Shown: positions 1-64,000 of the stretch, in pieces | Layout of the letters: each line of letters starts with the position of its first letter | How positions within the stretch are numbered: the first letter of the stretch is position 1 | Assembly (NCBI GenBank): GCA_965212015.1 | Contig: OZ243037.1 | Span: forward strand, 480,001 to 544,000 | From: Cenarchaeum sp. | GTDB taxonomy: Archaea > Thermoproteota > Nitrososphaeria > Nitrososphaerales > Nitrosopumilaceae | Direction of reading: 5' to 3' | Length of the DNA stretch: 64,000 nt | Notes under the pieces: generated by a model | What the model was told of the DNA's origin: nothing | Databases searched by the model: none | Seen by the model: the letters and a program-made list of their open reading frames with translations, nothing else | Position numbers and translations under genes: made by a program

Positions 1-348
1 TCGATAATCAAGCGTTTTTTCCAGATTAAAAATCATGTTGGAAAAAACCGATAGCATGAAATTTATGGAATCGGTATTTTTGGTCAATTCAATTTTTTCA
101 AACGCCGGTAATACTCTGCATTTTTTCCATGCATCATATTGGAAAATATTCACAAAGCTTGTTTTTCCTACCCCCACCTCCCCTTCGACTAGAATTATCC
201 CGCTAATATCGCCACGCAGTATGGTGTCTAATTTTTGCAGTTCTTTTTCCCGACCCACAAACAGCCTTCGATCTTCCTTGTTTGTTAGCAACGGTTTGGA
301 ATCATACGGATTTGCCTCCAATCCGAAATCTCGCCAAAACATACCCAT
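1..348 (-). CDS. P-loop (AAA+/STAND-like) ATPase, N-terminal part; runs off the window edge
   Basis: Manual translation from ATG at 348 gives MGMFWRDFGLEANPYDSKPLL...LFVGREKELQKL...IILVEGEVGVGKTSFVN...; it has a Walker A motif (GEVGVGKT) and an FVGRExE pre-motif. The frame stays open to base 1, so it is absent from the ORF track. Confidence 0.8.
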   Translation of the reverse strand, partial: MGMFWRDFGLEANPYDSKPLLTNKEDRRLFVGREKELQKLDTILRGDISGIILVEGEVGVGKTSFVNIFQYDAWKKCRVLPAFEKIELTKNTDSINFMLSVFSNMIFNLEKTLDYR

Positions 349-384
349 GCATGGTATGCCAGAAAAGGATTAAAAATGTTTTTA

Positions 385-468
385 GCTTTACAAAAACTTT
401 GTAAAGTCCTTTTGGCTTTACAAAAACTTTGTAAAGTGGGTTTCACTATTTGGCACTTTACAAAAACC
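385..468. promoter_or_regulatory. Tandem palindromic boxes CTTTACAAA-AAC-TTTGTAAAG (two full copies, 30-bp period, plus a half site) upstream of the ATPase
   Basis: gctttacaaaaactttgtaaagt at 385-407 and 415-437, and actttacaaaaac at ~455-467. They sit just upstream of a minus-strand TATA-like TTTTTAAT (~369-376). Confidence 0.6.
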
Positions 469-506
469 AGATCCGGCCCATCTCAGTACACGCCCAGTCG
501 TGACTA

Positions 507-715
507 GGCGTGAATTTCGCATCATGGGTGTCTTTCAGGCAAGAGTGACACCATGCTGCGGTCTTTTTTGGCTCTGTAATCAGCAGTTGATAGGCAGAGC
601 CGCGTCAAAAACGTCGGTTAATACACAGATATTGCGATCATACGCGTAAAATTGTATGAGGCCACGTCCCACTAGAACCGGGCGTGAATTTTGCATTATG
701 GTTGTCTTTTAGGCA
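507..715. repeat. Dispersed 35-bp direct repeat (507-541 and 681-715)
   Basis: ggcgtgaatttcgcatcatgggtgtctttcaggca vs ggcgtgaattttgcattatggttgtcttttaggca, 31/35 identical. Confidence 0.6.
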
Positions 716-877
716 TGGCAGGTGACCTCGTACGTAAAATTTACCAGCAATCTTAAATAAGATCATACACATACAAAAAACATGTTCGGTAAAAAAAACA
801 AGGAACCCGAGAAGGAAAACGAGGAATTTTATGGAAGCCAGGAAGGACGGCGTCTACTGACAGATACAAATATGGGA

Positions 878-1459
878 CTAAAGACGGGCAAACCAAGACC
901 TGAATCCAGCGAATAACATGGTGTGTTTTTTTAGGTTTTCCATAATCTCCGGAATTTCTTTTTTTAGGCGAAATTCATTATTGCTCATCCATTCAAAGTA
1001 TGTAGAAATGGAGTTCTGAGGAATTTCATCCAGTTGGTCGTTTTGTATATCCCCTACAGCTTCTAAATGTTTATTGTGTGTTTTAATTCGCTTAAAAGTA
1101 TCTTGAACCATTTGCTGCAATTTTGGCTCTAGAAAATTTATCCACCCAGAAAAAATCAGACTGTCATAAATATCATGATTTAGAATTCTGTTCATAAAAA
1201 ATACTGTTTCTTTTCCCCCTTTAGCATTTGTAATTTCTACGTTGTAGGATTCTTTTTCATGTTTTTCATGATCCAAGCTTTTGAGCGTGTCCTCTAGTTC
1301 AATATATAGGCTTTTTGATGTGCGTCGTCTATGGCTGTCTTTGTTAGAAAAATAATAAACCGCAGATGTAGGAACTGTTAGAATTGCGACCCAAGCTGCA
1401 ACAGTGAATAAGAGGTTATCCTCCATCACTACGGAAGTGAACCATTCTAGAGGATCCAT
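878..1459 (-). CDS. Hypothetical protein with an N-terminal transmembrane segment
   Basis: 193-aa ORF with hydrophobic LLFTVAAWVAILTVPTSAVYYF and a TATA-like TTTATAAA about 25 bp upstream. Confidence 0.7.
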   Translation of the reverse strand: MDPLEWFTSVVMEDNLLFTVAAWVAILTVPTSAVYYFSNKDSHRRRTSKSLYIELEDTLKSLDHEKHEKESYNVEITNAKGGKETVFFMNRILNHDIYDSLIFSGWINFLEPKLQQMVQDTFKRIKTHNKHLEAVGDIQNDQLDEIPQNSISTYFEWMSNNEFRLKKEIPEIMENLKKHTMLFAGFRSWFARL

Positions 1460-1613
1460 ATCAATGGCACCACACCGTGGCGTTTATAAATAACGATTTA
1501 AATAAAGTACATAAATCTCTATAAAGTGAGCTGGTTTTCAACTAAATTCCGGCATTAATCCCCGGGTGCAATCAACCAGCCATACAGCTACGTCGATCAC
1601 AAGTTATTTCACC

Positions 1614-1850
1614 TCACAGACTGCGCTTTAAATAGCGATAGATATCCAAATTGTTTCTGAAATACTCTGATACTGTAATCCACATTTTCTCTGCAGTCTC
1701 GTAATACTCGGAATGGACTAGCTCATATTTGGCCTGTCGCCAGCACTCTTCGATGGTACTGAGTTGTGGTGAGTAAGTTGGAAGATAATACAGGATCAGC
1801 ATCGGCAGGCCTGGGACACTTGGGTTTAGATGCCGCCACCGACTCTGCAA
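1614..1850 (-). pseudogene. IS630-family transposase C-terminal remnant
   Basis: YLPTYSPQLSTIEECWRQAK matches the IS630/Tc1 LPxYSPxLNPIExxW motif; the N-terminus is missing. Confidence 0.75.
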
Positions 1851-2151
1851 TCTTGTATTTGGATCCAGAGTCTTTATTCTTGTCGTTTCCCATATGACAG
1901 GGTAAATGCTACTGCCATATTTATTTTACCTAAAATCAGCCATAAAAAAACGGCAAGAATGCTGTAAGCGTCACGATCACCCTCTCGTCATTATAGGAAG
2001 GTATCCTGCCCCACTGGGAGCCGAGATCATCTGGCCCATCCCCGTGCACATTCCGTCTCCTAGGCACAGATTTCACGCCGCACGGCCCCCTCCCGTACCG
2101 CGGGCCTTTTTAAAATCTTAAATATGCACAATATGCTGACTCTAGTCATGG

Positions 2152-3498
2152 GTGGACGCCTTTGGAGACATGGAGACAAAAGTAGTACCCCTAGACCTTG
2201 CTGAAAACCAGTTTCAAATTTACGGCAAAATCTCGCCGAATTATTCGCACTCGTTTCTCTTCGAGTCGCTGACCGGCCCAGAAGAGCTATCAGAGACCTC
2301 GGTGATGGGCTTTGATCCCGGCGCAATAGTCCGCGGATATTCCGACAGGATAGAGACTACATACAGGGACGGCCGCACAGAGACTGCACCCACCAAAAAC
2401 CCGCTCTCGGAGATAAAAAAGCTGTTCGGGGCCCCCTCTGATGAATCATACAGGTATCTTGGCGGCGCGGTGGGAATGGTAAACTATGACGCCGTACGAT
2501 TAATCGAGGATATGCCGGGGGAGCACCCCACAGTGCCGCTGATGGAGTTTGGAATGTACGACGACGGCATCATGTATGATAACGTGCAAAAAAAGCCGTT
2601 TTACTTTTACCGCGGAACAGACCGCTTTTCTGAGCTAAAAATTACGGAAAACAGCCCATCTGTGAGGGTGTCTGACATTAGAGAGGAGACGGGCAGTAAA
2701 GAGTATCACAGTATGGTAGAGCGCGCAAAAAAATACATACACGCAGGCGACATATTCCAGGTGGTGCTGTCTCGCAGGTTTTCGTTTGACGTCACAGGCG
2801 ACTATCTGGCCATATACGAAAAGCTGCGGGGTACAAACCCGTCGCCCTACATGTACCACCTAAAGCAGGGCAAAAAAACCACAATCGGCGCGTCACCGGA
2901 AATGCTGGTCCGCATAACCGGCAGTACGGTAGAGACATTTCCGATAGCCGGCACTAGAAGGACCGGCAATGACGAGGCCGAAAACAGCAAGCTCGCCCAT
3001 GATCTATTACACGACGAAAAGGAGCTGGCAGAGCACACAATGCTAGTAGACCTGGGCCGCAACGACATTGGGCGCGTCTGCAGATACGGAACCGTTCAGG
3101 TAAGGGAGCTAATGAAGATAAAGAGGTTCAGCCACGTGCAGCACATGGTGACGCACGTGACGGGGACGCTTGACGAGTCAAGGGACATGTTTGATGCCTT
3201 TGCCGCCGTGTTTCCCGCAGGCACGGTCACCGGCGCCCCAAAGGTGCGCGCAATGGAGATAATCGGCGAGCTGGAGGGCCGGATAAGGGGCCCGTATGCC
3301 GGCGCAGTAGGGTACTTTTCGTATAACGGGTGCTGCGACTTTGCAATAGCAATACGGAGCATATTCATAAATGACGGCAGGGGGTTTGTCCAGTCCGGCG
3401 CCGGAATCGTCTTTGACTCTGTGGCGCAAAACGAGTTTGATGAGACGCAGTATAAAGCAGGCGCCATGATGCAGGCACTCAGGGAGGCATCGGATTGA
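2152..3498 (+). CDS. trpE: Anthranilate synthase component I
   Basis: GDIFQVVLS, NPSPYMY, PIAGTR, EHTMLVDLGRND, PAGTVTGAPK and RGPYAGAVGY motifs; first gene of the trp cluster; TTAAATA about 27 bp upstream. Confidence 0.96.
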   Translation: MDAFGDMETKVVPLDLAENQFQIYGKISPNYSHSFLFESLTGPEELSETSVMGFDPGAIVRGYSDRIETTYRDGRTETAPTKNPLSEIKKLFGAPSDESYRYLGGAVGMVNYDAVRLIEDMPGEHPTVPLMEFGMYDDGIMYDNVQKKPFYFYRGTDRFSELKITENSPSVRVSDIREETGSKEYHSMVERAKKYIHAGDIFQVVLSRRFSFDVTGDYLAIYEKLRGTNPSPYMYHLKQGKKTTIGASPEMLVRITGSTVETFPIAGTRRTGNDEAENSKLAHDLLHDEKELAEHTMLVDLGRNDIGRVCRYGTVQVRELMKIKRFSHVQHMVTHVTGTLDESRDMFDAFAAVFPAGTVTGAPKVRAMEIIGELEGRIRGPYAGAVGYFSYNGCCDFAIAIRSIFINDGRGFVQSGAGIVFDSVAQNEFDETQYKAGAMMQALREASD

Positions 3499-4085
3499 GG
3501 TTTCTAATAATAGACAACTATGACTCGTTTGTATACAATATAGCCCAGTATCTCGGCGAGCTGGGAGTCGACTGTACTGTTACCAGAAACGACAAGATTA
3601 CACTAGAACAGATAAGGCGCGAAAAGTACGACGCAATAGTAATCTCGCCGGGGCCCGGAACCCCGGAGGATGAGCGATACTTTGGGATCTGCATGGACGT
3701 GATACGCGAGTGCGGCCCCACCATACCGCTGCTCGGAATATGCCTGGGCCACCAGGGGATAATCCACGCCTTTGGCGGAAAGGTGACAAACGCAGGATGC
3801 ATCAGGCACGGCAAGACCAGTCCGGTCGCGCATACCGGGGCGCCGCTGTTCTCCGGCGTGGCAAACCCGTTTTCCGCCACAAGATACCATTCCCTGGTGG
3901 GCGACAGAACCGTAATCCCCGAGTCCCTCGAGGTCACTGCTACTTCACAGGACGACTCTGAGGTAATGGCCATACGGCACAAGAAATACCTCATCGAGGG
4001 CGTACAGTTCCACCCAGAGTCGATAATGACCGACGAGGGAAAAAAGATACTTGGAAACTTTGTAGGCGAGGTGCGAGACAGGTGA
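3495..4085 (+). CDS. trpG: Anthranilate synthase component II (glutamine amidotransferase)
   Basis: IDNYDSF, SPGPG, LGICLGHQ, RYHSL and GVQFHPES motifs. Confidence 0.96.
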   Translation: MRFLIIDNYDSFVYNIAQYLGELGVDCTVTRNDKITLEQIRREKYDAIVISPGPGTPEDERYFGICMDVIRECGPTIPLLGICLGHQGIIHAFGGKVTNAGCIRHGKTSPVAHTGAPLFSGVANPFSATRYHSLVGDRTVIPESLEVTATSQDDSEVMAIRHKKYLIEGVQFHPESIMTDEGKKILGNFVGEVRDR

Positions 4086-5128
4086 TTGCAGAGTGCATAT
4101 CCGCGCTAAATGGCGGATCGGATCTTTCGTACAAGCAGGCAAAATCCGCCGCACTTGAGATGCTGCGCGGCGGCCTTACAGATGTCGAAGCTCACGAGTT
4201 TTTATCCGGCCTGGCGGCAAAGGGCGAGACTGACGACGAGCTTGCAGGCATGCTAGACGCAATGCGTGACAATGCCGTCCGGATGACCATACGGAACGCC
4301 AATAAAGTGATAGACGTGTGCGGTACGGGCGGCGACGGGCTGGGAACGTTCAACATATCGACTGCGACGGCATTCGTTGTTGCCGCATCCGGTACTGCCG
4401 TGGCAAAGCACGGAAACCGCTCCAGCTCCGGCGGGCTTGGAAGCGCCGATGTATTTGAGTGCCTCGGATGCGAGCTTGACGCATCCCCGCAGCGTTTGTC
4501 CGAAATGCTGGAAAAATTCAACATTTGCTTCATGTTTGCGCAACGGTTCCATCCCGCAATGAAGAATATCGCGCACGTGAGAAAAAAGATTGGCACGCGC
4601 ACGGCCTTTAACATGCTGGGGCCCCTGTGCAATCCCGCATACGTCACAGGCCAGCTGGTAGGCGTGTTTTCAGATAATCTGCTAGAGCGCATTCCGTCTC
4701 TCCTGAAAAGGGGCGGCGCAAAAAGCGTCATGGCGGTAAGATCTGCTGACGGCCTGGATGAGCTATCCACTAGCTCAAAGAACAAAATATGCACAATGCG
4801 CGACGGCAGGACCGTATCTGACGTGATAGACCCGGAAAAGCTTGGCCTGCGACACTCGTCGCTGCGCGACATTCAGGTTGGCACAAAACAGCAGGCCATG
4901 CGAGCATTTGTCTCTGTATTGGAGGGAACCGCAAACACCGCAATGACGCAGACTATTATGTTAAATGCGGCAGCGGCGCTAATCGTGGGCGGCGGGGCTG
5001 CGGATTTTTCCTCCGGAATAGAGATTGCAGATGATGCGATAAAAAGCGGCAGGACTGCCAGGCTGCTGCACGATTTCACAAAGAGTGCGGGTGACATTGT
5101 AAAGCTCGAGGAGATATTGGGAGCATGA
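4082..5128 (+). CDS. trpD: Anthranilate phosphoribosyltransferase
   Basis: DVCGTGGDG, TFNIST, AKHGNRSSS, FHPAMK, RTAFNMLGPLCNP and DGLDE motifs. Confidence 0.96.
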   Translation: MIAECISALNGGSDLSYKQAKSAALEMLRGGLTDVEAHEFLSGLAAKGETDDELAGMLDAMRDNAVRMTIRNANKVIDVCGTGGDGLGTFNISTATAFVVAASGTAVAKHGNRSSSGGLGSADVFECLGCELDASPQRLSEMLEKFNICFMFAQRFHPAMKNIAHVRKKIGTRTAFNMLGPLCNPAYVTGQLVGVFSDNLLERIPSLLKRGGAKSVMAVRSADGLDELSTSSKNKICTMRDGRTVSDVIDPEKLGLRHSSLRDIQVGTKQQAMRAFVSVLEGTANTAMTQTIMLNAAAALIVGGGAADFSSGIEIADDAIKSGRTARLLHDFTKSAGDIVKLEEILGA

Positions 5129-5889
5129 GACACATACTCGAGGAGCTGGTGGAAAACTCGCAGAGGGCCATAAATGACGGCGTATACGACATACGGGACA
5201 GCCTCGAAAAATCCGGAACAAACCTGCCGCAGGCGATAAAAAACGCGCCGCACGCCGCCCTGATAACGGAGATAAAGTTCTCGTCTCCGTCTGCCGGAAC
5301 GATAAGGGCGGCGTCTAGTCCTGCACATATTGCAGAATCAATGGTCGCAGGCGGGGCGTGCGCGCTGTCCGTTCTCACGCAGCCGTATTTGTTTGGCGGC
5401 TCGCCGGAGTATTTCATGCAGGTGCGCAGTACGGTGAATGTGCCGATGCTGATGAAGGACATAATAATAGACAAAATCCAGATAGACGCCGCACGGACCA
5501 TGGGTGCGGACTGTATCCTGCTAATCCAGTCGCTGCTCGACGGGGAGCGCCTGGATAAATACATCAGGTACGGCCACAAAATGGGCCTCGGCGTACTGCT
5601 AGAGGTGCACACTGCAAAAGAGTTTGTCTGCGCGCTAGACACGGATGCGGATATAATCGGCATCAACAACCGCAACCTGGACACGCTGGAGGTGGACACG
5701 GATACGACGGGCAGGATTCTTGCCGGATACGACGGGCAGAGGCATATAATATCTGAGAGCGGCATTGATACCGCACAGGACGTTATGGCGCTCAGAGACG
5801 CCGGCGCCTGCGGCTTTCTTGTGGGTTCGAGCATAATGAAAAGCAATAATATCAAAGACGCCGTAAAAGCGCTGGTGAACGCGTATTGA
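5125..5889 (+). CDS. trpC: Indole-3-glycerol phosphate synthase
   Basis: [28 protein letters not shown] and SESGI motifs. Confidence 0.95.
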
Positions 5890-7064
5890 GATATCCGAAT
5901 AACGGCAGGTTCGGCGAGTTTGGCGGCAGGTACATCCCGGAGACTCTGTTTCCCGCAGTGCAGGAGCTGGAAGAGGCGTACCTGAAGGCCAAGGACGATG
6001 CCGGCTTTAAAAAAGAGCTGAACCGCTATCTTTGCGCGTACGCAGGACGGCCCACGCCGCTGTACCTTGCAGAAAAGCTGACCAGAAAGGTCGGCGGCGC
6101 AAAGATATACCTGAAAAGGGAAGACCTGCTGCACGGCGGCGCGCACAAGATAAACAACACACTCGGGCAGGCGCTGCTGGCAAAAAGGATGAAAAAGAGG
6201 CGCATAATAGCAGAGACCGGTGCGGGCCAGCACGGAGTTGCCACGGCAATGGCGTGCGCATGCCTCGGGATGGATTCCGAGGTATACATGGGGTACAGGG
6301 ATACGGTCCGCCAAAAGCTCAACGTGTTCAGGATGAACCTGCTTGGCGCAAGGGTGCACCCCGTAAGGCTTGGCAGCATGACATTAAAGGACGCAATCAA
6401 CGAGGCCATACGCGACTGGATTACAAACGTAAAGGACACGTACTATCTCTTGGGCTCGGCAGTAGGCCCGCACCCGTACCCCGTAATGGTAAGGGACTTT
6501 CAGAGCGTGATCGGCCAAGAGATAAAAAGACAGATGAATGGGACTCCTGATGCCGTAGTTGCGTGCGTCGGCGGCGGCTCCAACGCGATAGGGACGTTCT
6601 ATCCCCTTATCGGCACGGATGCGCAGCTGGTGGGAGTAGAGGCGGCAGGCGAGGGGCTGGATACCGGAAGGCATTCTGCTGCGCTGTGTGCCGGAAGCAG
6701 GGGCGTACTGCACGGAATGATGACGTATCTGTTACAGGACGAGCAGGGCCAGATAGCAGAGACGCACAGCATATCGGCCGGACTCGACTATCCGGGCGTG
6801 GGCCCCGAGCACGCGCACCTAAAGGAGACGGGGCGCGTAAAATACCGCACGGCAAAAGACGCCGACGTGATTGACGCATTTCTCACACTTACGAGAACCG
6901 AGGGCATAATTCCCGCCCTGGAATCGGCGCACGCGGTGTCCGAGGCGATGAGGCTGGCATCATCCATGCCAAAGTCAGAGTCGGTTATAGTCACGCTGTC
7001 CGGCAGGGGTGATAAGGACGTGGAGATTGTACAGGGGTATCTGGACGGAAATGACAAGGATTAG
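5886..7064 (+). CDS. trpB: Tryptophan synthase beta chain
   Basis: [15 protein letters not shown] (PLP lysine), [26 protein letters not shown] and LSGRGDKD motifs. Confidence 0.97.
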
Positions 7065-7845
7065 CCAGGCGTTTGAGCGGCTGCGCGCCAATGGGGAAAA
7101 GGCGCTCATCACGTATGTAATGGCCGGCCACCTCCCGCAAAGAGACACGCTGTCTGTCCTGCGCGGCATGATAGACGGCGGGGCCGACATTATAGAGCTC
7201 GGCTTTCCGTTCTCAGACCCGCTTGCCGACGGCGGCGTGATTCAGGGGGCAGCAGCTGCTGCGCTAAAGAGGGGCACCAGCATGTCTGACTATTTTGCGC
7301 TGGTAAAAAAGATAAGAAAAGAGACGGATATTCCGCTCGTACTAATGACATACACCAACATACTGTACCGTGCGGGATATTCGAAATTCATCGGTGACGC
7401 AGTAAATGCGGGAATAGACGGCCTCATCTTACCGGACATGTCAATCGAAGAGTCCGCAGAATATACGGATGCGGCAAGGGGAATGGCCGACACCATATTT
7501 CTAGTCTCGCCGAACACTAGCAGAAAAAGGCTGCAGGCGATAGCGAAAAAGTCGACTGGATTTTTGTACCTTGTGGCGGTGTATGGCACCACAGGGGCGG
7601 GCGGCAATGCCGTATTTGCGCCAGATGCCATTCGCAGGGCAAAGAGGACGGTGCGCGGCCTGCCAGTCGGAATCGGCTTTGGCGTTGCAACACCGTCAGA
7701 CGTCAAAAGATACGTGCAGGCAGGTGCGGATGCCGTAATTGTGGGCAGCGCGTTTTTGCGCCTGATAGAGAGGACCGGCAGGGGGGATCTACGGGGTGTA
7801 ATTGCGGCGTTCACAAGGAGCCTAAAGCGGCAGACCAAACCGTGA
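7051..7845 (+). CDS. trpA: Tryptophan synthase alpha chain
   Basis: [27 protein letters not shown] and ADAVIVGSA motifs; the ATG at 7051 overlaps the trpB end. Confidence 0.95.
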
Positions 7846-7931
7846 GGTTATTGCTGCGGCGTATGCGGATCTGCACTGAAAAACCAATACCGGCCTGTAT
7901 AGTCAGGGTGTGAGGAATCCATATTTTGTGT

Positions 7932-8132
7932 AATGATACTTGCTTATAGGGGAAGTGTCATGACATGGAAAGTAATACTTAAATATTTCATGGAATGATA
8001 CTTGCTTATAGGGGAAGTGTCATGACATGGAAAGTAATACTTAAATATTTCATGGAATGATACTTGCTTATAGGGGAAGTGTCATGACATGGAAAGTAAT
8101 ACTTAAATATTTCATGGAATGATACTTGCTTA
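7932..8132. repeat. 62-bp tandem repeat (3 copies plus a 15-bp partial) carrying a TATA-like box and an inverted-repeat operator, upstream of abiEi
   Basis: Unit aatgatacttgcttataggggaagtgtcatgacatggaaagtaatacttaaatatttcatgg starts at 7932, 7994 and 8056; partial copy at 8118. Confidence 0.95.
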
Positions 8133-8145
8133 ACAGGAAAGTATT

Positions 8146-8955
8146 ATGGCACAAAAAGTAAACTTGGAATCAAAGTTAATGCTGACTTTGGAGGAGAAGG
8201 ACATGTCGGTATTTACAACCAATGATGCAAAGGACATCCTAAAGACCACGGATTCGTCTGTCTGGGGCATTCTAAACGGGCTGACGCACAAAAAAAGGAT
8301 CCAGAGAATAGAGCGCGGCAGGTATCTTTTGGTTCCCGCAAGGGCAGGAACAGACATGTACTGGACCGAATATCCCTGGGTAATAGTCCCCCATCTTGTC
8401 GACACATATTATGTTGGATTCTGGACTGCGATGAATTTCTGGGACATGACAGAGCAGATACCGTATACGGTTTTTGTCGCCACTACCAAGAGAAAGCGGA
8501 ATCTGGAGTTTGGAGACCAGAGATTCAAGTTTGTAACGCTGTCGAGTAAAAAATTCTTTGGGTTTGTTGAGAAAAAAGCAAGTAAAGATAAATTTTTCAA
8601 TATATCATCAAGGGAAAAAACGATTGTTGACGGGCTGGCGCATCCGGAATATTGTGGAGGAATTCCGGAGGTGACAAAGGCAATGTGGAGCGTACGAAAG
8701 GAGGTCGACTGGCAGATCGTCCTTGATATGGCAGAAAAAATGAGGATTAACGTGGTGTTAAAGCGGCTGGGCTATCTGCTTTCCATTCTGGATATTGAGG
8801 AGGGGATTTCTCGTAAAATTAAAAAAATAAAAAAACACCCGTATCAATATCTTGATCATGCCACAAGCGGGACAAAGGTCAAAAATTCAAAGGAATACGG
8901 GCTGATAATCAACATGACGGATTATGAATTGCTTGATTGGATGGAACAAAAATGA
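8146..8955 (+). CDS. abiEi: Type IV toxin-antitoxin AbiEi-family antitoxin (wHTH transcriptional regulator)
   Basis: N-terminal wHTH (IQRIERGRYL); YVGFWTAMNFWDMTEQIP, EKTIVD, HPEYCGG and KRLGYLL motifs; ATGA overlap with the downstream nucleotidyltransferase. Confidence 0.88.
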   Translation: MAQKVNLESKLMLTLEEKDMSVFTTNDAKDILKTTDSSVWGILNGLTHKKRIQRIERGRYLLVPARAGTDMYWTEYPWVIVPHLVDTYYVGFWTAMNFWDMTEQIPYTVFVATTKRKRNLEFGDQRFKFVTLSSKKFFGFVEKKASKDKFFNISSREKTIVDGLAHPEYCGGIPEVTKAMWSVRKEVDWQIVLDMAEKMRINVVLKRLGYLLSILDIEEGISRKIKKIKKHPYQYLDHATSGTKVKNSKEYGLIINMTDYELLDWMEQK

Positions 8956-9710
8956 ACGGGCAAACGTTCAGAAAACTGGCAAGAATGCATAAGATACCTC
9001 AAGGAACATTAGAAAAAGATTATGCATTGACAAATCTGTTATCATTAATTTCAGATTTTCCAAAATTGAACAGGATGATTTTCAAAGGAGGCACAGCAAT
9101 AAAGAAAATCTATTTCAAAGATTTCAGATTTTCTGAAGATCTGGATTTTGTCTGCCTAGAGGATATCGTAGATGATTTTATAAACTATATAAAAAACAAT
9201 ATGAAGAATCTTGATGTAGAATTTACAGAGATATCAAATATCGAAAAATTTGGTCACAGCTTTAAGGTCAAATATATCCAGTCCACCGGTGCCATGACAA
9301 GCATCAAGGTTGATTTGAGCCTGCGGGGTGATGTCATGATGGAGCCCGTTACCAGGCCGATATTGCACTTTTATGATACGCTTCAGGATGAGTTTTCCAC
9401 ACCCGTGATGAATCTGGAAGAGATAATGGCGGAAAAAATCAGAGCGATGACATACTCAAAACACCCCAGGCACCTGTACGATATTCAATACCTGTATAAT
9501 CACGGAGTAAGGATCAATTCCAGCATGGTTCGCACAAAAATAAAATTCATCCATAACGAGGATTTTGACATCAATAGATTCAAGCAAGGACTTCCCGAAA
9601 AGGCACAAAAATGGATCGACAATTTGAAGCCGCTCCTACCTGCCGACCCCCCATCATTTGATGATGTCTCAAGGGATGTTCTGGGAATAGTTGCCAACGC
9701 GATGAAATAA
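8952..9710 (+). CDS. abiEii: Type IV TA AbiEii/AbiGii nucleotidyltransferase toxin
   Basis: LEKDY, FKGGTAI, RFSEDLDF, EIMAEKIRA and RHLYDI motifs of DUF1814/AbiEii. Confidence 0.9.
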   Translation: MNGQTFRKLARMHKIPQGTLEKDYALTNLLSLISDFPKLNRMIFKGGTAIKKIYFKDFRFSEDLDFVCLEDIVDDFINYIKNNMKNLDVEFTEISNIEKFGHSFKVKYIQSTGAMTSIKVDLSLRGDVMMEPVTRPILHFYDTLQDEFSTPVMNLEEIMAEKIRAMTYSKHPRHLYDIQYLYNHGVRINSSMVRTKIKFIHNEDFDINRFKQGLPEKAQKWIDNLKPLLPADPPSFDDVSRDVLGIVANAMK

Positions 9711-9819
9711 GGACGTCTTGCGCCGGGCAGCAGACGGGGGTTTTACTGCGTAATCGAGGTGTTTTGGGATTGAATTTGCAGCCACGCCTCGTGCCTGTAG
9801 TTCGTCAACTTGGCAGAAT

Positions 9820-10137
9820 CTATTTGTGATGTGGAGCATCTTCTACCCAAGCTGGCCTAGTATCGAAATGTGGACAACATTCTTGAATTATGGCATCTTT
9901 ATGCTCAGATTCTATTTTCATTGTTCTTAAATCCACTTCCATTCGATCAATTTGTCGAATTAATTCTATGTTTTTAGAATTTGAATCTACAGTTATTGTA
10001 TATGGAACAACGCCAGATATATTTGACATGTTTTTTTTAATTTTCTCCACTTCAGTCTGAATAGTATCGTTAATTATCGACAACTCATTTTTTAACTTTT
10101 CTTCAATCTCCTTATTGTAAACGTATTCTATCACCAT
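9820..10137 (-). CDS. Hypothetical coiled-coil protein
   Basis: ORF-track 9820..10170. The ATG at 10137 lies about 22 bp after a TTTAAATA box and is the likelier start. Confidence 0.5.
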   Translation of the reverse strand: MVIEYVYNKEIEEKLKNELSIINDTIQTEVEKIKKNMSNISGVVPYTITVDSNSKNIELIRQIDRMEVDLRTMKIESEHKDAIIQECCPHFDTRPAWVEDAPHHK

Positions 10138-10218
10138 GACTGAGAAACAGTCAACATGATATTTAAACATATATTTAGTGGGTTCTGTATAATCTTCGAG
10201 GGCTAGGCATGGAAAAAA

Positions 10219-10973
10219 TTACTCGGAAATCCTGTAAAGGGCGGCGTTCTGGATCAGAGTATTCCATTTGTTGGCGCCATCCATCAGAATTAGGGCCTCC
10301 ATGCTGGCAAACAGGTATTTTTGCACTCCGCCTACTTTGATGTATATCTCATCTGCCCTTACCGTGAATCTGTTGGCAGTTCTTGTGACGATTCCATCCA
10401 GATAGTCCGATATCTTCCAGGAATACTCTGATATCCAGTTGTAAATGGTCATGTGGTTTACCTTGATTCCCATTAGCTCAAAATGATCCGCTATTCTTCG
10501 GACAGACATCTTGGAGTAATACATCTGTAATGCCTGCGTTATGATCTCCGGACTGAATTGCTTCTTTTCAAATCCAAAATTTGCTGTAAATTTTCTCTTG
10601 CAATCTAGGCATTTGAATATGCGAATTTTGCCGTCTTTTCTCTTTCTAAATCCATCTTTTTTGAGATTGTCAGAATCACAGAATTTGCAGAGTTTGAGCT
10701 CTGATCTTTCCATTATCCTAAAAGGGTTGTTCTTGTAGCATTTGTTTTGCTTCAAATTTTCAAGCACGGCATGGATGTGCTTGCAGTCGGATCGGCTAAA
10801 CTGGTTATCCGGACATTCACAGATTAGTCCCCATTTGTACTGGTAACAATGTAGGACTTTGGGGGATCAATTTCAGACTGCACTCTGAACTTGTCAGTAT
10901 CAAACTGTGATACGTGGTTTAGAAGTTGTTTAGCCTGCTGTGTCCTTGATTTTCTCGTCTTTTTTGTTCTCAT
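10219..10973 (-). pseudogene. IS6-family transposase with SWIM and zinc-ribbon domains; frameshifted and internally deleted
   Basis: ATG at 10973 (MRTKKTRKSR...), frameshift near 10830-10840, then SWIM CECPD...CKHIHAV, zinc ribbon CKFC...FKCLDC, HTH (MSVRRIA...VNHMTIYNWI) and the first DDE motif ADEIYIKVGGVQKYLFASM. It then jumps directly to the C-terminal NKWNTLIQNA. Confidence 0.85.
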
Positions 10974-11060
10974 ACTTACCTACTATTGGGGCTAATTACT
11001 ATATAAATTTGCCTTCTAAAAGGGTTAAATGTTTAATAATGCGAAAAACAACCATATCGC

Positions 11061-11273
11061 ATGGCAATAAGAACAAAAGCGATCAACGGATCCGAATATC
11101 TCTATTACATCTATTCTGCGAATGGCAAAAAAACGGATGTGTATTGCGGGCCATCATCCAAGCCGGAATCAAGAAAAAAGGCGTTAAACTATGAGATCGA
11201 CAATTTGAAGAAACTGGCCACTGAAATATCCAATAAGATTAAATCGATGGAAAAGGAAGTGAAAAACCTGTAA
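11061..11273 (+). CDS. Small basic beta-hairpin/coiled-coil protein, translationally coupled to mod
   Basis: 70 aa MAIRTKAINGSEYLYYIYSANGKKTDVYCGP..., resembling small archaeal mobile-element DNA-binding proteins (inference); TAATG overlap with the mod start. Confidence 0.65.
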   Translation: MAIRTKAINGSEYLYYIYSANGKKTDVYCGPSSKPESRKKALNYEIDNLKKLATEISNKIKSMEKEVKNL

Positions 11274-13259
11274 TGAAGCCCAAAGGCAAGCCTAAAATAA
11301 AGTCTCGTAGAAAGCCCCGTGGTATGAGCCGTATGAGTCTCCAAGAGTCTCCAAGAGTCTCCAAGAGTCTCCAAGAGTCTCCAAGAGTCTCATAAGGAGA
11401 CTCGAAAACCCAGTTATGCAAACTGGTCGAAAAACGAATTAATTAATGAAGTCCAAAAACTACGAAAGCGAAAAAAATATGGCCTAGTCTGGGATGAAGA
11501 AAAAACCAAGGAAACTTTTGAGAAAAATGCCCAGAACAAATTACCAATTCTAAAAGAGATTGCCAAAAACTCGATTGGAAGTGATTCTAAGAGGCCAACC
11601 AATATTCTGATTGAGGGTGACAACTATCATGCACTTTCCGTTTTGAACTATACACATAAAGGAAAGATAGATGTTATTTACATTGATCCACCATATAACA
11701 CAGGTGACGAATCATGGAAATATAATAATAATTATGTAGATGGAAACGATGGTTTCAAACACAGTAAATGGATATCATTAATGGATAAAAGATTACGTTT
11801 AGCAAAAAATTTATTAAAAACTGATGGAATAATATGCATAACAATCGATAATCATGAACTTCATAATTTATTACATATTTTAACCGATATTTTTTTTAAT
11901 AAAGAAATCATAACTACTGTGATTGAACATAATTTAAGAGGAAAACGTGGAAATAATTTTGCATTAACTCATGAATATGCAATATGGATCTTAAATGGGA
12001 ATAAAGATCTAATAACTAAGTTACCTGAAATTGGATCTGATGTTAGACGTAATTTACGAAAAACTGGAGGTGATCCTAATAGATCCGATTCACCTTCAAT
12101 GTTTTATGGAATTGAAGTTAATAAAAAAACGTTAGAAATTGTAAATGTTACTTTTCCTTTATCATTAAACGAAAAAATACCCAAACACAAAAATCCCAAA
12201 ACAGAAATGATTTGGCCTATAGATTCTGAAGGTAATGAAAAGCGATGGTATTATGGTCATCGTAGAATATTGAAATCTGCCAAAATAAAAGAAGTATATG
12301 CAAAGAAAATTAAAAATATTATACAAATACATTATTATATTTCAGGAAAACCAATTAGACGTAAATCTATTTGGACAGGACCTAAATATGATGCAAGTAC
12401 ATATGGAACAGAATTACTTACTGAAATTATTGGTGAAAATGATTTTCCATATCCAAAAAGCATTCATGCAGTTAAAGATTGTATATCTTCAATGAATAAT
12501 AATAAAAATGCAGTAATTCTAGATTTTTTTGCTGGCTCTGGAACTACTGGTCATGCAGTTTTAGAATTAAACAAGGAAGATAATGGAAATAGACAATTTA
12601 TATTATGTACAAACAATGAAAATAAGATTTGTACTGAGATATGTTATCCTAGAATAAAAAAAGTGATTAAAGGATATTCATTTAATGGAACTTATAAAAA
12701 ATGTCTCTATGAACAAAAATTTACAATGACTGTTCTAAAAAATATCGATCTCATATTTGAGAAAATCAATGAAATACAGAATAAGAAAGAATATGATGAT
12801 TTTGAAATAAAAATAGAATATCAAAATATTAAATTATACGGGAAGATGTATATTAATGACAAAAAAGATAGCCTTGAAGGAAATCTTAAATATTTTAAAA
12901 CTGATTTTATAGATTGGGATCATCACACAAAACAGAACAAAAAGAAACTTGTAGAACAATCTACCGAAATGCTGTGTCTAAAAGAGAATTGTTTTGAACT
13001 AGTGAAAAGCAGTAGTAAGTTCAAAGTATTCAAAAACAATCAGAAATGGCTCGGAGTAGTTTATCATCGAACCGGCGTCGAACCCTTCAAGATATGGCTA
13101 AAGTCTAACAAATCAACGACGAAGATTAACACCTACGTGTTTCCTCCCAAGGACGAGGTTAATGATGATGAATTTCATGATGTGATAAAATCAGTGAATT
13201 TGAAGCCCATACCATCGGTCATACTCAATGTGTATAGGAGAATATTCGATCATGTTTAG
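11273..13259 (+). CDS. mod: Type III R-M DNA methyltransferase Mod (beta class), currently frameshifted at a 10-bp repeat tract
   Basis: KKYGLVW, LIEGDNYHAL, IYIDPPYNTG, HSKWISLM, FPYPK and LDFFAGSGTTGHAV motifs. The Mod frame is open from 11337, but the upstream ATGs (11273/11324/11333) are in another frame that stops at TAA 11393. Confidence 0.9.
11335..11391. repeat. Perfect decanucleotide simple sequence repeat (GAGTCTCCAA)5 plus GAGTCTC in the 5' end of mod
   Basis: Read directly: gagtct followed by ccaagagtct x5, then c. Confidence 0.97.
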
Positions 13260-15417
13260 TTTGAAGGAATATCAGGAAAAAGCTGTAAATGAATTAGTAG
13301 AAAAAATAAGTGGATATCTTTCTCAGAATAATAAAACATGTGTATTCAGATCACCTACAGGATCCGGAAAAACAATTATGATGGGTGAGGCTATAAAAAT
13401 ACTTGTAGAAAAGCACAAAAATTCAAATGATATTGCATTTATCTGGATAGCCGTACACAAGTTACATGATCAAAGTAAGAAAAGATTAGAAAGACACTAT
13501 GAAGACTCTCAGATCATAACTTGCTCGCTTTTCGAAGAATTAGAAGACAATCAGATACAGAGTGGGGAGATATTGTTCTTAAACTGGCACAGCATAAACC
13601 AAAAAGACAATATTTACATCAGAGAAAATGAGAGAGAATTTACTCTATCTAAAATTGTAGAAAATACTAACAATGCTGGCAGAGAAATAATCGTGATAAT
13701 CGACGAAAGCCACCATACTGCGGATTCTAAGAAATCTAGGGAATTAATAAGACAGATTGCACCACGTGCTACAATTAAAGTGTCTGCCACACCGACCATA
13801 TCTGGAACTGATGATCTCGTATCGGTGGATGTGGACAAGGTAAAAACTGAAAAAATGATAAAAAAATCCATTCATATCAATCATGAGGTTTCTGAGAACA
13901 ATGATCCAACAGCTGACGAGCTAATCCTCAGACATGCTCTAGATAAGAGAATAGAATTGAAGCAACTCTATGAAAGCGAAAGATCTGATGTCAATCCATT
14001 AGTCTTGATCCAATTATCTGATTTACATCCAGGCATGCCAGATAAAAAAGAAATTCTAATCAAAATTCTTGATTCTGAATTCGGAATAAATATCAATAAT
14101 GGTAAATTAGCCATATATCTTTCAGACAATGATGACAAGATAAATCTTGAAAATATTGAAAAAAATGACAACGAGGTTGAAGTCTTGATATTCAAGCAAG
14201 CCATTACGGTTGGATGGGATTGTCCCCGTGCTGCAATATTGGTTCTGTTCCGGGAATGGAAAGAGGTTAGATTTTCTATGCAAACGGTAGGACGAATAAT
14301 CCGGATGCCTGAGATTATATATTATGATAGTAATGAGCTGAATCATGCATATGTATACGCCAATTATCCGACAATTCAGATCATTGAAGAAGTTGCAGAT
14401 GATTATTTTACAATATATGATGCAATTCGAAAAATAGAATTTGATGATACACTTAACCTGAAATCAATATACAGAAAACGTAAAAATGAGCTCACTCGTT
14501 TTAATATGCAATTTAATGACATCTTTGATTCCATAATCAAAAAACAGCAATTACACACTAAACTTTTATTGAAAGTACCAAGATTGAACCATAATATATT
14601 AACAAACATAGAAATTGATGAATTGCGTGAAGCCACGATCACTGATGGTAACATGCTAACGAGGGATCTGAATCCAGAAGAGATTGAGAATCTATTCAAT
14701 CGATTTATTATTGAGAGTGTAAAACCGTTTGCAGAACAACGTTCCAGTGAAATTCTTACAAACTGTATGGAGCGATTCTTTGAGGAAAAACTACATATTG
14801 ATGATTATGATAATATGCATTTCATTACAATGCATCCCAAAAATCAATCATACTTTAGACAAGTGTTTCGTGAAGCCAAAGACAGATATACTAGGGATAT
14901 AGTAGACCAAGTCCAGCCGGAAATTGAATCTTTTGATTGGAATGTTCCAGAACAAATGACCTATACCGATACATATGAAATAAAAAATTACAAAAAATAT
15001 GTCATGGAGCCCGCATATGTAAGAATAGATTCAGAACTGGAGGAAAAATTTATAGATTTATTGGAAGATGACAACAAAGTAAAATGGTGGTTTAAAAATG
15101 GAGTCAATGACAGAAAATGCTTTGCCATAAAACACCGTGATTCTTTGGACTCTGAAGACAGGGAGTTTTATGTCGATTTTATAGTATGTATGAAGGATGG
15201 TAGGATTGGATTGTTTGATCCCAAGGATGGCATGACGGCCCGTCTTGCTAAATCCAAGGCAGAAGCACTAACACGGTACATCCATGACAATTCATCAAAG
15301 AATTTGTTTGGTGGAATTGCAATACTGGATAAGAGTGAATGGATGTACAACGATCAAGACGAATACAATTACGATCCCAATGATTTTTCAGGCTGGAAAC
15401 CTATCATTTTGAATTAA
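13252..15417 (+). CDS. res: Type III R-M restriction subunit Res (SF2 helicase plus PD-(D/E)XK nuclease)
   Basis: LKEYQ, SPTGSGKT, IIDESHH, VSATP, GWDCPRA, QTVGRIIR and C-terminal FYVDFIV...FDPK motifs; overlaps the mod stop. Confidence 0.9.
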   Translation: MFSLKEYQEKAVNELVEKISGYLSQNNKTCVFRSPTGSGKTIMMGEAIKILVEKHKNSNDIAFIWIAVHKLHDQSKKRLERHYEDSQIITCSLFEELEDNQIQSGEILFLNWHSINQKDNIYIRENEREFTLSKIVENTNNAGREIIVIIDESHHTADSKKSRELIRQIAPRATIKVSATPTISGTDDLVSVDVDKVKTEKMIKKSIHINHEVSENNDPTADELILRHALDKRIELKQLYESERSDVNPLVLIQLSDLHPGMPDKKEILIKILDSEFGININNGKLAIYLSDNDDKINLENIEKNDNEVEVLIFKQAITVGWDCPRAAILVLFREWKEVRFSMQTVGRIIRMPEIIYYDSNELNHAYVYANYPTIQIIEEVADDYFTIYDAIRKIEFDDTLNLKSIYRKRKNELTRFNMQFNDIFDSIIKKQQLHTKLLLKVPRLNHNILTNIEIDELREATITDGNMLTRDLNPEEIENLFNRFIIESVKPFAEQRSSEILTNCMERFFEEKLHIDDYDNMHFITMHPKNQSYFRQVFREAKDRYTRDIVDQVQPEIESFDWNVPEQMTYTDTYEIKNYKKYVMEPAYVRIDSELEEKFIDLLEDDNKVKWWFKNGVNDRKCFAIKHRDSLDSEDREFYVDFIVCMKDGRIGLFDPKDGMTARLAKSKAEALTRYIHDNSSKNLFGGIAILDKSEWMYNDQDEYNYDPNDFSGWKPIILN

Positions 15418-15728
15418 GTAAAATCATTTTTTCATATTTTGGGATGATTTTCCCCCATGCCTAGCCCTCGAAGATTATACAGAACCGTACACGGATCAGT
15501 TTATTAGGCAATAAATCTACTTTAAATCATGTCAGACAAAGAAGAAAAATCGGATGTATCCGCAAAAAATGCGGCAAGTCATTCTGGATCGGCCCCGGCA
15601 AATGAGGGTCTCTTTGCAGGCGGCAGAGTGGCCCCGTTGGGTGCAGATGCAAAACCCGTACCACCAAAAAAGAAATGATCCGTGTTTTTTGATATGCTTG
15701 ATCATATGATTGATTTTTTTGTTCTGTG

Positions 15729-16504
15729 TTGCTCTGTGTCACAAGCTGTCTAATTTTTCCCAGCGTAAACTAATCTAGGCTGCTTGTACACATAATCCAA
15801 CCCAAAAAGCTTTAGATCATGACTGCACGACCACGTCGTGAGTAAAAATTCAGATTATGATCGCAGGTTAAAGGACCGTGGAACAATCCATATCGACAAA
15901 CGCGTCCTGAAATCATTCGAGAGGGATCGACACGGGATGAACAAGGGAAAGACAGGACGCAGATTCCTATATTCTGACGAAATGATTACTGTTCTGGCAC
16001 ACATACATCTCTACTTTAGACTACCATACAGACAAACGCAGGGCCTTGCAGAATCGTTGTTTGGAAAGCATACTACAGTGCCATCGTATTCTACCATCTG
16101 CAAACGGATCAACAAGCTGGATTTGGATCTTACCGCAGGCAGAAAGACACACGGTACAATCGTAATCGCAATAGACAGTACGGGAATGAAGATAACAAAC
16201 ACGCCGTCATATCCGCGCCGGATGGCAGTCAGAATTCAAAAACGTGACTATTCGGAATGGAGGAAATCCTCCAGATATGGAAAATGGTGGCTTGTCGAAT
16301 CTCTGTTCTCCGCGATAAAGAGAATGTTTGGAGAATCGGTCATGGCGCACAAAAAAGAGAACATGCTGCATGAGATGGCGCTAAAGATGGCCATATACAA
16401 TATGATGGTGCTGGCCGCATGACGTCATACCGGTGTGGGTTGTATTGCTCTGGCACGGGTGGGAGGATCACGATATGAGGTAAGGGAGTTGTGACACAGA
16501 GCAA
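15729..16504 (+). mobile_element. Internally deleted IS5-family (IS903-group-like) element with 16-bp TIRs
   Basis: TTGCTCTGTGTCACAA at 15729-15744 and its exact reverse complement at 16489-16504. Confidence 0.8.
15838..16422 (+). pseudogene. IS5-family transposase with an in-frame internal deletion
   Basis: YSDEMI, LPYRQTQG, PSYSTICKR and AIDSTGMK are joined directly to the C-terminal YGKWWLVESLFSAIKRMFG; the middle DDE segment is missing. Confidence 0.8.
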
Positions 16505-16530
16505 TTGATGGATTTAATATCATGATCCGT

Positions 16531-16914
16531 TCAATCCAAATCAATCATAATATTCCTGTAAATCTTTTCGACCAAATTTTTGTCTATGTCTGAGATATTG
16601 TAAGTTTGAAGTTCGTCTTTATTTTTAAATTCATTTCGTGATTTTATTTCCATTTTATCTAATTTGAATGACAAGTGAAAAATCAGATATTGACAAGTGC
16701 TTTCATTAATTTTCAAAGACAAGATGACAACGCCCCTATTATTCTGCCATGGACTATAATTTGTTGTAATTTCAGTTCCGTTGGATATACATGCTGCATG
16801 ATCCATAAACATCTGAAAAATATTTTGAGGGGCAAAATCAGACTCGTTTTTTGATTCTGCTAGTTTTTTGATGTATTTTAGTAATTTATCTCTCAATTCA
16901 GAGCAATCGGCCAT
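16531..16914 (-). CDS. Hypothetical protein
   Basis: AT-rich ORF (track 16531..17082). The ATG at 16914 (MADCSELR) follows a TTTAAATA box by about 23 bp. Confidence 0.5.
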   Translation of the reverse strand: MADCSELRDKLLKYIKKLAESKNESDFAPQNIFQMFMDHAACISNGTEITTNYSPWQNNRGVVILSLKINESTCQYLIFHLSFKLDKMEIKSRNEFKNKDELQTYNISDIDKNLVEKIYRNIMIDLD

Positions 16915-17180
16915 ATCTAGGGGTATTACGATCGAATATTTAAATGTTGACGTGATATGCCGATATGAGACACTTCTTATCATGACTATAGTCAAACGCA
17001 TAAATAATTTGAAACTGGCATAACCCTCATGAAATATTTCATCACGTCTAACGAATACTTCTTTGTCCTGAAATACTCGCACAGTGCATCCCGCACACGG
17101 GATGCGGCCCCGTCATACACGCAATGTCCGGCGGATCGGCCCCCAGATAAATGGCGCATGGCCGGAAAAATCCTGCCGCA

Positions 17181-20100
17181 CTAGGGTTCCGTACTGGCGC
17201 CGTCTGTGTCGAATATTATTATGGTCTCCTTCAGGTCGTCAAACGCCGGTTCCGTATAGATTTTCCCGTACAGGGCGTCGCGGATTCGCTCCATGTTGGT
17301 AGTGTGCCAGTCGAGCTTTTCTGCAAAGGCATCACACGCCCTGTTGTCAATGTCCCTGCACGATGACACCATGCTCGGAGTCGGCCTGTCCACATAGCGC
17401 CACGTGTCCCACTCGTTCTTGGTCCAGGTGTCGCCGAACTGGTCAGTCCAGATATCTGCGAGCTTGTCAGTCCTGGTCAGCTGTATTACCAGCGGTTCTG
17501 ACTGGGAGGCGCTTTTCGTGCTGCGCGTCACTACTGGCAGCTCGTTGAGCGTCTCGCCCTGCACCAGAATTCCCTCGTTGAGATAGTTTATCGTGCCTCG
17601 CAGCTTGTAGTCAGTTGCGTGTATGGCAAACGGCACGTGGTACATTTCCTCGCGGAACAATACGCCCGTTATGTCAAGCTGTATGCAGTCAAGCTCGGGA
17701 TCGCCTGGCAGGCACTTTACCTGTGACACTGCAAATGTGGCGTTCTGGCCTATTACATTGTTCTTGTTCGTATAGCTTATCTTGTCTATAGAATGGGTGG
17801 ACGGTTCCGTATAGTTGCGCACCAAATCTATTGTGATTACTGCCTCTGCACTGTTTATCGGCGCGCCAATGTCCGGCACGCTAAATGCCAGCTCGAACTG
17901 TTTTACGCCCCGCTGTGCGTACGTCTTTAGCGCAAAGTCGTGGGTGGAGTTTGTCTGGATTGTCTGCCTGGTATAGTTTACGTGGTAATCCAGCACGTCT
18001 GTGCACCGCCCGTCAATCGAATACCCGCATGAGACTATCGGGTCGCCCGTAATGTGCGAGCTTCCAAATGTGGGCTTTGTGCGCCATCCGGGGTCGCCTG
18101 TCCTGTCATCGGAGCTGGTGCTGAGCGCACGTGTAAAGTTCTTGAGCGTGTTTGTTACATCATCCTTGATGAATCCATCGGTTTGGGTATACGTTACCTG
18201 CGGCGTATGATATTCGGGTATGGGATCCTTAAAGTGCAGAATCACGCTTTGGTTGTTGGATAAGGCTATATTGTCGGCATACATCGGGCCGGGGATGCTC
18301 TCAATGGTCATGTTGGATACCTTAAAGTCGGTGACATTTACAGAGTCAATATTGTTTACAGGCTCGGACATGGCAAGCAGGATTGCAGTGGAATTCATCA
18401 TCCTGACGCCGGTTACTGTCGGATCCGTAAAGTCAAATTCTAGATCAATCATGTTTGAGTCGATGTTGGGATTTCCTTCTTGATTCATTACGCTGCCTGC
18501 AGGTATGTATACTGGCACCATTCCGTCGTCTCCGTCGTAAGTTAGAGTAAAGTTGAACATATCAGAAGGCGAGGTATTAGACGCGGTACCAAATATAGAG
18601 CCAGGAGTCGATATTTCATATATATCTATCATAAAGCCAAGATCATTAATACCCATAGTGGTGCCATCCATAGTATTGCCGCCCACATTAACGGCAGTTT
18701 CATTAAAGCCAATTACATTCACATCAAACATTACGCTAAACTGTACAATTCCGTTATTTCTTTTTAATTCATCTGTGGTGGATAGTATTGGTTTCGGACC
18801 CACATCGTTTACGGAATCAACAGTAAGAATGAACTCATCGCTTGCCGTTTCCCCGTCATCGTCGCGGGCCGTAACGGTGATTGTCGCGCTTCCAAACTCC
18901 ATGCTTGTAGACGAAATTTCCAGCATGTTGTTTACAATACTTACTGTTGCCGCGTTGCCGACCGATGTCGCATCATACGTCAGTACATCCTCATCCACAT
19001 CCGTAAAGTGGCTCTCAACTTCTATCTCAAAGGAGTCAAAGTCCTCGTCCCTCATGATATCATCGAATTGCGTCACCAGTGTGGGCGGATCATTTACCGG
19101 CGTCACCGTCAGTACAAACTCATCCTGTATGGTGGCCTCGCCGTCAGTTGCCGATATTGTCAGTGTGGCCGCACCGTTCACGTCCTGTATGGAGCCGATC
19201 GTCAGCGTATTCCCAGAGACGGTCGCCGTGACCAGATCATCCTGTCCCGTTACATCATACGTCAGCGCGTCCTCGTCCGGATCGCTGAAGTGACCAGACA
19301 GGTCTATCGTAAAGGCCTCAAAGTCCTCGTCCCGTGTGAGGTCTGGCAGCGATGTATCCAGTACCGGCACATCGTTTACGGAATCAACAGTAAGGATGAA
19401 CTCATCGCTTACAGTTTCCCCGTCCCCATCGGTTGCCATAACGGTGATTGTCGCGCTTCCAAACTCCATGCTTGTCGCGGTGATCTCTAGCATGTCATCG
19501 TTTGTGATTACAACAGACACCACGTCCACATCCGATGTCGCACCATACGTCAGCTCGTCCCCGTCCACATCCGTAAAGTGGCTCTCAACTTCTATCTCAA
19601 AGGAGTCAAAGTCCTCGTCCCTCACGATGTTATCGAACGGCGTCACCAGTGTGGGCGGATCATTTACCGGCGTCACCGTCATCTCAAAGCTGTCCTGTAT
19701 CGATTCTGGCCCGTCGCTTGCCGTTATCGTCAATGTGGCCGCACCGTTCACGTCCTGTATGGAGCCGATCGTCAGCGTGTTTCCAGAGACGGTTGCCGTG
19801 ACCACGCCGCTCTGGCCGCTCACAGTGTATTCCAGGCCGTTCCCGTCAGGATCACTGAAATGATTCGACAGGTCTATCGTAAAGGCCTCAAAGTCCTCGT
19901 CCCGTGTGAGGTCTGGCAGCGATGTATCCAGTACCGGCACATCGTTTACGGAATCAACAGTAAGGATGAACTCATCGCTTACAGTTTCCCCGTCCCCGTC
20001 GGTTGCCATAACGGTGATTGTCGCGCTTCCAAACTCCATGCTTGTCGCGGTGATCTCTAGCATGTCATCGTTTGTGATTACAACAGACACCACGTCCACA

Positions 20101-23100
20101 TCCGATGTCGCACCATACGTCAGCTCGTCCCCGTCCACATCCGTAAAGTGGCTCTCAACTTCTATCTCAAAGGAGTCAAAGTCCTCGTCCCTCACGATGT
20201 TATCGAACGGCGTCACCAGTGTGGGCGGATCATTTACCGGCGTCACCGTCATCTCAAAGCTGTCCTGTATCGATTCTGGCCCGTCGCTTGCCGTTATCGT
20301 CAATGTGGCCGCACCGTTCACGTCCTGTATGGAGCCGATCGTCAGCGTATTCCCAGAGACGGTCGCCGTGACCAGATCATCCTGTCCCGTCACATCATAC
20401 GTCAGCGCGTCCTCGTCCGGATCGCTGAAGTGACCAGACAGGTCTATCGTAAAGGCCTCAAAGTCCTCGTCCCGTGTGAGGTCTGGCAGCGATGTATCCA
20501 GTACCGGCACATCGTTTACGGAATCAACAGTCAGGCTGAACGCACCGCTTGCCGTTTCATCGTCCCCGTCGGTTGCCGTAACGGTGATTGTCGCGCTTCC
20601 AAACTCCATGCTTGTCGCGGTGATCTCTAGCATGTCATCGCTCGTGATTCGAACAGACACCACGTCCACATCCGATGTCGCACCATACGTCAGTACATCC
20701 TCATCCACGTCCGTAAAGTGGCTCTCAACTTCGATCTCAAAGGAGTCAAAGTCCTCGTCCCGTGTAATGTCCTCAAACGGCGAGGATAGTACGGGTGCAT
20801 CGTTTACAGGCGTCACAGTCAACACAAACTCATCCTGTGTGGTGGCCTCGCCGTCGGTTGCCGATATTCTCAGTGTGGCCGCACCGTTCACGTCCTGTAT
20901 GGATTCCACTGTCAGCATATTCCCAGAGACGGTTGCCGTGACGATGCCGCTCTGGCCGCTCACAGTATAATCCAGACCGGTACCGTCCGGATCACTGAAA
21001 TGATTCGACAGGTCTATCGTAAAGGCCTCAAAGTCCTCGTCCCGTGTGAGGTCTGGCAGCGATGTACCCAGTACCGGCACATCGTTTACGGAATCAACAG
21101 TCAGGCTGAACGCACCGCTTGCCGTTTCATCGTCCCCGTCGGTTGCCGTAACGGTGATTGTCGCGCTTCCAAACTCCATGCTTGTCGCGGTGATCTCTAG
21201 CATGTCATCGCTCGTGATTCGAACAGACACCACATCCACATCCGATGTTGCACCGTACGTCAGCGCGTCGCCGTCAACATCCGTAAAGTGGCTCTCAACT
21301 TCTATCTCAAAGGAGTCAAAGTCCTCGTCCCGTGTAATGTCCTCAAACGGCGAGGACAGTACGGGTGCATCGTTTACAGGCGTCACCGTCAACACAAACT
21401 CATCCTGTGTGGTGGCCTCGCCGTCGGTTGCCGATATTCTCAGTGTGGCCGCACCGTTCACGTCCTGTATGGATTCCACTGTCAGCATATTCCCAGAGAC
21501 GGTTGCCGTGACGATGCCGCTCTGGCCGCTCACAGTATAATCCAGACCGGTACCGTCCGGATCACTGAAATGATTCGACAGGTCTATCGTAAAGGCCTCA
21601 AAGTCCTCGTCCCGTGTGAGGTCTGGCAGCGATGTACCCAGTACCGGCACATCGTTTACGGAATCAACAGTAAGGATGAACTCATCGCTTACAGTTTCCC
21701 CGTCCCCGTCGGTTGCCGTAATGGTGATTGTCGCGCTTCCAAACTCCATGCTTGTCGCGGTGATCTCTAGCATGTCATCGCTCGTGATTAGAACAGACAC
21801 CACATCTACATCCGATGTCGCATCATACGTCAGCTCGTCCCCGTCCACGTCCGTAAAGTTGCCCGACGGGTCTATCGTGAACAAATCAAAGTCCTCGTTA
21901 CGCGTAATGTCATTGAACGGCGAGGACAGTACGGGTGCATCGTTTACGGGCGTCACAGTCAACACAAACTCATCCGGTGTGGTGGCCTCGCCGTCAGTTG
22001 CCGATATCCTCAGCGTGGCCGCACCGTTCACGTCCTGTATGGAGTCGATCGTCAGCACATTCCCAGAGACGGTTGCCGTGACCACACCACTCTGGCCGCT
22101 CACAGTGTATTCCAGGCCGGTACCGTCAGGATCACTGAAATGATTCGACAGGTCTATCGTAAAGGCCTCAAAGTCCTCGTCTTCTGTCCTGTCCGGCAGT
22201 TCCACGTTCAATACTGGCTCATCATTGACGGAGTCAACAGTAAGGATGAACTCATCGCTTGCCGTTTCCCCGGCCACGTCGCGGGCCGTAACGGTGATTG
22301 TCGCGCTTCCAAACTCCATGCTTGTAGACGAAATTTCCAGCATGTTGTTTACAATACTTACTGTTGCCGCACCTCCGACTACCGTCGCACCATACGTCAG
22401 CGCGTCGCCGTCAACATCCGCAAAGTGATCCGATGGGTCTATTGTAATGGTTGCAAAGTCCTCGTTACGCGTAATGTCCTCAAACGGCGAGGATAGTACG
22501 GGTGCATCGTTTACGGGCGTCACCGTCATCTCAAAGCTGTCTTGTGTGGTGGCCTCACCGTCGGTTGCCGATATTGTCAGTGTGGCCGCACCGTTCACGT
22601 CCTGTATGGAGTCGATCGTCAGCGTGTTTCCAGAGACGGATGCCGTGACCACACCACTCTGGCCGCTCACAGTGTATTCCATGCCGGTACCGTCAGGATC
22701 ACTGAAATGATTCGACAGGTCTATCGTAAAGGCCTCAAAGTCCTCGTCTTCTGTCCTGTCCGGCAGCTGCAAATCCGATACTGGGGGCGCCGTGTTGTCT
22801 ATATCGTTGGTGACTGGTTCATTTGTAAAGTCTTCAAGCGAGTTTGTCGCCAGATCCTCGATGTTACCAACCGTTCCGGTATAGGAGACCAGCGGCAAGT
22901 CTGCATTAGTTATGGAATCGTCCAGATTCAGGGTTATGGTGCTGCCAGATACTGCAATCGAGACGACTGACGGGTTTGTTGCCACACCAGAGATGGCAAA
23001 GTCGGTGGCAGTCGCGGATCTGTCAAAGACGGGCTCGGACATGTCAAGTGCGATAATGTTGCTGCCAGGTACCGAACCGCCCGTCACCGTCGGCGGTGTG

Positions 23101-25706
23101 GTGTCGATCGTGAATCGAACCGTGTTTGATACGACGCTGGGGTTTCCTTGGCCGTCGCGCGCGGCACCGGCCAGTATGGACACGGTTACCTCCCCGTCTG
23201 CGGTGGCCTGGATGTTAAAGTTGTAGACGGTGGCATTTGCCGGGACAAAGGTATGCTCCTGGATGCCTGCGGATCCGGACACTTTGATTCCCGTGGCGTT
23301 AAAGCCGGTTACGGGCTCGTCAAACCGTACGGTAAACGGTATAATTTCACGGTTGGTCAGATCTATGTTGCCGTTCGATACAGTCGGTACGGGCGCCGTG
23401 TTGTCTATATCGTTGGTGACCGGCTCATCCTCAAAGTCTGCAAGTCGGTTTGTCGCCAGATCCTCGATGGCACCGGATGATGCCGCATAGCTTACTGTAG
23501 GAGAATCACCGTCGGTTACGGCGTTGTTCAGGTTCAGGGTTATTGTACTGCCAGATACTGCAATCGAGACGACTGACGGGCCTGATGACACGCCGGAGAT
23601 GGCAAAGTCGGCGGCAGTCGCGGATCTGTCAAATACGGGCTCGGACATTTCAAGTACGATAATGTTGCTGCCAGGTACCGAACCGCCCGTCACCGTCGGC
23701 GGTGTGGTGTCGATCGTGAATCGAACCGTGTTTGATGCGACGCTGGGGTTTCCTTGGCCGTCGCGCGCGGCACCGGCAAGTATGGACACGGTTACCTCCC
23801 CGTCGTCGTCGGCCTGGATGTTAAAGTTGTAGACGGTGGCATTTGCCGGGACAAAGGTATGCTCCTGGACGCCTGCGGATTCGGACACCGCAATGTCCGT
23901 GGCGTTAAAGCCGGTTACGGGCTCGTCAAACCGTACGGTAAACGGTATAATTTCACGGTTGGTCAGATCTATGTTGCCGTTCGATACAGTCGGTACGGGC
24001 GCCGTGTTGTCTATATCGTTGGTGACCGGCTCATCCTCAAAGTCTGCAAGCGGGTTTGTCGCCGTATCGTTTATGCTTCCAAATCGTGCAACATACGTGA
24101 CTGTCAGGGAATCCGTCTCTACTATGTTGCGGTTGACTGTAATGTCTATCATACTGCCAGAGACCTCTACCGATTCTACCTGGCCGCCGGTGCTTATGCC
24201 AAATACGGTAAAGTCAAACGAAAGATCGCCGTCATCAATTACCGGCTCTGACATTACAAGGCGGATTGTAGTGGCGTCAAGTACCAAGGCCGTATCCACC
24301 ACCGGCGGTATGGTGTCGATTGTGACCGTGACGGGATCGGATGCCTCGCTGTCATTGCCCGCATCGTCGCGCGCGGCACCTGCCAGTATGGACGCTGTGA
24401 CTGTCCCGTCTGTGTCGCCGCGGTTTACATCAAAGGTATAGCTTGCGCCGTCGCCTTCCGGTATAGTCGCCGTGGCGCCCGATGTGCCCGTAACGCTGAT
24501 GCCGGACATGTCAAAGCCGGTTACTGACTCGCTGAATTCGACGGTATACGTAACGGTTTGAGAGTTTGTAAAGTCAGACGATGTGGTCTCAAAGGAGATT
24601 ATTGTCGGTGGCGTGTTGTCTATATCGTTGGTGACTATTTGGTTTGCAAAGTCTGCAAGCGGGTTTGTCGCCGTATCGTTTATGCTTCCAAATTGTGCGG
24701 CATACGTGACTGTCAGGGAATCCGTCTCTACCATGTTGCGGTTGACTGTAATGTCTATCATACTGCCAGAGACCTCTACTGATTCGACCTGGCCGCCGGA
24801 GCTTATGCCAAATACGGTAAAGTCAAACGAAAGATCGCCGGTCTCAGATACCGGCTCTGACATTACAAGGCGGACCGTTCTTGCGTCCAGTACGGATGCG
24901 CTATCCACCTCCGGCGCTATCCTGTCTATCGTGATCTCGTGCAGTGACGATTCAATGTTTGAATTTCCCGCAGCATCAGTCGCAATAAATGGAAGCACCT
25001 GCGCAGTCACGTTACCCTCGTTTATGCCGTGAGAAATGGTAAAGTCATAGACGCCGGCAGAGACCTCTACAATTGAGGGCACCGCCAGAGAGATGCCGCG
25101 GGCAGACACGCCGATATCAGATGCTACAAATTCGTCCACATCCTCGCCAAAGTCCACTGTATACTGTATTGCGGCAGAGTTTGTCAGTCCAGTCGCGTTG
25201 GCAGATATGGTCGGAACAGGACGCTCCGTGTCTATTGTGATTGTAATTTCATCTGATGCCTCGCTGTCATTGCCCGCATCATCGCGCGCGGCGCCTTCTG
25301 ATAGCGAGACAATTACCGTGCCGTCAGTTGTGCCGCGGGTCACAGTAAAGGTATGGCTTGCACCAGAACCAGTCGGGGTATTTGCCGCGGCACCGGAGGT
25401 TCCCGTGACGCTGATGCCGGACACACTATCAAAGGTGACCGGCTCGCTGAATACGACATCATACGTGATGGTGGAGACCCTTGTGGGATTGGATGATGTG
25501 GTCGTAAAGGAGATTATCGTCGGCGATGTGTCGTCTGCCTCGTTGGAGATTGTACGTGTAAAGTCTGCAAGCGGGTTTTCCGCCGGATCCGTGACGGTGC
25601 CGGCCGATGCCGCATATGTTACCGCAGGCGTGTCCGTGTCGATTATGGCATTGTTCAGGTTCAGGGTTATGGTATTCCCCGATACTACAATCGAGGTGAT
25701 TCCCGA
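17181..25706 (-). CDS. Giant surface protein A, 3' part: Ig-like/SwmB-like repeats, 14 cadherin-like 95-aa repeats and the conserved C-terminal domain. It is in frame with the 5' part beyond a single TAA.
   Basis: Track ORF 17181..25424 (2747 aa) starts mid-domain, and the frame stays open up to 25706. 25709-25424 = 285 = 95 codons, the same frame as the upstream ORF. Confidence 0.85.
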   Translation of the reverse strand, partial: SGITSIVVSGNTITLNLNNAIIDTDTPAVTYAASAGTVTDPAENPLADFTRTISNEADDTSPTIISFTTTSSNPTRVSTITYDVVFSEPVTFDSVSGISVTGTSGAAANTPTGSGASHTFTVTRGTTDGTVIVSLSEGAARDDAGNDSEASDEITITIDTERPVPTISANATGLTNSAAIQYTVDFGEDVDEFVASDIGVSARGISLAVPSIVEVSAGVYDFTISHGINEGNVTAQVLPFIATDAAGNSNIESSLHEITIDRIAPEVDSASVLDARTVRLVMSEPVSETGDLSFDFTVFGISSGGQVESVEVSGSMIDITVNRNMVETDSLTVTYAAQFGSINDTATNPLADFANQIVTNDIDNTPPTIISFETTSSDFTNSQTVTYTVEFSESVTGFDMSGISVTGTSGATATIPEGDGASYTFDVNRGDTDGTVTASILAGAARDDAGNDSEASDPVTVTIDTIPPVVDTALVLDATTIRLVMSEPVIDDGDLSFDFTVFGISTGGQVESVEVSGSMIDITVNRNIVETDSLTVTYVARFGSINDTATNPLADFEDEPVTNDIDNTAPVPTVSNGNIDLTNREIIPFTVRFDEPVTGFNATDIAVSESAGVQEHTFVPANATVYNFNIQADDDGEVTVSILAGAARDGQGNPSVASNTVRFTIDTTPPTVTGGSVPGSNIIVLEMSEPVFDRSATAADFAISGVSSGPSVVSIAVSGSTITLNLNNAVTDGDSPTVSYAASSGAIEDLATNRLADFEDEPVTNDIDNTAPVPTVSNGNIDLTNREIIPFTVRFDEPVTGFNATGIKVSGSAGIQEHTFVPANATVYNFNIQATADGEVTVSILAGAARDGQGNPSVVSNTVRFTIDTTPPTVTGGSVPGSNIIALDMSEPVFDRSATATDFAISGVATNPSVVSIAVSGSTITLNLDDSITNADLPLVSYTGTVGNIEDLATNSLEDFTNEPVTNDIDNTAPPVSDLQLPDRTEDEDFEAFTIDLSNHFSDPDGTGMEYTVSGQSGVVTASVSGNTLTIDSIQDVNGAATLTISATDGEATTQDSFEMTVTPVNDAPVLSSPFEDITRNEDFATITIDPSDHFADVDGDALTYGATVVGGAATVSIVNNMLEISSTSMEFGSATITVTARDVAGETASDEFILTVDSVNDEPVLNVELPDRTEDEDFEAFTIDLSNHFSDPDGTGLEYTVSGQSGVVTATVSGNVLTIDSIQDVNGAATLRISATDGEATTPDEFVLTVTPVNDAPVLSSPFNDITRNEDFDLFTIDPSGNFTDVDGDELTYDATSDVDVVSVLITSDDMLEITATSMEFGSATITITATDGDGETVSDEFILTVDSVNDVPVLGTSLPDLTRDEDFEAFTIDLSNHFSDPDGTGLDYTVSGQSGIVTATVSGNMLTVESIQDVNGAATLRISATDGEATTQDEFVLTVTPVNDAPVLSSPFEDITRDEDFDSFEIEVESHFTDVDGDALTYGATSDVDVVSVRITSDDMLEITATSMEFGSATITVTATDGDDETASGAFSLTVDSVNDVPVLGTSLPDLTRDEDFEAFTIDLSNHFSDPDGTGLDYTVSGQSGIVTATVSGNMLTVESIQDVNGAATLRISATDGEATTQDEFVLTVTPVNDAPVLSSPFEDITRDEDFDSFEIEVESHFTDVDEDVLTYGATSDVDVVSVRITSDDMLEITATSMEFGSATITVTATDGDDETASGAFSLTVDSVNDVPVLDTSLPDLTRDEDFEAFTIDLSGHFSDPDEDALTYDVTGQDDLVTATVSGNTLTIGSIQDVNGAATLTITASDGPESIQDSFEMTVTPVNDPPTLVTPFDNIVRDEDFDSFEIEVESHFTDVDGDELTYGATSDVDVVSVVITNDDMLEITATSMEFGSATITVMATDGDGETVSDEFILTVDSVNDVPVLDTSLPDLTRDEDFEAFTIDLSNHFSDPDGNGLEYTVSGQSGVVTATVSGNTLTIGSIQDVNGAATLTITASDGPESIQDSFEMTVTPVNDPPTLVTPFDNIVRDEDFDSFEIEVESHFTDVDGDELTYGATSDVDVVSVVITNDDMLEITATSMEFGSATITVMATDGDGETVSDEFILTVDSVNDVPVLDTSLPDLTRDEDFEAFTIDLSGHFSDPDEDALTYDVTGQDDLVTATVSGNTLTIGSIQDVNGAATLTISATDGEATIQDEFVLTVTPVNDPPTLVTQFDDIMRDEDFDSFEIEVESHFTDVDEDVLTYDATSVGNAATVSIVNNMLEISSTSMEFGSATITVTARDDDGETASDEFILTVDSVNDVGPKPILSTTDELKRNNGIVQFSVMFDVNVIGFNETAVNVGGNTMDGTTMGINDLGFMIDIYEISTPGSIFGTASNTSPSDMFNFTLTYDGDDGMVPVYIPAGSVMNQEGNPNIDSNMIDLEFDFTDPTVTGVRMMNSTAILLAMSEPVNNIDSVNVTDFKVSNMTIESIPGPMYADNIALSNNQSVILHFKDPIPEYHTPQVTYTQTDGFIKDDVTNTLKNFTRALSTSSDDRTGDPGWRTKPTFGSSHITGDPIVSCGYSIDGRCTDVLDYHVNYTRQTIQTNSTHDFALKTYAQRGVKQFELAFSVPDIGAPINSAEAVITIDLVRNYTEPSTHSIDKISYTNKNNVIGQNATFAVSQVKCLPGDPELDCIQLDITGVLFREEMYHVPFAIHATDYKLRGTINYLNEGILVQGETLNELPVVTRSTKSASQSEPLVIQLTRTDKLADIWTDQFGDTWTKNEWDTWRYVDRPTPSMVSSCRDIDNRACDAFAEKLDWHTTNMERIRDALYGKIYTEPAFDDLKETIIIFDTDGASTEP
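18800..22790 (-). repeat. Seven tandem ~570-bp units (14 alternating ~95-aa VNDxP cadherin/tandem-95-like Ig modules)
   Basis: Recurrent DEDF...F(S/T)D(P/V)D...V(TP/DS)VND(A/V/P/E)P; near-identical DNA with a 570-bp period (e.g. 19321/19891/20461/21031/21601). Confidence 0.92.
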
Positions 25707-28700
25707 TTAGAGCGTTACGCCGGAGATGGTAAAGTCGGCTTCATTACCGCCCGTTACGTCCTCGGATATCTCCAGTACGATGGTGTTGCTGTCCGGTATG
25801 GAATCGCCAGTCACCGTCGGCGGCGTGATATCGAATGTAAATACGACGACATTTGACGTCGTGCTGAGGTTTTGGTCATCATCAACTGCGGCGCCATGGG
25901 CAATGAATACGGTTATCTCGCCGTCCGAATCTACACGCTCCACATCAAAGGTATAGTCCACATTGTCATCTGTAACAAGGCTGCCCGGAACGACTCTGGC
26001 CGGTCCATTCACGGTAATCTCGTCCTCGGCAAGGCCGGTTACGGACTCGTCAAACCGTACGGTAAACGGCAGCGGAGACTGGTTGGTCAGCGATATGTCG
26101 CCGTTTGATACCGTGGGTGTCGGCGGCGTGGTGTCAAGCTCGTTTGTAACTGTAAAGCCGGAGAAATCCGCAAGAATGTTTGTCGCAGTGTCGTTTATGC
26201 TTCCGGTAGTTCTGGCGTATGATAGCACCAGGACGTCATCATCTTCTATGTCAATTTCGAATGCAAGGTCGATTGTATTGTCACCAAAGGTTGCGGACAG
26301 GGGATCCGGATCCGTGGCAATGCCAGATACCCTAAAGTTAAACGGAACAGATTCACTGTCGACTATACCCTCGGACATTACAAGTCGGACCGTTCTTGCG
26401 TCCAGTACGGATGCGCTATCCACCTCCGGCGGTACCCTGTCGACTGTAAGCACGAGCGGAACCGATGCGGCGTTTGTGTTGCCCGCAAGATCCGTTGCCG
26501 CACCCGCGCGCACGGACGCCGTCAATTCTCCCTCGGTAATGTCGTGGCTTACACCATAGGTGTAGGTAACGCCGCTGCCCCCAAAGATTACGGTGGTCTC
26601 CGACGATCCTTCCAACACTATATCATCAAAGGAGACGCCGGTTATGGTTTCGTCAAAGCTTGCCTCATACTGGATGGTTCCAAGGTTGGTCGGCGACTGC
26701 GCATCGGCAGATATTGTAACGGTCGGGGGTATGGTGTCTATCGTGCGGGTGACCGAACCTGATGCGGTGTTTGGGTTGCCCGCATCATCACGCGCGGCAT
26801 CTTCCGGTATCAACACTGTAATCGTGCCGTCGGTACTGCCGCGGTTCACGGTAAAGGTATATTCCGCACCGCTGCCCGTCGGGGCATTCACCGTGCCGCC
26901 GGATGTACCCGTGATGGTGACATCGGATGCATCATCAAAGCCGGTTACGGATTCACTGAACCGTACTGTAAACGTAATGCTCGTAGAGTTTGTGTGCTCG
27001 GGCAGTGTGGTCTCAAAGATGGTTATAGTCGGCCTCGTGGTGTCAATTTCATTCTCCACTGTATGGTCTGTGAATGCGGCAAGCGGGTTTGTCGCCAGAT
27101 CCTCGATGCTGCCGGCCGTTCCGGTGTATGAGACTGCGGGATTGTCGGCATCCGTTATGAGGCCGTTTAATTCCAGCGTTACCGTGCTGCCGGTAATGAC
27201 AATGGAGGAGACCGACGGGTTTGTCGCCACGCCAGATATGGTAAAGTCGGATGCCGCACCACCGGAGACGGATTCGGATATCTCCAGTATGATGGTGTCA
27301 GTATCAGATACCGAGGCGGCAATCACGGTCGGCGGAGTGGCGTCTGTCATGATTTCAACTGGTGATGATGAAAAGCTGAGATTATCATCCGTATCGCGTG
27401 CGGCGCCCTCCAGTATAGTGACGGTGACGATCCCGTCAGATACCCCTCGGGTGACAACAAATTCATAGTCTCTGCCCGTACCCGTCGGTTCTGCTACCGT
27501 GCCGCCGGAGGTTCCCGTGACGCCGATGCCGGCCGCGCTAAAGCCGGTGACGGACTCGCTGAATTGTACTGTATATGTTATGGTCTGCGAGTTTGTGGGA
27601 TTGGGTGATCCTGTTCCAAAGGAGGTTACCGACGGCCTCGTGGTGTCAATTTCGTTGGTTACTGTAAAGCCGGCAAAGTTTGCAAGCCGGTTTGTCGCAG
27701 GATCCTCGATTTCTCCGGCAGTCCGGGCATAGGAGACTGTGGGATTGTCGGCATCAGTCAGGGACGGGGCCAGGCTCAGCTCTACCGTACTGCCGGATAC
27801 AGATAACGATGATACCACATGGTTGGATGCGGTACCAGCGATGGTAAAGTCAGAGGCGGTGGCGCCATCATCAGATACCGGTTCTGAGAGATCGAGCCGG
27901 ATTATATTCGGGTTTACCACCTCGGCGCCGGTTACCGTCGGCGGCGTGGCATCGACTGTTATTTCAACTGGTGATGATGCAAAGCTGAGATTATCATCCG
28001 TATCGCGTGCGGCATTCTCCAGTATCGTGACAGTTACGATTCCGTCAGATACCCCTCGGGTGACGACAAATTCATAGTCTCTGCCCGTACCCGTCGGTTC
28101 TGCTACCGTGCCGCCGGAGGTTCCCGTGACGCCGATGCCGGCCGCGCTAAATCCGGTGACGGACTCGCTGAATTGTACTGTATATGTTATGGTCTGCGAG
28201 TTTGTGGGATTCGATGATGTGGTGGTAAAGTCAGTTACCGACGGCCTCGTGGTGTCAATTTCATTCTCCACTGTATGGTCTGTGAATGCGGCAAGCGGGT
28301 TTGTCGCCAGATCCTCGATGCTGTCGGCCGTTCCTGTATAGGAGATTAGCGGTGTGTCGGCATCCGTTATGAGGCCGTTTAATTCCAGCGTTACCGTGCT
28401 GCCGGTGATGACAATGGAGGAGACCGACGGGTTTGTTGCCACACCGTTTATGGTAAAGTCAGATGCCGCGCCGCCAGAGACGGGCTCGGATATCTCCAGT
28501 ATAATGGTGTCAGTATCAGATACCGAGGCTCCAGTTACAGTAGGCGCTATCCTGTCTATCGTGATCTCGTGCAGTGACGATTCAATGTTTGAATTTCCCG
28601 CAGCATCAGTCGCAATAAATGGAAGCACCTGCGCAGTCACGTTACCCTCGTTTATGCCGTGAGAAATGGTAAAGTCATAGACGCCGGCAGAGACCTCTAC

Positions 28701-31700
28701 AATTGAGGGTACCGCCAGAGAGATGCCGCGGGCAGACACGCCGATATCAGATGCTACAAATTCGTCCACATCCTCGCCAAAGTCCACTGTATACTGTATT
28801 GCGGCAGAGTTTGTCAGTCCAGTCGCGTTGGCAGATATGGTCGGGACAGGACGCTGCGTGTCTATTGTGATTGTAATTTCATCTGATGCCTCGCTGGGAT
28901 TGCCCGCATCATCGCGCGCGGCGCCTTCTGATAGCGAGACAATTACCGTGCCGTCAGTTGTGCCGCGGGTCACAGTAAAGGTATGGCTTGCACCAGAACC
29001 AGTCGGAGTATTTGCCGCGGCACCGGAGGTTCCCGTGACGCTGATGCCGGACACACTATCAAAGGTTACCGGCTCGCTGAATACGACATCATACGTGATG
29101 GTGGAGACCCTTGTGGGATTGGATGATGTGGTCGTAAAGGAGATTATCGTCGGCGATGTGTCGTCTGCCTCGTTGGAGATTGCACGTGTAAAGCCGGCAA
29201 GCGGGTTTTCCGCCGGATCCGTGACGGTGCCGTCCGATTCCACATAGGTTACTGTCAGAGAGCCGCCGTCCGGTATGGAATCGCTCAGGTTCAGAGTTAT
29301 GGTATTATCCGATACTACAATCGTATTGACCGTTAGTGCGGGCGTTATACCAGAGAGGACAAATTCGGATGCGACACCGCCGGTCACGGGCTCGGATGTC
29401 TCCAGTACGATGGTGTTGCTGTCCGGTATGGAATCGCCAGTCACCGCCGGCGCCACAGTGTCGATTGTAAATACGACGACATTTGACGTCGTGCTGAGGT
29501 TTTGGTCATCATCAATTGCGGCGCCCTGGGCCAGGAACACGGTTATCTCGCCGTCCGAATCTACACGCTCCACATCAAAGTTATAGTGGGTGGTATTTAC
29601 CGGTGCAAAGCTGCCCGGAACGACTCTGGCCGGTCCATTCACGGTAATCTCGTCCTCGGCAAGGCCGGTTACGGACTCGTCAAACCGTACAGTAAACGGC
29701 AGCGATAATTGGTTGGTCAGCGATATGTCGCCGTTTGATACCGTGGGTGTCGGCGGCGTGGTGTCAAGGTCGTTTGTAACTGTAACGCCGGAGAAATCCG
29801 CAAGAATGTTTGTCGCAGTGTCGTTTATGCTTCCGGTGGTTCTGGTGTATGATAGCTCTAGGACGTCATCATCTTCTATGTCGATTTCGAATGCAAGGTC
29901 GATTGTATTGTCACCAAAGGTTGCGGACAGGGGATCCGGATCCGTGGCAATGCCAGATACCCTAAAGTTAAACGGAACAGATTCACTGTCGACTATACCC
30001 TCGGACATTACAAGGCGGACCGTTCTTGCGTCCAGTACGGATGCACTATCCACCTCCGGCGGTATCCTGTCGACTATATGTGCAAGCTGGCCTCGGGCGG
30101 TCACGTATCCTGCGTCATCGGTTGCAGCTCCCGCCTCCACGGATACGGTTACGGTCCCCGTGCCTATACCGTGGGTTACATCAAAGGTATAGGCGGTGGA
30201 ATTTACCCTGACAAAGCCTGCCGGGTCGTTTTCAGAGCCTGTCACGGCAATATCACCCTCATCAAAGCCGTTGACGGACTCGCTAAAGCGCACCGTGTAG
30301 GTTATCTCGGCAGAGTTTGTCGGAGATTCTACGTCCGCAGTTATCTCCAGGGTCGGGGGCACCGTGTCTACGATAATCGAAAACACCTCGGATGCCGTGT
30401 TTTCGTTTCCGGCATGGTCAGTTGCAGCACCGGCCGGTATCTGTACGGTCAGTTCCCCGTCTGTGTCGGCCACTAGGTTAAACCTGTAGGAATCATCATT
30501 ATTGTCGTCAAAGTTTGCAACGCTTGCGGATCCGGACACTTTGATTCCCGTGGCATTAAAGCCGGTTACGGATTCGTCAAAGGTGACGGTAAACGGTATG
30601 TTTCTAAACTGCGTGATGCCTGATTCGTCGCTGGATATGGTCGGTACGGGCGCCGTGTTGTCTATATCGTTGGTGACCGGCTCATCCTCAAAGTCTGCAA
30701 GTCGGTTTGTCGCCAGATCCTCGATGGCACCGGATGATGCCGCATAGCTTACTGTAGGAGAATCACCGTCGGTTACGGCGTTGTTCAGGTTCAGGGTTAT
30801 TGTACTGCCAGATACTGCAATCGAGGCGACTGACGGGCCTGATGACACGCCGGAGATGGCAAAGTCGTCGGCGGCCGCGGATCTGTCAAAGACGGGCTCG
30901 GACATGTCAAGTGTGATAATGTTGCTGCCAGGTACCGAACCGCCCGTCACCGTCGGCGGTGTGGTGTCGATCGTGAATCGAACCTGGTTTGATGCGACGC
31001 TGGGGTTTCCTTGGCCGTCGCGCGCGGCACCGGCAAGTATGGACACGGTTACCTCCCCGTCTTCGGCGGCCTGGATGTTAAAGTTGTAGACGGTGGCGTT
31101 TGCCGGGACAAAGGTATGCTCCTGGACGCCTGCGGATTCGGACACTTTGATTCCCGTGGCATTAAAGCCGGTTACGGGCTCGTCAAACCGTACGGTAAAC
31201 GGTATAATTTCACGGTTGGTCAGATCTATGTTGCCGTTCGATACAGTCGGTACGGGCGCCGTGTTGTCTATATCGTTGGTGACCGGCTCATCCTCAAAGT
31301 CTGCAAGCGGGTTTGTCGCTGTATCGTTTATGCTTCCAAATCGTGCAACATACGTGACTGTCAGGGAATCCGTCTCTACTATGTTGCGGTTGACTGTAAT
31401 GTCTATCATACTGCCAGAGACCTCTACCGATTCTACCTGGCCGCCGGTGCTTATGCCAAATACGGTAAAGTCAAACGAAAGATCGCCGTCATCAATTACC
31501 GGCTCTGACATTACAAGGCGGATTGTAGTGGCGTCAAGTACCGAGGCCGTATCCACCACCGGCGGTATGGTGTCGATTGTGACAGTGACGGGATCGGATG
31601 CCTCGCTGGGATTTCCCGCATCGTCGCGCGCGGCACCTGCCAGTATGGATGCTGTGACTGTCCCGTCCGTGTCGCCGCGGTTTACATCAAAGGTATAGCT

Positions 31701-34700
31701 TGCGCCGTCGCCTTCCGGTATAGTCGCCGTGGCGCCCGATGTGCCCGTAACGCTGATGCCGGATATGTCAAAGCCGGTTACTGACTCGCTGAATTCGACG
31801 GTATACGTGACGGTTTGAGAGTTTGTAAAGTTGGATGATGTGGTCTCAAAGGAGATTATTCTCGGTGGCGTGTTGTCTATATCGTTGGTGACCGGCTCAT
31901 CCTCAAAGTCTGCAAGCGGGTTTGTCGCCATATCGTTTATGCTTCCAAATTGTGCGGCATACGTGACTGTCAGGGAATCCGTCTCTACCATGTTGCGGTT
32001 GACTGTAATGTCTATCATACTGCCAGAGACCTCTACTGATTCGACCTGGCCGCCGGAGCTTATGCCAAATACGGTAAAGTCAAACGAAGGATCGCCGGTC
32101 TCAGATACCGGCTCTGACATTACAAGGCGGACCGTTCTTGCGTCCAGTACGGATGCGCTATCCACCTCCGGCGGTATCCTGTCTATTGTAATAGTATGCA
32201 GTGACGATACGGTGTTTGGGTTTGTCGCATTGTCCATTGCAGCATTCGCCCGCACGGATACGGTTACGGTCCCCGTGTCTATACCGTGGGTTACATCAAA
32301 GGTATAGGCGGTGGAATTTACCTCGACAAAGCCTGCCGGACGGGCAGTAGAGTCGGCTACTGTAATGTCTTCCTCATCAAAGCCGGTTACGGACTCGCTA
32401 AATCCAACGGTATAGGTTATTTCGGCAGAGTTTGTCGGCGATGTCACGTCTGCGGTTATTTCCAGGGTCGGGGGTATGGTGTCTATCGTGCGGGCAATAG
32501 TCTCCGATGCCTCACTGGGGTTTCCGACATAATCCGTTGCGGCGCCTTTGGGTATGGACACCGTCACATTCCCGTCTGTCGAGGCCACGACATCAAACGT
32601 GAAAGAGCCGTCATTGTCGATGAAATTCTCAACTGCAGCGTCACCCGTCACGACGACTCCAGTACGGTTAAAGCCGATTACCGGCTCATCAAACGTAACG
32701 GTAAACGGTATGGTACGGGAGTTTGTAAAATTAGCCGAGGCGGTGCTCAGGGTGGTTATGGGTGATGCGCCATCGGATATTAGCAGGTCTGGAAAGTTTG
32801 CAAGCCGGTTTGTGGCCGGATCCTCGATGCTTCCCGTCGTCCTGGTATAGGAGACAGTCGGCGAGTCGTCATCCTCTATGGCGCCGGTCAGGTGCAGATC
32901 CACTATTCTGCCAGAGACCGTAATCGATTCCACCATAGGATTTGTTGCCACCTTGGTTACGGTAAAGTCGACGGCAGTTGTGGAGTTATCAAGTACGGGT
33001 TCGGACATTTCAAGGCGGATTGTAGTGCGGTTTTCTAGATGGCCGTCAAACACTACAGGTGGCACCCTGTCGACCACGTGCACAAGCTCACTTGATGCTG
33101 TGTTTGGGGTTCCCTGCGCGTCAGTTACGGCACCCTCAGATATACTCACCGTCACCGTACCATTGTCTGTGCCGTGGGTTACCTCAAACGTAAAGACGGT
33201 GCTGGCATTGGTATTGACTCTAGTGACCGGATCACTGCCCTGCACAGAGATGCCTGCCTTGTCCAGCGGCTCGCCGTCTATTAATACGTCAATGTTGTTG
33301 GGCCCAAAAAAGATCACCTCGTGTCCGAATACCACATTATATGATATTGTCTCGCTGTTTGTAGGCGATCCCTCGTCCGTAGATAGGGTGGTGCCCAAAA
33401 GATCCGTTCCAATAAAGACCGTAATTCTATTTGATTCCTCGCTTTCATTTCCCTTAATATCCCGTGCGGCACCCTCTGATATCAAGACGGTAACGGGGCC
33501 GCTTGATCCTCCGTGGAGCACGTTAAATGTAAAGGTGTCAGTGCCGTCCTCAACGGGCTCAGTCACTATGGCAGTATCGGATCCGGTCACTGTAATGCCC
33601 GTACTGTTAAAGCCAGAGACGGGCTCATCAAATGTCACGATAAACGATGCGCCCTCTGGCATTATCTGCCCGACGGCCAGGGTCGGTATTGGCCGCGTGC
33701 CGTCTATGCCGTTAAAGATTGGACTGTCATCAAAGTTTTCAAGACGGTTTGTCGCAGGATCGTGTATCGTGCCTGTTGATGCCGCATAGGAGACTTGCGG
33801 TGCGTCGTCATCTGTTATGTTGCCATTCAGGTTCAGCGTTATCGTGTCAGTGCCAAACAATATGTCGAGGACTAGAATATTCGCATCCACGCCTGATACC
33901 GCAAAGTCCGTGTTCATTGTGCCGTTATCAAGTATGGGCTCGGAGAGCTCGAGGATGATTGTGTCACTATCCGGTACAGTGCCTCCTGTTACGGTCGGCT
34001 GCGTGATATCAAAAATAAACACGACTGTGTTTGATGTGAGGCTGTCGTTTCCGTCCTCGTCGTGCACGGCGCCCGAGGGTATGAGTACATGCACCTGCCC
34101 GTCGGACTTGTGAACCATGTTAAAGGCATAGTCGGTGACGTTAACCATCTCAAAGCTTGACTCATCTACTTCTGCGGATCCGAACACGGCAATGTCCGTG
34201 GCGTTAAAGTCGTCTACAGGCTCGTCGAATTGTACGGTAAACGGTATCGTGGATTGTTTGGTCAGATTTATCCCGCCGTTCGATACCGTCGGCATGGGTC
34301 CCGTGGTGTCACGGTCGTTTGTAACTGTACGGTTGATATGGGCAAGCGGGTTTGTCGCAGCATCGTTTATGCTTCCAAATCGTGTAGTATACGCGACTGT
34401 CGGGTCGTCCGTGTCGAGAATTTCCCCGTCTACTGTCAGGTCGATGGTAATGCCAGAGACAGATATAAAATCGACGTCGGCCTCGGATGCTATTCCGGAT
34501 ACACGAAAGTTGCCTACGGCATTGCCGTCCTCGAATATCGGCTCTGACATTACAAGGCGGATTGTATTGGAACCGGATACAAAGATCTTATCTGCCACCG
34601 GCGCTATCCTGTCTATCGTTGTTTTAATTTGATTTGATGCCGTACTGTTGTTTCCCGCAGCGTCCTGTGCAGCACCTGCGCGGACCGATACGGTTATGGG

Positions 34701-37700
34701 CCCCGCAGATATGCCGTGGGTTACATTAAACGTATAAGTATCACCGGATCCCGTAAAGCTCGCCGTGTTGTTTGTGGATCCGTCCACCATAATGGCATTC
34801 TCGTCAATGCCTAATACCGGCCCGTCAAATTCTACCTCGTATAGTATGTGTTCAAGGTTCGTCAGGGGCCCGACATCCGAGGTTATGGTGACCGTCGGAG
34901 CTACAGTATCCACCGCAAAGGCTATGGTCTCCGATGCTGTATTGCCGTTATCTGCCATGTCCCGTACGGCATCCTCCCGTATCGATACTGTCACATCACC
35001 GTCGGCGGTGGCAACCACATCAAACATGTACAGTATGTTGTCGTTTGTAGTGGGCGCATCGGCAGTCGCGGCACCCTCGATTATAATATCGTCTATACCA
35101 AAGTCGTCCACCCGCTCGCCAAAGGTCGCGTTAATCGGTATGGTTCGCAATTTCGTATCGCCTGATTCCGTGCTGGCAAGTGTTGCCGTCGGCGGTATGG
35201 TGTCAAATGTTATCTCTAGCCTGCTTGATGCTATATTCTGGTTTCCCGCCAGGTCTGTCGCCCTGTTTTCGGGTATGGACACTATGACATTGCCATCAGA
35301 GCCGTCGCGCTCCACATCAAAGGTATAGGTGGCATCATCCACTGTGACAAAGTTCGATGTTTCGGGATTACCGTTGTTTGCTAATCCCTCCACCATTATA
35401 TCCCCTTCAATAAAGCCGACCACGTCCATGTCAAACTCCACCATGTATGATACCGTTGGACTGTTCGTATGCGTGGAGCCCGGCTCGGATGTTATTGTTA
35501 ATGTGGGTACGGGTCTCGTGGTGTCAAGGTCGTTTGTGGCTATTTGGTCTGCAAAGTTTGCAAGTCGGTTTTCCGCAAGATCCTCTATACCGCCGGTCTC
35601 TGTATATGATATTGTGGGATTGTCCGCATCCGTTATGGAGTCGTCCAGGTTCAGCGTTATCGTGCTGCCGGCGATATTAATCGAGGAGACTGACGATGTG
35701 GATGCCACGCCAGATATGGTAAAGTCGGACGCCGCGCCACCGGATTCGTCGAGTGGTTCGGATATAGTCAATACTATTGTGTCAGTATCAAACACCGAGG
35801 CGCCAGTTACAGTCGGCGGCGTGGCATCTACTGCGATTTCAACTGGTGAGGATGCAAGGCTAAGATTATCATCCGCATCGCGCGCGGCACCCTCCAGTAT
35901 CGTAACGGTGACGGTCCCGTCGGATGCTCCGCGGGTGACGACAAATTCATAGTCTCTTTCGCTGCCCGTCGGTTCTGCCGCCGTGCCGCCGGAGGTTCCC
36001 GATACGTCAATTCCCGTGGCGTTAAATCTGGTTACCGGCTCGCTGAATTGTACTGCATATGTTATGGTCTGGGAGTTTGTGGGGTTCGATGATGTGGTGG
36101 TAAAGGAAGTTACCGTCGGCCTCGTGGTGTCTATATCGTTGGTGACTGGTTCATTTGCAAAGTCTGCAAGCGGGTTTTCCGCAGCATCTTCGATATCTAC
36201 TGTTCCGGTGTATGAGACTGCGGGATTGTCAGCATCCGTTATGAGGTCGTTTAGATCAAGGGTTACTGTACTGCCGGTGATGTCAATCGAGGCGACCGAC
36301 GGGCCTGATGCTACACCGTTTATGGTAAAGTCAGATGCCGCGCCGCCAGAGACGGGCTCGGATATCTCCAGTATAATGGTGTCAGTGTCAGATACCGAGG
36401 CGTCAGTTACGGTAGGTGGCGTGGCATCTATTGCGATTTCAACCGGTGTGGATGCAAGGCTAAGATTATCATCCGCATCGCGCGCGGCACCCTCCAGTAT
36501 CGTAACGGTGACGGTCCCGTCTGATGCTCCACGGGTGACGACAAATTCATAGTCTCTTTCGCTGCCCGTCGGTTCTGCCGCCGTGCCGCCGGAGGTTCCC
36601 GATACGCCGATTCCCGTGGCGTTAAATCTGGTTACCGGCTCGCTGAACTGTACGTTATACGTGATGGTCTGGGAGTTTGTGGGGTTAGATGATGTGGTGG
36701 TAAAGGCAGTTACCGTCGGCCTCGTGGTGTCAAGATTGTTGGCGACTGGTTCGTTTACAAAGTTTGCAAGCCGGTTTTCCACAGGATCCTCGATGCCGTC
36801 AGTTTCTGTATATGATACTGTGGGACTGTCCGCATCCGTTATGAGGCCGTTTAGATCAAGGGTTATCGTGCTGCCGTCGATAATAATTGAGGATACTGTC
36901 GGGTTTGTCGCCACACCAGATATGGTAAAGTCAGACGCTACACCGCCGGAGACGGGCTCGGAGATCACAAGCGTGATGGTGTCGGTGTCCAGTACGGATG
37001 CGCTATCCACCTCCGGCGGTATCCTGTCTATTGTAATAGTATGCAGTGACGATACGGTGTTTGGATTTGTCGCATTGTCCATTGTAGCGCCCGCCTCCAC
37101 GGATACGGTTATGGTCCCCGTGTCCATACCGTGGGTTACATCAAAGGTGTAGGCGGTGGAATTTACCTCGACAAAGCCTGCCGGGTCGTTTTCAGAGCCT
37201 GTCACGGCAATATCACCCTCATCAAAGCCGTTGACGGACTCGCTAAAGCGCACCGTGTAGGTTATCTTGGCAGAGTTTGTCGGAGATTCTACGTCCGCAG
37301 TTATCTCCAGAGTCGGCGAAAGCGTGTCTATTGTGACCGTAATCTCGTCTGATGCCACGCTTTCGTTTCCGGCATGGTCAGTTGCAGCACCGGCCGGTAT
37401 CTGTACGGTCAGTTCCCCGTCTGTCGAGGCCACGACATTAAACGTGTAGGAATCATCACCGTTATCATTAAAGGCATCAATTTCGGCAGTCGCAGATCCT
37501 GTCACGGTGATTCCCGTACGGTTAAAGCCAGTTACCGGCTCGTCAAACTGTACTGTAAACGGTATGGTACGGGAGTTTGTAAAATTAGCCGAGGTGGTGC
37601 TCAGGGTGGTTATGGGCGATGCGCCATCGGATATCAGCAGGTCTTCAAAGTTTCCAAGCCGGTTTGTAGCCAGATCCTCGATGCTTCCATCTGTTCTGGT

Positions 37701-39845
37701 ATAGGCGACCGTCGGCGAGTCGGTATCAATTATGATTTTACTCAGGTGCAGATCCACTATTCTGCCAGAGACCGTAATCGATTCGACTGTAGGCTCCGAT
37801 ACCACGCCGGAGATGGCAAAGTCGTTGGCGGCCGCGGATCTGTCAAAGACGGGCTCGGACATTTCAAGGCGGATTGTAGTGCTGTTTTGTTCATAACTGT
37901 CAAATACGGCAGGTGGCACCCTGTCGACCGTATGTACAAGCTTGTTTGATTCTGTGTTCGGGGTTCCCTGCGCGTCAGTTACGGTACCGTTGGATATACT
38001 CACCGTCACCGTACCATTGTTTGTGCCGTGGGTTACCTCAAACGTAAAGACGGTGCTGGCATTGGTATTGACTCTAGTGACCGGATCACTGCCCTGCACA
38101 GAGATGCCTGCCTTGTCCAGTGGCTCGCCGTCTATTAATACGTCAATGTTGTTGGGCCCAAAAAAGATCACCTCGTGTCCAAATACCACATTGTATGATA
38201 TTGTCTCGCTGTTTGTAGGCGATCCCTCGTCCGTAGATAGAGTGGTGCCCAAAAGATCCGTTCCAATAAAGACCGTAATTCTATTTGATTCCTCGCTTTC
38301 ATTTCCCTTAATATCACGTGCGGCACCCTCGGATATTGAGACGGTAACGGGGCCGCTTGATCCTCCGTGGAGCACGTTAAATGTAAAGGTGTCAGTGCCG
38401 TCCTCAACGGGCTCGGTCACTATAGTAGTATCGGATCCGGTCACTGTAATGCCCGTACTGTTAAAGCCAGAGACGGGCTCATCAAATGTCACGATAAACG
38501 ATGCGCCCTCTGGCGTTATCTGCCCGACGGCCAGGGTCGGTATTGGCCGCGTGCCGTCTATGCCGTTAAAGATTGGACTGTTATCAAAGTTCGCAAGCCG
38601 GTTTGTCGCAGGATCGTGTATCGTGCCTGTTGATGCCGCATAGGAGACTTGCGGTGCGTCGTCATCTGTTATGTTGCCATTCAGGTTCAGCGTTATCGTG
38701 TCAGTGCCAAACAATATGTCGAGGACTTCAATATTCGCACCCACGCCTGATACCGTAAAGTCCGCGTTCACTGTGCCGTTATCAAGTATGGGCTCGGAGA
38801 GCTCGAGGATGATTGTGTCACTATCCGGTACAGTGCCTCCTGTTACGGTCGGCTGCGTGATATCAAAAATAAACACGACTGTGTTTGATGTGAGGCTGTC
38901 GTTTCCGTCCTCGTCGTGCACGGCGCCCGAGGGTATGAGTACATGCACCTGCCCGTCGGACTTGTGAACCATGTTAAAGGCATAGTCGGTGGTGTTAACC
39001 ATCTCAAAGCTTGACTCATCTACTTCTGCGGATCCGAACACGGCAATGTCCGTGGCGTTAAAGTCGTCTACAGGCTCGTCGAATTGTACGGTAAACGGTA
39101 TCGTGGATTGTTTGGTCAGATTTATGTTGCCGTTCGACACCGTCGGCATGGGTCCCGTGGTGTCACGGTCGTTTGTAACTGTACGGTTGATATGGGCAAG
39201 CGGGTTTGTCGCAGCATCGTTTATGCTTCCAAATTGTGTAGTATACGCGACTGTCGGGTCGTCCGTGTCGAGAATTTCCCCGTCGACTGTCAGCTCGATG
39301 GTATTATCAGAGACAGATATAAAATCGACGTCGGCCTCGGATGCTATTCCGGATACGCGAAAGTTGCCTACGGCATTGCCGGCCTCAGATACCGGCTCGG
39401 ACATTACAAGGCGGATTGTACTGGAGCCGGATACAAAGATCTCATTTGCCACCGGCGCTATCCTGTCTATTGTAATCTCGTGCAGTTCCGATTCTGCACT
39501 TGCAATTCCCCCAACTGTTGTGGTGCCCCCGCGTATGAGCACCGTCACCGCACCCTCGTCTATTCCGTGGGACACCTCAAAGGTATAGGTTGTGACATTG
39601 ACCATGGTGAGGTGCGGCTCATCCACCAGTGTGCCGTTCGCCGTTATTACAATATCACCGGTGCTAAAGTCCGATACCATCCCGCCAAATTGTACCGTGT
39701 ATAATATGCCCTCAGAGTTCGTCGGCGAGGTCACGTTGGCAGATATCACCGGAGCAGATCCGGGCGCCTGCGCAAACGCGAAACCGGCGGATAACATGAT
39801 CACTACACCATACAATAAAATTGGGGCATACCACTGCGCTTTCAT
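25707..39845 (-). CDS. Giant surface protein A, 5' part (4712 aa): signal peptide followed by alternating Big-like and SwmB-like Ig domains
   Basis: N-terminal signal MKAQWYAPILLYGVVIMLSAGFAFAQ; repeated FSExVTGF...GAAxDxAGN and PTVTGA...SEPV...SDF...TLxL...VSY...IED.A.N.LA.F modules; D/T/S-rich with many N-x-S/T sequons. Confidence 0.88.
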   Translation of the reverse strand: MKAQWYAPILLYGVVIMLSAGFAFAQAPGSAPVISANVTSPTNSEGILYTVQFGGMVSDFSTGDIVITANGTLVDEPHLTMVNVTTYTFEVSHGIDEGAVTVLIRGGTTTVGGIASAESELHEITIDRIAPVANEIFVSGSSTIRLVMSEPVSEAGNAVGNFRVSGIASEADVDFISVSDNTIELTVDGEILDTDDPTVAYTTQFGSINDAATNPLAHINRTVTNDRDTTGPMPTVSNGNINLTKQSTIPFTVQFDEPVDDFNATDIAVFGSAEVDESSFEMVNTTDYAFNMVHKSDGQVHVLIPSGAVHDEDGNDSLTSNTVVFIFDITQPTVTGGTVPDSDTIILELSEPILDNGTVNADFTVSGVGANIEVLDILFGTDTITLNLNGNITDDDAPQVSYAASTGTIHDPATNRLANFDNSPIFNGIDGTRPIPTLAVGQITPEGASFIVTFDEPVSGFNSTGITVTGSDTTIVTEPVEDGTDTFTFNVLHGGSSGPVTVSISEGAARDIKGNESEESNRITVFIGTDLLGTTLSTDEGSPTNSETISYNVVFGHEVIFFGPNNIDVLIDGEPLDKAGISVQGSDPVTRVNTNASTVFTFEVTHGTNNGTVTVSISNGTVTDAQGTPNTESNKLVHTVDRVPPAVFDSYEQNSTTIRLEMSEPVFDRSAAANDFAISGVVSEPTVESITVSGRIVDLHLSKIIIDTDSPTVAYTRTDGSIEDLATNRLGNFEDLLISDGASPITTLSTTSANFTNSRTIPFTVQFDEPVTGFNRTGITVTGSATAEIDAFNDNGDDSYTFNVVASTDGELTVQIPAGAATDHAGNESVASDEITVTIDTLSPTLEITADVESPTNSAKITYTVRFSESVNGFDEGDIAVTGSENDPAGFVEVNSTAYTFDVTHGMDTGTITVSVEAGATMDNATNPNTVSSLHTITIDRIPPEVDSASVLDTDTITLVISEPVSGGVASDFTISGVATNPTVSSIIIDGSTITLDLNGLITDADSPTVSYTETDGIEDPVENRLANFVNEPVANNLDTTRPTVTAFTTTSSNPTNSQTITYNVQFSEPVTRFNATGIGVSGTSGGTAAEPTGSERDYEFVVTRGASDGTVTVTILEGAARDADDNLSLASTPVEIAIDATPPTVTDASVSDTDTIILEISEPVSGGAASDFTINGVASGPSVASIDITGSTVTLDLNDLITDADNPAVSYTGTVDIEDAAENPLADFANEPVTNDIDTTRPTVTSFTTTSSNPTNSQTITYAVQFSEPVTRFNATGIDVSGTSGGTAAEPTGSERDYEFVVTRGASDGTVTVTILEGAARDADDNLSLASSPVEIAVDATPPTVTGASVFDTDTIVLTISEPLDESGGAASDFTISGVASTSSVSSINIAGSTITLNLDDSITDADNPTISYTETGGIEDLAENRLANFADQIATNDLDTTRPVPTLTITSEPGSTHTNSPTVSYMVEFDMDVVGFIEGDIMVEGLANNGNPETSNFVTVDDATYTFDVERDGSDGNVIVSIPENRATDLAGNQNIASSRLEITFDTIPPTATLASTESGDTKLRTIPINATFGERVDDFGIDDIIIEGAATADAPTTNDNILYMFDVVATADGDVTVSIREDAVRDMADNGNTASETIAFAVDTVAPTVTITSDVGPLTNLEHILYEVEFDGPVLGIDENAIMVDGSTNNTASFTGSGDTYTFNVTHGISAGPITVSVRAGAAQDAAGNNSTASNQIKTTIDRIAPVADKIFVSGSNTIRLVMSEPIFEDGNAVGNFRVSGIASEADVDFISVSGITIDLTVDGEILDTDDPTVAYTTRFGSINDAATNPLAHINRTVTNDRDTTGPMPTVSNGGINLTKQSTIPFTVQFDEPVDDFNATDIAVFGSAEVDESSFEMVNVTDYAFNMVHKSDGQVHVLIPSGAVHDEDGNDSLTSNTVVFIFDITQPTVTGGTVPDSDTIILELSEPILDNGTMNTDFAVSGVDANILVLDILFGTDTITLNLNGNITDDDAPQVSYAASTGTIHDPATNRLENFDDSPIFNGIDGTRPIPTLAVGQIMPEGASFIVTFDEPVSGFNSTGITVTGSDTAIVTEPVEDGTDTFTFNVLHGGSSGPVTVLISEGAARDIKGNESEESNRITVFIGTDLLGTTLSTDEGSPTNSETISYNVVFGHEVIFFGPNNIDVLIDGEPLDKAGISVQGSDPVTRVNTNASTVFTFEVTHGTDNGTVTVSISEGAVTDAQGTPNTASSELVHVVDRVPPVVFDGHLENRTTIRLEMSEPVLDNSTTAVDFTVTKVATNPMVESITVSGRIVDLHLTGAIEDDDSPTVSYTRTTGSIEDPATNRLANFPDLLISDGASPITTLSTASANFTNSRTIPFTVTFDEPVIGFNRTGVVVTGDAAVENFIDNDGSFTFDVVASTDGNVTVSIPKGAATDYVGNPSEASETIARTIDTIPPTLEITADVTSPTNSAEITYTVGFSESVTGFDEEDITVADSTARPAGFVEVNSTAYTFDVTHGIDTGTVTVSVRANAAMDNATNPNTVSSLHTITIDRIPPEVDSASVLDARTVRLVMSEPVSETGDPSFDFTVFGISSGGQVESVEVSGSMIDITVNRNMVETDSLTVTYAAQFGSINDMATNPLADFEDEPVTNDIDNTPPRIISFETTSSNFTNSQTVTYTVEFSESVTGFDISGISVTGTSGATATIPEGDGASYTFDVNRGDTDGTVTASILAGAARDDAGNPSEASDPVTVTIDTIPPVVDTASVLDATTIRLVMSEPVIDDGDLSFDFTVFGISTGGQVESVEVSGSMIDITVNRNIVETDSLTVTYVARFGSINDTATNPLADFEDEPVTNDIDNTAPVPTVSNGNIDLTNREIIPFTVRFDEPVTGFNATGIKVSESAGVQEHTFVPANATVYNFNIQAAEDGEVTVSILAGAARDGQGNPSVASNQVRFTIDTTPPTVTGGSVPGSNIITLDMSEPVFDRSAAADDFAISGVSSGPSVASIAVSGSTITLNLNNAVTDGDSPTVSYAASSGAIEDLATNRLADFEDEPVTNDIDNTAPVPTISSDESGITQFRNIPFTVTFDESVTGFNATGIKVSGSASVANFDDNNDDSYRFNLVADTDGELTVQIPAGAATDHAGNENTASEVFSIIVDTVPPTLEITADVESPTNSAEITYTVRFSESVNGFDEGDIAVTGSENDPAGFVRVNSTAYTFDVTHGIGTGTVTVSVEAGAATDDAGYVTARGQLAHIVDRIPPEVDSASVLDARTVRLVMSEGIVDSESVPFNFRVSGIATDPDPLSATFGDNTIDLAFEIDIEDDDVLELSYTRTTGSINDTATNILADFSGVTVTNDLDTTPPTPTVSNGDISLTNQLSLPFTVRFDESVTGLAEDEITVNGPARVVPGSFAPVNTTHYNFDVERVDSDGEITVFLAQGAAIDDDQNLSTTSNVVVFTIDTVAPAVTGDSIPDSNTIVLETSEPVTGGVASEFVLSGITPALTVNTIVVSDNTITLNLSDSIPDGGSLTVTYVESDGTVTDPAENPLAGFTRAISNEADDTSPTIISFTTTSSNPTRVSTITYDVVFSEPVTFDSVSGISVTGTSGAAANTPTGSGASHTFTVTRGTTDGTVIVSLSEGAARDDAGNPSEASDEITITIDTQRPVPTISANATGLTNSAAIQYTVDFGEDVDEFVASDIGVSARGISLAVPSIVEVSAGVYDFTISHGINEGNVTAQVLPFIATDAAGNSNIESSLHEITIDRIAPTVTGASVSDTDTIILEISEPVSGGAASDFTINGVATNPSVSSIVITGSTVTLELNGLITDADTPLISYTGTADSIEDLATNPLAAFTDHTVENEIDTTRPSVTDFTTTSSNPTNSQTITYTVQFSESVTGFSAAGIGVTGTSGGTVAEPTGTGRDYEFVVTRGVSDGIVTVTILENAARDTDDNLSFASSPVEITVDATPPTVTGAEVVNPNIIRLDLSEPVSDDGATASDFTIAGTASNHVVSSLSVSGSTVELSLAPSLTDADNPTVSYARTAGEIEDPATNRLANFAGFTVTNEIDTTRPSVTSFGTGSPNPTNSQTITYTVQFSESVTGFSAAGIGVTGTSGGTVAEPTGTGRDYEFVVTRGVSDGIVTVTILEGAARDTDDNLSFSSSPVEIMTDATPPTVIAASVSDTDTIILEISESVSGGAASDFTISGVATNPSVSSIVITGSTVTLELNGLITDADNPAVSYTGTAGSIEDLATNPLAAFTDHTVENEIDTTRPTITIFETTLPEHTNSTSITFTVRFSESVTGFDDASDVTITGTSGGTVNAPTGSGAEYTFTVNRGSTDGTITVLIPEDAARDDAGNPNTASGSVTRTIDTIPPTVTISADAQSPTNLGTIQYEASFDETITGVSFDDIVLEGSSETTVIFGGSGVTYTYGVSHDITEGELTASVRAGAATDLAGNTNAASVPLVLTVDRVPPEVDSASVLDARTVRLVMSEGIVDSESVPFNFRVSGIATDPDPLSATFGDNTIDLAFEIDIEDDDVLVLSYARTTGSINDTATNILADFSGFTVTNELDTTPPTPTVSNGDISLTNQSPLPFTVRFDESVTGLAEDEITVNGPARVVPGSLVTDDNVDYTFDVERVDSDGEITVFIAHGAAVDDDQNLSTTSNVVVFTFDITPPTVTGDSIPDSNTIVLEISEDVTGGNEADFTISGVTL

Positions 39846-39880
39846 ACGAATTTTCTACCCAGCACCTCCTATTTTAGGCA
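39846..39880 (-). promoter_or_regulatory. TATA-like CTAAAATA 24 nt upstream of the gene A ATG (leaderless-type promoter)
   Basis: The minus strand reads CCTAAAATAGGAGGTGCTGGGTAGAAAATTCGT-ATG. Confidence 0.5.
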
Positions 39881-40142
39881 ATTGGGCAGGACAGACAGGA
39901 ATGTCGCATAGCGAGGCGTGAAAATTTGTAAATTGCCAGGATCCGGCAATTCTGGCCGGAAAATCATACGGCCACAGGGCTTTGCCGTATGCTCTGCCGG
40001 ACATCATGAAATAACTGCCGTACCAGGTAAAACCTCACACTTGCAATGCAGTGTTTGATCGGCAGTCCGGATCGCAAGGATCGTTCCCCGGCGGATCGGC
40101 CTTTTGCCCGATACCGCGCACGGCCGGAAAAATCCCGCCGCA

Positions 40143-43100
40143 TTATGGCACCTGAGAACGTGTCGCATCTGCGCCGAATACTATAATGGTCTCATTCAGC
40201 TCGTCAAACGCCGGTTCCGTATAGATTTTCCCGTACAGGGCGTCGCGGAGCCGCTCCATGTTAGTCGTGTGCCAGTCGAGCTTTTCTGAAAATGCGTCGC
40301 ACAGTCTGTTCTCAATGTCCCTGCACGATGACACCATGCTCGGAGTCGGCCTGTCCACATAGCGCCACGTGTCCCACTCGTTCTTGGTCCATGTGTCGCC
40401 GAACTGGTCAGTCCAGACATCGGATAGCTTGTCAGTCCTGGTCAGCTGTATTACCAAGGGTTCTGACTGGGAGGCGCTTTTCGTGCTGCGCGTCACTACC
40501 GGCAGCTCGTTGAGCGTCTCGCCCTGCACCAGGATTCCCTCGTTGAGATAGTTTATCGTTCCGCGCAGCTTGTAGTCAGTTGCGTGTATGGCAAACGGCA
40601 CGTGGTACATTTCCTCGCGGAACAGTACGCCCGTTATGTCAAGCCGTATGCAGTCAAGCTCGGGATCTGCTGGCAGGCACCTTACCTGTGACACTGCAAA
40701 TGTGGCGTTCTGGCCTATTACATTGTTCTTGTTCGCATAGCTAATCTTGTCTATAGAATGGGTGGATGGTTCCGTGTAATTGCGCACCAAATCTATTGTG
40801 ATTACTGCCTCTGCATTGTTTATCGGCGCGCCAATGTCCGGCACGCCAAAGGCCAGCTCGAACTGCTTTACGCCCCGCTGTGCGTACGTCTTTAGCGCAA
40901 AGTCGTGGGTGGAGTTTGTCTGGATTGTCTGCCTGGTATAGTTTACGTGGTAATCCAGCACGTCTGTGCACCGCCCGTCAATTGAATATCCGCAGGAGAC
41001 TATCGGGTCGCCTGTAATGTGCGAGCTTCCAAAGGTGGGCTTTGTGCGCCATCCGGGGTCGCCGGTCCGGTCAGAAAAGCCGTCATTGGTCACGGCAAGG
41101 TCTGCAAAGTCCGCAAGTGGGTTTGTCGCCCTGTCATTTATGTTTCCTGACGTCTGCACGTACGAGACTGTCGGCAGGTCGGACTCTTCTATTATACCGT
41201 CCAGGAACAGGTTCATCCTGCTGCCGGATACGGATATCGAGGATACCGCCGGGCCTGATGCCACGCCGGATATGGTAAAGTCAGACGCCGCCGCACTGTC
41301 ATCAGATACCGGCTCTGACATTGCAAGGCGGATGACAGAGGTGCCCGTCACCCTGCCGCCAGTTGCGGCAGGCGCGACCGTATCAAACGTAATGGTCACG
41401 GGAATCGATGCCGCATTGGGGTTTCCCGCAGCATCAGTTGCCACGTTCCCGGGTATCTGCACGCGTACTGTGCCATCTGAGCTGCCGCGAACCACCTCAA
41501 AGGTATAGGCGGTGGAATTTACCGCCTCAAAGCCCGATGCCTCCGGATTGCGGCCGTTTGCGGTGCCGCCCACGTTAATTCCCGTGGCGTTAAAGCCGTT
41601 TACCTGCATGTCAAAGACCACGGTATACAGGATGGCCGGGCCGTTGGTAAACGAGGTGGCATTGGCAGTTATTATCGGAAGCGGCCTGTCGGTGTCGATG
41701 GTAATGGTGATTGTATTTGATGCCGTATTGTTGTTTCCCGCAAAGTCTTGTGCAATGTTTGCCGGTATGGACACCGTTATGGTGCCCCCGGAGCTGCGGC
41801 GGTTTACATCAAAGGTATAGCTTGCACCTGTACCCTCAAAGGCGTCGATTCTCGCACTGGCAGTTCCCCCGAGCACAATGTCATCCTCATCAAAGCCCCT
41901 CACGTCCATGTCAAACACTACCATAAAGGGCAGTCTTACGGCAGAGGTGACAAGCGAGGCGGTAGTGGACAGGGTGGGCTCAGGCGGCGTGGTGTCTAAA
42001 TCGTTGGTGGCTGTTTGGCCTGCAAAGTCCGCAAGCGGGTTTTCCGCCAGATCCTCGATGGCTGCGGTTCCCGTATAGGATATTACGGGATTGTCTGCAT
42101 CCGTTATGGAGTCGTCCAGGTTCAGGGTTATTGTGCTGCCGGCAATGTCAATCGATGAGACTGCCGGGTTTGTCGCCACACCGGTTATGGCAAAGTCAGA
42201 TGCCGCGCCGCCGGATTCGGAGAGTAACTCGGATATGGTCAGTATAATGGTGTCAGTGTCAAGTACGGTGGCGTCAGTTACAGTCGGCGCTATCCTGTCG
42301 AGCGTATGTACGAGCGTGTCAGACGCGTCATTTGTATTTTCGGCGCCGTCCATTACGGAATTTTCCAGTATTGACACCATTAGTTCGCCCTCTAATACCC
42401 CATGTGTCACGCCAAAGGTATAGGTGTCACCTGCACCCGGGACGGGCTCTGGCGCCGTCAGGGGGGTGCCGTCTATTAACACGCGGATGTCGTTCCCATC
42501 AAAGCCGCTCACAGACTCGCCAAAGTCCACCGTGTATGGTATGGTCGCAAGGTTGGTGGGCGAGTCAATATCGGTGGAGAGATCCGCGCGCACGCGGCCC
42601 GTATCGACTGTGAGGGTTATCATGCCGGATGCGGCATTGCCGTTATTCGCCATGTCCCGTGCGGCGTTCTCCCGTATCGATACGGTTACCGGCCCGTCGG
42701 ATGTGGCAACTAGATCAAACTCGTAAAGGATCTCATCGCTTGTGGTGGGCTGCCGGGCCGTTGCGGCACCCTCGATTATAATGTCGTTTCTGTCAAATCC
42801 GCGCACCACCTCGTCGAATCGCACGGTAAACGGTATGGTTCGCAATTTCGTATCGCCTGATTCCGTGCTGGCAAACATCAGTGTAGGCGATACGGTGTCA
42901 AATGTTATCTCTAGGCGGTCAGATGCGACGTTCTGGTTTCCCGCCATGTCCGTTGCCCTGTTTTCGGGTATGGACACTATTACGTTGCCATCAGAGCCGT
43001 CGCGCTCCACATCAAAGGTATAGGTGGCATCATCCACTGTGACAAAGTTCGATGTCTCGGGATTGCCGTTGTTTGCGGATCCCTCCACCATTATATCCCC

Positions 43101-46100
43101 TTCAGTAAAGCCGACCACATCCATGTCAAACTCCACCATATAGGATACCGTGGGGCTGTTCGTATGCGTGACGGCGCCCGGCTCGGATGTTATTGTTAAT
43201 GTGGGTACGGGCCTGGTGGTGTCAAGATCGTTTTCGGCCATTTGATTTGCAAAGTCTGCAAGCCGGTTTTCCGCAGCATCCTCGATATCTATTGTTCCGG
43301 TGTAGGAGATTAGCGGCGAGTCGGCATCCGTTATGAGGCCGTTCAGATCCAGCGTTATTGTATTTCCGGTGATGCCAATGGAAGAGACCGACGGGTTTGT
43401 CGCCACGCCGGATATGGTAAAGTCAGATGCCGCACCGCCAGAGACGGGCTCGGATATCTCCAGTATGATGGTGTCAGTATCAGATGCGGTGGCGCCAGTT
43501 ACCGTCGGCGCTATCCTGTCTATCATGCGTGAAATAGTGTTGGATGCGGTGTTTGTATTGCTGTCCATGTCAGTTGCAGCGCCGGCGCGAATCGACACCC
43601 TCAGTTCTCCCTCGTCGACATTGTGGGTTACGGTAAACGTGTAGGTAATATCGTCATTGGTGACGGGGTTTGATGCCGTTAATGTAGCGCCGTCTATGGA
43701 TGCGTCAATGCCGCTCCTATCAAAGCCGCTCACATCCTCGGTAAAGACCACCATGTACGGTATTACTGCAAGGTTGGTAGGCGAGTCAATGTCGGTGGAT
43801 AAAGTGGGTACCGGGGCCGTGGTGTCTATATCATTGGTGGCTGCTTGGTTTGCAAAGTCTGCAAGCCGGTTTGTAGCCGGATCCTCGATGCCTCCGGCAG
43901 TTCTCGTATAGGCGACTATGGGATTGTCGGCATCAGTCAGGGGCTGGGACAGGCTCAGCTCTATTGAGCTGCCAGATACCGCAATGGAGGATACGGCGGG
44001 GTTTGATGCGGCGCTGGATATGGCAAAGTCAGAGGCGACTGCGTTGATATCAGATACCGGCTCTGAGAGATCGAGCCGGATTATGTTCGGGTTTACTACC
44101 TCGGCGCCGGTTACGGTAGGCGGCGTGGCATCTATTACGATTTCAAGCGGCGTTGATGCAAAGCTGAGGTTATCATCCACATCGCGCGCGGCACCCTCCA
44201 GTATGGTGACGGTGACCGTACCGTCGGATGCCCCTCGGGTGACAACAAATTCATAGTTTATGCCGCCGCCCGTCGGTTCTGCCGCCGTGCCGCCGGAGGT
44301 TCCCGTGACGCTTATACCCGTGGAGTTGAATCTGGTTACCGGCTCGCTGAATTGTACTGCATATGTTATGGTCTGGGAGTTTGTGGGATTCGATGACGTG
44401 GTGGTAAAGGCAGTTACCGACGGCCTCGTGGTGTCTATATCGTTGGTGGCGGGTTCATTTGCAAAGTCTGCAAGCGGGTTTTTTGCAGTGTCGTTTATGC
44501 TTCCTGCGGTTCTGGTATAGGAGACCAGCGGCACATCGGCATCCGTTATGAGGCGATTCAGATCCAGTGTTACTGTACTGCCAGATACCGTAATCGAGGA
44601 TACAGCCGGGTTTGTTGCCACATTAGATATGACAAAGTCAGATGCAGTTGCGGAATCATCAGATACCGGCTCTGATATATCCAGTATAATGGTGTCAGTG
44701 TCAGATACGGTGGCGCCAGTTACAGTAGGCGGTGTGGCGTCTGTCATGATTTCAACCGGTGAGGATGCAAAGCTGAGGTTATTATCCACATCGCGCGCGG
44801 CGCCCTCCAGAATCGTGACGGTGACCGTACCGTCAGATGCCCCTCGGGTGACAACAAATTCATAGTCCCTGCCCGTACCCGTCGGTTCTGCCGCCGTGCC
44901 GCCGGAGGTTCCCGTGATGCTTATACCCGTGGAGTTGAATCTGGTTACCGGCTCGCTGAATTGTACTGCATATGTTATGGTCTGGGAGTTTGTGGGGTTC
45001 GATGATGTGGTGGTAAAGGAAGTTACCGTCGGCCTCGTGGTGTCAAGATTGTTGGTAACCGATTCGTTTGCAAAGTCTGCAAGCGGGTTTTCCGCAGCAT
45101 CTTCGATATCTACTGTTCCGGTGTATGAGACTGCGGGATTGTCAGCATCCGTTATGAGGTCGTTTAGATCCAGGGTTACTGTACTGCCGGTGATGTCAAT
45201 CGAGGCGACCGACGGGCCTGATGCTACACCGTTTATGGTAAAGTCAGATGCCGCGCCGCCAGAGACGGGCTCGGATATCTCCAGTATAATGGTGTCAGTA
45301 TCAGATACGGTGGCGCCAGTTACAGTCGGCGGCGTGGCATCTATTACGATTTCAACTGGTGATGATGCAAAGCTGAGGTTATTATCCACATCGCGCGCGG
45401 CGCCCTCCAGTATAGTGACAGTTACGATCCCGTCGGATGCTCCTCGGGTGACAACAAATTCATAGTCCCTGCCCGTACCCGTCGGTTCTGCCGCCGTGCC
45501 GCCGGAGGTTCCCGTGACGCCGATGCCGGCTGCGCTAAAGCCGGTGACGGACTCGCTGAATTGTACTGCATATGTTATGGTCTGGGAGTTTGTGGGGTTT
45601 GATGATGTGGTGGTAAAGGAGGTTACCGTCGGCCTCGTGGTGTCAAGATTATTCATTACTGCCTGGTTTGCAAAGTTTGCAAGCGGGTTTGTCGCCGGAT
45701 CCTCGATGCTGCCGGTCGTTCCAGTATAGGAGAGCAGCGGCAAGTCGGCATCCGTTATGGAATCATCCAGGTTCAGGGTTATTGTGCTGCCGGATACTGC
45801 AATCGAGTCAACCTCCGGGCCAGAGTTTACGCCAGAGATAGCAAAGTCGAATGCTATACCGCCGGAGACGGATTCGGATATCCCCAGTATAATGGTGTCA
45901 GTATCAGATACCGAGGCGCTAACCACCGTCGGCGCTATCCTGTCGACCGTGTGTACAAGCTCGTTTGATGCGGTATTGTTGTTTCCCGCATTATCCGTTG
46001 TGACATTTTCCGGTATTGACACCACTAGTTCGCCCTCGTTTGTACCGTGTGTTACGTCAAACGTGTAGGTGTTGTCCGCACCCGGGACGGGACTTGATGC

Positions 46101-49100
46101 CGTCAGGGGACTGCCGTCTATGGATGCGCTGATATCACCGGCAACAAAGTCGTTTACCTGTTCGTTAAATGCCACGGTATATGATATGGATTCAAGGTTG
46201 GTGGGCAAGTCATCTACGGTGAGGGAGGTTATCTCAACAGTAGGACGTTCCGTATCCACCGTGAGGGCTATGGTCTCCGATTCGGCATTGCCGTTATCCG
46301 CCATGTCCCGTGCGGCATTCTCCCGTATCGATACGGTTACCGGCCCGTCGGATGTGGCAACTAAATCAAACTCGTAAAAGATATCATCGCTTGTGGTGGG
46401 CGTATTGGCAGTCGCGGATCCCTCGATTATAATGTCGTTTCTGTCAAATCCGCCCACCTCCTCACTAAAGGTCACGTTAAACGGTATGGTCCGTAGTCTA
46501 GTGTCGCCGGATTCCGCGCTGGCAAGCGTCAGCGTCGGCGATATGGTGTCAAATATTATCTCTAGGCGATCCGATGCGACGTTTTGGTTGCCTGATCTAT
46601 CCGTCGCCCTGTCTGCAGGTATGAATACCATTACATTACCGTCAGAGCTGTCGCGTTCCACATCAAAGGTATAGATGGAACCGCTCACTGTGACAAAGGT
46701 CGTTACTTCGGGATTGCCGCCGTCTGCGGATCCTGACACCTCAATGTCATCCATATCAAAGCCGTCCACGTCCATGTCAAATTCCACCCTGTAAGATACC
46801 TCGGGGCCGTTCGTATGCGTGGCTCCCGGGTCGGATGTTATTGTTAACGTGGGTACGGGCCCCGTGGTGTCAATTTCATTTTCCACTGTGCGGTCTGTGA
46901 ATGCGGCAAGCGGGTTTTCCGCCAGATCCTCGATGCTGCCAGCCGTTCCGGTATAAGATATTACGGGATTATCCGCATCAGTTATGAGGCTATTCAAGTC
47001 CAGGGTTATTGTACTGCCGGTGATGACAATCGAGGCGACCGACGGGTTTGTTGCCACACCAGAGATGGTAAAGTCAGATGTCACACCGACTGATTCTGAT
47101 TCGGAGAGTAATTCGGATATGTCCAGTATGATGGTGTCAGTATCGGATACAGAAGCGCCAGTTACAGTAGGCGCTATCCTGTCTATCGTGTGTGAAATAG
47201 TGTTGGATGCGGTGCTTGTGTTGCTGTCCATGTCCGTTGCAGCGCCGGCACGAATCGACACCTGCAGTTCGCCCTCGTTGACGTTGTGGGTTACGGTAAA
47301 CGTGTAGGTAGTGTCGTCATCGGTGACGGGCTCTGATGCCGTTAATGAGGCGCCGTCTATGGATGCGTCAATGCCGTTCCCATCAAAGCCGCTCACCGCC
47401 TCGGTAAATTCCACCATGTATGGTATTACTGCAAGGTTGGTAGGCGAGTCAATTTCAGTGGATAAAGTGGGTACCGGGTCCGTGGTGTCGATATCGTTGG
47501 TGACTGTAAAGCCGGCAAAGTCTGCAAGCCGGTTTGTCGCAGGATCCTCTATGCCTCCTGTAGTCCGGGTATAGGAGACCGTGGGATTGTCGGCATCAGT
47601 CAGGGACGGGGTCAGGCTCAGCTCTATTGAGCTGCCAGATACCGCAATGGAGGATACGGCGGGGTTTGATGCGGCACCGGCGATGGCAAAGTCAGAGGCG
47701 ACGGCATTATTATCAGATATCGGCTCTGAGAGATCGAGCCTGATTATGTTCGGGTTTAGCACCTCGGCGCCAGTTACCGTCGGCGGCGTGGCATCTATTA
47801 CGATTTCAACCGGTGAGGATGCAAAGCTGAGGTTATCATCCGCATCGCGCGCGGCACCCTCCATTATCGTGACAGTTACAGTCCCGTCTGAAATACCTCG
47901 GGTGACAGTAAATTCATAGTCTCTGCCGGCACCCGTCGGTTCATTCGCCGTGCCGCCGGAGGTTCCCGTGACGTCGATGCCGGCTGCGCTAAAGCCGGTG
48001 ACGGACTCGCTGAATTGTACTGTATATGTTATGGTCTGCGAGTTTGTGGGATTCGATGATGTGGTGGTAAAGTCAGTTACCGACGGCCTCGTGGTGTCAA
48101 GATTGTTGGTAACCGATTCGTTTGCAAAGTCTGCAAGCGGGTTTTTCGCCAGATCCTCGATGGCGGCGGTTCCCGTATAGGATATTACGGGATTGTCCGC
48201 ATCAGTTATGAGGCCGTTTAGATCAAGGGTTATCGTGCTGCCGGCAATGTCAATCGATGAGACCGACGGATTTGTTGCCACACCAGAGATGGCAAAGTCA
48301 GATGCCGCGCCGCCAGATTCGGAGAGTAATTCGGATATGGTCAGTACGATGGTGTCAGTATCGGATACCGAGGCGCCAGTTACAGTCGGCGGCGTGGCAT
48401 CTACTGTTATTTCAACCGGTGAGGATGCAAAGCTGAGGTTATCATCCGCATCGCGCGCGGCACCCTCCATTATCGTGACAGTTACGGTCCCGTCTGAAAT
48501 ACCTCGGGTGACAGTAAAGGTATAGTCTGTTCCGCTGCCCGTCGGTTCTGCCGCCGTGCCGCCGGAGGTTCCCGATACGTCAATTCCCGTGGCGTCAAAT
48601 CCGGTGACTGTTTCGCTGAATTGTACTGTATACGTGATGGTCTGGGAGTTTGTGGGATCGGGTGATTCTGTCCCAAAGGATGTAATCGCCGGCCGCGTGG
48701 TGTCGATTTCATTGTCCACTGCGCGGTCTGTGAATGCGGCAAGCGGGTTTGTAGCCGGATCCTCGATGCTGCCAGCCGTTCCGGTATAGGAGACCAGCGG
48801 TGAGTCTTCATCCGTTATGGAATCGTCCAGGTTCAGGGTTATTGTACTGCCGGTGATGACAATCGAGGCGACCGACGGGTTTGTTGCCACACCAGAGATG
48901 GTAAAGTCAGATGGCACACCGCCAGATACTGGTTCGGAGATCTCAAGCGTGATGGTGCTAGTGTCAAGTACGGAGGCGGCAATTACCGTCGGCGCTATCC
49001 TGTCGATTGTATGTACAAGTATGTTGGATGCGGTATTGTTGTTTCCCGCATCATCCGTCGCGACATTTTCCGGTATTGACACAGTCAACATGCCCTCGTT

Positions 49101-52100
49101 GGAGTTGTGAGCTACCACATAGGTCTGTGTGTCGCCGATGGTCAGAACGGGGCCTGTCACAGTCGGGGTACTGCCGTCTATGGATGCGGTAATATCAGCT
49201 GCAGTAAAGCCGTTTATTGACTCTCTAAAGGTCACGGTATATGATATGGATTCAAGGTTGGTGGGCAAGTCGGTGACGGTGGAGGAGGCTATCTCAACAG
49301 ATGGACGTTCCGTATCCACCGCAAAGGCTATGGTTCCGGATGCCGCATTGCCGTTATCTGCCACATCCCGTACAGCATCCACCCGTATCGATACTGTCAC
49401 ATCACCGTCTGCGGTGGCAACTATATCAAACATGTACAGGATGTTATCGTCCGTGGTGGGCGTATTTGCAGTCGCGGATCCCACGATTGTTATATCGTCT
49501 GTATCAAAGTCGTCCACCCGCTCGCTAAAGGTCGCGTTAACAGGTATGATACGCAGTCGCGTATCACCTGATTCCGTGCTGGCAAGCGTCAGTGTGGGCG
49601 GTGCAGTGTCAAATGTTATCTCTAGGCGATTCGATGCGACGTTCTGGTTTCCCGACCCGTCTATCGCCATGTCTGCAGGTATGAATACTATTACATTACC
49701 GTCAGAGTCGCCGCGCTCCACATCAAAGGTGTATTCGTCCCCATCCACTGTGACAAAGTTTGATGCCTCGGGATTGCCGTTGTTTGCGGATCCCTCCACC
49801 TCAATGTCATTTCTGTCAAAGCCGGTCACGTCCATATCAAAGGTTACCATATAGGACACCGTGATACTGTTCGTATGCGTAGAGCCCGGGTCGGAGGTTA
49901 TTGTTAATGTGGGTACGGGTCCCGTGGTGTCAATTTCATTTTCCACTGCGCGGTTTGTGAATGCGGCAAGCGGGTTTTCCGCCAGATCCTCGATGCTGCC
50001 AGCCGTTCCGGTATAGGAGACCAGCGGCAAGTCTGCATCCGTTATGGAATCGTCCAGGTTCAGGGTTATTGTGCTGCCGGTGATGTCAATGGAGGAAACC
50101 GACGGGTTTGTTGCCACACCAGAGATGGCAAAATCAGATGCCACACCGCCGGACTCGGAGAGTGATTCTGATATGTCCAGTATAATGGTGTCAGTATCAG
50201 ATACCGAGGCACCAGTTACCGTCGGCGCTATCCTGTCGATTGTATGTACAAGTATGTTGGATGCGGTATTGTTGTTTCCCGCATTATCCGTTGCGACATT
50301 TTCCGGTATTGACACCGTCAGTATGCCCTCGTTGGAGTTGTGAGTTACCATATAGGTCTGTGTGTTGCCAATGGTCGAAATGGGGCCTGTCACAGTCGGG
50401 GTACTGCCGGCTATGGATGCGGTAATATCGCCGGCATCAAAGTCGTTTACCTCCTCTCTGAATTCCACGGTATACGATATGGATTCAGAGTTGGTGGGCG
50501 ATGTTGTTAAAGTTGATATGCCAACAGACGGACGTTCCGTATCTACCATAAAGGCGACAGTCTCTGATTCGGCATTGCGGTTTCCCGCCGCATCTCGCGC
50601 GGCATTCTCCCGTATCGATACTGTCACATCACCGTCGGCGGTGGCAATCACATCAAACATGTACAGGATGTTATCGTCAGTAGTGGGCGCACCGGCAGTC
50701 GCGGATCCCACGATTATAATGTCGTCTGCACCAAAGTCGTCCACCCGCTCGCTAAAGGTCACGTTAACAGGTATGGTTCGCAATCGTGTGTCGCCGGACT
50801 CCGTGCTGGCAAGCATTGCCGTCGGCGATAGGGTGTCAAATGTTATCTCTAGCCTGCTTGATGCTATATTCTGGTTTCCCGCCATGTCCGTTGCCCTGTT
50901 TTCGGGTATGGACACTATGACATTGCCATCAGAGTTATCCCGCTCCACATCAAAGGTATAGGTGGCATCATCCACTGTGACAAAGTTCGATGTCTCGGGA
51001 TTGCCGTTGTTTGCGGATCCCTCCACCATTATATCCCCTTCAATAAATCCGACTACGTCCATGTCAAACTCCACCATATAGGATACCGTGGTACTGTTCG
51101 TATGCGTGACGGCGCCCGGCTCGGATGTTATTGTTAATGTGGGTACGGGCCGAGTGGTGTCTAGATCGTTTGTTGCTATTTGGTTTGCAAAGTCTGCAAG
51201 CGGGTTTGTCGCCAGATCCTCGATGCTGCCGGCATTTCTGGTATAGGATACCACGGGGTCATCGGCATCAGTTATGAGACTGCTCAGGGTCAGGGTTATC
51301 GTACTGCCGGATACTGCAATCGAGGTGACCGTAGGTGTTGATGCCACGCCGTTTATGGTAAAGTCGGCGGCAGTCGCGGATCTGTCAAAGACTGTCTCTG
51401 ACACGTCAAGGCGGATGATGCCGGTGCTAATCACAGAGGCGGAAGTAACTGTTGGCGCTATCCTGTCTATTGTGATGGCAAGCGATTCTGATGCGGTATT
51501 GTTGTTTCCCGCATTATCCGTTGTGACGTTCTCCGGTATTGACACGGTCAATATTCCCTCGTTGACGCCATGAGCTATGTTAAACGTGTAAATTATACCG
51601 TCATCAGAGACGGGATTTGTTGCCGTCAGGTCGTTGTCGTCTATTGATGCATCAATGTCGGCTGCAACAAAGCCGTTTACCTGCTCGCCAAAGTCCACCG
51701 TATACGGTATTACTGCAAGTTTGGTAGGCGAGTCAATTTCGGTGGAAAGAGCCGCGCGCGCACGATCCGTATCCACCGTGCGGGCAACATCCCCGGATGC
51801 CACGTTATCGTTTTCCGCCGCATCCTGCGCCACATCTGCCGGTATCTGTACGCTCACTAGCCCGTCGGCAGTGGCCACTATATCAAAATTGTATACGGAA
51901 TCGCTTTCTGCCTCAAAGCTGTCCTCATCAACGTCTGCCAGTCCCGTCACGGTAATGCCCGTATGGTTAAAGCCGGTTACGGGCTCGCCGAAATCAACGG
52001 TAAACGGTATGGTACGGGAGTTTGTATCTTCCGGCGAGGTGCTAGTCAGGGTCGGTATCGGCGCTATTCTGTCAATTGTATGGTTGAGCCTGTTTGAGGC

Positions 52101-55100
52101 CAGATTCTTGTTCAGACTACGGAACTCGTTTGCCACGCCTTCCGGTATGAAAACGGACACAACGCCCTCCACACTATTATGTGATACGTCAAACGTATAG
52201 GAGTCATCGTCGATTTCGACAAAGTTTTCAACCACGCCGTTTGCACTTCCGGACACCTCGATTCCCGTGTCATTAAAGTTGGTTACAGAATCGCTAAACT
52301 CCACCATATATGATATGGTCAAAAGGTTGGTAGGCGAGGTGACAGTAGAGTTTATGACCGGAACAGGCTGGCCGTCAATAAACGTACTTGCCAATCGGGA
52401 TGCCTCGTTTGGATGTCCGAATTCGTCAGTTGCAACCCCCCTGTCAATGGTTATGTCTATGGTGCCATCAGAGGCCCCGCGCTCCACATTAAAGGAATAT
52501 GACGCACCAGAGCCGGTAAAATTGGAGATTTCCGGATTGGCACCGTTTACGGCTCCCCCCAGAGTGATATCATCGGCCGTAAAACCGGTCAACGGCCTGG
52601 TAAAGTTTATTTGAACTGGCAGGGACAAACCGCGAAAAATACTGATTATATTATCTTCAACTGGCAGTGTTATGACCGGTGCGGACAGCATGGTAAATGG
52701 TACTCCAATGTTGTATTCGTTAATGCGGTCATTGGCAGTTTCTGCCACAAACATTTTGTAGCCGTTTGGAGAGAATACCACGCCTACCGGCTCGTCTCCC
52801 TGATCAGCGACGGCATAGACTCCGGAAAAAGCAATAGTGGACAGATCAAGATTGGATTCGAACGTATATTCGACAATCGTATCGTCCCTTTGCGAGTCTC
52901 CGCTGCTATCCACGATGAACAACTTGCGGTCATCGTCGGAAATCCGTATGTCCTGTGCAAATTCCACGTGTTCAGATATGTTGCGGAACTGAGTCGAGCC
53001 GATGGAGCTGATACCAAAATTTGTGTCTAGCGTAAATTCATAGACCGTATCGGTCGGACTGGTGCCTTTGCTAGTCACAACATACATCTTGTCCCCGTTT
53101 GCAGAAAAATCAAGCCCCCGTATAGTCAGAGGTTGTGTGTCAGGATTACCTGCAAAAAACGGAGCTATGTCAAAGGATACTGGTGTGCCGATAGGATCTG
53201 CCGAAAATTTGTTTTGAAGCGGATATCGATGGATGTCACCGTCGGATTCTATAATAAACATGTTGCCGCCATCGTTGTCAAACACAACGTCGATTGCACG
53301 AGAGGTGCCATCTAGGAATCGATCATCCGTAAAAATTTCGAGAACAGACAAGTCAAAGGCGGGTAATCTAAGGGAGGTCTCATAAATACGGTCCGAGTTG
53401 TATACATGAAACAGGTTTCTTCCGTTATCGGAGAAATATATTCCACGTATATCATCTTGGAAGTTTGCCGCATTACGGGAATGAACAAATTCATAGATGG
53501 GCAGCCTCAGGGCGGCAGTCCTGGTAACAATGTTTGTTCCGTCACATATGGTAATATCCATGCTGCCGGTGCTGCCCGGATTGTGCGGAACATTGACACT
53601 TATCATCCCGTTTGGCAAAAGATTCTCAACTGTCAGAAAATCGGTGACAGGGTTAGAATAGGTGAGTACGTCGCCGTCCTCATCGGATGAAAACACGTTC
53701 AAGTCTATGGTGGATGCGCCCTTGTACAGCAGGACGGTGGGGATTACGGGATCGTTGTTGTCCGGCCTGTTCTGGCTTGTCACAGTCAGGGTGTACTGTA
53801 CGGATATGGTGTTTGCAGGATCGACAAAGCCGTCATCAGACACCAGCACATCAAACGTAAAGGATCTGCTTCCCCCCTCGCATCCGACTACATCGTACGG
53901 GACTGATCCCTGGAGTGTTACCGGGATTCGTCCCGGGAGTGTTCCCTGGATTGTTCCCGACAGGCGCCCCACGTTGTCTGTCAAATCGTCTGGAATTTCG
54001 ATTCCCAGCCAGTCCGGTGCGCCATCGAGCCTGTACGATAAAATATCCAGGTTTATGTCAGATACGGAAAAGTCAATTTGTTCAGAGTCAATGACGGTTC
54101 CCTCCGGTATTGTCGCCGCATCCGGTATGGTTACAAACCTAGGCAGGCTCGGTGTAGTGTCTGGCCCACGCAGCGTCATGCTCAGCGGTATATAGTCCTC
54201 CCCGTTGCATACGCCGTACGTGAGCTCGCTTGGCGTACTTCCCGGATTTTGCGTTATGGAAAGAATGCCTGCCTCATCGACTGATGCCGCAGAAATTATG
54301 CCGCCGGGGGATACGGCCGCATCATGGTATGTCAGGGTATCGTCGTCTTTATCTGTGGTATACAGGGACAGGTCGATAGTCGTTGCACTGGCACGAATGC
54401 TCAGGGAATCAACGGTGGCACGCGACGGGGAGTTTGAGGGATTCGGCGAGCTTGTCACGACAAGTTCATATTCTAGTACCGCGTTATCCGACTCTATGCC
54501 GGTAAACCCGTCATCAGATGCCAGTACATTAAATTCTAGTCTATCATTAGCAGAGCATAATACGACATTATACGGTATGATGCCCTCAAGCTGTCCCGTG
54601 TTTGTGTCAATTGACATCCAGCTAGGAGCACCAAACAGCCTGTATGTTATTTGTCCTCCATCTATATCAATGGCAGTAAACTTTAGTCTAGGTTCGTCTC
54701 CAAGATCAGTGCCCTCAGGCAGGCTCACAGATGGCGAATTTTGAAAGACCGGTGGTGATGTGTTTTCCACATATTCATAAACGCGGTTGTGCTGCGTGCC
54801 TGTAATGAACATCCTGGTGCCGTCAGCTGAAAACTCTATGCCCGACAGTGATGAATCCCGATCTATGGTACGACTGCCACGAAGATCATCACTGACAATA
54901 GCATTTTCATTGCCATTATATTCACTGATGATGTTATCACGTATGACGAACACCCTTTCGTAGTCATCCGCGATTGCAACATCCTGATGCATGTGTGCCG
55001 ACAGATGACTGCTAATAGGATTGAATAAGGCGACAAAATCAATGCTGCGGATATCAAAATTATCTCTCATGGGATACACATAATAGTTTGGATCATTTCC

Positions 55101-55649
55101 GTTAGAAGAACCTACTACGAATACTCTGTCGCCGGTTGCGGAAAACGTCATGCCCACTGGAAAATATGGATTAGGTAATCCCGCAGCGATTACCGATAGT
55201 CTTACGTCGACGGCATAATCGGCATCAGATAGTTGATAGGGCGAGTCCAGGTCAAACATGTAAAGACGATCATGCTGGGTGCCAAGAAAGAACAACCTGT
55301 CGCCGCTTGTGGAAAATTCAATGTCAACCACGGAACTGTCTGCCACAGTCTCACTCACACGACCAACGGGGATTGGAAACGAACCTACAAACGCCGCGCT
55401 AGATGCATCATACGCAGGATTCGTGGAATATTCGACGATGCGGTTGGCAGACGAGTCCAAGACGAACATGCGCGTGCCGTCCTGTGAAAATTCCACATCT
55501 TCAGGGACAATGCCGCCTCCCGGCATGAAAAAGCCGACATAGTCGTAACCTCCAATATTAGTCGATATCTGCGCAAACGCGGGCACGGCCGTCACGAAAA
55601 CTGCCAAAATCAAGGATAAAGCTAGTGCATACGTCTGCATTTTCATCAT
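40143..55649 (-). CDS. Giant surface protein B (5168 aa): signal peptide, two beta-propeller heads, putative Ig domains, a long Big/SwmB-like stalk and the conserved C-terminal domain
   Basis: Signal MMKMQTYALALSLILAVFVTAVPAFAQ; FSxDGxRMF(V/I) propeller repeats; stalk modules shared with gene A; C-terminus near-identical to gene A. Confidence 0.9.
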   Translation of the reverse strand: MMKMQTYALALSLILAVFVTAVPAFAQISTNIGGYDYVGFFMPGGGIVPEDVEFSQDGTRMFVLDSSANRIVEYSTNPAYDASSAAFVGSFPIPVGRVSETVADSSVVDIEFSTSGDRLFFLGTQHDRLYMFDLDSPYQLSDADYAVDVRLSVIAAGLPNPYFPVGMTFSATGDRVFVVGSSNGNDPNYYVYPMRDNFDIRSIDFVALFNPISSHLSAHMHQDVAIADDYERVFVIRDNIISEYNGNENAIVSDDLRGSRTIDRDSSLSGIEFSADGTRMFITGTQHNRVYEYVENTSPPVFQNSPSVSLPEGTDLGDEPRLKFTAIDIDGGQITYRLFGAPSWMSIDTNTGQLEGIIPYNVVLCSANDRLEFNVLASDDGFTGIESDNAVLEYELVVTSSPNPSNSPSRATVDSLSIRASATTIDLSLYTTDKDDDTLTYHDAAVSPGGIISAASVDEAGILSITQNPGSTPSELTYGVCNGEDYIPLSMTLRGPDTTPSLPRFVTIPDAATIPEGTVIDSEQIDFSVSDINLDILSYRLDGAPDWLGIEIPDDLTDNVGRLSGTIQGTLPGRIPVTLQGSVPYDVVGCEGGSRSFTFDVLVSDDGFVDPANTISVQYTLTVTSQNRPDNNDPVIPTVLLYKGASTIDLNVFSSDEDGDVLTYSNPVTDFLTVENLLPNGMISVNVPHNPGSTGSMDITICDGTNIVTRTAALRLPIYEFVHSRNAANFQDDIRGIYFSDNGRNLFHVYNSDRIYETSLRLPAFDLSVLEIFTDDRFLDGTSRAIDVVFDNDGGNMFIIESDGDIHRYPLQNKFSADPIGTPVSFDIAPFFAGNPDTQPLTIRGLDFSANGDKMYVVTSKGTSPTDTVYEFTLDTNFGISSIGSTQFRNISEHVEFAQDIRISDDDRKLFIVDSSGDSQRDDTIVEYTFESNLDLSTIAFSGVYAVADQGDEPVGVVFSPNGYKMFVAETANDRINEYNIGVPFTMLSAPVITLPVEDNIISIFRGLSLPVQINFTRPLTGFTADDITLGGAVNGANPEISNFTGSGASYSFNVERGASDGTIDITIDRGVATDEFGHPNEASRLASTFIDGQPVPVINSTVTSPTNLLTISYMVEFSDSVTNFNDTGIEVSGSANGVVENFVEIDDDSYTFDVSHNSVEGVVSVFIPEGVANEFRSLNKNLASNRLNHTIDRIAPIPTLTSTSPEDTNSRTIPFTVDFGEPVTGFNHTGITVTGLADVDEDSFEAESDSVYNFDIVATADGLVSVQIPADVAQDAAENDNVASGDVARTVDTDRARAALSTEIDSPTKLAVIPYTVDFGEQVNGFVAADIDASIDDNDLTATNPVSDDGIIYTFNIAHGVNEGILTVSIPENVTTDNAGNNNTASESLAITIDRIAPTVTSASVISTGIIRLDVSETVFDRSATAADFTINGVASTPTVTSIAVSGSTITLTLSSLITDADDPVVSYTRNAGSIEDLATNPLADFANQIATNDLDTTRPVPTLTITSEPGAVTHTNSTTVSYMVEFDMDVVGFIEGDIMVEGSANNGNPETSNFVTVDDATYTFDVERDNSDGNVIVSIPENRATDMAGNQNIASSRLEITFDTLSPTAMLASTESGDTRLRTIPVNVTFSERVDDFGADDIIIVGSATAGAPTTDDNILYMFDVIATADGDVTVSIRENAARDAAGNRNAESETVAFMVDTERPSVGISTLTTSPTNSESISYTVEFREEVNDFDAGDITASIAGSTPTVTGPISTIGNTQTYMVTHNSNEGILTVSIPENVATDNAGNNNTASNILVHTIDRIAPTVTGASVSDTDTIILDISESLSESGGVASDFAISGVATNPSVSSIDITGSTITLNLDDSITDADLPLVSYTGTAGSIEDLAENPLAAFTNRAVENEIDTTGPVPTLTITSDPGSTHTNSITVSYMVTFDMDVTGFDRNDIEVEGSANNGNPEASNFVTVDGDEYTFDVERGDSDGNVIVFIPADMAIDGSGNQNVASNRLEITFDTAPPTLTLASTESGDTRLRIIPVNATFSERVDDFDTDDITIVGSATANTPTTDDNILYMFDIVATADGDVTVSIRVDAVRDVADNGNAASGTIAFAVDTERPSVEIASSTVTDLPTNLESISYTVTFRESINGFTAADITASIDGSTPTVTGPVLTIGDTQTYVVAHNSNEGMLTVSIPENVATDDAGNNNTASNILVHTIDRIAPTVIAASVLDTSTITLEISEPVSGGVPSDFTISGVATNPSVASIVITGSTITLNLDDSITDEDSPLVSYTGTAGSIEDPATNPLAAFTDRAVDNEIDTTRPAITSFGTESPDPTNSQTITYTVQFSETVTGFDATGIDVSGTSGGTAAEPTGSGTDYTFTVTRGISDGTVTVTIMEGAARDADDNLSFASSPVEITVDATPPTVTGASVSDTDTIVLTISELLSESGGAASDFAISGVATNPSVSSIDIAGSTITLDLNGLITDADNPVISYTGTAAIEDLAKNPLADFANESVTNNLDTTRPSVTDFTTTSSNPTNSQTITYTVQFSESVTGFSAAGIDVTGTSGGTANEPTGAGRDYEFTVTRGISDGTVTVTIMEGAARDADDNLSFASSPVEIVIDATPPTVTGAEVLNPNIIRLDLSEPISDNNAVASDFAIAGAASNPAVSSIAVSGSSIELSLTPSLTDADNPTVSYTRTTGGIEDPATNRLADFAGFTVTNDIDTTDPVPTLSTEIDSPTNLAVIPYMVEFTEAVSGFDGNGIDASIDGASLTASEPVTDDDTTYTFTVTHNVNEGELQVSIRAGAATDMDSNTSTASNTISHTIDRIAPTVTGASVSDTDTIILDISELLSESESVGVTSDFTISGVATNPSVASIVITGSTITLDLNSLITDADNPVISYTGTAGSIEDLAENPLAAFTDRTVENEIDTTGPVPTLTITSDPGATHTNGPEVSYRVEFDMDVDGFDMDDIEVSGSADGGNPEVTTFVTVSGSIYTFDVERDSSDGNVMVFIPADRATDRSGNQNVASDRLEIIFDTISPTLTLASAESGDTRLRTIPFNVTFSEEVGGFDRNDIIIEGSATANTPTTSDDIFYEFDLVATSDGPVTVSIRENAARDMADNGNAESETIALTVDTERPTVEITSLTVDDLPTNLESISYTVAFNEQVNDFVAGDISASIDGSPLTASSPVPGADNTYTFDVTHGTNEGELVVSIPENVTTDNAGNNNTASNELVHTVDRIAPTVVSASVSDTDTIILGISESVSGGIAFDFAISGVNSGPEVDSIAVSGSTITLNLDDSITDADLPLLSYTGTTGSIEDPATNPLANFANQAVMNNLDTTRPTVTSFTTTSSNPTNSQTITYAVQFSESVTGFSAAGIGVTGTSGGTAAEPTGTGRDYEFVVTRGASDGIVTVTILEGAARDVDNNLSFASSPVEIVIDATPPTVTGATVSDTDTIILEISEPVSGGAASDFTINGVASGPSVASIDITGSTVTLDLNDLITDADNPAVSYTGTVDIEDAAENPLADFANESVTNNLDTTRPTVTSFTTTSSNPTNSQTITYAVQFSEPVTRFNSTGISITGTSGGTAAEPTGTGRDYEFVVTRGASDGTVTVTILEGAARDVDNNLSFASSPVEIMTDATPPTVTGATVSDTDTIILDISEPVSDDSATASDFVISNVATNPAVSSITVSGSTVTLDLNRLITDADVPLVSYTRTAGSINDTAKNPLADFANEPATNDIDTTRPSVTAFTTTSSNPTNSQTITYAVQFSEPVTRFNSTGISVTGTSGGTAAEPTGGGINYEFVVTRGASDGTVTVTILEGAARDVDDNLSFASTPLEIVIDATPPTVTGAEVVNPNIIRLDLSEPVSDINAVASDFAISSAASNPAVSSIAVSGSSIELSLSQPLTDADNPIVAYTRTAGGIEDPATNRLADFANQAATNDIDTTAPVPTLSTDIDSPTNLAVIPYMVVFTEDVSGFDRSGIDASIDGATLTASNPVTNDDITYTFTVTHNVDEGELRVSIRAGAATDMDSNTNTASNTISRMIDRIAPTVTGATASDTDTIILEISEPVSGGAASDFTISGVATNPSVSSIGITGNTITLDLNGLITDADSPLISYTGTIDIEDAAENRLADFANQMAENDLDTTRPVPTLTITSEPGAVTHTNSPTVSYMVEFDMDVVGFTEGDIMVEGSANNGNPETSNFVTVDDATYTFDVERDGSDGNVIVSIPENRATDMAGNQNVASDRLEITFDTVSPTLMFASTESGDTKLRTIPFTVRFDEVVRGFDRNDIIIEGAATARQPTTSDEILYEFDLVATSDGPVTVSIRENAARDMANNGNAASGMITLTVDTGRVRADLSTDIDSPTNLATIPYTVDFGESVSGFDGNDIRVLIDGTPLTAPEPVPGAGDTYTFGVTHGVLEGELMVSILENSVMDGAENTNDASDTLVHTLDRIAPTVTDATVLDTDTIILTISELLSESGGAASDFAITGVATNPAVSSIDIAGSTITLNLDDSITDADNPVISYTGTAAIEDLAENPLADFAGQTATNDLDTTPPEPTLSTTASLVTSAVRLPFMVVFDMDVRGFDEDDIVLGGTASARIDAFEGTGASYTFDVNRRSSGGTITVSIPANIAQDFAGNNNTASNTITITIDTDRPLPIITANATSFTNGPAILYTVVFDMQVNGFNATGINVGGTANGRNPEASGFEAVNSTAYTFEVVRGSSDGTVRVQIPGNVATDAAGNPNAASIPVTITFDTVAPAATGGRVTGTSVIRLAMSEPVSDDSAAASDFTISGVASGPAVSSISVSGSRMNLFLDGIIEESDLPTVSYVQTSGNINDRATNPLADFADLAVTNDGFSDRTGDPGWRTKPTFGSSHITGDPIVSCGYSIDGRCTDVLDYHVNYTRQTIQTNSTHDFALKTYAQRGVKQFELAFGVPDIGAPINNAEAVITIDLVRNYTEPSTHSIDKISYANKNNVIGQNATFAVSQVRCLPADPELDCIRLDITGVLFREEMYHVPFAIHATDYKLRGTINYLNEGILVQGETLNELPVVTRSTKSASQSEPLVIQLTRTDKLSDVWTDQFGDTWTKNEWDTWRYVDRPTPSMVSSCRDIENRLCDAFSEKLDWHTTNMERLRDALYGKIYTEPAFDELNETIIVFGADATRSQVP

Positions 55650-55664
55650 TGTACAAATTTGTCA

Positions 55665-55676
55665 CCCCCCCCCCCC
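55665..55676 (-). promoter_or_regulatory. G12 homopolymer between TATA-like CTAAAATA and the ATG of gene B
   Basis: The minus strand reads TCTAAAATA-G12-TGACAAATTTGTACA-ATG. Confidence 0.6.
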
Positions 55677-55877
55677 TATTTTAGATGATTGGATCAATAT
55701 TACGATCAGCATGCTGAATTTGATCGGCTCTGCCGTATAATGGCGGGCCGGATGCGAATCTGCCGGATCGCACCGGCAGGCGGCGCCCACGTCGATGCCG
55801 GATTACACGATCATGTGACGCGCAGCGCAATATCCGCACCCGCGGTAAAAATCGCAAGACGGCCGGCACGGACAGGC

Positions 55878-56678
55878 CTATTTTGCGGGCCTTGTTTTTG
55901 TTCCAAAGAACGCCTTGCGCGCCGTACACAGGTATGTCGTGTGGCCCACGCCCAGAAACGAGTGGCGGGTCTTTCCCTCCCTGGCGTCAATAGTCCGGAG
56001 TATCTGCTCGGCGCACTCTATGTCGGTAAACTCGTTTTGCACCAGCGCAGCTGTGAGCTTTTCAAGCTGGTTCATGGTAGGGCATATCGCCACTATTGCC
56101 CCGCTTCCCTTTAACATCTTTCTTGCCTGCGGCACCACGGTCCACGGGTCGCCCAGATCAACTATTACGGCATCGGCATCCTCCACCGGCATCTTTCGCG
56201 CCTTTTTGATGTCCGTCTTGTTCATGGTGACGTATTTTTCCATCCCGGCCTTTGCAATGTTTTTTTGCGCAATCTCCATGAACTTGGAGTCGACATCAAA
56301 CGTGTGCACGTGTCCGCGCGGCTTTACTATCCCGGCGACAAAGGTGGTAAGCGAGCCGCTGCCGGTGCCAATCTCCACTATCTTGTGGCCGTCCCGGATT
56401 CCGGTGCGCGCCACAATATATCCGAGATCCTTGGGGTATACGATCTGCGTGCCGTGCCGGATCTTCATTATAAAGTCGTACGCAGTGGGCTTTAGCAGAT
56501 AGACGTACTTTTCCTTGTTGGTGATCAGCCTTTCGCCGAACTGCTTGCCTATCGCATCGGCATGGCTTATTACTCCGATGTGGGTGTGAAGCTGGTCGGC
56601 CTTTGAGACCTTTACCAGCCATTTCTTGGTAGAGTTGTAAAAAAATAGCACGTACGAGTTGTTTTTTATCTTTTCCAC
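55878..56678 (-). CDS. trmI: tRNA (adenine-N1)-methyltransferase TrmI (GCD14 family)
   Basis: HTHIG, TQIVYPKD, VEIGTGSGSLT, DLGDPW, PTMNQ and GHTTYL motifs; probable GTG start at 56678 (VEKIK). Confidence 0.92.
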   Translation of the reverse strand: MEKIKNNSYVLFFYNSTKKWLVKVSKADQLHTHIGVISHADAIGKQFGERLITNKEKYVYLLKPTAYDFIMKIRHGTQIVYPKDLGYIVARTGIRDGHKIVEIGTGSGSLTTFVAGIVKPRGHVHTFDVDSKFMEIAQKNIAKAGMEKYVTMNKTDIKKARKMPVEDADAVIVDLGDPWTVVPQARKMLKGSGAIVAICPTMNQLEKLTAALVQNEFTDIECAEQILRTIDAREGKTRHSFLGVGHTTYLCTARKAFFGTKTRPAK

Positions 56679-57123
56679 GCGCAATCCCCCACCATGATCA
56701 GATAATAACGTATTTGTTTTTGCAAAATCGCGCCACGTGCCTAAATCCGCCGGAGATTCCGGTTGTACGGGGGACAGACCTGTTATCTGTATTTGCACCC
56801 CAAAAGACGGTCAATGGAAACTTGTCAAAACGACCGAATTCTCCACAGGCCATCTGGCCAAAACCGACCCGGGCATGGCACACGCTCAGCAGGTGTGGCC
56901 GGATTGCATGCCGGCATTCAACGGATGGCCGTCATACGGCGGATTCCACATACGGCGATGGGCCCGCACACTGTGCGAGACAAGGCACCCGATGTTACTA
57001 GACGGCAGACGCCGTACGTGTCAGAACGGATGTATGGGCGTATGATTTGGCATGCAAATGCATGTCAGGCGCGTCAGATAATCCGCCTGATTCCGTGTGT
57101 ATTGTTCGCCATCATGCTGTGAG

Positions 57124-60100
57124 TTAGGCAATTCCCAGCCATCTCATCAGTCCCGTAAACCAGTCAACGGGCTCCTCCACGGGCTCGCATGTGCCGTCAA
57201 TGCTACGCATTCCGGGGTCGCATACGGACTCTGGCTTGGGATCCATCTCTACGGCAGCTGTTGTGTTTGAATCAGTCTCTGGCTCTGAATCCGTCTCTGT
57301 TGGTTCGGTGTCCTGTTTTACTGCCGGTTCGGAATCCACCTCTGGTTTTACGGGCTCTGATTCTATAGGCTCTTCAATTTCCGGAATCGCCTCGCATACG
57401 CCGTCAATGCCGCGCATTCCGGGGCCGCATGCAGGCTCTGCAACGGACTCGGTATTCTCAAAGTAGGGCTCAGTTGGTGGTATGATCTCTGCGGAGCCGA
57501 GATCATGCGGCGTGATTTCATATCCGGAGCACGAGGTGACATTGATGCTCTGGCCGGCATATGTCCACGTGTCCTTTATGGATGCAGAAACTTTGATCGT
57601 CTTTTCGTCTGTCGGAATGCCGGCGGCCTCAAACACCCCGAACATCCTTCCCCCGGACTCTGCCACGTATCTTGAGATGTGATCCGAGGTGACATCGTCT
57701 GCCGTCGTAATACGGCCGCCTGCCATAATGTCGACATTCATCTGCGTGCTGGAATATCCGGACGACGTAACTGCCCTGATCTTTCCCGTCTCGCCGCACA
57801 GGTCATAGATTGTGAGGTGTAGTGCCAGTATGTGCGGGAGTATGCCGCCGGATGTGTCTCCGAACCGGTTGTCCCGTATGATGGACTGTAGTACATCCGC
57901 GTTTATGCGACTTCCGCCGCCGCCTCCGCCACCGCCGCCTCCACCGGATGTTCTCGGGGTGTCGGATCCCTCGTCGGGAATAGTGGAATCGTCATCGGGT
58001 GCAATTGGGCCCGATCCGGAGACAGTCGCATTCAGGTTCAGCATTAGATTGGCAGAATCAGAGCCGTCACACACCGTATATGACAGCGTGTCAAACCCCG
58101 CAGCACCGGTCGCAGTGACATCCAGTATGCCGGTGGCAGAATCCAGCGCATTTACCGCAAACAGGCTGCTGTTTAGTGCAGACGGGCTGCCGTATGTCAA
58201 AAGGTCCATGTCGGCATCCGTGGTGTATCCGGAGAGATCAATGGCATCCGCATCTATGGCAAAATCCACATGACCCGTGGCATTGGTGACAGGCGGCGCA
58301 TTGCCGGCCCTCGGGGTGTTCGTTATGGTAATGGCATAGTTGCGCGATGCGTCATCCGTGCTGTCACCGTCAAAATCGTCATCAGATGCAAGCACGGTAA
58401 AGTCCACCGAACCGTCATCAGAACACCTTGCAGGCGTGTCCGTATCCCTGAAATCAGGCGAGTTGTCCTGTGGTACTGTTCCCTGCAGTATGCCCGTAAC
58501 GGCGTCTATGCCCAGCCAGGCTGGATGATTAGAGATGCCGTATGTCGGCGTCGTGCCGTCGGGATCGGTTGCGGTAAACGCCGGCAGAGCAGAGACGTCG
58601 CCGTCCTCTGCGGCCATCAGCGTAGCAGCGTCGGCAAGGACCGGCGCCGTGTCGGTAGGCGGCGGGTCTACAGGCGGCGTCGAGGCAACAAACATGACGG
58701 TATAGATACTGGATGCCTCGTTGCCGTTCTGGCCTGCATCCTCGACCAGACCCGCCGGAATGCTCACCATTATGGTGCCGTCCGAACCGTTACGGGACAC
58801 TATAAAGTCAAAGGTGGTGCCCTCCGTGCCTGTCCGAACCAGACCGGATGCCGTGTGAGTGCCGGCGCTTGCGGTGCTTGCCACGCTAATGTCATCTGTC
58901 TCAAACTGCATGTCCGGTATTTGCTCACTGAATGTGGCCGTGAACGATACGGCGTCCGATTCAGTCGCTGTGCCGTTTGTCACATTTCCGGTGATTCCCA
59001 CCGTGGGCGCAGTATTGTCAGGTATGCTAAACCGGAGTATGTCATTTGATATCTCGTCAACCATAAACAGGTGTCTGCCGTTGCCGGCAAGCGCCAAGTC
59101 GCGCAAGCTGACGCCGGGGTTGGGGATTGTCTGGCTTTTGCCGCTGTATTCCACCATGCCGGCAAGGGAGAACGGGACTGGCAGAGTGTGCTCGTATATC
59201 TGGTTATTATCCCCCACAACAAGCATGCCCGTTCCGCCTGGGAGAAATTCCACATCAGTAGGTGCACCGGGATTGGTACCGAGCGGATACGTGCCGCTGC
59301 ACGATATGCCCTCAAGGGAGAACGGGACGGGCAGAGTGCACTCGTTGACGCGGTTATTGACGTTAGTTAAGCCTGTCACAAAGAACAACTTTGTGCCGTC
59401 CGACGAGATGGTAAACCCAAGTGGGGATGCCTCAGATACGGTTCCGGGCAACCTGTGATGGCGCACAAACACGGGCGATGATGTGTCGTATGGCGAATCC
59501 AGATTATATTCCAGAAAACTGTTAAACTCGTCTGCCAGGATCATGCTGCGTCCGTCGTTTGAGAATTCAATGTCCACCAGGTCGATGCTGTCATTCGTAA
59601 AGTCCGAATCCTGTACATACGTGGTCATTGAACCGAGCATGATGTCTCCGTTGGGACTGGCCGTCGTGTTTGCAAAATCAAACGGCACGCCAGTCAGATA
59701 CTGGGTGATGGTACTGGCATCATTTTCCACGAGGAACAACTGCAGTCCGTCACTTGAGAATGCCATGCCCGACGGGCTGTCATTAGCAGTCCGCTCGAGG
59801 GTGCCGTCAAATTCAAGCTCACCGATTACTAGCGGATCGATGGCGTTGGCAATCCTGAATGTCAGGGGCTCGGTGTCTGTCTGTCCTCCGGCGGTGACAG
59901 TGGCGTTAAAGACGAACGTTCCGGCGGCATCCGGGGTCCACGTAAACGCGCCGGAGGGCGTTATTGTGGCACCCGACGGCGCACCGTCAAGGTTGAATGT
60001 TGCAGTGACGTCGTTTACAGTTCGGAATTGCAGCTGGATCTGCCCGTCAACTGTATACTGTGGAAGTATTGTTGGCAGGATGATTATGGGCAGAGCTGCA

Positions 60101-61554
60101 TAGTCATACGTATACGTGTTGGAAGGTGCCGTGTTGGTGTTTCCCTGCGGGTCATCGAACGCACCGGCGGCAATGCTCACGTCTATGGCCAGATCCTCTT
60201 CGCTGTGGTCTATCTGAAAGGTGTATCTAATGTCGGACGCCTTTACGATATTAATTGCCGTGTGGGTCGCAGTACCCATCGCGGTAATATCACTTGTCGT
60301 GAACGTACTTGCGTCTATGGGCTCGCTGAATGTCGCGTTAAAAGCGACCATATTCGAGATCGTAGTCTCGCCTGCCACCACGTCGGTGCTGGAGATTGTA
60401 ACGGTGGGGGGGCGGGTATCCCGTGTGGTAAAAGAGGAGGCAAAGGAAATGGCTTCCAAATTGCCGGCACTGTCCGCCGTACTTGTCGCCACACCTTCGG
60501 CAATCGATACCATCAGGGTACCAATGGAGGATCCCACATGGACATCAAACCTGTACAGGGCATCGTTGATCGTCCTAAAGTTCGTTATCCCGGGATTGGT
60601 GCCGTTTGCGGAACCCGTCAAGGTAATGTCGCCTTCAACAAATCCCGTCACATCCTCGCTGAATCGGACGGTAAATTCTATGACCGGCTCGGATGTGAAA
60701 GAGTTGTTTGGCAGAAAGCCGTTGATATCGGCGGTGATTGTCGCTATGACGGGCAGGGTAAAGGCGGTGGAGAGCGAATACTGGTAGACTAGGTCGTCAG
60801 TGCTAGTGATAAGATACATGACGGTGCCGTCAGATGAAAAGTCCATTCCACGGCCATTAGTATTAGGTAGGGGAAAAGTGTCAACGGGTGTCACACTGGT
60901 ACCGTTCAGGCTATAGGCCGGACTAAGGGCGTACTGGTTAACCCTAACGCCGTCCATTACAAACAGCCTTGTGCCGTCATTGGAGATTGACACGCTATGA
61001 GTAGTAACTAGGTCTGTGTCAAAGATGCCGTGGAGGGCGCTGACGGAACTATCCGTTATGTCAAAGGGGGTTGAGAGCTGGTATGATCGGACAGTGTCAC
61101 CCCCTCCAATAAACAACCACGAGCCGTCAGCAGAGAATGCAACCCCCTGACCGCCGGTGACGCAGCAGCTGGAAGGGGCGAGTCTATTGCCAATTGAACC
61201 GTCCGGATCGACTTGTACCGATACAAATTCGCCGCCGCGCGCATTATGCAGAACATACAAAGTATTGCCGTCATTGGAGACTGTCACATCCTGAATAGAG
61301 TGTCCTACCGAACCGGGAAATTCATGGTTGATTCCGGCCTCGGTGATACTGGTTATGTCAAAAGCGGTACCGAGCGTGTATCGGTAAACATTATTGGTTT
61401 CAATAACATACATTGTCCCGCCGTCGTTGGACATGGCCAACCCCACAGGCACATTTAGAGGATCGACATCATAAGTTAACTGCGCATATGCCGAGACTGG
61501 GATCAAAACCAACAATGGCAATAGGAAGGCCGCTACCAGCATGCTCTTTTGCAT
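57124..61554 (-). CDS. Large secreted/surface protein (1476 aa): two beta-propeller regions, Ig-like domains, a poly-Gly linker, Cys-motif repeats and an amphipathic C-terminal helix
   Basis: Signal MQKSMLVAAFLLPLLVLIPVSAYAQ; (F/I)SxDGTxL(F/Y) repeats; SGGGGGGGGGGGS; C(G/D)PGMR(G/S)IDG(V/T)CE twice; ends VDWFTGLMRWLGIA. Confidence 0.88.
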   Translation of the reverse strand: MQKSMLVAAFLLPLLVLIPVSAYAQLTYDVDPLNVPVGLAMSNDGGTMYVIETNNVYRYTLGTAFDITSITEAGINHEFPGSVGHSIQDVTVSNDGNTLYVLHNARGGEFVSVQVDPDGSIGNRLAPSSCCVTGGQGVAFSADGSWLFIGGGDTVRSYQLSTPFDITDSSVSALHGIFDTDLVTTHSVSISNDGTRLFVMDGVRVNQYALSPAYSLNGTSVTPVDTFPLPNTNGRGMDFSSDGTVMYLITSTDDLVYQYSLSTAFTLPVIATITADINGFLPNNSFTSEPVIEFTVRFSEDVTGFVEGDITLTGSANGTNPGITNFRTINDALYRFDVHVGSSIGTLMVSIAEGVATSTADSAGNLEAISFASSFTTRDTRPPTVTISSTDVVAGETTISNMVAFNATFSEPIDASTFTTSDITAMGTATHTAINIVKASDIRYTFQIDHSEEDLAIDVSIAAGAFDDPQGNTNTAPSNTYTYDYAALPIIILPTILPQYTVDGQIQLQFRTVNDVTATFNLDGAPSGATITPSGAFTWTPDAAGTFVFNATVTAGGQTDTEPLTFRIANAIDPLVIGELEFDGTLERTANDSPSGMAFSSDGLQLFLVENDASTITQYLTGVPFDFANTTASPNGDIMLGSMTTYVQDSDFTNDSIDLVDIEFSNDGRSMILADEFNSFLEYNLDSPYDTSSPVFVRHHRLPGTVSEASPLGFTISSDGTKLFFVTGLTNVNNRVNECTLPVPFSLEGISCSGTYPLGTNPGAPTDVEFLPGGTGMLVVGDNNQIYEHTLPVPFSLAGMVEYSGKSQTIPNPGVSLRDLALAGNGRHLFMVDEISNDILRFSIPDNTAPTVGITGNVTNGTATESDAVSFTATFSEQIPDMQFETDDISVASTASAGTHTASGLVRTGTEGTTFDFIVSRNGSDGTIMVSIPAGLVEDAGQNGNEASSIYTVMFVASTPPVDPPPTDTAPVLADAATLMAAEDGDVSALPAFTATDPDGTTPTYGISNHPAWLGIDAVTGILQGTVPQDNSPDFRDTDTPARCSDDGSVDFTVLASDDDFDGDSTDDASRNYAITITNTPRAGNAPPVTNATGHVDFAIDADAIDLSGYTTDADMDLLTYGSPSALNSSLFAVNALDSATGILDVTATGAAGFDTLSYTVCDGSDSANLMLNLNATVSGSGPIAPDDDSTIPDEGSDTPRTSGGGGGGGGGGGSRINADVLQSIIRDNRFGDTSGGILPHILALHLTIYDLCGETGKIRAVTSSGYSSTQMNVDIMAGGRITTADDVTSDHISRYVAESGGRMFGVFEAAGIPTDEKTIKVSASIKDTWTYAGQSINVTSCSGYEITPHDLGSAEIIPPTEPYFENTESVAEPACGPGMRGIDGVCEAIPEIEEPIESEPVKPEVDSEPAVKQDTEPTETDSEPETDSNTTAAVEMDPKPESVCDPGMRSIDGTCEPVEEPVDWFTGLMRWLGIA

Positions 61555-61585
61555 ATACCTCCCATCCCCCCGATTGCTTATAAAA

Positions 61586-62992
61586 GTAATCAGTTAGGTT
61601 GAGCACGAGGCCAATTTTCCCTGATCCACCCGATCTAAATAATTTTGAGATCAGAGCACCTCATTGCCCGATCCCTCGGAATTCAAGATTTTACGCGACG
61701 AGATGGCCCGACTTGTTGCAGAGGTGAAGAAAAGAGACACCCGTCTAGGGGAGGCATTTCATATAATCGACGGACTGAGAGCGCAAAATACTGAGATAAG
61801 GTTGGAAAACACCAATATGAAAAATCTTCTTGCATACTATCAGAATCCCCACTCGCCGCCCTCGTAAAACTCCATTCCATCCAGTAAGAGAAAATCTGAC
61901 GGATCCGGCACAGCACAAAAAGCCGGGCCGCAAAACAGGGCACCTCACACCACAGGCGCTCATCCAAGACCGAACACCACAAGCTTGACAAATGCGCCGA
62001 ATGCGGCAGTCGCAACCTGCAAGAGACCACAATATCAAAGCAGATCACCGACATTGAGTCTATTCCGCAGTGTACTATTATCACGAACGTATCATACAAC
62101 TGCGTATTCAGGAACTGTAAAGCTAAACTCGAGGCGATGCCAGACACGAAAGGCACGTCACTTGGCCCCAACATCCTGTGCGTTATCACATAGATGTGGG
62201 ACAACGGGACGAGCATAGATTCCATCAGGGAGTCGCTCAACATGTTTGGATTAAACGCATGCAAGGCCACCATACAGCACGCCCTGTGTGCAATAGGGAA
62301 CGGGCTCGCATCATAGGCGGATCACATACGCGAGTCCATGTCCGAATCAACGCAAAGATGGACTATACACCGTACCCCATAGAAAACAGGCAGGGATATG
62401 TCTGGGCATGCATGGGGGACGATGCCGTATCAATAACTGTTGCCAGAACAAGGGCACAGGCCGTACTGTACAAGTATTATCCGCACTGGGATACGCCGAT
62501 AACGTGTGATGGATATTCCGGGTATGGCCAGTTCCGCATCCGGCAGGTGCTGGTCTCACATACTGCGCGAATCAGGCGATCTTGGGGATGGCGATCCGGA
62601 AATGCAGATACTGCACCAAAAACTGCAGCGACTGTTCTGCGAGGCAAAGCTTGCTACCCCGGATATCGGGAATGTTGAATATGACGCCATGATCATCCGG
62701 GTCAAAAGCATCGCGCAGATGCATCTGGATCAAAGTTTGGCACCAAACTGGATAATGCGGCAGATGATCTGTTCACGTTCATACGGCATCCCGGGATGGA
62801 GCCGACAAACAACGAGTCCGAAAGGATGATACGCCGCGCGGTGATTCACCGGAAGATTCGGATGAGGATCGCGACGGCAGGAGGCATGGATATGTTTGGC
62901 ATACTGTTGACGTGCTTTCTGAGCTAGTGCCGGCAGGGCCTGAACAGGGCAGAAAAGCTGCGGGAATTGCTAGGGGCGACCTAACCGGTTAC
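61586..62992 (+). mobile_element. Decayed IS66-family element (TnpC pseudogene) with GTAA-terminal imperfect TIRs
   Basis: Left end GTAATCAGTTAGGTTG; the right end read as reverse complement is GTAACCGGTTAGGTCG (13/16). Fragments include a coiled coil, NPHSPPS, PGRKTGH, CAECGS, GYVWA, CDGYSGY, CWSHILRE and EPTNNESERMIR, with stops and frameshifts. Confidence 0.85.
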
Positions 62993-63120
62993 ATTTTCTG
63001 TACGAGGCCACCATGCCGGCCATGCACGGGCCGCGTACACTGTGTCAGGACGCACGTGACAAAGCCGGACATTCACTTTATGGCATCCCAGAGCATGCCA
63101 GGTACGGGAGCTGGCAGGCG

Positions 63121-64000
63121 CTATCTGCCGCCGGTGCCGTCAAACTCTGGCGCGCGCACCCCGTATGCCGCATCCCGCAGATCCTCCATTTTTTCCATGT
63201 GCCACTCAAGCTTTGCGCCAAAGGCGTCACACGAGCGCTTGTTTACGTCCGTGCAGGCACTTGCCATGTTCGGCGAGGGCGTGGTGAGTGACATCCACGT
63301 ACCGTACGAGTTTTTGGTCCACTGGTATCCGAGCTGATCCGTCCATACGTCGGCCAGCTTGTCTGTTCTGACGAGCGTCAGATCAGTCGTACCGGGCTGG
63401 CCTAGAACGTGTCTCGTGATGTTATACTGTGGCGGTGCGTTCATTGATTTTCCGGTTACTTCCAGTCCGTCGTTCATATAGTGGACGGTGGTGTACCGCT
63501 TTGAGTCAAGGGCGTGTATCACGAATGGCGTGTCGTACATTTCCTCCCGGAACGTCACGTCTTTTATCGACAGTACCACACACGTGTCCTCCTTGTCCGT
63601 CGGAAGGCACTTTTCCCTCTTTATTGACACGCCGGCATCGTGGCTTATTATGCCGTTTTTGTCGTCGTATTCCGTGCCGACTATACTGTACGTAGAGTCG
63701 GAATCATAGTCCCGCTCCAGGCGCACCGTTATCTGCGCCTCAGCGGTGTTTACAGGAAACCCAATTCCGTCCACCCCAAAGCCGATTCCCAGCATCCTCA
63801 GCCCGTTTGGCGCCGACGTCTTTAGCTCGAAATCATGCGTCGAGTTTGTCCTGATGTGTTCTGTGTAATCCACGTGATACGACAGGACGTCCCTGCACGT
63901 ACCGTCCATGGAATAGCCGCAGTCGACTAGCTTGTCTCCCCATATGTAGGATACGCCAAACGTCGGCTTTGTCCTCCACTGGGAGTTTGTGCCGTCGTCT
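63121..64000 (-). CDS. 3' end of a further surface protein carrying a diverged copy of the shared C-terminal domain (gene begins outside the window)
   Basis: The frame is open past the track start: DDGTNSQWRTKPTFGVSYIWGDKLVDCGYSMDGTCRDVLSYHV...TNSTHDFELKT...FREEMY...RTDKLADVWTDQ...CDAFGAKLEWH. Confidence 0.88.
   Translation of the reverse strand, partial: DDGTNSQWRTKPTFGVSYIWGDKLVDCGYSMDGTCRDVLSYHVDYTEHIRTNSTHDFELKTSAPNGLRMLGIGFGVDGIGFPVNTAEAQITVRLERDYDSDSTYSIVGTEYDDKNGIISHDAGVSIKREKCLPTDKEDTCVVLSIKDVTFREEMYDTPFVIHALDSKRYTTVHYMNDGLEVTGKSMNAPPQYNITRHVLGQPGTTDLTLVRTDKLADVWTDQLGYQWTKNSYGTWMSLTTPSPNMASACTDVNKRSCDAFGAKLEWHMEKMEDLRDAAYGVRAPEFDGTGGR

Follow-up and report, generated by a model that had tools for sequence, protein, structure and literature searches.

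An archaeal chromosome harbours a type III restriction-modification operon whose methylase gene, mod, contains a perfect tandem repeat of a 10-nt unit, placed after the start codon and before the part that encodes the conserved N-terminus, and we consider it likely that this repeat is a slipped-strand contingency switch of the system. The repeat, five full copies of GAGTCTCCAA followed by GAGTCTC, spans 11335-11391 on the forward strand of the window, i.e. of the whole stretch of 64,000 nucleotides that was analysed. Tandem Repeats Finder gave a period of 10 and 5.7 copies with 100% matches, without indels and with a score of 114. This tract length is far above chance expectation, and in the whole genome (1,764,220 bp) there are three such perfect repeats, defined by a non-triplet unit of 4-16 nt and at least four copies.

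Reading frames around the start of mod

The ATG of mod at 11273 overlaps the stop codon of the preceding 70-aa ORF in the sequence TAATG (11271-11275). It opens the mod leader (11273-11334, forward strand), which starts with MKPKGKPK..., similar on visual comparison to the N-terminal sequences of homologues (M.ANGKPKK). In phase with ATG 11273 are those at 11324 and 11333, and their common frame passes through the tract and, in the five-copy allele, is closed after 40 aa by the TAA at 11393-11395. The frame encoding Mod is closed by the TGA at 11334-11336 and then open from 11337 to 13259 (640 codons), its earliest ATG, GTG or TTG being TTG 11643, downstream of the LIEGDNYHAL motif; a frame scan between 11337 and 11643 found no in-frame ATG, GTG or TTG. 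Lying inside the ORF and 3′ of its start, the tract with its non-triplet unit thereby determines the reading frame.

Calculating the frames by hand we found that one, four or seven full copies bring the ATGs into frame with Mod and that five or six do not, in agreement with the claim of the first-pass annotation that one, four or seven copies restore a full-length Mod. Its further claim, that the repeat has no stop codon in any frame, was borne out for the coding strand: two frames are seen directly in the translations, and the third is free of stops as well because the three frames read the same 30-nt cycle from shifted starting points. The positions it had given for the ATGs, TAATG, the TGA, the TAA and the fivefold tract all hold on the sequence. 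These observations support the assignment of the assembly allele, with its five copies, as OFF, solely through the copy number of a 10-nt repeat inside the ORF.

We propose that the operon, consisting of a small ORF, mod and res, rides on a mobile remnant, low in GC and bounded by inverted repeats, in the archaeal chromosome and that the tract, placed as it is between start codon and conserved N-terminus, would be hypermutable. Slipped-strand mispairing during replication would add or remove whole 10-nt units and, as such a unit does not divide into whole codons, every gain or loss would shift the methylase body among the three frames. With one, four or seven full copies (ON) a Mod of ~658 aa would be produced that tolerates a Ser/Pro/Gln-rich N-terminal insert, and the two other frames would stop after 40 to ~55 codons. 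Res of a type III system depends on Mod to find DNA, so that the loss of Mod would silence methylation and restriction together without self-cleavage. We infer slippage as the mechanism, its reversibility, the activity of the ON state and a benefit, which may lie in bet-hedging of defence or in gene regulation. As the term phasevarion strictly denotes control of a regulon, the locus is a candidate for the switch part of one, judged from its sequence.

The mod-res operon and its setting

The mod body (11337-13259, forward strand) was assigned to a type III methylase by Pfam (N6_N4_Mtase, 5.6e-27), by alignment and by comparison with solved structures. Conservation starts at ~11391. In alignment A1 the motifs DPPY (residues 117-120 of P0001) and FAGSGTTGHA (residues 398-407) do not vary, their order, DPPY before FxGxG, being that of a beta-class N6/N4 amino-methyltransferase. 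Mod aligns end to end with nine full-length homologues at 52-62% identity and keeps every invariant motif, and the residues encoded by the tract form an insertion that is missing from all nine. The closest solved structure is that of Mbo45V (7dsu, 7.7e-45, query residues 35-451), whose name points to Mycoplasma bovis strain PG45 (Mbo45); further matches are the Mod of 6k0w (2.2e-35) and EcoP15I Mod of 4zcf (1.5e-24). Starting translation at TTG 11643 would cost 18 invariant columns (L35-V102) of the Mod alignment, and a 492-aa form of the protein that is on record (P0004) lacks DPPY.

The downstream gene res (13252-15417, forward strand) encodes a ResIII/SF2 helicase-type restriction subunit of 721 aa; it is co-oriented with mod and, from its ATG at 13252, shares 8 nt with the 3′ end of that gene. 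Pfam identified ResIII (3.2e-23) with weaker SWI2_SNF2 and DEAD matches and a sub-threshold Helicase_C match, and query residues 9-726 align with homologues of 713-771 aa, i.e. over the full length. The C-terminal 300 residues of Res are covered by no Pfam or NCBIfam model, and Res as a whole matched neither a solved structure nor an NCBIfam entry. Besides the tract, no lesion is present in mod (621 codons) or res (721 codons). The first-pass annotation had described a type III pair in which the rest of mod and all of res are intact, and the end-to-end homologue alignments, the two Pfam assignments and the archaeal rRNAs (see below) agree with it; taken together, they support the presence in an archaeon of a putative type III mod-res pair, both genes of which are otherwise intact.

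The 70-aa ORF upstream (11061-11273, forward strand; from the ORF list) yielded sub-threshold Pfam matches and no NCBIfam match. A TATA-like box, TTTAATAA (11032-11039, forward strand), lies 21 nt 5′ of its ATG at 11061 and may be the promoter of the small ORF, mod and res. A scan for sigma-70-type promoters and terminators returned no sites, its model not being applicable to archaea.

The operon is enclosed in a 5306-bp element bounded by terminal inverted repeats that a repeat search detected at 10181-10212 (forward strand, a 32-nt core starting GGTTCTGTATAATC) and 15455-15486 (reverse strand, a perfect 32-nt core). The two cores are identical, and the genome holds one more copy with four mismatches. 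Their first bases resemble what we take to be IS6-family ends. Inside the left end, 10219-10767 on the reverse strand encodes a truncated transposase remnant of 182 aa, recognised by weak Pfam matches (HTH, IS66 N-terminal) and by its translation, which stops shortly after a DEIYIKVGG motif that we presume to be IS6-like. The neighbourhood is rich in truncated transposases and has a GC content of 31-40% vs ~54% in the remaining window; no tRNA that could mark an island boundary was found in window positions 1-20000.

The host is archaeal, as archaeal SSU rRNA (1457.5 bits) and archaeal LSU rRNA were identified. A methanogen was rejected as host, McrA not having been found and AmoA being present. 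MutS domain V was not found in the genome, which is 99.7% complete, and this would fit poor repair of slippage loops.

Copy number, relatives and alternative explanations

To estimate the tract length in public data we used Logan contigs (k=31) of four runs, three of which are well covered, namely X1 from study P1 and X2 and X3 from study P2; run X4 was unusable, with a depth of 0-7 at the tract and no cover over 11361-11411. In X1, X2 and X3 the flanking contigs end 30 nt into the tract, and the periodic 31-mers collapse to one 33-nt and one 37-nt contig. Relative to the flanks, the depth of these two contigs is 2.84x and 4.02x in X1, 0.49x and 1.32x in X2, and 0.54x and 1.41x in X3, where five copies should give 2x and 3x. 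Copy numbers of ~6 in study P1 and of ~3.4-3.5 in study P2 are implied, these being inferred from contig depth and not counted, as neither reads nor contigs cross the whole tract. Logan contig depth is a coarse figure according to the tool's own warning, several values look rounded, and the noise is at least 20%, since a single-copy boundary contig in X1 stands at 1.2x the flanks.

Within these bounds k-mer depth indicates that the tract length differs between samples of the two studies, and the value of ~6 in P1 beside non-integer values in P2 suggests that it is polymorphic. The uniform lengths that would have spoken against a switch, an invariant five or exactly four copies everywhere, are thus not what the depths give. 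The non-integer values of X2 and X3 would fit a mixture, e.g. of three and four copies, be it within one clone or among several. The estimate for X1 disagrees with the five copies of the assembly, and an ON allele of four or seven copies is not among the alleles seen in the examined runs. Between strain B and the window there are only two differences within 11273-12300, both synonymous in the proposed frames (codons determined by hand); the sole SNP of strain B in the leader (11273-11334) is 11317 C>T, synonymous in the ATG frame.

Among 400 other genomes of the family 14 contain a Mod homologue, and four of these (G370, G200, G326 and G001) have a non-triplet tract inside the methylase gene or shortly before it, the tracts being a 14-mer x11, a 10-mer x6 and the homopolymers G16, G11 and C9. 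In genomes G326 and G370 the genes are homologous and the tract sits at the matching place, the eleven-G tract being in frame whereas the sixteen-G tract is out of frame. A same-genus genome found outside the 14-genome set (G002) has a G17 tract at the methylase. Overlapping matches to eleven consecutive G number 464 genome-wide in G002 and 129 in G370, and because poly-G is so common in both genomes its occurrence at mod is weak evidence there. In three relatives (L050, L052, L044) the methylase start codon lies after the tract.

The GAGTCTCCAA decamer itself is absent from the nine aligned homologues and from the examined loci of the 14 family genomes, so that there is no allele series across species. 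A close orthologue with another copy number was not present in the collections searched, the best homologue being 62% identical. Two tandem GAGTCTCCAA units were found at three loci in the genome and at five in the metagenome contig collections, none of which we accept as a relative. Seven of the eight have just 2-3 perfect copies, including L024, which continues as an imperfect array of ~5 units in a low-complexity, eukaryote-like context; the other, L021, has ~7 copies but is intergenic beside a zinc-finger ORF and not at a mod gene. In BLAST comparisons none of these loci showed similarity to the window beyond the repeat.

The genome encodes three pairs of an N6_N4-methylase and a ResIII gene, and in each the first gene bears one of the three perfect non-triplet repeats at its 5′ end. 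For the second methylase, mod2, (AGAC)10 lies in a short ORF 160 nt upstream, and the methylase has its own start downstream of the repeat. In the third pair, (CCCCTCTCAT)4 forms codons 15-28 of a 997-aa ResIII gene that is followed by an 883-aa methylase gene; one of the three operon tracts is in frame. At mod2 and in the several relatives where a tract lies upstream of an independent start, action by frameshift is not required.

A plain pseudogene, in which a single repeat expansion killed mod in an acquired, decaying island and the tract has drifted neutrally in length ever since, would also be OFF in the assembly. It would be compatible with the X1 depth, whose likeliest alleles (five and six copies) are both OFF as expected of a dead gene, and with the low GC content of the island and its truncated transposase genes, i.e. 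surroundings in which pseudogenes are expected. We nevertheless judge it unlikely, as mod and res have no further lesion across all their codons, both between-strain differences in mod are synonymous, and the tract is perfect, whereas dead repeats gather point changes. Moreover, all three methylase+ResIII operons bear a 5′-end tract, one of them in frame, and three independent accidents would not be expected.

That Mod is made regardless of the tract, via a downstream start or ribosomal frameshifting, with the repeat tuning the level or the N-terminus of the protein, we rate as quite improbable. TTG 11643 does lie ahead of the Pfam domain, and a start after the tract is realised in the three relatives and in mod2, but initiation at TTG 11643 would remove the 18 invariant columns including the EGDNYH block, which aligns with structured parts of the solved Mods; no alternative codon precedes this TTG in frame after 11337, and no known frameshift signal was noticed on inspection of the sequence. 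Hardly credible, finally, is an assembly or sequencing artefact masking a real tract of four or seven copies and hence a gene that is stably ON. Assemblers can mis-size tandem repeats, and the depth of X1, possibly the source sample, does not fit five copies; however, it fits ~6 copies rather than four, and two more runs from another study gave a clearly different, non-integer value, so that one fixed copy number fails for all data. A slipped-strand switch is the reading we prefer over these three.

Sister loci and known phase-variable systems

Host-adapted bacteria provide the textbook examples of restriction-modification systems that undergo phase variation through repeats, and modA, modB, modD and modH are phase-variable type III mods of Haemophilus influenzae, Neisseria and Helicobacter pylori. 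Like these, the archaeal locus is a type III mod-res pair with a non-triplet simple repeat inside the 5′ part of mod, and one of the three tract phases would be ON. Unlike them, it is hosted by an archaeon, an ammonia oxidiser of the free-living type, rather than by a bacterium adapted to a host, its res is intact, its operon lies within an inverted-repeat-bounded mobile remnant, and its unit is 10 nt long, whereas the main bacterial mod survey, according to the accessible parts of its text, screened units of 1-9 nt (Atack et al. 2018, PMC5909438). The same parts list modA, modB, modD and modH among the characterised phase-variable groups and set a threshold of at least three units where the unit has at least 3 nt (PMC5909438), a number exceeded by the 5.7 perfect copies of our 10-nt unit. 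They also describe a mod of Shiga-toxigenic E. coli with CAGCGAC[n] and mods of M. bovis PG45 with GA[n] (PMC5909438). As far as these excerpts go, the repeat there likewise follows the start codon at the mod 5′ end; in contrast to our locus, however, the units are 7 nt and 2 nt, the hosts are bacteria, and variation within strains was measured by fragment-length analysis, a direct approach compared with k-mer depth.

Our literature searches found no described case of a repeat-switched archaeal mod, as the first-pass annotation had supposed, although the 662-gene supplementary lists of PMC5909438 may include archaea. None is described in the accessible portions of PMC10609329, PMC11033074, PMC5909438, PMC13076061, 10.1101/2025.10.21.683753, PMC11868660 and PMC3315296, and a 2025 review of the field counts among the open questions how such loci are distributed over archaeal phylogenies.

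Beyond the methylase operons, each of the ten poly-G/C tracts of at least 10 nt in the genome is located at the 5′ end of a gene for a large protein, and nine of these proteins have a signal-peptide-like N-terminus. In seven paralogues a G10-13 tract is located between a TATA-like box and the ATG, where, judging from this arrangement, it would act on the spacing between archaeal promoter and start codon. The promoter motif of these giant proteins was not found in the four other genomes of the genus. Poly-G/C at the 5′ ends of surface-protein genes next to repeat-bearing restriction-modification genes in a small genome recalls the contingency loci of Campylobacter and Neisseria; the position of the seven G10-13 tracts between TATA-like box and ATG differs from these, and a spacing mechanism of the proposed kind is not known to have been described for bacteria.

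We tentatively suggest that these loci may belong to one multi-locus contingency system, a possibility we rate somewhat below even. It would comprise all three methylase+ResIII operons with their 4- and 10-nt units and no fewer than ten large proteins, of which nine have a signal-peptide-like N-terminus, gated by G/C tracts of 10-13 nt, in seven cases via poly-G that spaces the TATA box from a near-leaderless start codon; the mod tracts of relatives would belong to the same picture. Multi-locus contingency systems are thought to be typical of bacterial pathogens. If the suggestion is correct, Archaea independently evolved a bet-hedging of defence and cell surface by means of repeats, one that is widespread in the family, and the seven poly-G spacer genes would represent a mechanism without bacterial counterpart.

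The mod locus is a concrete archaeal candidate, with sister loci across the genome, in ecologically important ammonia oxidisers. Confirmation would make archaeal populations mosaics of methylation and restriction states, with a bearing on virus-host dynamics, gene flow and the reading of metagenomic methylomes. It would also mean that annotation pipelines probably mis-call such genes, two of these methylases being recorded in truncated form (492 and 514 aa), and that longer repeat units as well as archaeal genomes belong in surveys of phase-variable genes.

The genome also contains 19-nt minisatellites, for which a consistent link to operons of this sort was considered and dropped on account of their positions. 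One, repeated 12 times, lies ~105 nt upstream of an operon encoding an SNF2/ResIII-NOV_C helicase, a DUF1156 methylase and a DUF499 protein; another, repeated 14 times, lies downstream of its neighbours.

The mod1-res1 operon and its repeat tract

We re-read the frames, stop codons and repeat of the locus from the sequence and found the first-pass annotation to be exact. The stop codon of a 70-aa ORF overlaps the ATG at 11273 (TAATG), which shares one frame with the ATGs at 11324 and 11333; this frame of 40 codons passes through the tract and stops at TAA 11393. The Mod frame is closed by TGA 11334, is then open for 640 codons up to 13259, and has TTG 11643 as the first ATG, GTG or TTG after TGA 11334. 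The tract itself, (GAGTCTCCAA)x5.7 at 11335-11391, lies inside mod downstream of the ATGs, and Tandem Repeats Finder gave a period of 10, 5.7 copies and 100% matches. In the assembly mod1 is out of frame (OFF). Arithmetic on the sequence bore out the earlier claim that 4, 7 or 1 full copies (-1, +2 or -4 units) fuse the ATG frame to the Mod frame (ON), the ATG frame ending at 11393 with 5 copies and about 15 codons further with 6 or 3 copies.

The Mod frame matches the N6_N4 DNA methylase profile (5.6e-27) and the following gene that of a ResIII-type restriction subunit (3.2e-23). Among solved type III Mod subunits Mod1 matches Mbo45V (7.7e-45, query residues 35-451), 6k0w and EcoP15I. From the Y..WS motif right after the tract to its last residue Mod1 is colinear with nine full-length homologues (52-62% identity), DPPY and FAGSGTTGHA being invariant in the alignment, and the residues encoded by the tract are an insertion absent from all nine. 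The Met of the homologues is located 3-10 residues N-terminal of Y..WS (18 in the protein record P0005), and MKPKGKPK, encoded from ATG 11273, resembles their M.ANGKPKK when compared by eye. Res1 is complete, with residues 9-726 aligned by homologues of 713-771 aa, which places the res1 start at ATG 13252, in an 8-nt overlap with mod1. Thus, the rest of mod and res is intact, as had been proposed, both being full-length relative to their homologues, so that nothing but the tract disrupts the operon.

Tract length in public sequencing runs and rival explanations

The locus is present in four public runs from two studies. These runs were analyzed as Logan contigs built from 31-mers, for which the 57-nt periodic tract is unbridgeable, and copy numbers are implied from depth with no contig spanning the tract. 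Three runs cover the locus well; in each of them the left contig ends at 11364, the right contig begins at 11362, and the periodic 31-mers of the tract collapse into one 33-nt and one 37-nt contig. As checked on the window sequence, the 37-nt contig corresponds to seven phases present n-2 times and the 33-nt contig to three phases present n-3 times, n being the number of full copies; for 5 copies the expected depths relative to the flank are 2x (33-nt) and 3x (37-nt). Run X1 of study P1 gave 2.84x and 4.02x, respectively, implying about 6 copies, and two runs of study P2 gave 0.49x and 1.32x (X2, about 3.4 copies) and 0.54x and 1.41x (X3, about 3.5 copies), contig depth being a coarse figure according to its source, with some values that look rounded. 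The relative depths of P1 and P2 are three- to six-fold apart, a gap that greatly exceeds the noise of roughly 20% on a single-copy boundary contig. The non-integer values of X2 and X3 fit a mixture, e.g. of 3 (OFF) and 4 (ON) copies, and no joint contig signalling 2 or fewer copies was reported among the contigs of the runs at the tract.

X2 and X3 contain a second strain of the locus. Compared with the window, it has 12 differing positions and one inserted base across the 565 nt of 10800-11364, but a single differing position across the 939 nt of 11362-12300, past the tract. Such uneven divergence points to a recombination boundary close to the tract or to mod being strongly conserved.

The locus is most simply explained by a slipped-strand contingency switch acting on a type III restriction-modification system, and three rival explanations are each contradicted by part of the evidence. 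An assembly error would place the discrepancy in the assembled copy number, and the X1 estimate of about 6 does conflict with the 5 copies of the assembly; the different, non-integer estimates for X2 and X3 speak against any single fixed copy number. A drifting pseudogene would be OFF, as mod1 is in the assembly; its operon is otherwise intact, and the two mod differences of the strain in X2 and X3, at 11317 and 11618, leave the encoded residue unchanged in the proposed frames (codons read by hand). Expression of Mod from another start would bypass the tract, and a 492-aa protein form is recorded for this genome (P0004); this form begins C-terminal of DPPY, and a start at TTG 11643 would result in the loss of 18 invariant columns.

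In type III enzymes Res relies on Mod for target recognition, and because of this dependence switching mod OFF would safely disarm the whole system. A contingency switch might pay off as bet-hedging in defence, by easing the cost of the system or by controlling gene flow, and the methylase may in addition regulate genes, which would make the locus a phasevarion proper.

Genomic setting and further repeats in the genome

The window is part (480001-544000) of a single 1,764,220-bp contig. The genome carries archaeal SSU and LSU rRNA as well as AmoA (9.4e-119), and no McrA was found in it; the host is an ammonia-oxidising archaeon. In a search that covered MutS among the repair routes, MutS domain V, present in 11 of 14 reference genomes used as control, was not detected in this 99.7% complete genome; a lack of mismatch repair of the MutS type would make repeats more prone to change length.

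The operon occupies a stretch of low GC content (31-40% vs about 54%), with an AbiEi/AbiEii pair and transposase fragments as neighbours. This island holds a 62-nt direct repeat (x3.4, 7921-8132) before the AbiEi/AbiEii toxin-antitoxin pair (8146-8955 and 8937-9710), and a DDE transposase fragment (15838-16422). Perfect 32-nt inverted repeats (10181-10212 and 15455-15486) enclose mod and res in a unit of 5306 bp (10181-15486), which also contains a truncated transposase (10219-10767, minus strand), and one related copy of the repeat end is found elsewhere, at genome position 1050931. We take the element family of this unit to be IS6-like, and the mod-res system looks as if it was carried in, or inserted into, such an element. 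Giant Ig-like and cadherin-like proteins (1476-5168 aa) are encoded in the remainder of the window, the domain scan covering all but the 5168-aa one.

A genome-wide census identified three perfect repeats with a non-triplet unit of 4-16 nt and at least 4 copies, long-unit arrays (a 17-mer x9, and a single 19-mer as x14 and x12) and 57 homopolymers of at least 9, including 10 of G/C, each at least 10 long. Three of the five N6_N4 methylase genes are large and adjoin a ResIII gene, and each of these pairs has one of the three non-triplet repeats. At mod2-res2, (AGAC)10.5 (L026:8654-8695, genome 1692653-1692694) falls within a short ORF that begins with ATG, 160 nt upstream of mod2; the operon, on the minus strand, comprises mod2 (L026:6679-8532), res2 (L026:4732-6678) and an ORF for a 115-aa protein with a TnsA-like endonuclease domain (L026:4382-4729). 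Mod2, recorded in a truncated form of 514 aa, has CTG where its homologues start with ATG (MTKDLKK...), and with 8, 11 or 14 AGAC units the short upstream ORF would end at a TGA overlapping this CTG, which makes repeat-dependent translational coupling a speculative option. The third repeat, (CCCCTCTCAT)4 (L060:7106-7145, genome 1443105-1443144), is a further 10-nt unit and occupies codons 15-28 of a ResIII gene, in frame (ON); this gene (997 aa, L060:4194-7187) is followed by an 883-aa N6_N4 methylase (L060:1546-4197), both on the minus strand.

All 10 G/C tracts are located at the 5' ends of large proteins, nine of which have a signal-peptide-like N-terminus, not seen in the 5168-aa one. Seven paralogues of 1971-3861 aa (L053-L059; genome 92299, 391530, 398078, 414674, 820353, 1006388 and 1017640) share TTTATAAGCA, 2-3 bases, G10-13, seven bases and ATG, with a TATA-like box (TTTATAA) 6 bases before the G tract. 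Their tracts measure 10, 11, 11, 11, 11, 12 and 13 within near-identical flanks, and this arrangement suggests that the G tract may set the distance of the TATA box from a near-leaderless start. The TATA/poly-G/ATG motif is absent from the four other genomes of the genus. The other tracts are a G12 (window 55665-55676, minus strand) 15 nt before ATG 55649 of the 5168-aa ORF (40143-55649, minus strand), a C10 (genome 228427-228436) in frame at codons 9-12 of a 1021-aa protein whose N-terminus is signal-peptide-like, and an out-of-frame C11 (genome 1142722-1142732) that separates two ATGs from a 1766-codon frame with a signal-peptide-like beginning. By our own arithmetic from base composition, 8 G/C runs of at least 11 were observed vs about 0.8 expected. 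The simplest account is that the mod1 tract belongs to a repertoire including two more methylase+ResIII operons and many surface proteins.

A TATA-like AAAATA precedes the G12 of the 5168-aa ORF, which is flanked by genes for Ig-like giant proteins. One of the poly-G promoters has the 17-mer array (genome 91520-91672) about 630 nt upstream of it. The two 19-nt arrays (x12, L061:7223-7450, genome 756222-756449; x14, L062:2217-2482, genome 324716-324981) are in opposite orientation, and the left flanks that they share are GC-rich and hairpin-like. An operon of SNF2/ResIII-NOV_C helicase, DUF1156 methylase and DUF499 follows the x12 array at a distance of about 105 nt, and the x14 array is near, but downstream of, a split paralogue of this helicase.

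Known phase-variable systems and related genomes

mod1 is built like the phase-variable mod genes of bacteria, for which a survey of 3805 REBASE mod genes listed 662 candidates with units of 1-9 nt (Atack et al. 2018, PMC5909438); archaea are not mentioned in the available main text of that survey. In the accessible portions of two reviews on archaeal restriction-modification, phase variation appears only as bacterial background or in reference lists, and a 2025 review, in its available part, leaves the distribution of such loci in archaea to future work. A 2025 preprint (10.1101/2025.10.21.683753) states, in its accessible part, that work on contingency loci has extended to archaea; the one archaeal reference that it gives for this dates from 1987 and deals with simple repeats in archaebacterial genomes. 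Given this literature, the novelty lies in the domain of life and the longer unit, whereas the logic is shared with the bacterial genes and already known. The poly-G genes hint at a promoter-spacer version without a known bacterial counterpart.

Mod homologues occur in 14 of 400 other sampled genomes of the family (E<=1e-40). We searched the retrieved loci for non-triplet repeats and then read the frames. In genome G370 a 14-mer, ACTCCAAGCTCTCC, x11 (L050:1203-1360) separates an ATG from a methylase frame, which runs open across the tract and has a later ATG too, and a G16 (L042:911-926) splits another methylase with ResIII downstream. The homologue of the latter in G326 carries a G11 (L037:792-802) at the same site, in frame in G326 and out of frame in G370. 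In G200, (CATTCCTTCT)6 (L052:1015-1074) is part of a short ORF that precedes a mod-res pair by 205 nt. Within the genus, a G17 (L008:2695-2711) splits a Mod of G002, a genome identified in a separate search, just past FAGSGTT, and a C9 (L044:2800-2808) precedes a likely TTG start in G001 by 18 nt. G11 matches, overlaps counted, number 464 in G002, 129 in G370, 6 in G326 and 4 in G200, the first two indicating that some genomes of the family are loaded with homopolymeric G tracts. With such a background, a poly-G tract in a mod gene of G002 or G370 is weak evidence. No locus from these five genomes carries the decamer of the window. About 7 perfect decamer copies plus degenerate ones at L021:1300-1375 were dismissed, since the low-GC metagenome contig is unrelated and the array, flanked by a C2H2 zinc-finger ORF and an integrase-like ORF, does not lie at a mod gene. 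The 14-mer of G370 and the window decamer have CTCCAAG in common.
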